Shown one piece after another: positions 1-64,000 of a stretch of 64,000 bases of DNA. The notes beneath the pieces were generated by a model, which saw only the letters and a list, made by a program, of their open reading frames with translations, made no database searches and was not told the DNA's origin. The stretch spans positions 30,134,001 to 30,198,000 of the forward strand of contig NC_087245.1 in NCBI RefSeq assembly GCF_037042905.1, given 5' to 3'. The DNA is from Lytechinus pictus. Its lineage: Eukaryota. Position 1 is the first letter of the stretch. Each line of letters begins with the position of its first letter. The position numbers were made by a program, and so were the translations under genes.

Positions 1-164
1 AACTACCAAATATATATCTGTATGTGTTGGATTAACACCAAAGCAAAATGACCCGGTGTGACCATCTAGTTACATAAACACCGCAGATTTTGCTTTTTAG
101 GGCTACAATAAAAATAATGTACAGCAGATGCGGTAACCGTACAAAACCGAAGAAAGATCATTAC

Positions 165-479
165 CATCATCGCACCGGATCCGTACTTGCATCTTATATA
201 AATCACGGTGATCTCTTACGTTCTTAAACGAAAAATCTGATTTGTCCATGTACATACTGGTCGCTTCAAAGTCACTTTTATAGAAGTTGACAAAGGATGT
301 ATCCTTTGAGGTCCCTTCAAAGAACACTATGTCTCTGATTTGACGGTCTATAAAGACATCGACGCCACAAGATGGAGTTCCATGAATGCGCCAAACCTGC
401 CAACGGAAATGCGGCGTAGGCCTGTATTCCATCTGCCAGTCCTCTCCTTCAGATAGGTAGACATGTGTCAAGTATGTTT
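165..479 (-). CDS. Internal coding exon, divergent CUB-like domain of a CUB/EGF-repeat extracellular protein
   Basis: On the minus strand, acceptor tttcatttcag|AA ACA TAC and donor GAT GAT G|gtaatg. 315 bp, phase 1-1, stop-free. Peptide TYLTHVYLSEGEDW...VWRIHGTPSCGVDVF...SMYMD...MQVRIRCDD resembles the 34131-34502 exon. Confidence 0.75.
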
Positions 480-1201
480 CTGAAATGAAAAGCAAGAATC
501 CACCTCCTTGTCCTGGCAGTTAGACACAATTACACATGAAGTACAAGCTGTATAATATTCCACAAATATGAAGTTGGTCCCTTCTTTGGGGTCCGAAAGT
601 GTTTCAGTCACCCGGAAAAGTTTGACTTTATATCGCGCTGGAATTCCTAGTTGCTTACGGTAGATATGCAAATGATTTTGCAATCAGGGTTCCCCAGCTG
701 TCTCATTGTCATTTATACAATAAGAATTATGTTTTTTTTATAGATCTTTTTATTATTCTCTTTTAATTTTATGTTTCCGACAAATGAAATGTTATTTTTT
801 TTATGTCTCCGCCCATCGCAGGTGGTTGTGAGAGGCTTTATGTATTCTGATCGTTGATCTGTCCATCTCGATCTCTTTCTCGCAATTAGAGTAGTGTACA
901 GATGGGGGGGGGGGGGGCTTGGGGTGCTTCTCCCCCCCCCCATATAAATCATGACCAAGAAAAAAAGAGAAGAGAGAAATACAGTATTATTTTCTGAAGA
1001 TTATGTCAAAATCTTATAAATTTTGCCCGATAGGCCATATCTCGCTCCCTCAAAATGTTTGGCTCATTATGCTACTGTGCGGTTAATATAAAGAAAAGAA
1101 CTGACCGCACAAAAACGTTGTTAGCACTAACAGAGGGCCTGTTACAACCGGTAGTGTAGCAGCGATGCCTAATGTTGGAACAATTCATTACTTACACATT
1201 G

Positions 1202-4200
1202 TAGTCAGGTAGATATGATCAAAATTGTTGCATGATCGTCAAGTTGGGTATGAATGCGATTTTTTTTTTGCACCCTTGGGCATTTTTGTTTTATTGACGT
1301 CATAGGCCACGCCCACATTTTCACATACCTCTTAAATAGGAATTTCATATTTTAACGAATAAGCATGTCATGTTTGGTATAAAATTAAAGCTGATAAAAT
1401 CAAATGTAAATGTATGGATCACTAGACATTTTAATCACGCATAGGTCAGTTAAAGGCCATTTTAGGTCATAACATGTCAAATTTCCTTGCAAATGCAAAT
1501 AATTGGAACAAGTTGGATATTATGTGAATTTATTGGCAAAGGTTTAACTGAGGGTGTGCATATTCAAAATCCGACCGGTACTACTTTGGCACCTTGAGGA
1601 ATTTTATTTTTGTGACGTCATAAACTACACCAACTTTCTTACATTCCCCTTAAACTTTTAGTAGAAAATCATGTTTGATATCTAATTCAATCTAATTTAA
1701 ATTAAAATCCACTTATAAAAATCACTAGGCATTTACAACTTTTACAGGGCATGGGACACAAATGTAATTAATGCAACATGTAATGTGGAATATCTCATGT
1801 ATGGTTGAGGGTGTGTATAACATGGATGTGACGGGTTCTAACCTCCTCATCCTTTGGCAATTTCTATTTTCTGACGTCCCGAATCACGCCCACCTTTCAC
1901 ATAGACCTATAAGTGATTATGACAGAATGTGACACTCTATAGAATAAACTTGGTGTTTGGTAACTAATTTAAGCTTGTGGCAAGTAAAATACTTATATAA
2001 AAGTTACAAGAGATGAAATACATGTACATGACAAGATCACTTTAAGTACAGTTATGTTAATGGTAGGTCAAATGATGTTAGGCAATGTAACAAGACTTTA
2101 ATCAAAACATGCAAAATAAGCTTGGTATCATATCACCTATTTTCCTACATGAAATAAAACTGCACAGTGGTTTTGTTTTAGTTTTCTGTAAAAACGAATG
2201 AAACTATAATCAAGGACAGAATCATACACGGTAAATACACAATTTCCGGTTGAAAATCAATCATGTTGGAGCCACCTAAGAAAATGAGTTCTACAACACA
2301 AATTCACATTTTTAGACAAGTATCCAATCAGTCTTCCAGGCTGATTTCCCCCTCTTTAGTCTCAACAGCATGTTCAGGTTTCCTTGTATTTAGAATGACA
2401 CAGTGTTATTTACATATGATACACGATAAGTGACAAATGCTTACCCTAAAGCATGGTGGCCCCGATTCAAATCTACATGGAACAAGTTCTGATATTTCCT
2501 TGGGAGTAACTAATGTGACAAAGGAGGGCCCTCCCAACTTATACTTCCCATCCATACATGGGAGATAAGTTGCAAGGGAGTCATTCTGTTCAGTTGCTCT
2601 CCAGATAAGGCTCCTGAGGAAGAGCACCTTTGATAATCATGTTTTTTGTTGTCTTGTCAGTTGGGGGTAAGCTCATAATCTTTGAAACATCTGTCTTCTT
2701 GCTAAATCATGTGAAGTAGTGCTAAGTAATTTTAAAGAGACTGTTACATTCTTATATTAGTTAAGAAAGATGGAAAATATAAATATTACATCTTTAATTG
2801 ATCCAGTCTACTTCTTCTGCACCGTACTCTATAGATTAAGATCTTATTCGAGCAGCAAGTTTAGAGTGGAAAACTTTCCCTCGCCAAATTGACACAACAT
2901 GGTATCACAAACTGGGAAATATCTGTGCAAAGCTAGCATTTTTCTCCAAACTTCAATGCCATACTTTTAATGTCATTTGCTTTTCCATCAGTATGGAAAA
3001 AAGGTAAACCCAATATGAGAACACGGGTAGAACAGAAATATCAGTGTCGTCAGGGGAAAAGATTATATAGGTTTCTATTGCCATTACATCTTCAGAAGAC
3101 AGCTGATAGTACACATGGAACGTGACATTGGGCCTACCCGTACTTGTTCATGACACAGTGGTTGTTCTCAAGGATTTAAAAGAACTTCCTAGTCGATACA
3201 AATCAGCGTCAGTCTGTTCTTTAACTCTTCAGGATTAATGCAGTTCCTCGTCGGCCATCGAATCATATATTTAATAGTCAATACTGCAAGTGTGAATCGA
3301 AGTAACACAGGGGGGGGGGGGCCTTCGTCAGATTCTTCATCTGAACTTCCTCAGCATAACTTTCAGCCCAAAATAGACCTACACAAAATAATGCCCAACT
3401 TGTCTGTATTCCACACATGATACATTCCACATTGTATGTTGCATTACTTACATTTGTGACCCATTTTTACCTTATATGACCTTTAATAGACCTGGGGTCC
3501 GTTGCAGAAGTCCCAAATGCGCGCTGTTGATTGGTTGAAAATCAAGTTGTGCATGATGTTTAGAGTTGCAATCGATTGCAACTCTTTCTGCAACGGACCC
3601 CTGGACACGTTTTAAACGCATAGCGATTCCTATTACGTGGATTTTATTTTGCATTTTTCAAACGTGATTTCAAAGATGTATATTCTGCTATTAATAGAAA
3701 AGACATGTTTAAGAGGAATGTTATTGAAAGTTGGTGTGGTTTAGGACGTCAGAAAAATAAAATTCTTCAAGATGCCAAGGTAACATTCATCGGATTCTGA
3801 ATATGCACACTCTCAAACTTAACCTTTGCGAAAAAAATGCATATAATACCTAACTTGTTTGTATTTAAAGCATGGTATGTTCCGCATTATATGTCTTACT
3901 TACAATCTAAGGCAACTTGACCTTTTATGACCTTAAATGACCCTTAACTGACCTATGCGTGATTTAAATGCCCAGTAATCCGTAAATTTGCATTAGCTTT
4001 AATTTGATACCAAACATGACATGTTAATTCCGTAAAATATGAAAATCATACTATTTAAGACGTTTGTAAAAAAAAGAGGGCGTGGCCTATGATGTCAATA
4101 AAAAAGATGCCCAAGGGTGCCCAGGTGACAACTGTAGGATTCTTGGAGTAGACACCGTACACTACAACTTCTAGCAAAAAAATGCAGTCATACCCAACTT

Positions 4201-4229
4201 GTCGGTTATGTTGGGGTTCTACTTGACTA
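1202..4229 (-). mobile_element. Internally deleted Academ (AcademX-like) DNA transposon
   Basis: Termini TAGTCAGGTAGA...TCTACTTGACTA (TAG..CTA). Long imperfect inverted arms (~1240-1620 vs ~3720-4200). Internal decayed XPG-like and Cys-rich coding remnants. Confidence 0.7.
2400..3300 (-). pseudogene. Decayed XPG/FEN1-like nuclease plus Cys-rich C-terminus of an Academ-type transposase
   Basis: Minus-strand frameshifted fragments PDDTDISVL (~3040), LALHRYFPVCDTMLCQFGEGKFSTLNLL (~2870-2940, H3TH-like GCDT..GKGK), KIMSLPPT (~2670) and LIWRA...PKEISELVPC...PC...C..SC..CK (2406-2627). Confidence 0.65.
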
Positions 4230-4499
4230 TGTTTTGACCTTACAATCCGAAAGCGTTCTGTTAGACTAACATTTTTGTGCGGCCGGTACTGGTTGACGGA
4301 TCAACTTGGTCCAAGTATGCATGTAGGAGTGACAGCGGTCAAAGGTCAAATTAGTCATTGCAAACCCTAAAGTATCTTATTCTCGTGAAAATTCATACGA
4401 AACGTCTGAGTGTTGAAATCTAAACTTGGCTAAGGGATCAGCACGGCCGTGAGACGGCAAAACATGTATGTCGAATTTTTGTGGAGATTGATCTTTTTG

Positions 4500-4989
4500 T
4501 CGAATTTGGCATTGTACGATTAAAATCTAACTACCAATGAAGTTTTGAAACCCAAACGACCCCCTTCACTGAAATATGGCAACCCCTCTGTAGAATGTTC
4601 CAGTTTTGCCGGGAAAACAACGTACGCGGCGATACGCGCGCTCCTCAACATATCGGCGCACATGGTGCTGCAGGTGGCGGTACGCAGTTTTCCCAGCTCA
4701 GCATGCACCCAAGTTGTTGACACAAAAAGAGTGTAACCTTTGGGCTTGCAATGCAGCTGCATGTAGTTTGCATTCTCGCGTTTACTGACAGCACCACGAG
4801 CACTTCTGCGCAAAAAGATTTCTGCGAGCTTTACAAAAATGGATAGTGCTCACTCAAGTGTATTATTCTGTCAAAACTTTTACTTTCATTGGAAAGATAA
4901 GACCCAAACCCAAAATTGTATGTGAAAAAGTTACTCACATGCTGTATATTTTTTAGTTCCCAAAAGTGTAATTTTTTTTATACGCACTG
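4500..4989. mobile_element. Partial Tc1/mariner-type non-autonomous element (one end)
   Basis: Ends in ...TTTTTTTTATACGCACTG followed by TA, the reverse complement of a CAGTG-type TIR. The left end was not found. Confidence 0.45.
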
Positions 4990-5019
4990 TATAACAAATT
5001 GCTGCTGTATCGAAGCCTG

Positions 5020-6680
5020 TCCCACTTCAGGGGACTGTAGATGTTACCCCACTTTTTTTACGATTTTTGCCAATTTATTGGAAAACTCGCCATTTTGGAG
5101 CCCCCATTGAGGCAAAAAACGTGTTTCTGGTATATAGTAGAACCACTTCTTTATATGCTGCTGTTAGAGGAAAGCCTATTCTTTCCTCTCCAAGTAGTTT
5201 CAAGGCGGTAATATTGGCAGAACTATATATCAGATTCGCCTTTTTGCCTCAATGGGGGCTCCAAAATGGTGAATTTTCCAATAAATAAGCACTAATGAAA
5301 AAGGGGGTGATTTCAAAAGCCCTCTGATGGGGATAGGCTTTTATTTGCGAGCATGTCTTTATATGTAGCTGTTAAAGCAAAGCTTATTCCTTTTCTCTCC
5401 AAGTGTTTTCAAGGGTAAAAAACGGCAGAAACATAATCAGAAATTACTTTCTGCCTCAATGGGGGCTCAAAAGAGGTGATTTTTTTTTTCAATAAATAGG
5501 CAATAATGCAAAAGGGATGGGTGATTTCGACAGCCTCCTGGAGGGGAAGGGCTTTTATTTGCCTGCACTTCTTTATATGTGGCTGATAAAGCAAAACCTA
5601 TTATTTCCTCCCTAAGTGGTTTCAAGGCATTAAAAGTGGCAGAACTATATATCTGAAACGCCTTTTTGCCTCAATGAGAGCTCCAAAATGTTGAATTTCA
5701 AGGGGGGGGGGGGGGTAGATTTGACGGTCCCGTGAAGGAAGTAGCCTTTTATTCGCCTGCACTTCTTTATATGTGGCTGATAAAGCAAAACCTATTCTTT
5801 CCTCCCTAAGTGGTTTCAAGGCAGTAAAAGTGGCAGAACTATATATCTGAAACGCCTTTTTGCCTAAATGGGGGCTTCAAAATGGTGAATTTTTTAATAA
5901 ACATGCTATAATGCAAAAGGGATTGGGTGATTTCAACAGCTTCTCGGAGGGTGTAGGCTTTTCTTTGCCAGCACTTGTTTATATGTAGCTGATAGAGCAA
6001 AGCCTACTCTTTCCTCTCCAAGTCATTGCAAGAAAATAAAATTGGCTGTATGATATAGAAACGCCGTTATGCATCAATGGGTGATCCAAAATTGTGAAAT
6101 TTTCAATAAATAGGCAATATACATGGTATAGAGGAAGGTGTGACTTAGGTAGCCCCTGTGAGGGCGAGGGTTCGATGTGCTAGCGCTTATTTATGTAGCT
6201 GGTAGAACGAACTCTACTCTCTCAAAGCAATTAAATACTATAAAGCACAAACGCTTTTTGCCTCAATGATCGGTCCAAAATGGTGAATTTCCAAATAAAT
6301 TGGCAATAAGCAAAAGGGGGAGGGGTGAATTCCCCAGCACCCCCTCCCCCCCCCCCCCCGAGAGGGGTTGACTTCGATATACCTGCCACTTCTTTTGATG
6401 TAGCTGGTAGAACAACGCTTATTTTTTTTCTCTCCAAGTGGTTTCAAAGTAATTAAAGTGGCTGTACTGTTTAGCAGAAATGCCTTTTGCCTCAATGGGT
6501 GCTTCAAAAAATGGTGATTTTCAAATAAATAGGCAATATACAACAAAATGATATAGCCAAGTTGGGGGGGGGGGGGAGGCCCGACACCCCCACCACAGGA
6601 AAGTGCTAGGCCTTAATGTGCCAACATTTTGTTTTATGTGGCTGATAGAGAAAAACCTACTCTTAACTATCCAAGTGATT
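5020..6680 (+). repeat. Degenerate tandem array, ~180-190-bp unit
   Basis: Recurrent TTTTGCCTCAATGGGGGCTCCAAAATGGTGAATTT and CTTTATATGTAGCTGATAAAGCAAA motifs. The first ~130 bp are in the opposite orientation. Confidence 0.85.
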
Positions 6681-8644
6681 AACGAGCGGAGATAATTGTA
6701 TTTAATTTTTAACTATACATTATACATATGATACATGTTATACGTATTAGTCTATAGAAAACATACAAAAAGCGACATTTCTGAAATTGAAGTATTCAAG
6801 TTTGATACCTTATAAATTTGCTAAGAAGAATGATACAGAGTTGGAATTTCATCCAAATGATAATAGTCTATCAATAAAGTTTTCTGGAACATTTCAAAGT
6901 AATTGAATCATTTTTCTTAGAATTATGTAAAATCATGAATTTGCAAAATTTGCAATTTTTTGGAAAAAATACAAAAAATGCAGTTTTCTACTTAAAATCT
7001 CAGCCAAATGACCTACTTATCCCCTATAAATGGTGCCAAATTGTAGGAAATTTATTTGTCTTTCATATGACACTAATTTGTGGCAAAGAAATGTTTATGT
7101 CAAAATCTATGAACGAAAATTCAAATGTTCTGAAAATTTGGCGGCCATTTTGAAAAAAGCGCCCTCAGGGGTTAATTTTCAAGACAGCCTGGTTACCTCA
7201 TATATTCATATTCAGCGTAAAAAAATTGGTCTAGAGGCACTATATGAAAATTTCTCCTTTTCCGTGTGGCACCTTGCTCAATTATAACTCGGATTATAAT
7301 GAGAGCGCGAAATCTGTTAATATTATGGCCTGAAAACTAGACATTTATTTTAAAGCATTTTTGTCAGTATGAATAAGATGCACGAGTTAATATATTTTCA
7401 ACAATTAATTTGAACGCATATCGTGAGCCTAAATCTTTGATAAACTGTCATTAAATGGGGATTTAAAGTAGTTTGTTAAAGAATTAATATTGAGATATAC
7501 AATATTTATCAATCAAAATACAGCGCTAGCTGATACGTTTTGACAATTTGCACAGAATATGTCATAATAATGCGTCTTTGTAGACTTTGCCAGAGCAATA
7601 TGCTACTGCATGCAGCAAAGCAGCATATGTTTTATTTATGCAAATTATTTTTAAAAGTGTTGGACATTTGTAAGATGATTTTTTGGAACATAACTATGAT
7701 CTATTTTTCAATTCTTAGTCGGTGTACGGCAGACTGAGCGAAGGTACAAATTGAAATGTATTGCGTCTAAGTTTTAAACTTGACATTACATGTAGACACG
7801 CCGTTTTGCCGTCTCACCAAATTTAATTTTAAAAGTCTATAAGACCAATTTTAAATGTCACCATATCAACGTAGATCTAAGTCCTGTACATAAACTGAAA
7901 TTTGTAAGCTGAAAAACCCATCGCTAACACAGATAAGCCCACGAGAGACAGTGTATTCTTAATTGCGTGGAAAAACGAACCGTCATTTTGCCTGAATCTC
8001 ATATTTAGTTTGGTAATTTTGATATCTTCCAGAGTCAATTGGCACATATTTTTGATTTGCGCACTTATTCGGCCGTTCATTTTATTGCTGTACGGGCTTA
8101 TTTTGAATCCTTACCGTAAATGACATTTATAATTAATTTATGGACAAATGAACTGAACATATTGGTTCATGTTTGCATATTGGAGGGACGATGATCTGAT
8201 TAGTTTTTTGTGTCATGAATTCAAAGGTCAGAGATCATATGCGTTGACATACTATATGTTCTCGTGAAAACTGGATAACCATTTGATATGATTTTTTTTT
8301 GTATATTTGTCTGGCAATGGCAGAGACATAAATTTTGACTACGAGCAGTCAAGAATCTATGAAAAAAGAGTGACCTACATAATGCTCTTCAAAATTATTA
8401 TACAACCCTGCTTAGTCACTTTGAACAAATGTTATAAACAACACTTTTAAATAAATTGAAGATTAAATAGTTAAAAATGAAACATAGTTTTGGAAATTCA
8501 AACGCTTGTTTTCTGTTTAAAAAAAAAACTACTGTAAAGTAATATAGTAAACAGCGTTTTACTGTAGAAAAAAAGATCAAACTGCGTTCTTAATGTCTCA
8601 AGGATGGGATGATTGTTTTATCATCGTAAAAAAGTGGAACTTAC

Positions 8645-8752
8645 CCTCAAAGCAGTTGATTCCTGAGTAACCTGGTGGGCATATGCACATATATCCATGA
8701 GGATCGTTGGAACAAATACTGCCGCTTTGACAGGGATTCGTTTGGCATCTCT
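8645..8752 (-). CDS. Internal coding exon, EGF-like domain
   Basis: Acceptor aacccag|AG AGA TGC and donor TTT GAG G|gtaagt. 108 bp, phase 1-1. Peptide RCQTNPCQSGSICSNDPHGYMCICPPGYSGINCFE has canonical six-Cys EGF spacing. Confidence 0.92.
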
Positions 8753-8829
8753 CTGGGTTATTTGATATATAAAATAAATTTTCTTATTTGATCAAAGGTT
8801 GCTTCACATTCAGGGTATATTATAAAATG

Positions 8830-9140
8830 TGGAAGCGTAGTGGTGTAGCATTTCTGACTCTTGCCTTGTAATCAGAGGGTCGTGTGCTTGAATCCCACCA
8901 TGGCCGAGCGTCCTTTGGCCAGGCGTCAATGCCACTCTCCACCCAGGTGTTAAATGGGTGCCCAGTAGGATGTGGAAGGCTGTATAGTATGCCTATTAAT
9001 TAAGTCCTGGAACTGTTGTTGGAATGCAGCTTAGGGAGTGGAGAAAGTACAAGATTGTGTGCGGGCGTGCCAGAATCAGGTCGTTTAGAAACACAATGTA
9101 ATGAGCGCTATATAAAATGTTTCTATTATTATTATTATCA
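8830..9140 (+). mobile_element. tRNA-derived SINE
   Basis: tRNA-like head with degenerate A box (TAGTGGTGTAGC) and B box (GCTTGAATCCC), central CCACCCAGGTGTTAAATGGGT motif, and 3' GAGCGCTATATAAA followed by a (TAT)n tail. Confidence 0.8.
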
Positions 9141-9870
9141 TCAAAATTGCCTTCTGTGCATCATAAAAGTTTTCAAGCAACCTACACTAAAAAAATAATG
9201 AAATACACATTTACATTTCAAAATTACCATATCCGTCATGCTATGAGACCAAAATCTCATTTCGTTTTTCCCTGTTTTAACCTGAGAATATTTTAATATT
9301 TGCAGTTATTAGGCCTTGCATTCCCAATCGCATTAATGAATTGCGATTGTTTATAAACTGAAAAAAACAAGAGCTACAGATAATTTAATTTTGGTGGTCA
9401 TTAACCAAAACTGAAGGGTCCAATTCTGTCAAAAATGTCCTCACCGAATTCGTTATTTTACGCATCATTGGGACATTACTTGATTAATATTGCTTCTGTC
9501 TGTTAGAATAGTTGCACAAGTGCATCAAACTTAGAATGTTCACTTCGCCCGTTTCAAGTTATTTTTATACAGTTCACGTTCCAATGTTCTCAGATAAATT
9601 TCTGTCCAAACGTGTCCTCTCCGAAAAATAAAGTAAAAATTTACCATGCTGACAGACAACCTAATAAAAGATTCAAGCCATCTAATCCCGAGTACTATTT
9701 CAAACCTGCACATCAAGGCATGGCGTCCATTTTTTTTACATTAATATCAATATATGAAGAGTTTAGTTGCAAAAGGGGTTAGGTCCACTTTGGACCATTT
9801 CGAGAAAAACCTTGTTTTTTATTCTCACTTATTGCAGTATCCTTATGAGAAACTAAATTGTCGGTAACCC

Positions 9871-10320
9871 GACACATGCTCCGGCGACGATTGCACCGGT
9901 GACAAATGCTCCCCAAAATGCGACATTTGCTCCTCGACATTTGCTCCGCCGACATTTGCTCCGCCGACATTTGCTCCGCCGACAGTTGCTCCGCCGACTG
10001 TTGCTCCGCCGACAGTTGCTCTGCCGACAATTTCTCCGCCGACAGTTACTCCACCGACAGTTGCTCCACCAACAATTGCTCCACATTTAGCAACAATTGC
10101 TCCGCCGGCAGTTACTCCACCGACAGTTGCTCCACCAACAATTGCTCCACATTTAGCAACAAATGCTCCGGCGACAAATGCTACCCGAACGACACATGCT
10201 CCGGCGACAATTGCTCCGCCATTATTTGCTCCGCATGTAGGGACAGTTGCTCCGCTGAAATTTGCTCCGCATGTAGGGATAAATGCTCCGCTGATAATAG
10301 CGCCGCCGAAAATGCCATCC
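9871..10320 (+). repeat. 15-bp subterminal minisatellite (TTGCTCCGCCGACAt/g)
   Basis: Directly visible tandem units. They generate the low-complexity ORFs at 9779-10412. Confidence 0.9.
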
Positions 10321-10680
10321 ACCGAAAATTATTGTTTTTTTTTTGTTGTAAAATTAACAATGCTTCTTCTCCAAAGCTGTATGGTCATTATCATTATTCT
10401 ATATATTTTTAACATTCCTAATTGAATTGCTCAGCGGAAAAAAATAGTTTGGCTCAAATTAAATTTCACATCAACGCTTTTATCTCGATTATTTCTCCCT
10501 TTCTTTCCTTGAAAACCACCCAGGGAAAACCACCTTCTCCCCGTCCCTCTCTCCTGTTTTAATTTTTTTTTCTCTCTCTCTGCATTCCTAGTTACTTCTA
10601 TTCCTATTTCTTTTACAACCTCTCCCTTCTTGTCTTATCTCTTTCTTCTCGCTCTAATGCTATTTTGGTCTGTCTTCACT

Positions 10681-11155
10681 AGGTGGTTTCAAACCGCCTC
10701 AATCACAAGAATCCCTGTTAAATTACGAGAACTTTTTTAGGCTGAAAAATACCCATTAATTATTCCTGCATTCACACCGCCCTGAAACATACTCTTCGGG
10801 GTAAGTTCCTGAAGTTACGAGCATGCGCAGTATGGTCTGATAAGCAGGCAAGGCGCGAGATTCAAAATCACTAGCCCAGCAGCCACCCACGGCGCCGTGC
10901 CCAACGACACGCTGGGCTAAAAGTTCGCGTTATTTGCTTTCACATCGCCAAAATACATGCGACCTTGGAAAAATCCCCGCGAAAGTTCTTGTAATTTCGC
11001 CAAGTACTTACTATTTAGCGGGTATTTTCTTTAGGGGAAATTACGCGTAGTTTGCTTTCACATTACCAAAATACCTGGTATTTTCTGATCGGGGTAAATT
11101 TCCCGATCAGAGAATACCTGGAACTGACGAACTTCGAGGCGGTCTGAAACCACCT
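10681..11155. mobile_element. MITE with ~20-bp TIR
   Basis: AGGTGGTTTCAAACCGCCTC ... GAGGCGGTCTGAAACCACCT. No clean TSD. Confidence 0.75.
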
Positions 11156-11312
11156 TCTGTTATTCTTCTAACTTTTTCCTACCCCTCTAATGGAATTGAA
11201 AACTAATGAAGTTTTACAATCGTGTTAGAAAGGTGTTTCCTGTCACTTTCACTCCATTTTCTTTTATTATTTTTTCCCTTCAATTATGTGCAGTGTGAAA
11301 ATAACTCTCCTC

Positions 11313-11620
11313 TTAAAGGACATGTCCACCACAAGAAAAAGTAGATTTGAATAAAAAGAGAAAAATCAAACAAGCGTAACACTGAAAATTTCATCGAAAT
11401 CAGATGCAAACTAAGAAAGGCTTAATTTCACCAAATAGTTATATGCACATCCTGGTCGGTATGCAAATGAAAGAACTGATGACATCACTCACTCACTATT
11501 TCTTTTGTATTTTATTATAAGAAATATAAAATATTCATATTTTCTCCTCATTTTCCTGTGAAAAAAAAGTTTTATTTCTCCCTGAACATGTGGAATTATC
11601 ATTGTTTAACATTTCTTTGA
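11313..11620 (+). mobile_element. Truncated copy of the TTAA-flanked MITE at 15392-15993
   Basis: TTAAAGGACATGTCCACC start and ~300 bp of clear similarity to 15388-15710. Confidence 0.75.
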
Positions 11621-11709
11621 AGAGGTAGTCCTGATAGTCACTTCTTAGTTTTATTCTTATAGATCAACATAAATGTATGATGTCACAATCCTTATTTGAA
11701 TAAGGCAAT

Positions 11710-13190
11710 TGTGAGCGCGAACAATTTGAACATTCTGGGCAATGTTATCATGAAAAGATGTGGATGCAACTGGATAAAAACTATGAATGCAAAGCGCAAG
11801 CAGAAATTGTTAATACACGCTTTGAACTTATCAAAAAGGTACTACTAAGGTTTGCCTGCAGGTTAGCCATAAAGGAGTTACATATTTTAACAATCAAATA
11901 ATGCGGGCGCGAAGCGCGAGCTGAATTTTTTGACATTTCTAAAAAATGGAAATTCTTAGCACTTTTTGTGATTTCAACAGGATAGGCGTATATACAACTA
12001 AACAATTGATACGAGCGCGAAGCGCGAGCGGAAAATTTCGAGATTAAGACCTAAAACGAGATATCTATTCATGTTTTGTAAATTATGTAAAGGATGAGTA
12101 ATTGGGGATCTTCCTAACACTAATAATGCGAGCGCAAAGCGCAAGCAAAATTTTTATTTATATACGTTTTGAACTGATCGAAAAGGTATCTGTTAAGGAC
12201 TGCTTGCAGTTAGCCATGAAGACTCTACATATTTCAGCAATCAAATAATGTGAGCGCGAAGCGCGAGCTGAACATTTTTACCTTTCTACATAAAGAATGA
12301 ATAAAATCAATCAATTTCTTTAATCGTAAACAGGATAGCTATATAACTAAACAATTGATGCGAGCGCGAAGCGCGAGCGACAAAATTCAAAATTTAGTCC
12401 TAAAAACGGGACACTATTCATGTTTTGTAAATCATGAATAGGATGAGTAATAGGGGATCTTCCTATATTAATAATGCAAGAACAGAGCAAGAGCAGAAAA
12501 TTGTTGAGATTGTAATCTGAAACTGGATAATGATTTAAATAGAGAACAAGTTGCGTATCTGATGAAACATGCTCGCATGTGTTTCATATTTAGACCTAGA
12601 AACTAGGCATTCTACATATATATTTTATCATGAAAATCAATAAAAAAAGGGTGTATTTCAAGCAATTTGTAGGAAAATTGTGACGTGGATATGGATGGTA
12701 CTTAAAAAACAGCTAACATTTTTCATTATTATTACTTTATGTTTTGACAAGAGACCGGGACATCATTAGGACAAGTCATCACATGATCTTCCTATTCCTC
12801 TTGCTACGTACGAGATGAAACAAAAGGGACAATCTAATTATAAAATTATTTATCGTATTTATAAAATTATTTATCTTCAAAGCGCCTTGAGCATTTAATC
12901 AAAATGGAAAAGACGCTATATAAATCATATGTATTATTATTATTATTATTAAGTTTATATATGCCTAAGTTGGGCACGAAAATCATGGCCTGAAAACTGG
13001 ACATTTCAAGAACTTTGGTAATTATGAAATTATGAAAACTTTTGATAGACTGTCACGAAATGTGGATTTTAAGAAGTTTGTTGAATAATTAATATTGAGA
13101 CATACATTACTTGCCAATCAAAATGCGAGCGTGCAGCGCTAGCTGATACGTTTTTACAATCAGATCTGCAAAGGGATATTGTGAAAACTC
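11710..13190 (+). repeat. Dispersed degenerate tandem repeat family with GCGAGCGCGAAGCGCGAGC core
   Basis: Core recurs about every 110-120 bp. Related copies at ~7280-7560, 13850-14100, 39910-40150, 59380-59540 and 60340-60560. Confidence 0.8.
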
Positions 13191-15391
13191 ATTACGTAAA
13201 AACCCCATTTGTGGCGACACTGCAGTTCGGATTGCAAACTGCGGTTTTAGACCCCATTTTTCATTTGAAAGTCTCATTTTGAACATTTCCAAGCCCCGAT
13301 AAACCCATCTTGGCCAGGTAATCCCCGTTGTCTCAATTTCACCTCCACAGGCCAGATTATGAGCGTTGAGCCAAGGAGGAAATGATAAACAACAGCTGTG
13401 CTATTTCGTAAGACTTCTCTGCCTGTAGTAGAACCTTCTGAATTAAATTATTGTATTCGATATTTAATCACGTTTTCAAAGGCATATTGTATTCAGAAAT
13501 TCAATGTTAGTCCATTTTTAATTTCGAACGAAAAAAATTGACCTCGAAATAAGGAAAGTAAGCGAATAGAAATGACGGCATGCTTACCGGCGGGTCCGCA
13601 CTCAGCGCTGCGCATGCACCCCATCGTGTGTGGCCCCCTGCTGTGACTGTGCCGAGCTGTTGTGTTATATTCGGACCGAGGTCAAGAAACAGGTGTTTTG
13701 ATACTTACATTGCATGGTTGGGGCAGTAGGGTTTGTCGTACTTTGAGAAGAGAATTTATTGCACGGGAAACTGGGGTATAGTGTTCTCAAATGGAGGTTT
13801 TTCGTCATATTTATGGAATACACGAGAATAAAAAAGGTAACTGATAAATGAACATTTGCAAGCGTGCAGCACGAGCCGAAAATATTAATGTTCAGATCGT
13901 AAAACTAACATTTTTTTTAAATCACTTTAAAACAATCAATTTGTAAATCAAACAAAAAAATGAAAGTTCGATTTCCGCGGCGAAATATCTTTTGCATATT
14001 GACTTCCAAATGTGATATTTAAGCTCCATATTGAACAAGATATGTAAATCAACTAACAGGCAATGCGAGCACGAAGTGCGAGCGAAAATTTTATATAGTG
14101 AATTATGAAAGATTCTTTTTACTTTCAAAGTCTTTCTCTTGTCGTCCTCTTCTTTTTTCTCTCTTTTCCCTGTTTTTTCTCCCCCCCCCCTTTTTTTCTC
14201 TTTTTTTTTGCTCCGCCAATAGGGGGGACCCAGGCCCCTCGCCCCCTGGATCCGCCTATGATATAAAGTGGCACAACAACTTGAATGGTAAAACCAAGCA
14301 AATGTCGGTGGAGCATTTGTCACCGGAGCAATCGTCGCCGGAGCATGTGTCATGGATTTAAATTGTCACGATGTGCTACCCTATCATGTGAACATAAAAT
14401 TGGGAATAAAAGAAATCTACGCCAGTATGAGTTATTTGTATTTATAGCATCATGCCTCTGAACGCCAAGAGTCTTGGCGTTCCATACATGTTGTATGTGT
14501 TGTGCACTTACGATGCTTTGTATTTTATGTTGAACGTTGACTCGGTCACGGTTGATTAAACTCATCCCAACCTATACTTGGATCGTCTGACGTTTCACTT
14601 TTCATGTTTTTGCGTGGTGTCATGCGGTGGTCATAACCTATTAAGCTGCCATTAATATAGACAGAGGTGAATCTCGCCCATAAACAAGGGATCAGGCGTT
14701 CCGTTGTAACTTACGGTGATAACCCAGGTATATTTTTCATGGATTGGGTAGGGTGGATAAGTGCAGTCCCATACATTGAGATGCACGTTGCGTCGACACA
14801 CAGATGCGCTTTAACCGTGGCCGGGCCGCGCGTTTCCGTTTTACACCCTGGCGAAGGCATTTTCCGGAAAAATAGCCACAAAGCGACTAGTGAAAAGTCT
14901 ACGTCTACGTTTGTTTACATACTATAATCAGCTGGGCGCGCGATCCAAAAGTCCGCACCGAAGATATCCGCAGAACATACGTGCAAATGCAGCTGAGCTT
15001 ATATAGACCAAAAGCTTCAGTCTCTGTATTTTGGTTGTTCCGCTGAACTATATACGTTGGTTTCATGATTTTTTTTTACTTTATCGCACATGATCGTTTG
15101 AATGAATGAAAACGAGTAATAGCTAAAATATTGAAAAATAAAACACATAATTACTTTTTTTCATATTATATCTATCCTTATATCTATCATATCTGTCTAT
15201 CCACTATCTATGTTATAAATCAATCTGGAACTACATGATATATCTATCTGTTAATTTGTCTATCTACTCTGTCTCTCTCATTCTCTATCTACCTATCTAT
15301 CTGTCTATCTATCTATCCATCTAACATCTATCTCTCAAATTCTCTATCTATCCATCTGTCTCTCTTTTATTTCTCTCTATCCATATATTAA

Positions 15392-15993
15392 AGGACAAGT
15401 CCACCCCAACAAAAACTTGATTTGAATAAAAAGAGAAAAATTCAATAAGCATAACACTGAAAAATTCATCAAAATCGGATGTAAAATAAGAAAGTTATGA
15501 CATTTTAAAGTTTCGCTTCATTTCACAAAACAGTTATATGCACATCTCAGTCAGTATGCAAATGAGGGAACTGATGACATCACTCACTCACTATTTCTTT
15601 TGTATTTTATTGTATGAAATATGAAATATTTTGATTTTCTCGTCATTGTCATGTGAAATGAAGTTTCATTTCTCCTTGAACACGTGGAATTCCATTATTT
15701 TTAACATTGTGTGCTTCAGGCAAGGAGGTCCTAATCGTCAAATTCGTAAAAATTGAAATATTGTATAATTCAAACAATAAAAAACAAAAGAAATAGTGAG
15801 TGAGTGACACCATCGACTCTCTCATTTGGATGTAACTGGCTTGTTCACATAACTATTTTGTTAAAAATAAGCAAAATTTGAAATGTCATAACTTGCTTAT
15901 TTTACATCCGATTTTGATGAAATTTTCAGCAATGTGCTTGTCTGATTTTTCTCTATTGATTCAAATCGAAATTTTTTGAGGTGGACTTGACCT
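15392..15993. mobile_element. Kolobok-like MITE (TTAA TSD)
   Basis: TTAA|AGGACAAGTCCACC ... GGTGGACTTGACCT|TTAA with long imperfect inverted arms. Confidence 0.85.
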
Positions 15994-16539
15994 TTAATCT
16001 ACTCGTGCAATATCAACACTGCTTCGACTTCTTTCGGGAGTCTATTTCCTCAGCTCTACTTTTCCCCTTTTTGTGCTCGATTCGATTCAATTACTACTTT
16101 ATTTACTTGTTACCATTGTTAAATGTCTTGTATTGCATAATGAGTTTTTTTTTCTCTGAAGGTTGCCTCCTATTCTCTTTAAAATTCCACCTCTTGCTTT
16201 CCCTTCTCTTTGTCTTATCCCAATTTCTTTCCCTTCTCTCACCTCTTTCCTCTTCTCTCTCCTCTTTCTTCTTAATCTTTCATTCCGCTTTTTTCTTCTT
16301 TGGTGACACTTTGTAGTACTTTTGGCGTTTTTGTATTCATTTATGATACATTTCTTTTTCATCTGCATGAATTTGTATTGTATTTGATATTTGTTTATAA
16401 TGTTTACTTTATATTTTGTTATGATTCTATTTGTATGTAAACATTCACTTATTTCAGTCTTTGACTGCTTGTGATTGCATTTTGATAGTTTTTATTGCAA
16501 TAAAATCCAATATATATATAAATATATATATATATATAT

Positions 16540-16616
16540 CTAAAATTCTCTAAAATTCTCTCTATCCATCTGTCTGTCTTTTTCTCTCTATCCGTCTATA
16601 TATCTATATCTATCTA

Positions 16617-16663
<47 letters not shown>

Positions 16664-17333
16664 ATGCAGTCTCTATCTATCTGTTAATTTGTCGCTCTTC
16701 TCTGTCTCTCTCATTCTTTATCTATCTAACATCTATCTATCTCTCAAATTCTCTATCTCTCTCTCCCCCTCTCTCTATTTATCTATCCATCTTTCTGTCT
16801 TTCTCTCTCTCTATCTATCTATCTTCTATCTATCTATTTATTTATCTATCTCTTTAATTATATCTCTATCTATCTATGTAACTACAGTATCTACAATGTA
16901 TCTATCTGTTAATCTTCTCTGTCTCTATATCTATCTAACATCTGCCTCTCTCTATCCCTCTCTCCCTCTATCTATCTCTCTATCTATCTCTCTATCTATA
17001 TATCTATCTATCTATCTATCTATCCATCTGTCTTGTTTTCTCTCTTTCTCTATTTCTCTTTTTCCGTCCATAATTATCTATCTATCTATAACATTTCTCC
17101 CTCTCTCAAGTTCTCTCCCCCATCTATCTATCTATCTATATATCTATCTATCTATCTATCTATTTATCTATCTATGTAACTACAGTATCTATCTATCTGT
17201 TAATTTGTCTTCGAATCTCTGTCTCTCTCATTCTATATCTAACATCTATCTATCTCTCAGATTCTCTATCTCCTCTAGGCTATCCATCTATCTGTCTTTT
17301 TTTTCTCTCTCTATTTCTCTTTATCCGTCCATA

Positions 17334-17364
<31 letters not shown>

Positions 17365-17419
17365 ATATCTATCTATCTATCCATCTATCCATCTCTCTGT
17401 CTTTCTCTCTCTCTCTACT

Positions 17420-17450
<31 letters not shown>

Positions 17451-17455
17451 GTCTG

Positions 17456-17501
<46 letters not shown>

Positions 17502-17525
17502 CATCTCTCTGTCTTTCTCTCTACT

Positions 17526-17556
<31 letters not shown>

Positions 17557-17591
17557 GACTATCTATCTATCTGTCTATCTATCTATCTATA

Positions 17592-17638
<47 letters not shown>

Positions 17639-17680
17639 GTCTCTATCTATTTATCAGTCTTCTATATCTATCTTTCGGCA
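16540..17680 (+). repeat. (CTAT)n/(CT)n compound microsatellite
   Basis: Directly visible. Source of the spurious 289-aa SIYL ORF. Confidence 0.95.
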
Positions 17681-18064
17681 TCTAAGTGTATCAATCCATC
17701 AAACTTCAATTTTCTTTCTATTATATGTATCTGTTTATTTTTATTTTGTCTGTCATTCTATTCATTTAGTTAATGATTTATATTTAGAAAAAAAAACTTG
17801 TTCATAACTTTTCATTAAAAAAAACGTAACTGCAAAAACATGTTCGGATTTCACTCATATGACTGCTCTCTACATGAAGTGCCGAGGAACTCTATGCTCT
17901 GATCAGTAACTGTGCAGATTGAATGCGGTGGTGTGGGACTCGCCTGTGTCGCACGCTGCAACCAGCGACGTGTGTAGACTCTTCACTAGTCGCTTTGTGG
18001 CTATTTTTGCGGAAAATGCCTTCGCCAGGGTGTAAAACGGAAACGCGCGGCCGGGCCTGCGGAT

Positions 18065-20014
18065 GTGTCAACACCCACGGGCACTGCGTCAAAGCAGCGA
18101 CGCGCTAATGGTCATAGCAGTAGGCCTTGGTTCCCTGCTGTGATTCAGGGATGTGATTTTGAACAAGCCTTGCGAATTGATGTCTTTAGTGCCTCCACAA
18201 TCAGTATGGTGAGGCAATCGACCGCTGACGACCTCGGTCTTGATATTGTTGTTGATGATTGTAATTTTGATGATTTTCAGTCCTATTTTGTTACCGCTGA
18301 TGTGGTCCTAGTACCGCAGTCATACATTATTGGCTTCAGCAGCTTCTATTTGATTCTTAATGGTTGTGAATTATTTTTTGACGGATTTGTTGTTACAGAT
18401 AACGTCATGGATTCCTATGGCAGAGATGTCCTAGTAGGTGCTCCTTTCATGGAATGCAATGACGTATTGATTAGACCATCCAAACGCTTGATCACTTTGG
18501 CGACTATGGCATCAGTTACTGGTTCCTATACCAGTGAGTGTGATCCAGCCTTTAGCGTGAATTGCATTGTTCCCAATATTGTCTGTGATCATTTGAGTCA
18601 TAGTGAGTGTGAACGTGGCTCCGTAATTGTAACCTCTCAGACAGTGAGTGCTGCTGCGAATGAGTATGCTGTTGTTGGTCTTACTCAAAGTGGGTGCGAA
18701 CATGACTCCGTAAGTGTAACATCTCAGACAGTGAGTATCGCTAGTGAGAATGCTAATGCTGATGTTGGTTCTGACCCTGTGGACACCCATTGTGCTGTCA
18801 TTTCAGAAGGAGATGTAAATGGTTGTGCAGATTATGGAAGTTCTGACGTGCACGATTACCCAGAGAGTCATAGGGCTTCAGTCCTTCAGACGAGTGAGAA
18901 TAAGGGTAATGTTGTTGATTGCTGTGTGACTCCTGATTCAGTCTGTCAAAGGTGTGAGAGTGATCATGATAGTAACAGCAATGATCGCAAACACTATGCA
19001 AGCCCAGACCCAGTCCTTTATGAGTTTGAGTGTTGTCATGTTGAGCAGTACATTAAACCAGATTCTATATTACCTGAGGATGATGGTGAGAGTATTAATG
19101 TAAAACAGAGTCCTGAATTCTCTGAGTCTGCTGAGATAGCATGTACTCAATTAGATAATCTGAGTGATGAGAGTGGTGGAGATAAGAATAATGTGAGTTG
19201 TGATGTTTACCATAATGTTGATCTCTCTTGTAAAGAGAACAGAGCTCAAGTCTTTGGTGATATCGGTTGCGATATTGCTGTTGGTAGTCAGGAGGATATT
19301 AGCAACAAACATGTGGTCTCGGTACTGAGCAGTGCTCTGGAATTTCCTGGTACAGTGGCTTTCGGTGATATCGGTTGCAATATTTCCACTGATAGTCGGG
19401 AAAACATTAGTGATGTGCATGTCCCGATACTGAGCTTTGCTCTGGAATTTCCTGGTACAGTGACTTCAAGTACTGAGCATAGCTCTGTAGTTCCAAAGTG
19501 CAGCGTCTATGATGATGAGTTTACGTGTACCCCTGGATTTGACCATTCGGTAGTTCTTCCTGTTACTCAGCAACTCATTGTTGGTCATCATTGCATTGAT
19601 GAGTATGCTGTCCAATCTCGGCGCGAATCTTACGTATCGTACCATAGCAATACCATAAATACTACGTTCGTATCCGATTTGTTTGTCCATAGCGATTCCG
19701 TCTACTCCGTGGCCATAATCGAGTTATGTGGCAATCATATCGATCGCAACTCAATCTCAATCGGTCACGTTATTGCTATCACTCCGTCCAGTCGTATTAG
19801 AGTTTGTGACGACGGCCGTTCGATGAGGGCACTTATCGCGATGCATCACCAGAAAAAGGATGCCAGTAAGAGAGTGTTGTACTCACCAGCACCTTATCGT
19901 TCCTCACCCGTGGAAATCTGCAGTAATAGCATCTTCCACCATGATTGCGTGCAGAATTGGGATACCTCAGCGATGCGACGTCGACCGTATCATTTCTCCA
20001 TCTTCGATGTCTAA
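18065..20014 (+). CDS. 649-aa ORF: degenerate Ty3/gypsy-type aspartic protease region plus acidic Ser/Cys/Val-rich extension; no RT, RNase H or integrase
   Basis: Stop-free 1950 bp. LRIDVFSASTISMVRQSTADDLGLDI and DVLVGAPFMECNDVLIRPSKRLITL resemble gypsy protease motifs, but the catalytic D-[ST]-G is lost. Two in-frame internal duplications. Confidence 0.6.
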   Translation: MSTPTGTASKQRRANGHSSRPWFPAVIQGCDFEQALRIDVFSASTISMVRQSTADDLGLDIVVDDCNFDDFQSYFVTADVVLVPQSYIIGFSSFYLILNGCELFFDGFVVTDNVMDSYGRDVLVGAPFMECNDVLIRPSKRLITLATMASVTGSYTSECDPAFSVNCIVPNIVCDHLSHSECERGSVIVTSQTVSAAANEYAVVGLTQSGCEHDSVSVTSQTVSIASENANADVGSDPVDTHCAVISEGDVNGCADYGSSDVHDYPESHRASVLQTSENKGNVVDCCVTPDSVCQRCESDHDSNSNDRKHYASPDPVLYEFECCHVEQYIKPDSILPEDDGESINVKQSPEFSESAEIACTQLDNLSDESGGDKNNVSCDVYHNVDLSCKENRAQVFGDIGCDIAVGSQEDISNKHVVSVLSSALEFPGTVAFGDIGCNISTDSRENISDVHVPILSFALEFPGTVTSSTEHSSVVPKCSVYDDEFTCTPGFDHSVVLPVTQQLIVGHHCIDEYAVQSRRESYVSYHSNTINTTFVSDLFVHSDSVYSVAIIELCGNHIDRNSISIGHVIAITPSSRIRVCDDGRSMRALIAMHHQKKDASKRVLYSPAPYRSSPVEICSNSIFHHDCVQNWDTSAMRRRPYHFSIFDV

Positions 20015-22608
20015 GCGTTGCCTCCATCCTCCAGGCAAGTTGACGCGCTAGATACAATCCCAAGTATCACTGAATCTCCAGCTTTGGACATATTCTCCTG
20101 CCTTCCTAGTTGGTATCCCCTGTGGATAATGTGAACTCTGTTGGCCAAAATATCCACACTTCTACCTACCTAGTCCCTTCACTGACTGACTGCTTGCTTG
20201 TGAATGGCACCTTTGATGATCTTGATCAGTCCTCCACACACGATGTCCCACAGTGTATGCCCTGTGACACTGGCTCTGAAGACCATCACTCCTGCCATAA
20301 TGGGAACCCAACCATCTGGACTCTTGGACCTCGCCCACCTTCATCTAGCTGGGTCCTTCTTCACGAGAGATCTCTGTATGCCTTGAGCTGGATCTATCTC
20401 ACCGAGCCTACGTGGGTTGTTCCGACGCCTGCCCTGGATGTTGCTGACATAGCTTACATGGACATACTCCACTCTTGTGTGCTATCAGACTTGTCCCCAT
20501 ACTGTTTGAGTTTATACTTAGTCGACAGCTCACATGGACTTATACCCATTCTTACATCACAGTCTACAATGAAGTTGGATTTTTATGGACTCATATTATC
20601 ATAATATTATGAACTTCATACACAGAGGAATGTTGTTTAATTATTTTGCTGGTCTTTAACATTTTAAACCTGTTTCACATTGGATTACTGATTACTCTTT
20701 TTTCATGATCTCTCATTTTTATTTATGCATGTCATAATGTGTATTACATGTTTTTTTTTATTGCTTATTGCTTTATATGTTTTAATTGCACCCCTTTACC
20801 TTGATTGTGCTGGATCGTGTTGATACTGCGCGAATATAATTTGCTTTCATATGTTTGGATTTTATTTACTTAGCATGTTAGCAGGTACTCATTACTCCCT
20901 TGATACATGTATGTCTACATCCATTGATAATAAGTTGGTATATATATATGCCCGATTAATGTTGTCCTGTGGCTTGTTTAGTACGACATTAAATTTGAGT
21001 AATTTGGTGTAATGTTGTACGTGCGTTTTCAGCTGTTGCTTACATTGTGATTGGTTGGTTGTTTATGGAATAGTGGGCCTATAGTAGTGTGAATGAATTT
21101 TGGGCTTCGTCTGCTACGTATGGGTTGATTGTTGTATTGTTGACCTTAAACTGTTTTTTTTTATGTTCACAATGTGTTGATTGCAATGTGTGCTGATGCG
21201 TGTTGTATTATTGGGATATTTATAATAATGGATATGGAAAAAATGAAATCAAGAAGAAATGTTTTTAGTTACAGTTGTTGGTAGTGTTTTACGCCTATTT
21301 TGTTTTATCCATACAATTATATGTGTGCTAAGTTTAGTATAGTGCGTCATGCTAAAAATGATGTCTATTTAATCTCTATACAAGGGCAAGTTTAGTATTA
21401 ATTTAATTTGCAAACATGTACGTGACTTACGTAACCTGTAAGTAATAATTGGGAAGTTATTATTAGGTGGTCTGTCTATGACAGATCACCTCTTAATTTC
21501 GTCAGAATTTTCTTTATTTTTATTATTTATTTTTAATGGCTACATATTTGTCGCCAAGATATCTCGAATTTGACTGTGTCGATTTAATTGAATTTCAAGG
21601 CATCTATAGGGTTTGTCATGGAAACGCCAAAATAAGCTTTTCAAGGTCATCAAGTCATGATGACGTCATCTAGACGCCATTTTGTAAAATCACATTACCA
21701 ATCATATCTCCATTATCAATTATCAAAAATCAATCAAATTCACATGACATTAACTTCAGATTAAGGGTCATCAGGTCATGTCATCAAAGGTCACTTAAAG
21801 GTCACGACGCGCGCGTCAAAATTTTAAAATGCTCAAAATCACTTTTTGACCAAAGTAGAGTACGTTTCAGGTCATTTAAACAAAAATTCAAAAATTTGCG
21901 CGTGCAAACGTATGCGCGCGCGTTTCCGCGCGTAACGCCTTAACGCAACTCAGAAACACCGTTTTTTATATATCATTGCATTGATAATATAATTTTGAGC
22001 AATTTGATACCTTGATCAACCTTCTACGACCATTAATAAGGAAATTAACATATATCATATTTTGATAGAGTATGAATTAGAGATATAATTTCATGTCTCA
22101 TTTGACCCTCAATTATATTATGACGTCATCAAAATGGCGTCGGAAGTCAAAATATCAATTTTGCGTGTTATGACGTCATTGTAATTATGCAAATTTGGCT
22201 CTAACTCCGTGAATATTGATCAAATTTCGCCCAATTTTGTTCTATGATGTAGCTTAGGTCTTACTCTTTCTGAATCATTGCCTTTATTTTTCATTTTGAT
22301 AAATAGATCATCCTCAAAAATTGCAAATGATAAAGGCATGTCATTTTTACTCATTTTGCGTGTAATCTCTATGGGACATGACTTTTTCTCAAAACTAGAT
22401 TCTACATTCTTCTATTTCGTAAGCCATATCTCCAATATTTGTTGCCAGTTATTCCTGAGCTTTTAGTATGTAGTAACTGAGATTCTAAGCTTTCGGTAGT
22501 GTTCACTTCATTTGCCGATCAGATGCCGGGATCATGCCCGTATTTCACTTGCAAGATTGGATATGAGATTCTCGTGTTTTGCTTACGTGTAAAGCCTTTG
22601 GGAAATAT

Positions 22609-22685
22609 TCTAGCTCAATCGGTTAGGCGTCAGACTTGCTTCTCATTCCATCATGCGGGCAGGGGTTCGAGTCCGCGGGTGAACA
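22609..22685 (+). promoter_or_regulatory. tRNA-like Pol III promoter remnant (A and B boxes)
   Basis: TAGCTCAATCGGTTAGGCGTCAGAC ... GGTTCGAGTCC. No convincing acceptor stem. Confidence 0.55.
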
Positions 22686-23023
22686 TGATTTTTTTTTTAA
22701 GCTAAAGCTATCTTGCCTACGATCAGTTATAAGAATTCTAATAAATGATAGCTAAAATATTGCAAAATAAAACAGATTATAATTACTTTTTTTGATATTA
22801 TATCTATCTATCTGTCTGTCTATCTACCTACATGACATATCTATCTCTCTGTCTAATATATATATATATATATATCTGTTTGAATATGTCCCTCTCTCTC
22901 TATCTATCCATATGTCTGTCTATCTACCTACATTGTATATCTATCTGTCTATCTATCTCTCTCTATCTGTCTAATATATACTATCTGTTTAGATATGTCT
23001 ATCTATCCATCTATCTGCCTGTC

Positions 23024-23068
<45 letters not shown>

Positions 23069-23243
23069 ATGACTGTCTCTCTACTTATCTATATGTCTGT
23101 CTCTCTATCTATCTCTGTCTATCAATTTATATGTCTGTCTCTGTATCTATCTATATGTCTATCTATCTATATATCTATCTATCTATATGTCTGTCTATCT
23201 ATCTATATTTCTGTCTCTCTGTCTATATGTCTGTCTATCTATC

Positions 23244-23275
<32 letters not shown>

Positions 23276-23477
23276 TATATATATGTCTGTCTATCTATAT
23301 ATATGTCTGTCTCTAATCCCGTACTAAAGGTGGGGTTAGCCCACTTTGCAAAAATGCTGTGTAAAAAGAAAGTGGGCTAAGCTTAACCCCGTACTATAGG
23401 TGGGGCTAAATGGCAATTTAGCCCCACCTATAGTACGGGGTTAAGGAAATTTTAGCGTGTGTAAAAAGGGTAATATA

Positions 23478-24026
23478 CCCTTTTTACACACGCTAAAATT
23501 TCCTTAACCCCGTACTATAGGTGGGGCTAAATTGCCATTTAGCCCCACCTATAGTACGGGGTTAAGCTTAGCCCACTTTCTTTTTACACAGCATTTTTGC
23601 AAAGTGGGCTAACCCCACCTTTAGTACGGGATTATTTGGCCCTGCAAAAAAGCAGGGTTATCCCAGCAATTGCGGTGCTAAGAGCGATAGTACGGGGTTA
23701 AGATCGCTAGTGTAAAACGAAAGTGGGCTAAGCTTAACCCCGTATTATAGGTGGGGCCAAATGGCAATTTGGCCCCACCTATAGTACGGGGTTAAGGAAA
23801 TTGTAGCGTGTGTAAAATGGTACGAGTGAAGTACTTGTACTACGAATGGTCGACAAAAACCACTAGTCCGGGGTTAGCGAGTTTCGTGTGTGAAAAGCAA
23901 GCATTCCTTATCCGGGGTTAGCAAAAACAATTTGGCATGTGTAAAAAGGAAAAAAAATAGTACGGGGTTAAGGATAGTACGGGGTTAGCGATAGTCCGGG
24001 GTTAAGAAAATCCTGTGTAAAAAGGG
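23478..24026. mobile_element. MITE with CCCTTTTTACAC TIR and TA flanks
   Basis: TA|CCCTTTTTACAC ... GTGTAAAAAGGG|TA. Internal TAGTACGGGGTTA repeats and hairpins. Confidence 0.8.
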
Positions 24027-24154
24027 TATATATGTCTGTCTCTCTATCTATATATATGTCTGTCTATCTATATATCTGTCTGTCTCTCTTTCTATCTATA
24101 TGTTTATCTATGTTTTATTAATACAACCACCTATCATCTCTCTATCTATCTATA

Positions 24155-24953
24155 CAGTGCGTCCCACAAAAAACGAAACCGAGATTTATCGATGATTTAT
24201 CATAACTAAATCACAAATACAATAGACAAATGACCTACCATTTTAAAGCTTAGAATCTCCTCTTTCATCTGAAATTACTTAGATTATTTTTCATTCACGC
24301 ATGAGTGAGCAAAAACAATTTGAAAAGGGGATACCAAAAAGTCACTTGGCACGCCGTATCTGGGTTTAAAAAAGTTCAATATCTGCTCTTTAATTTGATA
24401 CCTTAATTACAGAAAATGGTAAAGAAATAACAAAGTTCTGGTTATTTGAAATAAGGCTTGATTTTCAATAATTTCAGAAAATGAAGAGGTTTTACAGGCT
24501 AGCGTTCAAACTCACTCGACACTCCGTTTTGTTGACGATCAGCCATGCATGAAGTCTTTTGTTACCGTGCGATAGCTTCTGTGGGAAACCGGGGAAAACA
24601 CATTTATTTAATGAAATTATGGAAATACAAGCATTGTTTCGAGGGATCATAACTTTTTTACTTCTTGACCATTTTCTGTGATTAAGGTATCAAAGAAAAG
24701 AGCAGATATTGAAATTTTTAGTCATGTGATTTTCTTTTTGAAATTCAGATACCCCCCGCCAAATGAGTTTTTGGCATCCTTTCTTCGAATTGTTTTTGCT
24801 CACTCATGCGTGAATAAGGAATAATCTAAGTAATACCAGATGAAAGAAGAGACTCTAAGCTATACATTGATAGGTCATTTGTCTATTTTATTTATGACGA
24901 AGTTACGATAAATCATCGCTAAATCTCGGTTTCGTTTTTTCTGGGACGCACTG
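24155..24953. mobile_element. Tc1/mariner-type MITE
   Basis: TA|CAGTGCGTCCCACAAAAAACGAAACCGAGATTT ... AAATCTCGGTTTCGTTTTTTCTGGGACGCACTG|TA with long inverted arms. Confidence 0.9.
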
Positions 24954-24959
24954 TATATA

Positions 24960-27046
24960 CACAACAAAAAAGGAAGTCCCCCCTAAATCAAATTGCTGTA
25001 ACTTTTGAACCGAACTATTTTGAGATATGATATTCCATAGGTGGTTTTCTACACTCATTAAGCAACTCCTGGGAAAATATGAGCTTTAAGATCGGTTGAG
25101 TCATGCATGAGTAATTAAAGATTGAATTAAAAATGACAATTTTTTAAAGTTACAATAGTCGTTTTTCAGTTTGTTCAAATACAAAGTTGGGCAAAAGTTG
25201 TTTTTAGGTGAATTTTATGATGTTATGCTGTTTTACGATCCATCATTCAACCACTTCAGACCAGATTTTTATATCGGATGTTCATGGTTGAGTGAGCACA
25301 ATGTATTGCAGGGGCTACGGAAGCGGGGGGATGGGCTTCAGCCCCCCATTTTTTCCCCAAAAGCATGTACAAAAATGTAAAAATGACCATACGAGTGTGA
25401 TTTTTTTTTGCATGGTCAGCCCCCCCCCTCACTTTTGGCTCTGTCCCCCCCTCTACTTTGAAAACTGTTCCGGGGCCCCTGTATTGTGACGTATCATCAT
25501 AGGGGTTTATGGTAGTATCCTTTACAACTTGTTAGATCATGTTAAAATGTGAAAATGTTGGTGGCTCCCCCGATTATAGGCCCCTCCCCCATTTTAAAGT
25601 TCTGCATGGATCCACCACTGATTTGTCCATACATTCAACTGATTCTGAGAAATTCTTAAAAAAATAATACATTTATGCAGTATAAAGAGTATTCATTTCT
25701 AAGTTTTCAATTGTGCTCGTTCAACCATGAAAATGTTCAAAGTTCGGAATGTGTGTGGTGATAGAATTGATGGATGATAAAAACAACAGCAAATAAAGCC
25801 ACATTTGAAACCAAATTTGCCCCCAATATTCACTTTATTACCCTTTAAAATGAGTCTGTGACATTGAAAATACCAATTTTCCCACTTTGATGCGTGCTCA
25901 CTCATCCATAAATAAACAAATCGATTTCATTTTTGCACAGAATTTGGCCCATAGGTTGATAAACATTACTGTCAAACGACATTGCTAAAGACAGCCTTGA
26001 AAAAAAGTTCCACCATATTGAATAAGGGGTTACCTATTCTTAAACATATGCACCCATAATGTACACAAGTCTATGAGAGAGGAAGTCAAAATTTTAACAA
26101 ATATGAAATGAGGGTTTGTTTCATGGACGATTTTTTTTACTTCTGCCAACAATTATTTCATGAAACTTTGCACATCGCTTCAGAGTAACACTATCCAAAA
26201 GGCGCGCACACCAAAATAACAATTTGATACGGCACAGAGTGGGGCCAAGGCCTTGAACTTTCTTCTCATTTGCATAATTTTCGAGTATTGTGTGTTCACT
26301 GATGCATTAAACATCGGGATTTTCATAAAAATCAAATCAAATGAACTATGCAAGGAGGTTTGTGACGGATATCAATAGTTACAAAGTGCATTTTTTCCAA
26401 TAACGCAAAAAAGAGCTAATCACATTCCACATGTTCATTCAAGCGTGAATGTTTAATTAAACGCCTTTGAATCATTGGAGCATGTTAATTGATCATGAAC
26501 ACAACGAAAAAGTTGAGAAAATATCATTTTCATTTACCAAAATAAAACAATACTTGCCTATGATATTTGAAAATCGTATTTATTGTTTTCAATAACCGTG
26601 AAACGATGAATACTGTTGAAGAAACTCTTCCCCAAAATAACTGTCATCATATTCTATCATTTTTATTGAAAGAAATGTGTAAAAAATCCAGTTATAGCAA
26701 ATTTTGACTTGTGTTTATTCAACCGTGAAATTTAGCCAAAAAAGTTGTATCGTCTTTTAGAAAGTACCTTTTACAAGCCTTCAGACTATTTTTCATGATG
26801 AGAATGTGGAATTAGTTCCAATAAAATGGAATTGAAGTCATGATATTTGGCTTGTGACTTTTGAAAAGTGACATTTTAGCCTTCTGTTGGTGCTCACTGA
26901 AGCATGACGTAAAATATGTCCATAACATTTACTTAGAGGGTAGCTTATGAAATTACCTACACGCTTATGTAAAAATATATTAAAATCTCGCATTGGTTCG
27001 GAAATTATTGATGTTTGTTTAAGGGGGGACGTATTTTTTTGTTGTG
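24960..27046. mobile_element. Non-autonomous TIR element (CAC...GTG, TA flanks)
   Basis: CACAACAAAAAAGGAAGTCCCCCCTAAA vs TTTAAGGGGGGACGTATTTTTTTGTTGTG. No ORF. Confidence 0.7.
25309..25481. mobile_element. Short CAGGGGC...GCCCCTG element with 5-bp TSD
   Basis: TATTG on both sides (25304-25308, 25482-25486). Related inverted copy at ~52713-52848. Confidence 0.65.
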
Positions 27047-27065
27047 TATATATATATATCTATCA

Positions 27066-27111
<46 letters not shown>

Positions 27112-28263
27112 ATGTCTGTCTCTCTTTTATCTATATGTCTGTCTCTCTATCTATATATCTGTCTCTCTATCTATCTATATGTCTATGTTTTATTAATATA
27201 ACCACCTATAATTTATCTCTCCATCCATCACTCCATCCATCTATATATATAATTATCTTTCTGTTTGATTATGTAAATCTGTTTGTCTATCTATTTTTCA
27301 ATATAATATCTGTTTAAATCTATCTATACGACAGACCACCTAATTCGTCCGCATGACGAATTAAAATCTAGTTTACATGTAGTTTTATGATTTGTTTATT
27401 ATAGTTGAGATGAGAGAAAAGGTCCTTATATAGAATCGTTACCGCCGATCATCAGTTCACATTGTTTTTGTAATATTTTGATTATACATATATCATATAC
27501 ATGTAAGTCAGTGTTGCTAAGTTTGATAACCACTGGAAGGAAAGTGTAGAAGGGTCGTACAGAAGTTAATTTATGATACTTTTAAAGGTTTTGGTATTAC
27601 TTTTGTAAGTAACAATTGTTTACAATAGTTGGGTTTTTACTGGTTGTTATGACCTGCTGGTGTAAAAAAAAAAATTATTTGTACGTTAGAAATTTGATAG
27701 TTTTAGTATGCCTAAAATTTATCGGTTTTATATTGTGCAGCTGTGTGTAGATCAGGCTGTTTGGTATACACTAGCTACTAATGATCGAATATTCTTGTCA
27801 CTGAGTTTTATTGGTCATTTTTCAGGATACGTAATTATTTTATAATATTTGATTGTTAATTTTTATGCAAATGTTTAAACACACAATTTCCAACGTACAG
27901 TATATGTTAAGGTTGTTTGGAAAAAATACATTGTTACGGTCATTACTTATATGCATTTTCCTACATGAGTTAATGTCGCTTGTAAACGATAACGTTGTTA
28001 AGTTTACTCATACTGGTTTGATTTTATTTCAGGCATCTGTTGTTCTTGTGCATACATTTTCATGAGAAGAGAAAATGAGTCACGCCAGTATGAGTTATTT
28101 TATATTTATAGCATCATGCCTCTTGGCGTTCTATACATGTTGTATGTGTTGTGCGCTTACGATGCTTTGTATTTTATGTTGAACGTTGACTCGGTCACGG
28201 TTGATTAAACTCATCCCAACCTATACTTGGATCGTCTGACGTTTCACTTTTTATGTTCTTGCG

Positions 28264-28915
28264 CTACCTGTCTTCAATTTTTTTTCTATGTAATTAAAAA
28301 AAAAAAATCATCATTGTGGACCTAATCCCTTTTGCAAGCAAACTGAAATGAATCCAATCTCTTTTTATTAAAAGAATGCTTTTTCTTTGCCACTTTCATT
28401 CACGTTTTCATTTGAATTTCAAATTGTCTTTGGAATCATCAAAGTGACTAAAAATTAAGAGGTTTAGAGACAGAAAGCAACAAAATTTATGAAAAATGGA
28501 TGTAACCCATTTTGAAAAATGAGTTGTTCGGAAGAGTTTAGTTCCAAAAGGGGTTAGGTCCACTCGAAGAATATAATTTTTTTTATTCTCCCATAATGCA
28601 ATATTCTTACGTGAAACTGAATTTTTATGATACCCTACAATGAGAACATGAAATTGGGTATATGAGAAATCGACCTGTCTTCATAGTTTTTAACATATTC
28701 TTTTCCCAAAAAAAATCTGTGTGGACCTAACCCCTTTTGCAACTAAACTGAAATGGACCTAACCCCTTTGAAAAAAGGTTATTTTTCTTTGCCATTTTAA
28801 TTCACTTTTTAATAGGAATTTCATCTTTTCTTTAGTATCATCTTATAGAGCTACTAAAAATCTATTCAACATAAAAATCAAATTTGATGAAAAATGGACC
28901 TAACCCCTTTTGCAA
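28264..28915. repeat. Repeat element with recurrent GGACCTAACCCCTTTTGCAA motif (host of the MULE-like and LTR-like insertions)
   Basis: Motif at ~28318, 28547 (inverted), 28723, 28755 and 28896. Contiguous with 9760-9862 and 14368-14420 once the insertions are removed. Confidence 0.7.
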
Positions 28916-30123
28916 GTGAGCTCTTCATAAACACGTTTCTTGCTCTCAGCTGAATGGTAAGATACGCTAACTTTGATTTTAACACTATAGACATGTAATG
29001 CCATATGAAGAAAAAGTAAAGATTGGTAGCCTAACCCCCCCCCCGGGCTGGGGGAGGGGGGGGGGGGGTAGTCAAATGTATCGATGTACACATGCGTGAC
29101 CAAATTATTTTCAAACACCCCCTGGACGAGTTTTTCTCTTTGTGCGAAATAACCCCCTAAACAAGTTTTGCGCGGGCTTCATTTGCACATTTTGGCCCCT
29201 AAACAAGTTGTCGCCAGAATATGACGCTGAAAAACAAGTTTTGGCCACTTGCTAACAAGTATAAGCTTAGATAAACAAAACTACATTCATGTGTATTGCA
29301 TGCCCCCAGTGCAGTTAAGGTTAAAATATCACAATCGGGAAGAACCCGAACACTTCTCAGAAACGACGAGGAAAAATCCCTGGGGAAAAATACCCTAAAT
29401 ACGGTTAGACCCCGCGATTTACCAGTCTTTCAAAACCACTTTTTTTTTTGGGGGGGGGGGGGGAAATTGGTGTTGGTGTCACGCGAAATTTTTTGACCGC
29501 GCCACTCTCTGACTTTTTACTTTCAAGTCTCGCGCAACTTTTGAGACCAATTTAGTCCAGTCATTTTAGCCCAAATTTTGACCAAAATTGGAACAAATTT
29601 CCACATAATTTTTTTCACCACAATACATTTCTGTGAGGGCCCTAGTACAACATACTAAAAGTCCCAAACTATCCCAATAGGGGAAAGGCATCTAATTTGC
29701 ATAAACCCAAGATGGCTGCCAAAATTAATTGATATGCCTTATTCTTAATATTTTTGTACAGGTAATGGAAAATCTCGAAATGAATACACTATTCACTATG
29801 ATTAAGATACTCGAAATCGATTGCAATCATTTTCGGGACTGTCCGGTTAATAATTTTCGAAAAATGAGAGAATTTATGCCAAAATTTCCATGTTTTCGGT
29901 CTAAAATTTGCATGTGCGTTGATATATTTCTGTTTTATCATTAGCATCAACAACTAATGCAAAATATCAGCATTCGACAAGAAAGGGGATATATCAACGA
30001 GAAAACTGATATGCTTCATAACAGTATTAATGTCTTTACTTGCTTAGATTAAAAACAAGTACATCCGATTGTATTAGTCGATATTGCAGTAAAGTGACAC
30101 CAAAAATCAACCTCCGTGTCTTA

Positions 30124-30945
30124 GGGTGCGTTTATCCGCCACTTTTTTACCCTAGAATCATGATCTGAATCATGATTCAAATCATGATTCTGCAGAATCA
30201 CGATTGCGTTTAGTCGAAATTGAATATAATCATGATTAGAATCACAAACATGAAACACGAAAAAAGGGGCGTTTGGAAAGACGTTTCTGCAGAATCACGT
30301 ACGAAAATGTTCGAATAAACGATATCGTGATTACAATCATGATTCTATGACCTCACTGTTGTGTCGGGCTACTTTCGGTTTGACTCTTGCCAAGCTCAAG
30401 GCGCTCTATATGCTCATTGTATGAACATGATTATGTACTACGCATGCATTTCTTGTCATGTTCAAGTTCTGTGTTGGTCATCGCATCGTCCACTACTTTT
30501 CATTTTTTGGTCATGTCTTCAACTTCAAGTTCTAGTAAATGAATTAACTGGACAGACAATGATCTCAGTTGTTGTTGAGTATACAGTATCAATATTAAAT
30601 TGGATCTACGCTGAAATTCACTTCCGAACACCATTTTGGATAAACTTACAAGATGAATAGAAGCATATGGACCCTATATGATAGAAGTAAACAAAATGAG
30701 GTATAAACTGAATTCTGGAAGCAAAAGATTTTTCGAGCGCCGAAACACGTGCGAAAAATTTCCTCTGTCAAACTGCGCACTAGTGATGCGCACTGGATTG
30801 GCCCGAATCTGAGGAGAAACAGCATTGGAATGAAGGTCGTCTAGACGCTGATTCTGTGATATTGTGATTCATGTTTGTGTTTTGAATCATGATTCAAATT
30901 ATGATTCAAATCATGATTCTGGCTTTAGGTCGCATAAACGCAGCC
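30124..30945. mobile_element. PIF/Harbinger-type MITE
   Basis: TTA|GGGTGCGTTTAT ... ATAAACGCAGCC|TTA. Subterminal AATCATGATT repeats. Confidence 0.8.
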
Positions 30946-31269
30946 TTAGTCACACATCATGATATCGACTACAACGCGATCACTGGCATGCCTTTATGAG
31001 AGTACAATATATTAATTCGGTCTTGCCTCGCCTTTGTTGATGTGACCAACACGGATAAATACATGTGTGCGTATAGCGATAGAAAGGTGTATATTACTTA
31101 AATTGTTATGTGGGAAAAGGGCCTTTTCTACATATTAAAGCAACTTACTGTTAATGAAATCTCATGGAAAAATAGAGGATGCATTGCTCTGCATACTGCA
31201 AGCAATTACGTTCAAGAACATTAAAGCATAGTCCCGCAATAGCCTGTCGAATTTACCCCCTTATCCGTA

Positions 31270-32750
31270 GTTTAACTATTAAAATTATATGGTTTTTAGA
31301 GCCCCCAATGTGACAAAGTGGTATTTTGCTACAGAGAAAAACAACTTTTATTGTCTTGAAATCACTTGGAAGCAAAAGAGTAGGCTTTTCTCTTTCAGTT
31401 ACATATAAAGAAGTGATGGCACTGCAAATTCTGCCGAAGGCACCAACCCCTTTTTGTATTTTGCCCATTTCTCGGAAAATTCGCCTCTTTAGCCCCATTG
31501 AGACAAAAGGCATTTCCCCCTTTGCAGTAAACCACTTTAATTGTTTTGTAAGCACGATGAAAAAGAAAAATATTTCCTCTATCCGCTAAATATAAAAAAG
31601 TGCTGGCACAGCAAAGCCTATCCCCTGCTGGGTTTGCCAAAGTCACTCACCCCTTTTCCATATTTTGCCAATTTATGGAAAAAGCTGTAAATCCGGAGCC
31701 CTCAATGAGGCAAAAAAGGGTCCTACTATAGTGTAAGCCACTTTTATTGTTTTAAAACCATTTGGAAACGAAAGAGTAGCCTTTCCTCTATCTGCTTCGT
31801 AAAAGAAGTGCTGGCATATCGAAGCCTACATCCTTTAGGGGGCTGTCGAAATCACCCCACCCCTTTTGCGTATTTTGCCCATTTCTTGGAAAATTTGTCA
31901 CTTTGGAGCCCCATTGATGTAAAAGGCGTTTCCCCTTTTGCAGTAGACCACTGTTATTGTTTTGTAACCACTTGGAGATAACAAAATAAGATTTTCCTCC
32001 ATCAGCTACCTACAAAGAAGTGCTTGCACAGCGAACCCTACCTCTCAGGGTTTTGCCGAAGTCACCCACCCCTTTTCCATATTTTTCCAATTTATGGAAA
32101 AAATCTACCAATCCGGAGCCCCCAATGATGCCAAAAATTTTTCTGATATATAGCAAACCACTATCATTGTTCCGTAACCTCTTAGAGATAAAATAGTAGA
32201 TTTTCCTCTATCAGCTGCATATAAAGATGTGCTGGCCCAGCAGAGCCTACCCCCACATGCAGGCGGATTCCCGAAATCTCCCCACCCTTTTTGCCTATTT
32301 TCCCTCCTTATTAATTTTTAATTCATGGGGGGGGGTCTGGCAATTTGGAGCCTTTATTTAAGCAAAACGTAGATTCTGCTCTTTAGCAAACCTCTATCAT
32401 TATTTCGTAACCACTTGGAGATAGAAATTAGAGTAGATTTTCCTCTATCTGCTACATATATCGAAGTGCTGGCTCAGCAAAGCCTACCCCCTCGGGGGTT
32501 CCCGAAGTCTCCCCACCCTTTTTGCCTATTTTCCCATTTTATCAAAACAAAATCGCAGTTTTTGCCCCCCTCCCCTATTCAGGCAAAAGGCATTTCTGTT
32601 ATATGGTAAAGTCACTTTTCTTATTTGGAACCACTTAAAAATGAATAGGTTTTGTCTATCAGCGCATCGACCCCTACCCTCTTCAGGGGCTCCAAACTGG
32701 CAGGTTTTCCCCCACAAATTGGCAAAATACGGAAAAGGGGTGAGTGACTT
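31270..32750 (-). repeat. Second array of the ~185-bp tandem family, inverted relative to 5150-6680
   Basis: Recurrent GGAGCCCCATTGAGGCAAAA, the reverse complement of the 5-6.7 kb motif. Confidence 0.8.
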
Positions 32751-34130
32751 CGGTAGTTTAATAGTAGTATAAAGTGATGTGGCAGTTCTAATAGATATAT
32801 TTCATTTTTCTCTTGAACTATGAGATCGAGCAGGCAGAAAATGTCATTATTTTGGTGCACAACGTCAAATGACTAGCACTTGATAGTTTCCGTGCCTAGA
32901 CCCTTTCATGTTAAACAATTAATACAGTCCAAACAGAATCGAATTTATGCTTTTAATGTTAATAGTAACAATTTTCTTGTAGTATAAATCTTTGCTTACT
33001 GATATTTATGATATAGCTATAGTTCGAGGAGGCCAACGTTTACAGTAGTATCGAGTCCGGAATTGATATGATTTGCAATCGGGTCTGAGTACATAGTATA
33101 CACTAGCGTCGTCTGCTACGTGAACTAAGTGAGCAAATATGACCAAAACTAACCATTATATTTATGCAAATTAGAACACTTTCCCCTATTCGGATTTTCT
33201 TGGACTTTTAATATGGTCTTCTATCGACATCAAAGAAATGATCTGCATTGGAATAAATTCTGTTGCAATTTGTTCCAAGTGAAAGGTTAAAATGACTGGG
33301 CTAATTTTGCAACGCCTGGGTACGCGGTTCCGAAATTACTCAACATTTTGTAAGTGCATTTCAGGCCTGAAATTGCTCAAAAACGTGATTCCGTGTACAA
33401 AGTCAATGCAAATTGTGTTTTCAACCAAAAATCATAAATGTATGATTATTTTTACGTTTGTTGGTTTAAATGGATTTATTTTATGCTATTTATGATCGCA
33501 AAAGGGTCCCCGACAAAGTTCATGGTGGAAAAACAAAGGTTTGAAAAAACAAAGAAATACATAAGAATAAAAAAAAATACATGAGAAATTAATTATACTT
33601 TTGCATTTTTGTAGATATTTGTTACAAATGTGAGAATTGATACCCCTACCAAAATATTAGCATTCTACTAGCTATATAAATTGAGTTAAAGGCAAAAACA
33701 TATACAACAACCAAATTTAGGGCAAATTTCATACACGTATTTGCATAATTAATTAATGTTTTTTTTTATTTTTTTTAATTCTAATGCAGTCTTGTAGTTT
33801 ACATCCGCCTATACGCGTGTGCAGTATTTGTGCAATCAGCGGCCGAGGGGGGGGGGGAGGTCAAATTGACCCCTCAGTATATACTGGTCTGAAAGCTCAG
33901 TTAAGATAGGATTTAACTTTTTTTGTCACGCATGTGTATAGCAATATATTTGACTGCCCCTGACCTAATCCCTCACAATTTAAAGTAAATACCATTTCAC
34001 GGTTTACAATACACACGAACAAAAGAGAAAAGGCAACACAATTTGTCTTGATCCAGTAACACAGACATGTGGGACCCCACTAAAGGCACCTCGCCTCTAT
34101 GTCTGCACTTGCTTTTTATCTCATACTTAC

Positions 34131-34502
34131 CATTATCCAGTTGACACTGAACATGCAGCACAAAATTCGCTTTTTCGGGTATGGAATTGCTATGGAATAT
34201 CATTGCAGTTCTAAACTCTAGCCACATATGAGACGAATCTACGAAAAAGTATTGCAATTCCTTGTAGAAATGATCGGAATGAAAGGTGTGTTGACGGAAA
34301 GAGGGAGAATCAAGAATAACAGTAAGGGGGTTTTCACCCCCATAAGAAAGTCGTTTGTCCAGAAGGTATGCACCAATATTGCATGCCATGTCTGCATCGA
34401 CTCTCCAAAGAAAGTTCATGGGGACGAGGTGGTCGGGACTCAGAGTTACTTCTGTCATCTCACTTAACGCATTGGGTAGTATGACGACATCAGGTCTCCG
34501 TT
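34131..34502 (-). CDS. Internal coding exon, divergent CUB-like domain
   Basis: Polypyrimidine tract plus ataacag|AA CGG AGA, donor GAT AAT G|gtaagt. 372 bp, phase 1-1. Peptide ...FLWRVDADMACNIGAYL...SSHMWLEFRT...FVLHVQCQLDN. Confidence 0.8.
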
Positions 34503-35407
34503 CTGTTATGCAGTCAAGAAAAGAGGAGAAAAGAGATGTGAAAAAAAAGGTTAGCACTAAAAGGAGCACAAAACACTTGAAACCAGTTGAATTCATATAA
34601 AACATAAAATTAAAGAGAGAGATCAATGGCAGTTTGAGGAAGATTGAACAATAAGAAAGATGTGAACATTTGAATATTGAGATCACTAATGCTATCGATA
34701 AATATTCTCCTACATCTACATATTCCTCATTAAGTTACATATTTCATGCGAGTTCCACATGGAAACCTACTTGGTATTTTGTTATTAATTATGTACATAA
34801 ATAGATATAATGGATCATCCGATATTCTATAAATCTGATTTTATTAACAAACGATTCTAAGTTATTTTATTATGAACCAAAAACGCTTCTTTCTGCCTTA
34901 AATCTTGAACTGAAACATGGAGTGGAATGGTTTAAAGTAAAAAAAAAAATACATTACTTTTAAATCCTACAAACATTTACTAATACTTTGCAAAATCTGC
35001 CTAGAGACATCAGTTTGGACGACACGCCTGTCAATATAGTGTCTCGTCAATCAAATTATTAGGGTTCATGATTGACAATAAATTGAAAATAGGATCCCCG
35101 ATATACGGGTAACATACGGTGAAGGAGCTCTCTCTGCCGTAGCACATCCACTGAGATTTATTTTGAAGTTTTATCGCTACTTTGTCAGTCCTTGGCATTA
35201 TGACACTCGTCTAAACTCTCCGATACTTTTTTTTGCGTCTCGGAATGGAATATTTCAAGATAGACGGCGCGATATTAATGTTTGTTGATATTGCTATCAT
35301 TGTTAATATTACTAAATAGGTTCATTATTGCGGATTGTTAATATTATCATCCTTTTACCCAGCGATCCATACGTAAATTCAAATGAATAGCCAAATCGAT
35401 CCGTTAC

Positions 35408-35518
35408 CTTCCTGGCAGTTGATACCGGTATACCATGTGTCACAGAGGCAGGAATACCCTCCTACAAGATTGGAGCATTCACTTCTAGGACCACAGGGGT
35501 TTCTCGAGTCACAAATGT
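35408..35518 (-). CDS. Internal coding exon, EGF-like domain
   Basis: Acceptor atttcag|AC ATT TGT and donor CAG GAA G|gtaacg. 111 bp, phase 1-1. Peptide ICDSRNPCGPRSECSNLVGGYSCLCDTWYTGINCQE. Confidence 0.92.
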
Positions 35519-35635
35519 CTGAAATATCGAAATTTTCATGATATATTTTTCATGTCGTTCCATAAATAACAATTAAAATTAAAATAACAAAGTGGTTTCT
35601 GTTTTAAACTTGATTACATGTTTCTTTTTGGACCA

Positions 35636-35713
<78 letters not shown>

Positions 35714-36584
35714 ATTATTTTTTTTTTTGTTCTGGTAAATTTAGAATGACTTTATCTTTGCATTAATTTGATAATACTTTGAAATTATTGGTTTGCGTCA
35801 CCTTATTATCATGATTGTAAAATAATATGATATATATATATATATTATTCAAATATATCAGGCTTTGAGAAAGTATTGTGGGAATTATTTATCCGAGGTT
35901 GGACTGGCAATCAATATTTTCTCCGATATTGCCAGTCCAACCGAGTTTTATATCCCTCTTTGACTTGTAGACCTTGCTGATACATAGCCAATCTAGATCA
36001 ATGTCAGCGTTGCCAGACCTAGTCCTAGTCTTTCAATGTAGGCCTGCCGAGTTAATGCTTTCTGGGTAGACTGCGCGCGGCTTCTACCCGACTGCAGGCC
36101 CACTACGCCGCTGCAGTTGCAGAGTTGCACTCAAAATCAAATTGTAAACGCGCAGGCTAACTAACGGATCTTGACTCGCCTTGTTACTTGGTAGGTATAA
36201 TTTGAATAATCCTGTACGAAAGGCCGTCATGGAATTAAGTTTTATGCATGATAATCTAGACCCGATTCCACACTGAATTTTATTTTCAGATTTTCAGTAA
36301 TTTAAGCTAGAGCTTGTATTTTATTTTGTTAATTTATTTTTGTGGATATCGGGTCAGGAAGCATGCATAGTACAACATTGAGGAACATATCGAACATGAG
36401 CATGCGCAGTTCTCCCCATGATAGTATATCGAAAAAATATACGGAACTAGAAGAAAACTATAAGGAGCTATTTGCAGCAATGTGCTTCCTTATTGAAATT
36501 ATACTTTGTCACATGATCGCGAATTGACCAATCGTTTATCTAGAATACTCATGAATATTCATAAGAGGGATATGCGTATATATA

Positions 36585-37237
36585 TCGTCGGCGGTCATCC
36601 GAACCGTCGTATCCACATACGACGGTTGAAAACCCATTTCAGAGAAAATCGACTTCAAAGTTACTATAACTTTCACACTTAGTTCTCCGGGCTTACAACA
36701 TATTCATTGCTAGAAAAATACATGGTTAGAAAGACCAAGACAATTGCTTGACAATGGTATTCTTATCTTTGCACACAACCAAGGATTATAGAAAATATCG
36801 CAAAAGAGCTCCATACTTGTAATTTCGGTTTGAGCGGTTTAGATTTCCCCTGTACAAAAACGCCATAGGGAAAACAACAACCCTGACCGCGATTTGAATG
36901 CGCGCGGTCAGTCAAAACGTCGTATCGCTTTTCACGTGCAGCGCAGATGGCCGATACGACAGTTTGGTTGACCGCGCGCACTGAAATCGCGGTCAGTCAA
37001 AATGTCGTATCGCTCTGTTACAGTACACGTTTCCAATGGGATTTGCGCATTTTATTAAAAAATTGTATGTCATGGCGCCGTGAAAATTCCATCATATCTC
37101 ACAAACTAAAATAAATTGCTGCCTAGAAATTCATTTATGAATAGAATAGGACTTGTACATTAATTTTCTGCAAAAATCTCAAAATCGACTTTTTGACCAA
37201 AATTGACTGATACGACGGTTCGGATGAACGCCGACGA
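36585..37237. mobile_element. MITE with ~30-bp TIR in TA tracts
   Basis: TCGTCGGCGGTCATCCGAACCGTCGTATC ... GATACGACGGTTCGGATGAACGCCGACGA. Confidence 0.8.
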
Positions 37238-37260
37238 TATATATATATATATATATATAT

Positions 37261-38075
37261 AGTGCGTCCCAGAATAAACGAAACCGAGATTTAGCGATGA
37301 TTTATCATAACTTAATCATAAATACAATATACAAATGTCCTATCAATGTAAAGCTTAGAATCTCCTCTTTCATCTGATATTACTTAGATTATTTTTCATT
37401 CACGCATGAGTGAGCAAAAACAATTTGAATAAAGGATACCAAAAACTCATTTGGCGGGGGGTATCTGAATTTCAAAAAGAAAATCACATGCCTAAAAAGT
37501 TCAATATCTGCTCATTCAATTGATACCTTAATCACAAAAAATGGTCCAGAAGTAAAAAAGTTATGTTCCCTCGAAACAAAGCTTGTATTTCCATACTTTC
37601 ATTAAATAAACTTGTTTTCACCGGTTTCCCACAGAAGCTTTCGCTCGGTTAACAAAAGACTTAGTGCATGGCTGATCTTCAACAAAACGGAGTGTCGAGT
37701 GAGTTTGAACGCTAGCCTGTAAAACCTCTTCATTCTATGAAATTATTGAAATTCAAGCCTTATTTCAAATAACCAGAACTTTCTTATTTCTTGACCATTT
37801 TCTGTAATTGAGGTATCAAATTAAAGAGCAGATATTGAATTTTTAGAAAATGTGTTTTTTGTTTTGAAACCCAGATACAGCCCGCCAAATGACTTTTCGT
37901 TATCCCCTCTTCAAATTGTTTTTGCTCACTCATGCGTGAATGAAAAATGATCTAAGTAATTCCAGATGAAAGAGGAGATTCTAAGCTTTACAATGGTAGG
38001 TCATTTGTCTATTGTATTTGTGATTAAGTTATGATAAATTATTGATAAATCTCGGTTTCGTTTTTTGTGGGACGC
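37261..38075. mobile_element. Second copy of the Tc1/mariner MITE (inverted relative to 24155-24953), ends eroded
   Basis: AGTGCGTCCCAGAATAAACGAAACCGAG ... CTCGGTTTCGTTTTTTGTGGGACGCA, flanked by (TA)n. Confidence 0.85.
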
Positions 38076-38083
38076 AAAATAAT

Positions 38084-38139
<56 letters not shown>

Positions 38140-38926
38140 AAGAGTTCTGCGTCGGCGTCATAATGAAGAAACAAAAAAAGACTTAATAGAAACGCCGTGA
38201 GGAGACATAATCTTCCAAATTTTCGGTCATAGACCTTCTTCATCCCTTCTTCACGGCGTTTCAATTAAGTCTTTTTTGTTTAGATATATATATATATGTA
38301 TGTATCTATATTTATTTATTTATGCTTTTCTTAGTATATCTGTCATAATACTCCCAAGAAACACCTGAGAGTATGTAAAAGAATAGGAATAAATGAATAC
38401 GGATTTAACCAACAAAATTATCAGCCTTTTAAAAAGAGATGCTTACATCAATTTAGTACTATGACTTTGAAAATGGATTGAGAAAAATAATTGTGAAAAA
38501 AATAAAACATTTTCCAAAAGAATAATGCTTTATTGGGCAATTATTCACAAGAAATATTACCCGTATGCCCTCCCCCATCCGCTGTCTTCATTCTTAATTT
38601 TAGAAATAATGTATGCAGTTGTAGATGACAGGCCCATACTATTTGAAGGAGAATTATAATGAAAGTACCAAAGTTACAAAGACTCTAGACAAGTTCAAGA
38701 ATTTTGTCATAACCCTCCCCCCCCCCCCTTTGGGCGGGCCGTGTTTTAGCTTATACAGCGAATAACATTCAGCTGTGAACAAGTTTGCGCCATGTTCTCT
38801 CACGTATAGACTAAAACTAGATGCTAGTAAATTCAAGTTATTTGTTCAGACATCCCTCTACAGTAACTCGGTCATTGCATAAACGCACCAAACTACGGTC
38901 CTGCCACAGAATAATAGGACTGGTAC

Positions 38927-41813
38927 TATGGTGGCCCTGAAGGGACATCGCATATAGACCAAATCGCGAATATTCACGACGAAATTGGCGACGAAATTCA
39001 CGACGTCGCCAATTACGTCGTGAATTTCGTCGTCAATTTGAATATTCATGACGAAATTGGCGACGAAATTTACGACATCGTGAATTTCGTCGCCAATCTC
39101 GTCGCGAATTATTCACGACGAAATTCACGACGTCGCCAATTTCGTCGCCAATTTGAATATTCACGACGAAATTGGCGACGAAATTCACGACATCGTGAAT
39201 TTCGTCGCGAATTATTCACGACGAAATTCACGACGTCGTGAATTTCGTCGCCAATTTCGTCGTGAATTTGTTTTGCTTGCCTGGGCGGTATGCGGGTTGA
39301 AACCAATTTGTCTGCTGCTATAATTCCTCCACTCATGTACAACAGGGTCTACATTTATTAAGTCTATAGTGCAATTTTGTCCATTAACTTTTCGCCTAAC
39401 AACCATGGTCCAATAGCCATGTGGTCCAGTCATCACTTCGTCTAATCACCAGTTCGTCTATGACCATTTCGTCTCATAACTAGTTGGTCTAATATCAATT
39501 TTATTTTCCTTGATTTCGCCCAATTAACACTTAGCTCAATTAGACCAAATAGCATATGAAATAAGTGGCAATTGGGCCAACTTGGTTACTAGACGAAATG
39601 GCAGATAGACCATGTGGATAGTGGACGAAGTGATGGAAGACCAAATGATAGCAGACGAGTAGGCATTAGACCAATTGAAAATAAACCATTGAAACGACAG
39701 AACGATGTCCACTGCTATCCATATACATAGGCAAATCCAGGTGGAGGGGCCGAGGGGCCCGCCCCCCCCCCCCCCTATTTGCGGAGAAAAGGGAAGAAAG
39801 AAAGAAAGAAGGAAAAGAGAGTAGAAAAAATTAAGAGGAGCAGACGAGTGAATAAAGTAAGATGAGGGGAAGACATGGAAATAAAAAGAATCTTTCGTGT
39901 CACCTTAAAAAAAAATCGCTCGCGCTTCGCGTCATTGCCTGTTAGGTGATTTTCATATCTTGTTCAATATGGAGTTAAAATATTAAGTTTGGAAGTCAAT
40001 ATACAAAACATATTTCATCTCGAAAATCAAACTTTCGTTATTTTGCGTGATTTACAAATTGATTTTTTAAAAGTGCTCTGTAAATATGACAGTTTTATGG
40101 TCTAAATATTAACATTTTCCGTTTGCGCTGCGCGCTCACAAATTTAGATATATACGTACCTATATTATTTTCATGTATTCCATAAAGTTTTCAAAATATC
40201 CCTTTTCAGGGGGGTGTGAGAGGGAGAGAGAGAAAGAGAGAATTGGGGCGGGGGATCCTTCAGCTGCCTGACCTCATTCTAGTCCGATTTCTTTTCTTTT
40301 TTTGGCTTCTGTTCTCCTTTTCTTCAGGGCGGTCTTTTTGTTTCTATCTCGGCGCTTCCCTCTTGAAAACTTGTAGATGATTATAATCTTATATCTGCCT
40401 TTTTTATTTGTAATGTTTCATGATTTTTATGCTTTTTCATCATGCTAATAATCATTTGTAAATATTGTGATTGTTATGATTTATTTCAATAAAAACTTAA
40501 ATATAAAAAAAATATCCCTTTTCAGGTCTAATTGTCAAAACGTATACAATCCCCTTTTCATGACAATGTATACAAAGATTTAGGCTCGCAATTTGCGCTC
40601 GCATTAATTGTTAAAAATGTATTAACTGATGCATCCTATAACACTGTAGTCACAAACACTATACACACATGACTGCTCTCTCTGCTGGTCAAGAACAAGC
40701 GCTTTATTCATACATACGGAACATGTCGTACCACGCATTGTCCAGGGTATTATATAACTCTCTACACGGTGGTGAGGGGTAACCATGGGAACAGATTAGG
40801 TAGGGTAGGGGATGGAATGTGCTGATCCAGGGAAAAGTCAAATGATGACATGGAATGAATGGAAAGATTATATGCCAATGCATGGAGGCCTATACAAACA
40901 CAATAGGCTGGATCCGCCCCTAGCTGGAATACCAATATGCAATTCGAGCGCGAGCAAAAATTTGATATAGTGACATGAAAGATTATTTTTTTTATTTCCA
41001 TGTCTTCCCCTCATCTTATTTTTTTTCACTCGTCTTCCTCCTCTTCGTTTTTTTCCTTTCTTTTCCCTTTTTCATGTTTTTTTTGCTCCGCCAATAGGGG
41101 GGGGGGGGGCGGGCCCCTCGGCCGCCTCCCCCTGGATCCGCCTATGCATCTGGATAGCAGTAATAATAACCAAGTTGGTCCAATTGCCATTTATTCCATA
41201 TGCCATTTGGTCTAATTGAACTAAGTGTTAATAGGGCGAAATTAAGGAAAATAAAATTGATATTAACGAGACTAATTACTAGTTATGAGACGAAATGGTC
41301 ATAGACGAACTGGTGATTAGACGAAGTGATGACTGGACCATATGGTTGTTAGGCGAAACGTTAATAGACAGAATTGCATTAGACTAAATAAATGTAGACC
41401 CTGTTGTGAGTGGAAGAATTAGCAGCAGACGAATTGGTTTCAACCCGCATACCGCCCAGGCAAGCAAAACAAATTCACGACGAAATTGGCGACGAAATTC
41501 ACGACGTCGTGAATTTCGTCGTGAATAATTCGCGACGAAATTGGCGACAAAATTCACGATGTCGTGAATTTCGTCGCCAATTTCGTCGTGAATATTCAAA
41601 TTGGCGACGAAATTGGCGACGTCGTGAATTTCGTCGTGAATAATTCGCGACGAAATTCACGATGTCGTGAATTTCGTCGCCAATTTCGTCGTGAATATTT
41701 GAATTGACGACGAAATTCACGACGAAATTGGCGACGTCGTGAATTTCGTCGCCAATTTCGTCGTGAATATTCGTAATTTGGTCTATATGCGATGTCCCTT
41801 CAGGGCCACCATA
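38927..41813. mobile_element. IS3EU-like non-autonomous foldback element
   Basis: TIR TATGGTGGCCCTGAAGGGACATCGCATATAGACCAAAT at both ends. 6-bp TSD TGGTAC (38921-38926, 41814-41819). Subterminal GACGAAATT minisatellites. Confidence 0.8.
40211..40508 (+). mobile_element. Short retroposed insertion (5'-truncated LINE 3' end or retrocopy)
   Basis: 18-bp TSD AAAATATCCCTTTTCAGG (40193-40210, 40509-40526). AATAAA plus A-rich tail. Confidence 0.8.
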
Positions 41814-41897
41814 TGGTACATGGTGTGTTTACTATATGCAATGAGTGAAAGGGTTTTCCAAATAACTTCTAACGTCTAGATCTAGATCAGTACATAC

Positions 41898-42113
41898 CGT
41901 GTGTGAAGTCAAAACACTGTATGCTGAGCTCAATAGCAAATCCACGGTGATGAAAGATTTCGGATGAGGTGGACAGTTCTAGCCATAATACCGCCTGATT
42001 AGTGTATACATAAGGATGACTATATTTGCGAAATGACGCCATGACAGGAGTCTGGGTTGGTGCGACTCGGAAATTCAATTTAGCTCTGGAATCATGTGTG
42101 TCGTAGAAAAAAT
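41898..42113 (-). CDS. Internal coding exon, C-terminal part of a CUB-like domain
   Basis: Acceptor ttttaaacag|AT TTT TTC and donor ACA CAC G|gtatgt. 216 bp, phase 1-1. Peptide ...VYTNQAVLWLELSTSSEIFHHRGFAIELSIQCFDFTH matches the CUB C-terminal pattern. Confidence 0.85.
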
Positions 42114-42399
42114 CTGTTTAAAAAGAAAACAACTGTTACTCTAAATCAGGGGCGGCACTAATATATGCACCAAAAAGGGCATTTTTGTGCAAACTGATAT
42201 TTTCACCATAAGATTATCATCTGTGTGAAGAAGTTGTGAATTATAGTAATTATATTGAGCAAAGTTTTTTTAAGTGATTTATTTTATTGATAAAATATAT
42301 ATTAGGGTTTTTTTTCGCGAGCAAGCGCTTTGGAAAATTTTCAAATCTGAAGTCATAAAACTCGCTTTTTGGTCAATTATGGAAATATAAAAAACAAAA

Positions 42400-42570
42400 A
42401 TGATGATCCAGCTGAATTAGACCGTAACCCATTAAATGATTATTTTATTAATGTAGGCAAAAATTTTAATTACAAAGAAAAACATGTTTACTGGAACCAA
42501 CCACAGTGTATGTATGAATTCGATTTTGAGCATGCTAAACCTGATGAACTGTTAAAACTGTTAAAGTGTC
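42400..42570 (+). pseudogene. Small LINE ORF2 fragment
   Basis: LNDYFINVGKN...FDFEHAKPDELLKLLKCL resembles the pre-RT region of CR1/L2-type ORF2. Confidence 0.5.
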
Positions 42571-42599
42571 TCCGCGCCTTCATGGGTTTTTCCAGGTCC

Positions 42600-42916
42600 G
42601 TGAAGTTAGTTACTTATTCCTTATTCCTTATTCAAAATGTGAAGTTAGTTACTTATTCCTTATTGCTTATTCAAAATGTGAAGTTAGTTACTTATTCCTT
42701 ATTCCTTATTCAAAATGTGGAGTTATTTACTTGTTACTTATTCAAAATACGTAGCTACTTATTCGAAATACGTAGTTACTTATTCGAAATACGTAGTTAC
42801 TCGAAAAATGTATTTTACTTTGTTTATGATACCAATATGATATAGGTAGTTACTTATTCGAAATACGTAGTTACTTATTTGAATTACGTAGTTACTTATT
42901 TGAGATACGTAGTTAC
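42600..42916 (+). repeat. 21-bp minisatellite (TTATTCGAAATACGTAGTTAC) and related units; continues at 54892-54930 and 58826-59180
   Basis: Directly visible tandem units, split by two large insertions. Confidence 0.9.
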
Positions 42917-45900
42917 CCCTGATAGCAGACATGGTCGTAATCACGTGATAATCACGTCGTTTTTTCGTCATAGTGGTCGTAGACATAGATATTACGTCTT
43001 TATGACGTTATTATGACCAATTTCGACGACGAGTTTTATCTCGCATTTTTATATGACCAAATTATGACGTAATTATGACGTCATTAATTGACCAGTCAAT
43101 GACGAGTAAATTTACCGTTTTGCATGACCAGAATATGACGTGATTATGACGTCATTTATTGACAAATCAACGACGAGTTAATTTACAATTTTATATGACC
43201 AGATTATGACGTGATTATGACGTCATTAATTGACCAGTCAATGACGTGTAAATTTACAATTTTTCATGACCAGAAAATGACGTGATTATGACGTCATTCT
43301 ATTGACAAATCAACGACGAGTTAATGTACAATTTTATATGACCAGATAATGACATGATTATGACGTCATGATCAACCATTCAATGACGAGTATATTTACA
43401 ATTTTCCATGACCAGAATATGACGTGATTATGACGTCATTTATTGACAAATCAACGACGAGTATATTTACAATCTTATATGACAGATGATGACGTCATAA
43501 TGACAGCATTTATACATACAACACATACGTTTTCAAAATGTTCCCTAAATGTTTTCTTTATTAGCCTATATAGGTTCTTTAGGTCCACCTAGGATTTTCC
43601 ACAGGGGGGGGGGGGGGGGGCAAAACCGTGAGCCAAAAAATTTAACAAGCAAAAAAAAAAAGAAAAAAAAGGTCTTTAATCCCATAGCCCTAAAGGATTT
43701 CGTACCAGAAAAAAATTGACAAGCAAAAAAAAAAAGAAAAAAAAGGTCTTTAATCCCATAGCCCTAAAGGATTTCGTACCAGAAAAAGACTGACAAGCAA
43801 AAAAAAAAAGGTCTTCAAGCTCGTCAGGGGGGCACGTCTTCAAGCTCGTCAGGGGGGCAAAAATGTTTTTCAAGCTCGTCAAGGGGGGCAGGGATACGTC
43901 CTTTGCATAGGTTCTGCCTCGTCCAGGGGGGGGGCAGAGTGCCTCCCTGTCCCCCCCCCCCACCGTACGCTAATGTGTACGTCTTTGTTTAGAAAACTGA
44001 CAATTGACACTTCAACCAAAACATGTTTCGAGTGAATTAAGACTGCAGTCGCCAAGTCAACGTCAGCGTGCACACATGTGATTCGTGTATTTGAAAATGC
44101 AACCGTTACATAGAAAGTGCTGGAACGTGCGACGTCCGTAATCCTTGCTCTCCACGTATGTTCATCACCCATAGGCTATGTATCAACCCAGCGGAGTTCG
44201 CCATTAAAGGCCTTTGCACAGTTTCAACGTTGGTGTCGTGATACTTTTCAATAAAGAAAATGTGTGTCGTACCATGACAACATGTATTGTTGCTGGAATT
44301 TCCAGGGATTTAAAGTGGATATGGTGTGATCAAACTATGAAAATTTATAATCCATTATATCAATGGTCATATCATGACTTTAGTTAAGAATATCGTGCGC
44401 AAATAAAGGCAGATCAGCATAATTTCATATCATTGTCTAATACGTAATAGATGGAGTGTGGGAGACGGTTTTTTTTTAATGTGTAAGCTAAATAAATAGT
44501 CAGTGGATCTTGGGGCTATATTGCAATTGAAATCACGCACGTCAAGTGGCGTAATTCATCTGATCGGGGGGGGGGGGGGTGTGAGAGCAATAATTATGTT
44601 GAGTTAAAAAAAATGGCCCCCCCCCCCCAGAGCTGTTAGTAGACGGGGATATACAAAACGTGTGTGAAGGGATGGGGGTCAAAGCAATATATTGAGCTGA
44701 ATATTCAACAATAATATTCAAGGGTAACTCATCCCCCCCCTTCAAGAGCTATCAGTAGACAGGGGCGGATCCAGCCTTTGCCAATATGGGGGGGGGGAGC
44801 CGAATTTTTTTAGCCACATTTTCCCGATCGGCCACTCGAAGTTGATTTTTGTTTGAAATGAAATACTAAAATATTAAATTAAGAGGAAAGGAATTAAGAC
44901 AAAGTAATTTTACAGCTACAACTATGATTCATTTGCGAAAAAGGGTATTTCTTTTTTATTTTAAGACCGCTCGGGGGACATTCATAATAGTTTTTAGTCA
45001 AAAAATAAATTGTGTCGGGAACTCGTTGGCTGCAGTAAATAACTATTGTTTCTAAAAATGGATAACCATGAGAAACAAATAATCATATCCATCTTTAGTC
45101 GAAGTGCCAGGAATGAGCTCTTTGGCAAGCTCTTTGGTGTAAAAACCGCTTGCGAACCAATTCTGCACATTGAAAAATAAACGCTGACTAAGCAAAAGAA
45201 AATTATAAACTGATTGATTGAAATTGCCGTTGCATACGATGACATGTTCAAATAAAATTGGAATCATGCAGTATTTTGTTTGTTATACACAAAGAAAACT
45301 CAGACCATGACACCCGTCATGATTTTTGTATCCAATATGATTCTATAACATATATTTACATCAGGACAATTTATATAATATATATAGACACACATAATAG
45401 AAATTGTAATAGATATGCGCTATGCTAAACAGTCAATGTGAGTATATGCAATCTTGACCTAAATTTGCCTTTTGGTGATTCAGGAAAGAAATAATAATTC
45501 TAGAAAATGAAATCATTTATGTGTTAGGTATATTCCGAACATTTTCCAAAATCGTTAAACCATTAATTTCACAGATTAAGTGTCAAAATTAAGTATTAAA
45601 GTGCGAAGTGGTCATTACAAGGGGAAAAGGTAGGTGGAAAATACCACCTTACACCAGTATGGGACTAGATATCCGTCCCCGCAGACACGGCGATCAGCCC
45701 GTGTGCGCACGCTAAAATTTATCATTCTGCGGCTCGCGTGCTAGGAATGAACTTGATTTTTCTCTCAATTACGAAACTCATCGTGGAAAAGGTTATCCAA
45801 CATGCAATGATATACTCGTAAAATTTTTCGTCATGTATCATTTACACACAGATAATAGAATATAACCCTTCTTTTGGAGAACTATTAGTAAGTTGTTCGA

Positions 45901-46859
45901 ATCTAACGATTTTCTTTTAAAAATATAACAACAATTTACCTGATTTCAAATGCCTGCCATTTCTTAAAAAAACTAGAATCAATAAGCCACCACCGTTATC
46001 AGTTGTGAAAAATTCTAGGAAACGTACTAAGATGCTTTTGCAAATACCGTAATTAAAATTTAAGGGGATATGAAAATAAGGATTTTGCAATGCTATATCA
46101 AATTTCTGTTATATTTTCATCAATTTTGGGATTGCATCGAAATGACTGATAATTCAAAGTCTTACCCACACTTGCTTGTAAATTCGGTATATGTTGGTAC
46201 ACTGATAGTCAATGTAAATGATAAACATTCATAGCCTCACTAAAATTCAACAAATCCTTTGTTTTTAGAATTTTAATGTCGCAGACATCTTGGAGAGTGA
46301 GCAAAGTGATGCTAACAAACGTCGAAAAGGTCTTTCAATGGCGCGCTCCACTGAGTTGAGGCCGTGAACATACGTGTCTCAATTGACTGCCCTTTTTTGA
46401 CATGTGAAGACACCTCAGGGTAAGCATTTACATGTACACTATAATCATCATCAATTAAGTAAAGAATCCATGTCTAAATTAGCTAGAGTATCAGTAGAAA
46501 TTTAGAATAACCGATCACTGATGAAGTTATTTCAACCTGCGGTGTTGTCCGTGCCGGCGTACGGTAGGATACGGAACGGTACGTGAAGTTGAACCCGAAA
46601 GTTGTGGCGCTGACAACGGCTCTCGAACCATGGCGTTGGCCGTTTGGACTTTGAAAACGTTTTCTTTGCTTTCAACTTCAAAACCAAACATCAAACGTTA
46701 AAATGTATTCGTATGACTTCTTGGATTTGATCTGAAAAAATGTTTTCTATTATTTTAGACCCTATTTTTTAATTTGTATGGTGTGGACGTGGTCAGTCAA
46801 TCTGACAATGACATGGGGTGGTGTTCTGCGCAGTGCCCTTTCCTTGCCTTTGTTTGGCT

Positions 46860-48645
46860 TGGCCTACCTTCAATTTAAGTGATGTTCGTGCTGGCTCCAC
46901 TTCACCACCATTACACTACGCTCCACCTACCTGAACCTCAAGTCGGTGAACTTGTTCGGATACTCCGAGTGTCAAAGGGGGAAAAAAATGCACATTTATT
47001 GTAAAATTATCCCCCCAAAATCAACAATAAAAATTAATAGCTTAATTTCTTACTCTTATTCTTAGAGCCACGGTGGGGGGGGGGGGGGGGGGGTTACTCA
47101 GTACAATGTGTGGTGGGTATGTGCCGCAGTGGGACCCCCTTTTTACACTCAAATTTCCGTTCCAAGGCATAGCATTTTTGAAGAATATTGAGAAGAAGAA
47201 CAAAGAAAGCTGCTCCAAAGCATAGCATTTTCTTCTTATCGAGAAAAAAGAAAGAAATCCGCTCCAAAGCTTCACATATTATACAAATAATGCATGCAGC
47301 CGAGTGCGTTAGTGGAAATGCAGAGCACGTACGCGAGGTTTCTTTAGATAGGAGTCGCACTGTGCACAAGCCGCTTGCGGCGAGTGCCCAGTGTGCTCCA
47401 TCTGAAGAAACTGAGCTTTCTCTGCATTTACGTTTATGCACGACAGAGCAAGTGCATTATTTGTTTTATAAAATAGCAACACAAACAATTTTTCAAGAAG
47501 TTACAGTACAGTTTTGTTGGACTTCTACCGCACTGGTTTGCTCGAGCGTGCAATGTCAATTTTCGTTGCACACCTTTTGCACTAACGTGCATTGCACTAA
47601 AAAAGTTGGATGTCATGTGACGCGTATTGACCAATCGCGATGCTTGAAATAATTTTGTTACGCCCACATTGATCTGCTAAAATGAACCGCAATTTGGTGA
47701 AAGGAGACTAGAGTGCTGTCCGAGCATCGCTTCTGCGCTAGCGCGGCCTCCGTCGGGTGTGCTCGCGCAGAGGCGATGGTCTGACAGCGCTCTGCGGCCG
47801 CTTTTCACCAAAATTGCAGCTCATTGTAGCAGATCAATGCGACCGGAATGGCATAACGAAAAATATGCGAAGCCTTGGAGCGGATTTCTTTCGTTTTTCT
47901 CGATAAGAAGAAAATACTATGCCTTGGAGCGGCTTTCTTTGTTTTTCTTAATAAGACAAAAATTCTATGCCTTGGAACGGAAATTTGAGTGTAAAAATGG
48001 GGGTCGCCTCTGCGGCACATACCCACTACGCATTATATACTGAGTGCCCCCCCCTCCCCCCCCCCCCGGCCCCCTGGGCTCTACACACTTATTTTACTGC
48101 ATATCCATCCTCTGGTTATCTTCAATATTGGTAATTTAGAGCCAGTATCTAATTCCTCACACATACTCACCGCCGATTTCAAAACATCGCATGCGAGGGT
48201 TGCACAGTCACAGGTAAAACAGCATTAATATTTACATGTATTATATTGGATTGCTCTGAATGGAATACCAGAAATATTCCAAGAGTTTGGGAAAATATTC
48301 CACGAATCTGTGGAATATTTTGACTTGCGACCCTCGCATGTAGTGTTTTTTATCGGGCGTTAATAATATGTGTGAGGAATTAGATAATGGTTCTAAATCA
48401 CCAATTTTGAGGATAATCGGAGGATTGGTATGGAGTGAAATAAGGGTGTAGAGTAAGAAATTTAGCTTTTATTTATTATAGATGTCTTTTGGGGGATATT
48501 TTTTACAATGAATATGCATTTTTTTCCCACCTTTGCCACTCGGAGTATCCAAACAAGTTCACAGACTTGACGTTCGGGTAGGTGGAGCGAAGTGTAGCAA
48601 AAGTGAAGAGGAGAAAAGCCTTCTCGACCATCACTTGAGGTAGGC
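46860..48645. mobile_element. Nested foldback elements
   Basis: Outer arms ~46860-47065 vs ~48440-48645. Inner poly-G/poly-C-ended element ~47075-48070 with arms ACTCAGT...GGGTATGTGCCGC / GCGGCACATACCC...ACTGAGT. Confidence 0.7.
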
Positions 48646-49699
48646 TTGGCGTCGCTTATTTTCCGTTACACCGTTCCGGTCGCATTGATCTGCTACGATG
48701 AGCCGCAATTGTGGTAAAAAGCGGCCGGAGAGCGCTGTCCGACCATCGTCTCTGCGCTGGCGCAGCCAGCTAGCTGCATGCACGTATGCTTATTCCATTG
48801 GGATGCACACGCCGGGCACACGCAGGCAACCCGTTCCAAGGACCCCCGTTTTCACAAACATTTGTAGTTCCGAGGACCCTCCTTTTTACATTAAGCCCAC
48901 TTTTTGGGTCGAGTGCTCCCCCCCCCCCCCGGGTCACACTACAGTCACGAAGATTGTGCATTTGCCATTGAAATTGCATGTGCAATGAGTGGTGCGTACA
49001 CGAAGCTTTAGGACATATTTCCCTCAATATCTAAATAAATTATCATTTGAATTTCAGTGACATCATCTTGGGCATTGGAAACAACTCTACGCCCCACATT
49101 TAATTCAGCGTCGATCCCGATTTCGTCGATACAGACTAAAGGTGGACTGATGGAACAAAAGTAATGCAAATATGCTGTTTTGTGTAGTGGTGAGTACAGT
49201 TATCGCTTTTGGAAGGGATTTTTTTACATTAACATGAGCTCCATGTTTGATTCAGTTTATTTGCTCCAAAGTTGAAATGAGAAAAAAGGAAAGTTATGTA
49301 TCAAGACAGTAATACTCCAACAATATTCCTGTAGATTAACCCTAAATTTCCTGGGGTATTGTGATTCTTGTCATTCCGGGGGGGGGGGGGGGGGGCATAA
49401 GGCCCCCCTTAGATCTCAGCCGCAGATTGAGCGAAAATTTGTATGATGGTAGAGAGTGATGTAACCTACACAGTTGCATTGGTAAATTTCATTGAATTCA
49501 ATATGAATTAGTTATGCTAATTTATTCATGAAATCATACTTTTTGCTCTGATTCACTAAATAAAGCCCACAGAATGCTATTTTTTGGTGAAATATTCTTT
49601 ATATCATTCCAAACAATTGTGAATGAAAAAAATTCTTGTGCCAAGCTCGATTTCTTTATGTATTCTTTATGTATTTATATTTTTTTAAAAATACAACAG

Positions 49700-51280
49700 C
49701 CAATCACGATCGTGTTACCATTTTCTGTTTATGATGAACTGAAAATGGTAACAAGAACGTGATTTGCTGGCGCTTCGTATGCTCCGAAACCCGGAAATCA
49801 ATTTACTTTGTTCACGTAGCGATAGATTCTACAAACTCGCGAACACGATGTAATATCGACGCTACTTCGTAAGATTTTGACGGAAAAGCAAGAAGTAATA
49901 AAAATATGCTTACCTGTGCGGTATCGGTGAGAAAACAGATCCTCTGAGAATACCTTTTATAATTCATATGAAATATAGAAAAGTGGAATTCTAGGTCGAT
50001 TTTGGTACGAGATGACAGAGTATTGCAGACTTGTTTCGATTGAATACTGCGTGGGGCACGGGAGGCTTGCAATGCGCATGCTTACTATATTTTCATTCAT
50101 AAATTGGCTTGCGTCGCAGTGGCTGGATGACGTCACTGCGCTGCAAAAGAAACATGGCGACGATTGAACGATCTCAGTCACATTATCATCACATGAAAAA
50201 CTAGTATATTTATGGACATTTCGAGGGTAATTGGTGAGATTCATAATGAGAAATGTGTACTTTTGTGATGAGTTACAATCATCTCTTACACTACGCAATA
50301 CAAATCAAATACATGTACGTTATACTGGTGAGCAATTTTCGGGTATCGGATATTTTGCTACCCAAGTACCTGTGGCTTCCGGGCGGGACCCGGGTACCCG
50401 GGTTTTAGTCCCGGTCCTCATAAATATACTAGTTTTTCAAGTGATGATGATGTGACTGAGATTGTTCAATCGTCGCCATGTTTCTTTTGCAGTGCAGTGA
50501 CGTCATCCAGCCACTGCGACGCTAGCCAATTTATGAATGAAAATATAGTAAGCATGCGCATTGCAAGCCTCAGCCCCACGCAGTATTCCATCGAAACAAG
50601 TCTGCAATACTCTTGTCACCTGTACCAAAATCGACCTAGAATTCCACTTTCCTTTTATATTTCATATGAATTATAAAAGGTATTCTTAGAGAATCTGTTT
50701 TCTCACAGATACCACGCAGGTAAGCAACTTTTATTGCTTCTTGCTTTTCCGTCAAAATCTTACGAAGCAGCGTCGATATTGCATCGTGTTTGTGAGTTTG
50801 TAGAATCCATCGCTACGTGAACAAAGTCAATTGATTTCCGGGTTTCGGAGCACACAAAGCGCCAGCCAATCACGTTCTTGTTACCATTTTCAGTTCATCA
50901 TAAACCGAAAGTGGAAACACGATCATGATTGTCTGGCGCATTTGACGCTCCGAAACCCGGAAATCAATTGACTTTGTTCATGTAGCGATAGATTCTACAA
51001 ACTCACGAACACGATGTAATATCGACGCTACTTCGTAAGATTTTTACGGAAAAGCAAGAAGTAATAAAAATTTGCTTACCTGTGCGGTATCGGTAAGATA
51101 ACAGATCCTCTGAAAAAACCTTTTATAATTCATATGAAATATAGAAAAGTGGAATTCTAGGTCAATTTTGGTACAAGGTGACAGAGTATTGCAGACAGCT
51201 TGTTTCGATGGAATACTGCATGGGGCACGGGAGGCTTGCAATGCGCATGCTTACTATATTTTCATTCATTCGAATTGGCT
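49700..51280. repeat. ~500-bp unit present as an inverted pair plus a third partial copy
   Basis: ~49715-50210 is the reverse complement of ~50425-50930, and ~50935-51270 repeats ~49780-50100. The ORF track shows near-identical peptides on opposite strands. Confidence 0.85.
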
Positions 51281-52854
51281 TGTATCGCATTGGCTTGATG
51301 GCATCACCTGTGGGGTTTTCCACCGGTCATATTTCAAGTGACATGATTTTCGGGTACCCGGGTACCTGCCCGAAAATTAACACGGGTACCCACAGAGAAA
51401 AAAACCCCGAAAGTCCCAGGCCTACTCAAAATACTACCCCTGTTCCCTTCTGCGAGTTTTTCTTTTAATTGAATATTGATTCAAATTGCGTTTATTTCAC
51501 TCTTTTGCTCCTGTTTTTTAGTGAAATATCTCTTCTGCAGTGTCCCCCTTTTCACCCCTTTTTTCTATTTTTCCTATTTCTAAATTTTTAGTCTGGTATA
51601 AAAACAAAGGTGAGTGCAATTAGCACCCTTTCATTTTTTTTGCAGGGGCAGGGGCACCACCCTGTTACCTAATCTACAATATTACAGAATATAAAAGTTT
51701 CAGCTGAGCGATTGGAGCCAAATAAACTGAATAAGCAATTCCTCCCCCACCTGATGTTGATATTGATATCAATGGATATTGATATCGATAGTGATGATGT
51801 ATTATATCACTGACTATTGGCAATATGCGATAACGAGAATTGATAATTGAAACCATTTAGTTTTGAATGCAGATTAAATAGTTTGGCTATGTTTATAAGT
51901 TTCTCAATCCCCCCCTTTAATTTTTACAGGTGCCGCAAGATAGAGTACTTCCTTGATGGGGTCAGAGATGGATGATCAATCGAACAAACAATATGGATTC
52001 TAGCAACCCTGCAGGTATCCTTCATAGGCCAATGAGAGTGCATAAGACTTGCACATATTATGTCGTATAAACGGTATCTCTTAAAGTGCTATCCCCAATA
52101 TATAACATTAGACCAATTACTCTGCCAAATTACAATGGATAACGATAGCTATTTTGATCAAAGAAAAGGTCGACTCCACCAAAAAGGTAATTTGAATACA
52201 TATATTAAAATAGAGAAAAACCAAACAAGCACTGATAATTTCATCAAAATCTGACTAAGATTTGGTTATGAAATTTAGAGTTTAAAAAAACATTAGTATT
52301 AAATGCAAAACGCAGGTCAAATGAGAGTCAAAGATGTTACACACTCACTATATCTTTTGTATTTTATCATATGAAACATAGAATAGATCCATTATCTTTG
52401 GCAGAGAGTAATAGGTCTAATTTTATACTTTGGGGGATAATACTTGAAGAGATGCTTAACATAGGAATAAATAATAATGTAATACATTACATTTTTCAGG
52501 AGCAACTTGGTCTGCTCATCATTACAGTGCAGTGGGCTGTTTCATTAAGCTGTTCATAAGTTAAGATTGACTTTAAGAAGGACTAGTGAATCTTTCCTTT
52601 GCGCTAAATGAATTTTGAGTCGCTCTTAACTTACGAACAGCTTAATGAAACGTCCCCCAGGTCTTCCGGCAATTCAATTGGCAAAATTTGATTCCCGTCA
52701 AAGTTGTCCAAGCAGGGGCCGCAGAACGGTTTTCAAAGGGGGGGGGGGCTGACCATGCAAATAAACACAATCATAGTAATTTTTACTTTTTTTGTACACG
52801 GTTTTAGAAAAAAAGTGGGAGATGCCCCCCCGGCCTCCGCGGCCCCTGCCTAAT

Positions 52855-53312
52855 CGCATACATTCGTAATTCCGAAGCTTCATTATTTCGAAGGTTCAGA
52901 TATTCCGAAGGTTTGATATAATGAAGGTTCGTATTTCCGAAGGTTCATGATTCCGAAGGATCGTTAATCCGGAAATGAAATGAGGTTCGTAATTCCGAAG
53001 GTTCGTTAGTCCGAATACTAAATGATTAACGAACCTTATTGTGTTTTAGGACAAACGAACCTTCGGAACAACGAACCTTATTTCGTTTTCGGATTAACGA
53101 ACCTTCGGAACAACGAACCTTATTTCGTTTTCGGATTAACGAACCTTCGGAACATCGAACCTTATTTCGTTTTCGGATTATCGAACTTTCGGAATAACGA
53201 ACATTCGGAATAACGCCACAAATGTTCGGATTAACGAACCCTTTTACGTTTTCGGATTAACGAACATCGAGGTATAGGCAATTTGCGTGTTTCGGAATTA
53301 CGAAGTGTAACC
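52855..53312. repeat. TTCGGATTAACGAACC minisatellite-bearing element
   Basis: Tandem units arranged as an internal inversion. Second copy at ~59678-60091. Confidence 0.8.
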
Positions 53313-54930
53313 GTAAGTGACAATCACAAACCATTTTTAGTAAAAATGAATACATGTTGCTTTCATCCATATAAATGTGAGTTTCCGTAAATCCAGTATC
53401 ACTGCAAATCTGGTATTATTCTCACAGACAGTATATTGTTCAGAGTAAGCCATTTCTTTTCTAAAGTAAGGTACTTGGGAGCCATATTTCTTGGAAATCA
53501 GTATTGTATTTACGATAGTATCTCAGACTCTACATGGGTTTACACTATCATTTGGTTTACCATCAGTTCGTCCACGCACCATTTTTTTCTGAATAACCAA
53601 TTGGTTTAATTGCCATTTAGTCCATATACCATTTGGTCTAATTGGACTAAGTGTAATAGTGTTTATTGGACAAAATGAATGAAAGGAAAATTGGTATTAA
53701 ACTGGTTATGAGATGAAATGGTCATAGACGAGCTGGTTATTAGAAGATTATTGGACCAAATGGTTGTTAGATGTTTCGTTGATGGACCGATTGGCATTGG
53801 ACTAAATGAAGGTAGGCCATGATAACAGTGGACGAGTTGGCAATAGATGAATAGGCAATTTATCCAAATTGTATCTCTGTATTTGTTAACAGACATTGTA
53901 ACTAGTTTCATAGTCCTTTGACCGGGCACGGAATAGGGGGAGGGGGATGCCAATTCTGAAAGCCAAATGACCTTTTTTATCTTGTCAAAATTTTGGGAAA
54001 GCAATCTGCACCCTGTAAAAGTAAAATTCAACTTGTTGTATGTATGTTGTATTTACAAGAAAACACCACACACTGTTGTTAAAGAAAAAAAGTTTTGTCA
54101 TCGAAATGTGAGTTTTGTTATGCAATTTCTTGCATTTATTAATAAAATATTTGTAACTGAGTTCATAATTGAAATGTGTATTTGATTTGTCGTTGTGTGT
54201 GAGGGTGTGTCCACGTCATAATAAGTCAAAATTACGTCATTAAGACATTGAAGTCGACTATTAAAGACGTTATAATCATGTCCAGATGATGTCTAATACT
54301 GGTCGTAAATATGTTATAAAGATGTCGTAGTCGACTATTAACAACGCCATAATCACGTCAATATACGACGTCAATCTGACGTCTAATACTGGTCATGAAT
54401 ACGTTATAAAGATGTCATAAAGACGTCTTAGTCGACTATTAACGACGTCATATTCACGTCAATATACGACGTCAATCTGACGTCTAATATTGGTCATAAA
54501 TACGTTATAAAGATGCCATAAAGACGTCGTAGTCGACTATTAACGACGTCATAATCACGTCAATATACGACGTCAATCTGACGTCTAATACTGGTCATAA
54601 ATACGTTATAAAGATGTCATAAAGACGTCATAAGTGACCGTTAATGACGTCATAATCACGTCATTCTGACGTCTAAAACTGGTCAGGAATATGGCGTAAA
54701 TACGTCATAAAGACGTCGTATTCGACTTTTTAAGACGTCATAATCACGTCATTTTACGACGTCAATATGATGACGTACGTCGGTGCAAATACTCGACTTT
54801 AAGACGTCTTTTTACGACGTCAATCTGACGTGATAGTCGTCGTAAAATGACGTCAAAATGACGTCTTTTTACCCAGTTTTTGCTATCAGGGTACTTGTTC
54901 GAAATACGTAGTTATTCGAAATACGTAGTT

Positions 54931-57900
54931 AGATAGATAGATAGATAACTGGTTTGTTGATAAAAAACATCATTGCGACAAAGTCGAATTGCGATTAGTT
55001 TACAAAGGTACAGAGGCATTACATAATCATAATATTACAAAAAAATAAATTGAAATATCAGTTAAGAAAAATATATCACATAATCATATATTCGTAATTT
55101 GATAAGAAGGTAATACATATTAAACATAATTTAGAAGTATAATACGAGATAAGTTTGAAAACAAATATATGAATTCAGAAAAGGATAATAAAGAATATGC
55201 ACGTAGATGGAGGAGAAAAGTAGGTGAAGAAGGAAAGGAGGGGAGAAGACACTGAATTTAAGGAGGGGAGAAATAAGAGAAAAGGTGAAAGGGAAAAGGC
55301 ATACAAAAGAAAAAGGAAGGATGGAAGATGAATCACACAGACTGAAATATTGATAATTTAATTGTGACAATGATACTCTTATGTGATGAAATTATATTTG
55401 GTTACAGATTGTGAACTATATTGGAAGATAACACCCCCCCCCTCTTCCTGATCTGAACAACGTACATATAGCATTATTCCCGCCCTAAAGAAACAAATAT
55501 ACATCTCTCTCTCGCTCTCTCTCTCTCTCACACACACAACACACACATTCACCCTCACACACACCATTATTAGCATATTCCTACATCCTCAGGAGGAGAG
55601 CGTTCCAACGACAATGCTGTAACCATGGTAATTAACAGATCATCGAACATTTCCTCGCCCCAAAAAAATAAGACAAAAGAATTGGCTGAATTTTGAAATA
55701 TATTAAAAATAATTTTCCTAAATGTACTGGAATTTACATATCAAACTGTCTTGTAGACGATGTAAAAAAAAAAAAGTAAGAATATTGGGTTCAATTACTT
55801 AGTTTATTCGGGGACTTGATGTTTTATGTTCGTTTCAGAGTTCGTTCAGCAATTTCACCGAGTATGGGATAGTGCCATCCCTGAGTCTGTTTCTTCTGAA
55901 TTTTATTTGCGGAACTTGGGGTATCTTTCTAAGCCTCATAGAGAGGGCAGTTTCCGGCGTCACTGGCATCAAATTGTGACATGGTCCTGTCAGCTTGTTC
56001 AGTTCCTTAGCAAATTGGAGACAAATCATTTGCCGTCGTTCAAAAAGGGTACTCAAGTTCAACAAAACGAGAGCATCATCATAGTGTGCGAATTCACGTC
56101 CAAGGATGATTTTCATTGCCCTTTTTTGGATGTTTTCAAGTTTTCGGACATGATCTTATCATTCCAACCATTCTAACTCATTGCATTAGAACCATGTAAA
56201 TGTTCTGGTTAAATATTTAAAAATAACTTCATAAGAATTAATACACTACCAAAATATAAGTTATTAATTATTGTATATGTGCAGGAATAACTTGGAAGGA
56301 TGAGAGAGAGAGAGAGAGAGGGGGGGGGGTGTAAAGTCAAAACGTCAAAAGGGGTTCCATGCTGTCGAAGAATCCGGGATTGAATGTAGGAAAGCAGCTG
56401 AAGAAAACATGGTGAAGACTGCTTAAATTCGTTCCCTATCCGAGATTGAATGTAAGAAAGCAGCTGAAGAAAACATGGTGAAGGCTGCTTAAATTCGTTC
56501 CCTATCCGGGATTGAATGTAAGAAAGCAGCTATGAAGTCATCTCAGATGGACAGGGGTTTGGTAGACGGTGCCCAGTGTTCGCTGGTATGGAGTACAGAG
56601 TACGCGATTCACGATGGCAAGTACAGAGTACTGAGAGTACCGGTGCATGATGACAAGTACAGAGTACCGAGAGTACGCGATGCACGATGACGAGTACAGA
56701 GTACCGAGAGTACGCGATGCACGAAGACAAGTACAGAGTACCGAGAGTACGCGATGCACGATGACAAGTACAGAGTACCGAGAGTACGCGATGCACGATG
56801 ACAAGCACAGAGTACGGTAGGCGTTTCGGCTAGTGAAGACCGGCAAGCGAGATGAGTGTGATGCAACTGAACTTGATTCATCCATCATGACGTTCCTTAT
56901 TCAGGATTGTCAATTGTTCTGCTGGATTGGTGACAATCCTTATTCAGGATATTTTAGACTTCCTTTCTGCCGACTGCTGTAAGTGTTGGCGACGTTCCTT
57001 ATTCAGGATTGTCACTTGTCGAACCTCTCATTTCTGCTGCCGTCAATCTAACTTACTGAGTTCGAGCTGTCCTCGACCTCTCGGTACTTCGCCAACCAAT
57101 TTCGTCGAAGGGGGGGGGGGGGATTCATATTCTTCCCCATTCTTCCATGCACAATACAATAAAATCTAGGCCTACATCCACATTCTCATTTCAATCAACT
57201 TCTCTGACTTGAAACAGTCTACAACATTTTTATAGACACATCATAAAATAACATCTGAATATTTACAAGATATAAAAGACTTAGATTAGGCAACGACGTG
57301 CTAACAGTTACAAAACAAAGACTACATAACTACAAAACATGACTGGAACGGCGTATTCGACTGTTGGTCTGATGTAACAGTTGTAGACTGTGACGAGATC
57401 ACGAATGGGGACCTTGTGGTGATTAAGCAGACGAAGCATATACATTTTTGCATATGCTTTCCTCAACATTTCGGTGACTTGTTTGTCCCACTTAAGATTT
57501 TGCTTAATGAATACACCAAGGAGTTTCGCACATTGCTGACTTGCTATTTCTCTACCTCCTAGGACAACAGTTGTAGGAAGAGGGGCATTCCTCATGAAGA
57601 ACACATCCATACATATGCATTTCTGATGATTTAGTCTCATCTGGTTACGTTGAGCCCAATCTCTCAAAGATGATACAGCTTCCTGGATATTGGAATTATC
57701 AAGTTGGCTGCGACACTCCAGGAGAGTGAGGTCATCAACGTATTTGTACCTTCGAATAGGGTCGACAATGTCTAAGGAAGCATCATTGATAATGGCCAAA
57801 AACACCATGGGGCCAAGTTTTGTGCCTTGGGGGACACCAGCAGAGACTGCGGACTGCGGGATGGGTCCACACCGAGAGACAGAAGCTTTCTGACGGCTAC

Positions 57901-58825
57901 GTTCTGATCGATGCGGTCAAATGCTTTGCTAAAGTCAGTTAGTATCAATGTAGATACCGGTTTTGGTTTATCCGAGTTCAGGCACAGATGGTGAAGGAGG
58001 TCAACAATACAATGGACCGTAGATAGACCTTTCCTGTTTCCAAATTGTTGAGAGTCAAGATACGGATTCATATCCTGCATTGTCCATTTAGCAATGAAGC
58101 TCTCTGCTACCTTGGCGAATTGATCCGTCAGGGAGATTGGTCGGATCACTTCAAGTGTAGCAGGGGTTGACTTCGGAACTGGCACGACAGTAGCTCGCTT
58201 CCACTGCCAAGGGACGCAGCTGCTTATATATTTTGAGTTAAGAATCTTCGTCAACGGCACACACAATTCTAGAGCAAACTCTTGTATCAGGCGTCCAGAT
58301 ATTCCATCTGGGCCACAAGCTTTAGAAGGGTTAACAGCTTTGAGTTCTCTGAAAACTTCCCATGGCTCTAGCAACGGGCATGGACGTGCAGGTAAGTATG
58401 AAGGTAACTTGGTTCTGTCTAAAGGGAGGATGTCGCTGGCAACACCAATGAAGTATTCGTTAATTCTATTCGCGATGGCAACGTGATCATCATTGTCCAT
58501 ATCTGGTATGTTGATCCTGATGCCTTGTTGTTTACCAGTCGTCATATTGCGTATCATATTGAGTAATATAAACGTTTGGCATCTTTTATCTCCCGTTTTA
58601 TCTTGTTGCTCCAGAGAGTATCATTTCCATCACTGAATGCCACTTTACGTATCATCGCTTTGATTTCCGGATTCATCCACGGTTTGTCGGCTATATGACA
58701 CTTGACAGAACGAACAGGAAAATATGTGTCAATTGCAGTATTAAGCGTAGTGTAAAAAATGTTACACTGCTCACTGGTGTCATCTGATTGATTCAGTTCG
58801 GTCCAGTCGTGTTCACCCAACCATC
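54931..58825 (-). mobile_element. 5'-truncated, decayed CR1/L2-type LINE (RT) with an internal insertion
   Basis: ORF fragments 58554-58820, 57772-58557, 57308-57808 and 55835-56116 with KACGPDGI, RPISLT, QQFG, DFSKAFD, GVPQGTKLGP and YVDD. (ATCT)n tail near 54931-54947. Probable TSD TACTTGTTCGAAATACGTAGTTA. Confidence 0.9.
56375..56815 (+). repeat. 66-bp and 37-bp tandem repeats within the sequence interrupting the LINE
   Basis: About 2.4 copies of a 66-bp unit (56375-56530) and about 6 copies of GTACAGAGTACCGAGAGTACGCGATGCACGATGACAA. Confidence 0.85.
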
Positions 58826-59677
58826 TACTTGTTCGAAATACGTAGTTACTTACTCGAAATACGTAGTTACTTGAAATACGTAGTTACTTACTCGAAATAC
58901 ATAGTTACTTATTCGAAATACGTAGTTATTTATTCAAAATACGTAGTTACTTATTCGAAATACGTAGTTACTTATTCAAAAATACGTAGTTACTCATTCG
59001 AAATATGTAGTTACTTATTCGAAATATGTAGTTACTTATTCGAAATATGTAGTTACTTATTCGAAATACGTAGTTGCTTATTCGAAAAACATAGTTACTT
59101 ATTCAAATACGTATTTACTTATTCGAAATACATAGTTACTTTTTTGAAATACGTAGCTACTTATTCGAAAAACGTAGTTCCTTGACTAACTGACTAACTG
59201 TCGGTTAACACAAAGCTGTTCCAACTGTACCTTGTCCTTGCTGGGTATTTTTAATTTTGTCGATAAAATATCAAATTGAATTATCGTAAATTGTCATTTT
59301 TGGGAAATGTGAACATGAGCCCTCCTTATCGACATTGATAAGAATGTACTGATTTAAAGTCTTAATTTCTAAACTTTTCAAGCTCGCGCGCTTCGCGCTC
59401 GATTCATAGAGATCCAAATCCTCTCCATAATTATCCTTCACTTTGGACAGTGCTTCAAAAGCTAATTACTTTCAGGTCAGTAGGCCTACATGTATAACGG
59501 TATTAACAATTTCAGCTCGTGCTTCGCTCTCGCATATGAAATCCACAGCTTGTTCAATTACATTAGGAATCTGAGTTTGTTTCGGGTTTTTTTAACACAA
59601 GGAGAATGTTAAGTTTACAAGTAAAGGTTTTCACATCGAACGTCTAGATCTGAACTGACATTTAATTAGTATGTCCG

Positions 59678-60091
59678 GGTTCGCATACAATCGTAATTCC
59701 GAAGCTTCGTTATTCCGAAAACGAAAAGAGGTTCGTAATTCCGAAGGTTCGTTAGTCCGAAAACTAAATGATTAACAAACCTTATTTTGTTTTCGGACTA
59801 ACGAACCTTCGGAACAACGAACCATATTTCGCTTTCGGATTAACGAACCTTCGGAACAACGAACCTTATTTGGTTTTCAGATTAACGAACCTTCGGAACA
59901 TCGAATCTTATTTCGTTTTCGGATTATCGAACCTTTGGAATAACGCCATAAATGTTCGGATTAACGAAACCTTTTACGTTTTCGGATTAACGAACATCGA
60001 GGTATAGGCAATTTACGTGTTTCGGAATTTCGAACCTTCGGAATAAAGAACCTTTGGAATCACGAACCTTCGGAATTGCGAAGTGTAACCT
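59678..60091. repeat. Second copy of the TTCGGATTAACGAACC element
   Basis: High similarity to 52855-53312. Ends GGTTCGCA...GTGTAACC. Confidence 0.8.
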
Positions 60092-60924
60092 CCAGGTTAA
60101 GGGTCTAAATCTAAAAAAAATCATCTCGTGCTTGGTGCTTGCATCATATATTCAGGGGCGGATCCAGCCTTCGACAATAGGAGGGGGGCTGAGTTTTGTT
60201 TCACCCATATTTTCCCTGATCGGACGCTCGAAGATGATTTTTGTTTGTTTCTTTGTAGGGGTAGTCCTAATATTCACTTCTTAGCTTTATTCTAAGAAAT
60301 CAACATAAATACAGTATATAATATCATAATCCTTATTTATATAATGCGAAGCGTGAGCAAAATATTTTGGAAATCTTATGTATTTTTTCCTAAAAATTTG
60401 AACATTTTGGGCAATGTTTGTTATCCTGAAAAAGATGTGTATGGATAATGCAACTAAATAATTACTACGAACGCGAAACGCAAGTAGAAATGAACAGATG
60501 GAAAGGGTACTTGTTAAAGACTGCATACAGTTAGCCTAATAACGTTTCATATTTTAAACAAGTGGAACGCCTCTGGCAGTCTCGCCTGCACTACGCAATT
60601 CGATATAGCAGCAGTGCTGAATTTGAAAACAGCTATTAATAAATTTTAGCGGTGTTTAATCGCTCAAATGATTTACAGTCGCAATTTGCACATTTTGTCG
60701 CGCGGTAGTTGCGCGGAGCGGCAGTTCTTATTGCGGCTGTACTTGCGGTTACCTAGATCAAACGAAACCGCTCACATAGCTGCCGCGAGTAGGATTAGCG
60801 GCGCTCCATATAAAGCGGCCGCCTGTTTGTACTGCCGCGATGTTTACAAAACAGAATTCCTCGGGAAGTTACCGCGCATCAGAGGCGTGGGAAAGAAGCC
60901 TTTACTTGCATTCAGCATGAGTTA

Positions 60925-62681
60925 AGCTGTGGTCACATCCCGTCGTACTTGCACATGCGCGCAGTCTACGTGCGAAAACGTGGGCAAAAATCGGGAAATT
61001 CGTACGTCACGCACGTGGTGAGTACCGACTCGGTACGAATTTGGCAGTGCGCAGACACGACGCAGAACTTTTAGTGCAGGAGGAACTTTCGCTTCGTGCA
61101 GGCTACGTTCGAGCTACGGATTTGCCCTACGTGCGCGCACGCACGCCCTCGGTACTGCCAAAGTACGCACAACGCACCGAGTCCGTGAGACTTTTTAGAT
61201 ATTCGCCGCGGCCACTTCCTGTACCGAAGGTGCACTTAGCAAGTGCGCGTTGCCGCACGGATAATTGCGTGACCCGTGCTTACTCGGCACTTTCCCAATG
61301 TAATTATTCAAATGAATGTGAAGAACTCACATGCACGTGCGGAGTAAGCATGTGATCAGCACTTACAACGCACGTTGTGCTCAAATATAAACAAGAAAAC
61401 ACAAAGTAATATTCTATTACCATGTTCCACATAATGACCTTATTCTTATTTATTCACACACTATATAATACATGAATTTCATGAACTATGTCTAAAGTTT
61501 ATTATCATGAGTGCTTGAAGAGGTTGTGTGTAAAAAAATGAAATCGAATCGTGTATCATGAGTTCAAACAAAGCCAGTGGGAAACTGTATTAGTCCGCCA
61601 AATAAAACAAAAAAAAGAATAAAAAAAAATGATTTTTCATATATTTCTATGAAATGAAATAATGCTTATTACGAGTTCCTGCGTTCACACAACGAGATCC
61701 TGCCATTGATACACAGTCAATATCATACTGACTATGTATATCAATGGTGTAGATACTTTCAATGTTTCAGGAGTCGCTGCGCCTTGGAACCTGGCCTGAA
61801 ACTCGCCATCACTCTTCGCTTTTTGGCAACGGGAAGCAAGTCCCTTGCGTATGACTTCCGGGTGGCACACAATATGTGTAATCACACGTAAAGACAATTC
61901 CTTCTTTTTTCTAAAAGGAAAGGCAATCCCCCTCCCCATAATGGAGAATATAAGTTTTAATTGGCATTATAATTGGAGTTAGTTTTGCCCAAACCTTTCT
62001 AATAGTACATGGACCTTTTCTATTCAAGAAGGATTGCTTCAAAACTGTCAATATTCTTTATTACAAAATTAAGGAGTTAGAAGTATCGAATGAAATAATT
62101 GTTTATAACACGTCAAGTAATATTTGCCGTCCAAGTTATCGATGTTTATAAAGGTGCCACGTCTTGCTCATGCCCTGCCACTTGAAGCTGCTCTGCCAGT
62201 ATCAAAAGTATTTGGAGTCTCTGTGGTAGAAGAGGCGGCATTTTGAAGGACGTCAGAAGATCAATCTCTTTAAATATACCCCACCACATAGGGGGGGGGG
62301 GGGGGGCTTACGTTCATCGCAAGTGCATGCAGTTGCAACCTGCGCGTAAGAAAGGACGGCGTACGTGAGCAGCACGTGTAAGTACGGCCTCCATTCCAAA
62401 ATGTGTCGAACGCACGGAGATCGTACGTTGTAAGCAGGTACAACTCACTCCACACGTGCGCGACGTACATTGCACGCAATCGCTCACTGCAAGGCGTGAC
62501 ACGCGGGCAGCGCACGCACTACGTACTTACACCTTGCGTAGTCGTACGAGTGACGTGCGTCGACGCACTTGCTCCCTGCGTTCGCCACTTTTCCCTACGT
62601 TTTCAGAAAAACGCAGCGACCGTAGCCTCCCCCAAACAACGTACGGCCAAAAAAACCGTACGGCGGCTTGTGACCAGGGCT
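60925..62681 (+). mobile_element. Deleted PIF/Harbinger transposon with transposase remnant
   Basis: TTA|AGCTGTGGTCACA ... TGTGACCAGGGCT|TTA. Remnant ALEPGLKLAITLRFLATG.KSLAYDFRVAHN at ~61780-61875 is typical of Harbinger transposases. Confidence 0.85.
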
Positions 62682-64000
62682 TTACTGAGGGAATATAATC
62701 ATTTTGAGTTGTGGTTTCGTTGAGAACACTTGTTATGTGTGAATCATCACAAATTTAATTCCCTCCTCCTCCCCTCTTAGACCACCTGTCATACGTTATC
62801 ATAATTAAATTACATAATCACGGGTCCGGTAGTGAATTGGCGGAAAATTGATATTGTCTTTAGATTTATTTATAGTCTTAAGGGCGCTACAGTACGCCCT
62901 CAAATTGAGTACCCATGGAGAACATTCAATTAAGCTATCATGCCTGTGCAATTTGCTGGTGCCTCAGACTGTGTTGGTATTGTTTAGTTGTCGAAGCTTT
63001 GCTTGGCAGTAAGGGGATTTTCTCCTCCTTCGACCATGGAGGTTTTCACCCTTACCTGAGGTTCGCAGCACTTTGCACTCGAGCAGGTGGTGCATTTATA
63101 TTACCCCTGCCCGGTCATTGCTAGAATGATTTCAGCAGTTGGTTTATGAGTTAGGATGTTGGTATGTCTGTTCTATCCGAACATACATTGCACATCTTTT
63201 GTGCGGTAAATTGTACAATTTTTGAGCCCCTGTGCCTATCTTACGTAACTTTGGCCGGCTTCACCATACCTTAGCAGGAAGGTGTATTGTTTTCAATTAT
63301 CTGAGATCGGATGTATTGGCCATTGCGTCTTAATTATGCCCCATTTATTTCATGTTGTGCCCTTGTTTCCTCGTCCGTATAGTTTGACACCCTATCATGT
63401 GGAGAGGGATTTTGTTGGGGCAGTGTTTATTAATGTTGTGCCCTTTGAATGTTTCCTCGTCTGTAGAGGTGGGCACCCTATGCAGAGAGAGAATAATATT
63501 GTTTGCGTCATTATGCACCCCGGGTAGGGATATATATGTGCGGACGCGGGGCGGACGCCTTAGTAAATTGTGATTGAATTATCGGATAAAATATACCCGG
63601 GTCCTTCAAGTAGTTATGCTGAAGCCGTCCTCTTTAATTAAGTGGTATACCCATTTTATGAAGTTATAACATTGAACTTAGGATGGAGATCTACAGATTT
63701 AAGAATCGTAATATTATGTATTCAAATTATGTCAGTATAAATTCATCCCACAACATTCATGTTGTAATCGTCAAGATTATTAAGCCTATTCACATAATGT
63801 ATTATGTAATATGTATGAGATTAAAACCACAACCAATGGCACACCTTAGTTTCTTGTGCTTGTGTGAATTGTGAGTGTAAATAATCATTCACAAAAGAAT
63901 ACTATGTCCATTAAACCAAGATGACCTTTGACCATGATCATGTGACCTAAGACATATGCAAAACAATTATTAGTACTTGATTACCCTTACACTGTATGTC

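Follow-up and report, generated by a model that had tools for sequence, protein, structure and literature searches.

Troyka LTR retrotransposons were described in 2008 (Repbase Reports) and surveyed by Kojima in 2025 (PMC12440569). According to the survey, their LTRs are 100–400 bp long, usually start with CGCCA (573 of 603) and end with TGGCG or one of several listed variants. One of these variants, TTGCG, terminates eight LTRs, six of which belong to one sea-urchin lineage. Target-site duplications are 3 bp long, internal parts span 1,553–7,691 bp, and sea urchins account for 62 of the 70 non-autonomous elements (PMC12440569). The kuafuorterviruses of Gong and Han (2024, PMC11673190), to which the Repbase Troyka elements belong, are autonomous elements of 5–6 kb defined by phylogeny of the reverse transcriptase (RT). 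Hallmarks of the group are the Gag finger CX2CX8-10HX4C, an RT with IADD, VADD or LADD, and the position on the RT tree.

Here we describe a locus in a 64,000-nt stretch of Lytechinus pictus DNA, further referred to as the window. Positions 14420–28263 very probably arose when a non-autonomous Troyka (Kuafuortervirus) LTR retrotransposon inserted once into a host repeat of high copy number and later received two nested transposons; the source element had one long gene for a dead retropepsin. The locus has an LTR pair with defined ends, a target-site duplication, an empty site and protease homology of the Troyka type, whereas neither gag nor RT, RNase H or integrase was detected. It shares with sea-urchin non-autonomous Troyka elements the CG...CG ends, the CGCCA start, the TTGCG variant, the 3-bp duplication, the LTR and internal lengths and the lack of a functional Gag-Pol (PMC12440569).

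LTRs, element ends and target site

The boundaries of the element are defined by the following features:
14359–14419, plus strand: left part of the high-copy host repeat (target), from high contig depth, many contigs starting at 14359 and alignment to a paralog near 28630–28670
14417–14419, plus strand: target-site duplication CTA, 3 bp, left copy, from end analysis and empty-site continuation
14420–14614, plus strand: 5' LTR, 195 nt, CGCCA...TTGCG, from repeat comparison
28083–28263, plus strand: 3' LTR, 181 nt, CGCCA...TTGCG, from repeat comparison
28264–28266, plus strand: target-site duplication CTA, 3 bp, right copy, then the remaining host repeat, from end analysis and public-run contigs

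The two near-identical direct repeats noticed in the first-pass annotation were confirmed. Their common start, CGCCAGTATG, occurs twice in the window (14420 and 28083), both copies end with TTGCG (at 14614 and 28263), and both lengths lie within the Troyka range of 100–400 bp. The copies differ by five transitions and by gaps of 14 nt and 1 nt (K2P distance 0.029). The 14 extra nucleotides of the 5' LTR form an 11-bp hairpin; this LTR also has a TATA-like motif at 14439 and ATTAAA at 14555.

The ends had been read as (C)GC...GCG with a duplicated CTA(C). The duplication is present, and four readings of the terminus and duplication are common to both LTR copies. Since only one of the four (CTA, CGCCA...TTGCG, CTA) has inverted-complement ends, the structure is best read as CG...CG flanked by a duplication of 3 bp; this one site formally also admits a duplication of 4 bp (CTAC), in which case the ends would be asymmetric. 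The TG...CA termini and 4–6-bp duplications canonical for Gypsy, Copia and BEL elements are not found here. Thus the proposed atypical end specificity stands and the proposed novelty does not, since CG...CG ends with 3-bp duplications are the already published signature that defines Troyka (PMC12440569). The expectation that structure-based finders would miss such an element holds in part: LTRharvest with default settings recovered such elements, but the boundaries look mis-set, as several supplement entries start, by eye, a few bases before the CGCC-type end (PMC11673190).

Word search found 20 public sequencing runs, and contigs of four of them were compared. None of the runs contained half of the sampled words, and hence the evidence from reads concerns relatives or other haplotypes throughout; contig depth in these runs is not a copy number. 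Contigs tracking the host repeat to 14420 continue with CTGTCTTC in three runs (94, 47 and 76 contigs); among the matches listed for the fourth run no such continuation appears. Both flanks can also be aligned, one after the other, with the paralogous repeat located at approximately 28630–28930. Removal of the element therefore restores the host repeat, as had been proposed. Among the 32 of 5,189 records listed, one contig of another run bridges the LTR end, the primer site and the leader by the rule of the tool (depth 3.35, no junction difference listed), and in two other contigs the match stops at 14613–14614 and unlike sequence follows.

Primer-binding site and purine tract

Two further features lie on the inner sides of the LTRs:
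14615–14630, plus strand: primer-binding site abutting the LTR, a variant of the TGGTGGCAGC found in autonomous relatives, from sequence comparison
28064–28075, plus strand: polypurine tract GAGAAGAGAAAA, then a 7-nt spacer ending in TCA, then the 3' LTR

Both had been noticed before and are where they were reported to be: TGGTGTCA adjoins the 5' LTR with zero spacer, and the purine tract lies 7 nt upstream of the 3' LTR. The primer site begins with TGG and resembles the sites of the relatives in sequence; it may also resemble tRNA-Leu. No tRNA gene was found in the 64,000-nt window. The primer site also abuts the LTR in three of the six sense-orientation supplement entries of PMC11673190. On the reverse strand of a fish kuafuortervirus from that supplement, the first 10 LTR bases and the AGTCA spacer are, by eye, identical to those of the present element. 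The shared TCA or CCA spacer before the 3' LTR, together with the spacer-free primer site, offers a starting point for understanding the formation of Troyka ends, a subject left undiscussed in PMC12440569 and PMC11673190.

Nested insertions

The length of the element increased from about 4.7 kb to 13.8 kb through two nested transposons (about 9 kb of nested DNA):
14828–18048, no strand assigned: nested non-autonomous DNA transposon with 75-bp terminal inverted repeats (73 of 75 positions matched), from repeat structure and contig breaks
21461–27372, no strand assigned: nested Helentron-type (HINE/DINE-1-like) insertion, with approximate ends deduced from its structure

The former is flanked by a 9-bp duplication (14819–14827 and 18049–18057), and by the length of this duplication we presume it to be Mutator-like. 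It contains a TCTA microsatellite and a MITE. Low-depth contigs end at 14827 in all four runs, and high-depth contigs begin near 14828. The Helentron-type insertion has 12-bp subterminal inverted repeats at 21465 and 27330, an inner inverted copy at 21480, a 3' stem-loop, a TATC microsatellite and further MITEs; its structure was compared with that given in the accessible part of PMC4067079. All 15 Rfam matches scored under the gathering score and fell within the palindromic and simple-repeat stretch 23219–23799. Without the two insertions, the interior is about 4.3 kb long (the ends of the second being approximate), which is within the Troyka range. The nested DNA and the coding frame described below were both overlooked in the first-pass annotation.

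Coding frame and protease-like domain

Pieces of one gene were found in the interior:
14781–14827, plus strand: N-terminal piece matching the start motif of the protein family, from tblastn with residues 1–15 of family member P0013 (81% identity, E = 0.02) and translation
18058–20014, plus strand: long stop-free frame with a protease-like domain and then an acidic low-complexity middle, from frame analysis
18125–18502, plus strand: retropepsin-fold domain without the catalytic Asp, codon 18185–18187 encoding Phe, from structure model, homology and alignment
20266–20487, plus strand: C-terminal segment of a protein of this family, lying in another frame, with the gene broken at this point, from the family-tail profile and tblastn

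The stop-free run is 674 codons long, compared with 219 for the longest run in 1000 shuffles. The predicted model of the domain has a retropepsin fold (mean pLDDT 78.9), and its best Foldseek matches are the retroviral-protease-like domains of Ddi1 (E = 3.6e-07). The top Atlas match, at 0.93, falls in retropepsin families with low shared counts and serves as a lead. The catalytic Asp-Thr/Ser-Gly motif is absent from the window domain. Moreover, three positions conserved in the family are altered in this domain, which has Phe, Ala and Ser instead of the basic residue, the invariant Gly and the 92% conserved Asn, respectively; hence, this copy or subfamily may be decaying. The C-terminal part was detected by a profile of eight family tails (E = 5.9e-08, the best of 2744 segments) and by tblastn with family member P0003 (E = 8e-04). 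Remnants of RT and integrase had been suspected by eye at 19900–20400; tblastn with autonomous Pol gave no support, and the family tail matched instead.

Pfam assigned no family to the window frame, and sequence search of solved structures gave no matches. Word-based protein searches (the protease region against longer proteins, the whole frame, and the family alignment against longer proteins) yielded nothing and are weak negatives. A predicted complex between the window domain and a substitute autonomous protease scored 0.71, compared with 0.60 for a control, and is not used as evidence in either direction.

Family of related proteins

The long frame belongs to a family of approximately 700-aa proteins with a conserved retropepsin fold, whose named members come from sea urchins (Lytechinus and Diadema) and include XP_041466289, XP_063953772, XP_063954867 and XP_072168684. 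We found 31 relatives, 15 of them at least 600 aa long and 16 shorter. Their genes may lie in Troyka elements. The catalytic position was compared in 22 members, the region being absent from the other nine: Asp occurs in none, Arg, Lys or His in 20, and the following Ser-Gly is retained in all 22. In contrast, all seven autonomous relatives have the catalytic Asp. Identity within the domain averages 47% over 91 pairs, whereas in the next 150 aa it is 20%, the level of shuffled sequences. When the family is clustered at 50% identity, five of the seven members of cluster 1 are 705–715 aa long. Sea-urchin genome annotation lists four of the members as host "uncharacterized proteins". Pfam reported nothing relevant for 30 of the 31 relatives, and the family tail had no tblastn match to autonomous Pol.

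Autonomous relatives and assignment to Troyka

A scan of metagenomes with a pattern derived from the protein family retrieved nine loci with the protease-like domain. The finger CX2CX8-9HX4C is present in seven of them, the LADD or VADD motif of RT in six, and TGGTGGCAGC immediately after an LTR that ends in CG in five. Four loci have a single Gag-Pol frame of 1,642–1,658 aa, and two, a whole LTR from CGCCA to CG. The RT motif and the PR-RT-RH-IN order are those of kuafuorterviruses (PMC11673190). No autonomous partner from the same host was found. Junction-motif search of viral contigs gave 56 loci, which we regard as chance occurrences, none matching Troyka Pol at E = 1e-5; of 19 candidates obtained there with the family pattern, none was confirmed. 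In prokaryote genomes, a single 17-residue match was rejected as chance.

In tblastn, proteins of the autonomous relatives matched only the protease-like domain inside the element (7 of 10 query pieces, E from 5e-12 to 3e-04). This domain is 27–37% identical to the proteases of seven elements with Troyka hallmarks, in a comparison made without a Gypsy outgroup. No match to gag, RT, RNase H or integrase was obtained inside the element with autonomous Troyka-type proteins, and hence the element needs a helper. The single Gag-Pol carrying protease, RT, RNase H as well as integrase that characterizes autonomous Troyka is thus reduced to the protease-like domain as the sole match. Kuafuorterviruses are autonomous and defined by RT phylogeny (PMC11673190), whereas this copy has no RT and cannot be placed on the tree that defines Troyka. 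DIRS and Ngaro were dropped given the simple LTR pair, the primer site, the purine tract and the protease homology.

Evaluation of alternatives

The ends truly are not TG...CA, and the Troyka assignment rests on a published signature and homology rather than on a named Repbase entry. Both points favor a retroelement family not yet described, whose integrase would have an atypical specificity of its own. We consider this very unlikely and largely refuted, as Troyka is matched in every respect compared: ends, length of the duplication, size of the LTRs, geometry of the primer site and protease homology. Even less probable is an unrelated interior between two copies of a short dispersed repeat that inserted independently, or between two solo LTRs. 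Indeed, the interior consists mostly of other repeats and the copies differ by a 14-nt indel, but one duplication brackets the pair and the host repeat resumes exactly across 13.8 kb, while the primer site and the purine tract are on the inner sides, with a Troyka-type coding remnant in sense orientation between them. This objection, anticipated in the first-pass annotation, falls with the empty-site continuation in three of the four runs.

For the long frame, we lean slightly towards a protein kept by selection for the element's own spread; it might, for instance, bind the helper's particle or protease, and is broken in this copy. A decaying gag-pol remnant produced by internal deletion and having no present function seems rather unlikely. 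It would agree with the missing RT, RNase H and integrase matches, the two interruptions and motif departures of the window copy and the 16 of 31 matches shorter than 600 aa, the more so as protein libraries list only open frames and thus inflate apparent intactness. However, many clusters keep about 700 open codons although the middle is no more alike than shuffled sequences, identity in the domain still being 47%, and the catalytic position is Asp in 0 and Arg, Lys or His in 20 of 22 members, all 22 of which keep the following Ser-Gly. Further, members occur in both Lytechinus and Diadema, the tail does not match autonomous Pol, and five of the seven cluster 1 proteins are 705–715 aa long. 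Host domestication as a pseudo-protease or a restriction factor against autonomous Troyka is more doubtful still. The four members annotated as host proteins speak for it; against it, the element that harbors the window gene is young (LTR distance 0.029), the gene lost its integrity at about the time of insertion or later, and many divergent clusters with several near-identical members resemble mobile families rather than one orthologous gene.

Possible mechanism and implications

If the element follows what is known of LTR elements, an RNA transcribed from the 5' LTR would be packaged by an autonomous Troyka. Reverse transcription would start from a tRNA on the LTR-abutting site and from the purine tract, and the helper's integrase would insert the product, joining CG-3' ends with a 3-base stagger. 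The source element had a single long gene, whose product combined a catalytically dead retropepsin domain and an extended low-complexity tail. Retropepsins are active as dimers in which each half supplies one Asp. We tentatively suggest that sea-urchin non-autonomous Troyka elements might be protein-coding parasites of their helpers that have retained just a retropepsin domain: with a basic residue for Asp, it could pair with the helper's protease half-site without cutting, and so either carry the parasite RNA into the helper's particle or throttle the helper's maturation, in analogy to a natural trans-dominant protease inhibitor. We found no description of such a satellite strategy for LTR elements in the literature searched, and no usable precedent for a trans-dominant protease, D25K appearing only as an inactivating change. 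Mammalian MaLR elements likewise depend on helpers and retain one non-enzymatic frame, but they are retrovirus-related, with TG...CA ends and a Gag-like frame. In the accessible part of PMC4350172, the plant TR-GAG is likewise a non-autonomous LTR element with a single open frame; it is Copia-related and keeps Gag, whereas the present element has no Gag match and keeps a protease-derived domain.

By its ends and duplication, the element is one more example of the group described in 2008, 2024 and 2025. The main text of PMC12440569 mentions no conserved dead-protease frame of about 700 aa, primer sites or purine tracts, which its supplements may describe. A dead retropepsin with a conserved basic residue, retained in frame in divergent families from at least two sea-urchin genera, is a candidate for exploitation or restraint of a helper by a helper-dependent LTR element. 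Some sea-urchin genes that public annotations list as "uncharacterized" probably belong to transposons.

Terminal repeats and target site

The element is bounded by two long terminal repeats (LTRs), located at the positions given in the first-pass annotation.

LTRs of the element
14420-14614, 5' LTR, 195 nt
28083-28263, 3' LTR, 181 nt

They differ by five transitions and gaps of 14 nt and 1 nt (K2P 0.029). The 5' LTR is adjoined by TGGTGTCA, which resembles a primer site, and the 3' LTR is preceded, at a distance of 7 nt, by a 12-nt purine run; both signals had been reported in the first-pass annotation. The same annotation gave the ends as (C)GC...GCG with CTA(C) duplicated. The atypical ends were retained and their exact limits revised to CG...CG with CTA, given that only one of the four boundary readings common to both LTRs has symmetric ends (CTA-CGCCA...TTGCG-CTA).

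The element was inserted into a high-copy host repeat. Contigs from public sequencing runs tracking this repeat to 14420 go on with CTGTCTTC, the sequence directly right of the element in the window (94 contigs in run X1, 47 in X5 and 76 in X6); for X14, no such continuation was found among the matches listed. Since this continuation is the right flank of the element, the whole 13.8 kb is a single insertion. Its removal restores the host repeat, as had been proposed, and independent insertion of the two repeats is excluded by the host repeat continuing across the 13.8 kb in contigs of three of the four runs.

With its 14 additional nt, the 5' LTR forms a complete 11-bp hairpin (14458-14483) that itself holds CGCCA and TGGCG. 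Among the matches listed, four contigs begin matching at 14472-14474, which suggests that other copies have the short LTR form and that the additional nucleotides arose in the 5' LTR of the window. The spacer between the purine tract and the LTR ends with CA in all three cases compared (28076-28083 in the window, 6050-6055 and 5198-5203 in metagenome loci L057 and L063). The primer site starts with TG directly past the opposite LTR end, and the terminal symmetry grows to CA-CG...CG-TG, which may bear on the processing of Troyka DNA ends.

Other copies were analyzed using 32 listed matches of 5,189, which bear on the LTR 3' edge and the leader. Among them, one X14 record (depth 3.35, 31-letter rule) spans the LTR end, the primer site and the leader, and two more cross the same junction with a shorter overlap; no difference is listed for these records at 14610-14622. 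Two further listed records, about 87-89% alike, stop matching at 14613-14614 and continue for more than 250 unlike letters, as expected of 3' or solo LTRs. In the leader, three of the four runs carry, at position 14639, seven letters that the window lacks. The ATG at 14739 is altered in all four, so that 14781 is the likelier gene start.

Assignment to Troyka

The signature of the element is that of Troyka, whose members have CG...CG ends and 3-bp duplications, LTRs of 100–400 bp, starting with CGCCA in 573 of 603 cases, and internal parts of 1,553–7,691 bp (Kojima 2025, PMC12440569). The end TTGCG is found in eight Troyka LTRs, six of them from one sea-urchin lineage, and sea urchins are the source of 62 of the 70 non-autonomous Troyka elements (PMC12440569). 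Hence the atypical end specificity noted initially is real, with CG...CG ends and a 3-bp duplication, but not novel, these features being already published.

According to the available text of Gong and Han (2024, PMC11673190), Kuafuorterviruses are the same group as Troyka and have a reverse transcriptase (RT) with IADD, VADD or LADD. The 400-letter heads of six example elements in its supplement were compared by eye: three have TGGCG followed immediately by TGGTG(G/A)CAGC, and in the other three, reverse-oriented, a short spacer separates a purine run from CGCCA. The first ten LTR bases of a fish entry there are identical to those of the window (by eye). Troyka goes back to a 2008 Repbase report, known here through citation; the excerpt of meeting report PMC12859917 holds nothing further on it.

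Nested insertions

Two nested insertions account for about 9.1 kb, leaving about 4.7 kb for the element.

Insertions nested in the element
14828-18048, first insertion, 75-bp inverted ends (73/75 matched), 9-bp duplication
~21461-27372, second insertion, 12-bp subterminal inverted repeats, inner inverted copy, 3' stem-loop, TATC microsatellite (ends inferred)

In all four runs a low-depth contig tracks the leader to 14827 and then diverges, and contigs of very high depth start near 14828; therefore the first insertion is absent from other copies. The structure of the second is as described for Helentron-derived HINEs in the excerpt of PMC4067079. It contains a near-perfect 321-bp palindrome (23314-24031) with more internal inverted repeats, a foldback-type insertion within the HINE-like element. 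Two neighbouring MITE-like insertions (24155-24957, with a paralog at 37248-38076, and ~24960-27046) have inverted ends and TA-rich sites. A tRNA-like stretch seen by eye at 22590-22690, possibly a SINE head, was reported by neither ARAGORN nor Rfam.

The gene and its protein family

The stop-free frame 17990-20014 has 674 codons (maximum of 219 in 1000 shuffles). A full HMMER scan yielded 31 relatives at E ≤ 0.001, 17 of them at ≤ 1e-10. Fifteen of the 31 reach 600 aa or more, and the best-matching stretches fall within the N-terminal domain. Four of the ten relatives looked up have names, all "uncharacterized" (one from Lytechinus variegatus, two from L. pictus, one from Diadema setosum), which points to a sea urchin as the probable host. 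Matches to the family start motif (14781-14827) and to the family tail (20266-20487, in another frame than 17990-20014) show that the window gene is broken at two points: the first nested insertion interrupts it, and a second break lies near 20014.

The predicted fold of the domain is retropepsin (pLDDT 78.9; Ddi1 domains, E 3.6e-07). The catalytic position is Asp in all seven autonomous relatives, and Arg (13), Lys (4), His (3), Ser (1) or Cys (1) in the 22 of 31 family members having the region (nine lack it), while the following Ser-Gly is retained in 22/22. Mean domain identity is 47% over 91 pairs of 14 long members, the fifteenth, P0030, being left out as its motif was not found. In the same 14, identity is 20% in the 150 residues after the domain (shuffled, 19%) and 29% in the last 100 (shuffled, 23%).

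Autonomous relatives in metagenomes

Metagenome contigs were scanned with a protease-like domain pattern, itself derived from the family, and an alignment of the domain retrieved nine loci from the 335 matches. A single Gag-Pol frame of 1,642–1,658 aa is present in four loci, a CX2CX8-9HX4C finger in seven, LADD or VADD in six, and an LTR end CG adjoining TGGTGGCAGC in five. Two have a complete LTR from CGCCA to CG (206 and 189 nt), each with a purine run and a CA-ending spacer upstream. The Pfam scan of six frames identified RT and protease in all, RNase H in five and integrase families in three. The contig ends of L057 and L063 overlap by 350 and 127 nt; each holds a whole autonomous Troyka with one LTR, and they are either multicopy elements collapsed in assembly or circles with a single LTR. 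L064 and L065, short or broken, have none of the Gag-Pol, finger, RT and LTR motifs. Both hold a broken protease-like remnant (L064 18-170, L065 2773-2862) that shares the AGAPFME motif with the non-autonomous family; these may be additional relatives.

Inside the element, the metagenome proteins match only 18164-18571, so that this search detects neither gag nor RT, RNase H or integrase there; two weak matches (E 0.09 and 0.39) are outside it. Lacking RT, the element has no place in an RT tree. Homology to Troyka-type protease refers to comparison within the set of autonomous relatives.

Possible spread and role of the protein

By established LTR biology, the 5' LTR, with a predicted TATA-like motif at 14439 and ATTAAA at 14555, would drive transcription; an autonomous Troyka would package and copy the RNA, a tRNA would prime synthesis at the LTR edge, and the helper's integrase would insert the DNA. 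The primer site may resemble tRNA-Leu.

We slightly favor selection of the protein for the element's own spread. In the boldest and rather doubtful form of this reading, it would bind the helper's protease, with engineered trans-dominant retroviral protease monomers as a parallel. In the excerpt of PMC1865004, D25K serves to inactivate HIV protease, with nothing beyond that for the parallel. Next in rank, and improbable, is a decaying remnant: the window domain has Phe, Ala and Ser at the family's basic-residue, Gly and mostly-Asn positions, respectively, which makes it less likely that this copy encodes a functional protein; the domain identity and the retained Ser-Gly describe the family. 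A host-serving protein is less probable still, and some other role very improbable.

No description of a dead-protease gene in non-autonomous LTR elements was found in the literature searched, mostly open-access and without Repbase entries or Kojima supplements. The nearest analogy, TR-GAG, retains Gag (available text of PMC4350172), unlike the protease-derived domain here. The element is a further Troyka, and its dead-protease gene is the testable feature.

Other features of the window

A 2.9-kb foldback element (38927-41813) has long inverted arms built from short GC-rich repeat units. Two overlapping minus-strand frames at 57308-58620 match reverse transcriptase (Pfam RVT_1, E 7e-10 and 8e-08). 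They probably belong to a broken LINE-type element, with no relation to the Troyka finding. Minisatellite arrays have periods of 21, 42, 71, 101 and about 200 bp.

Minisatellite arrays
42600-42916, 54875-54931, 58826-59183, first group
53028-53202, 59774-59945, second group
43047-43513, 54306-54770, 5144-6119, 31432-32101, further arrays

Some arrays recur at distant places, and they are probably carried by non-autonomous elements.
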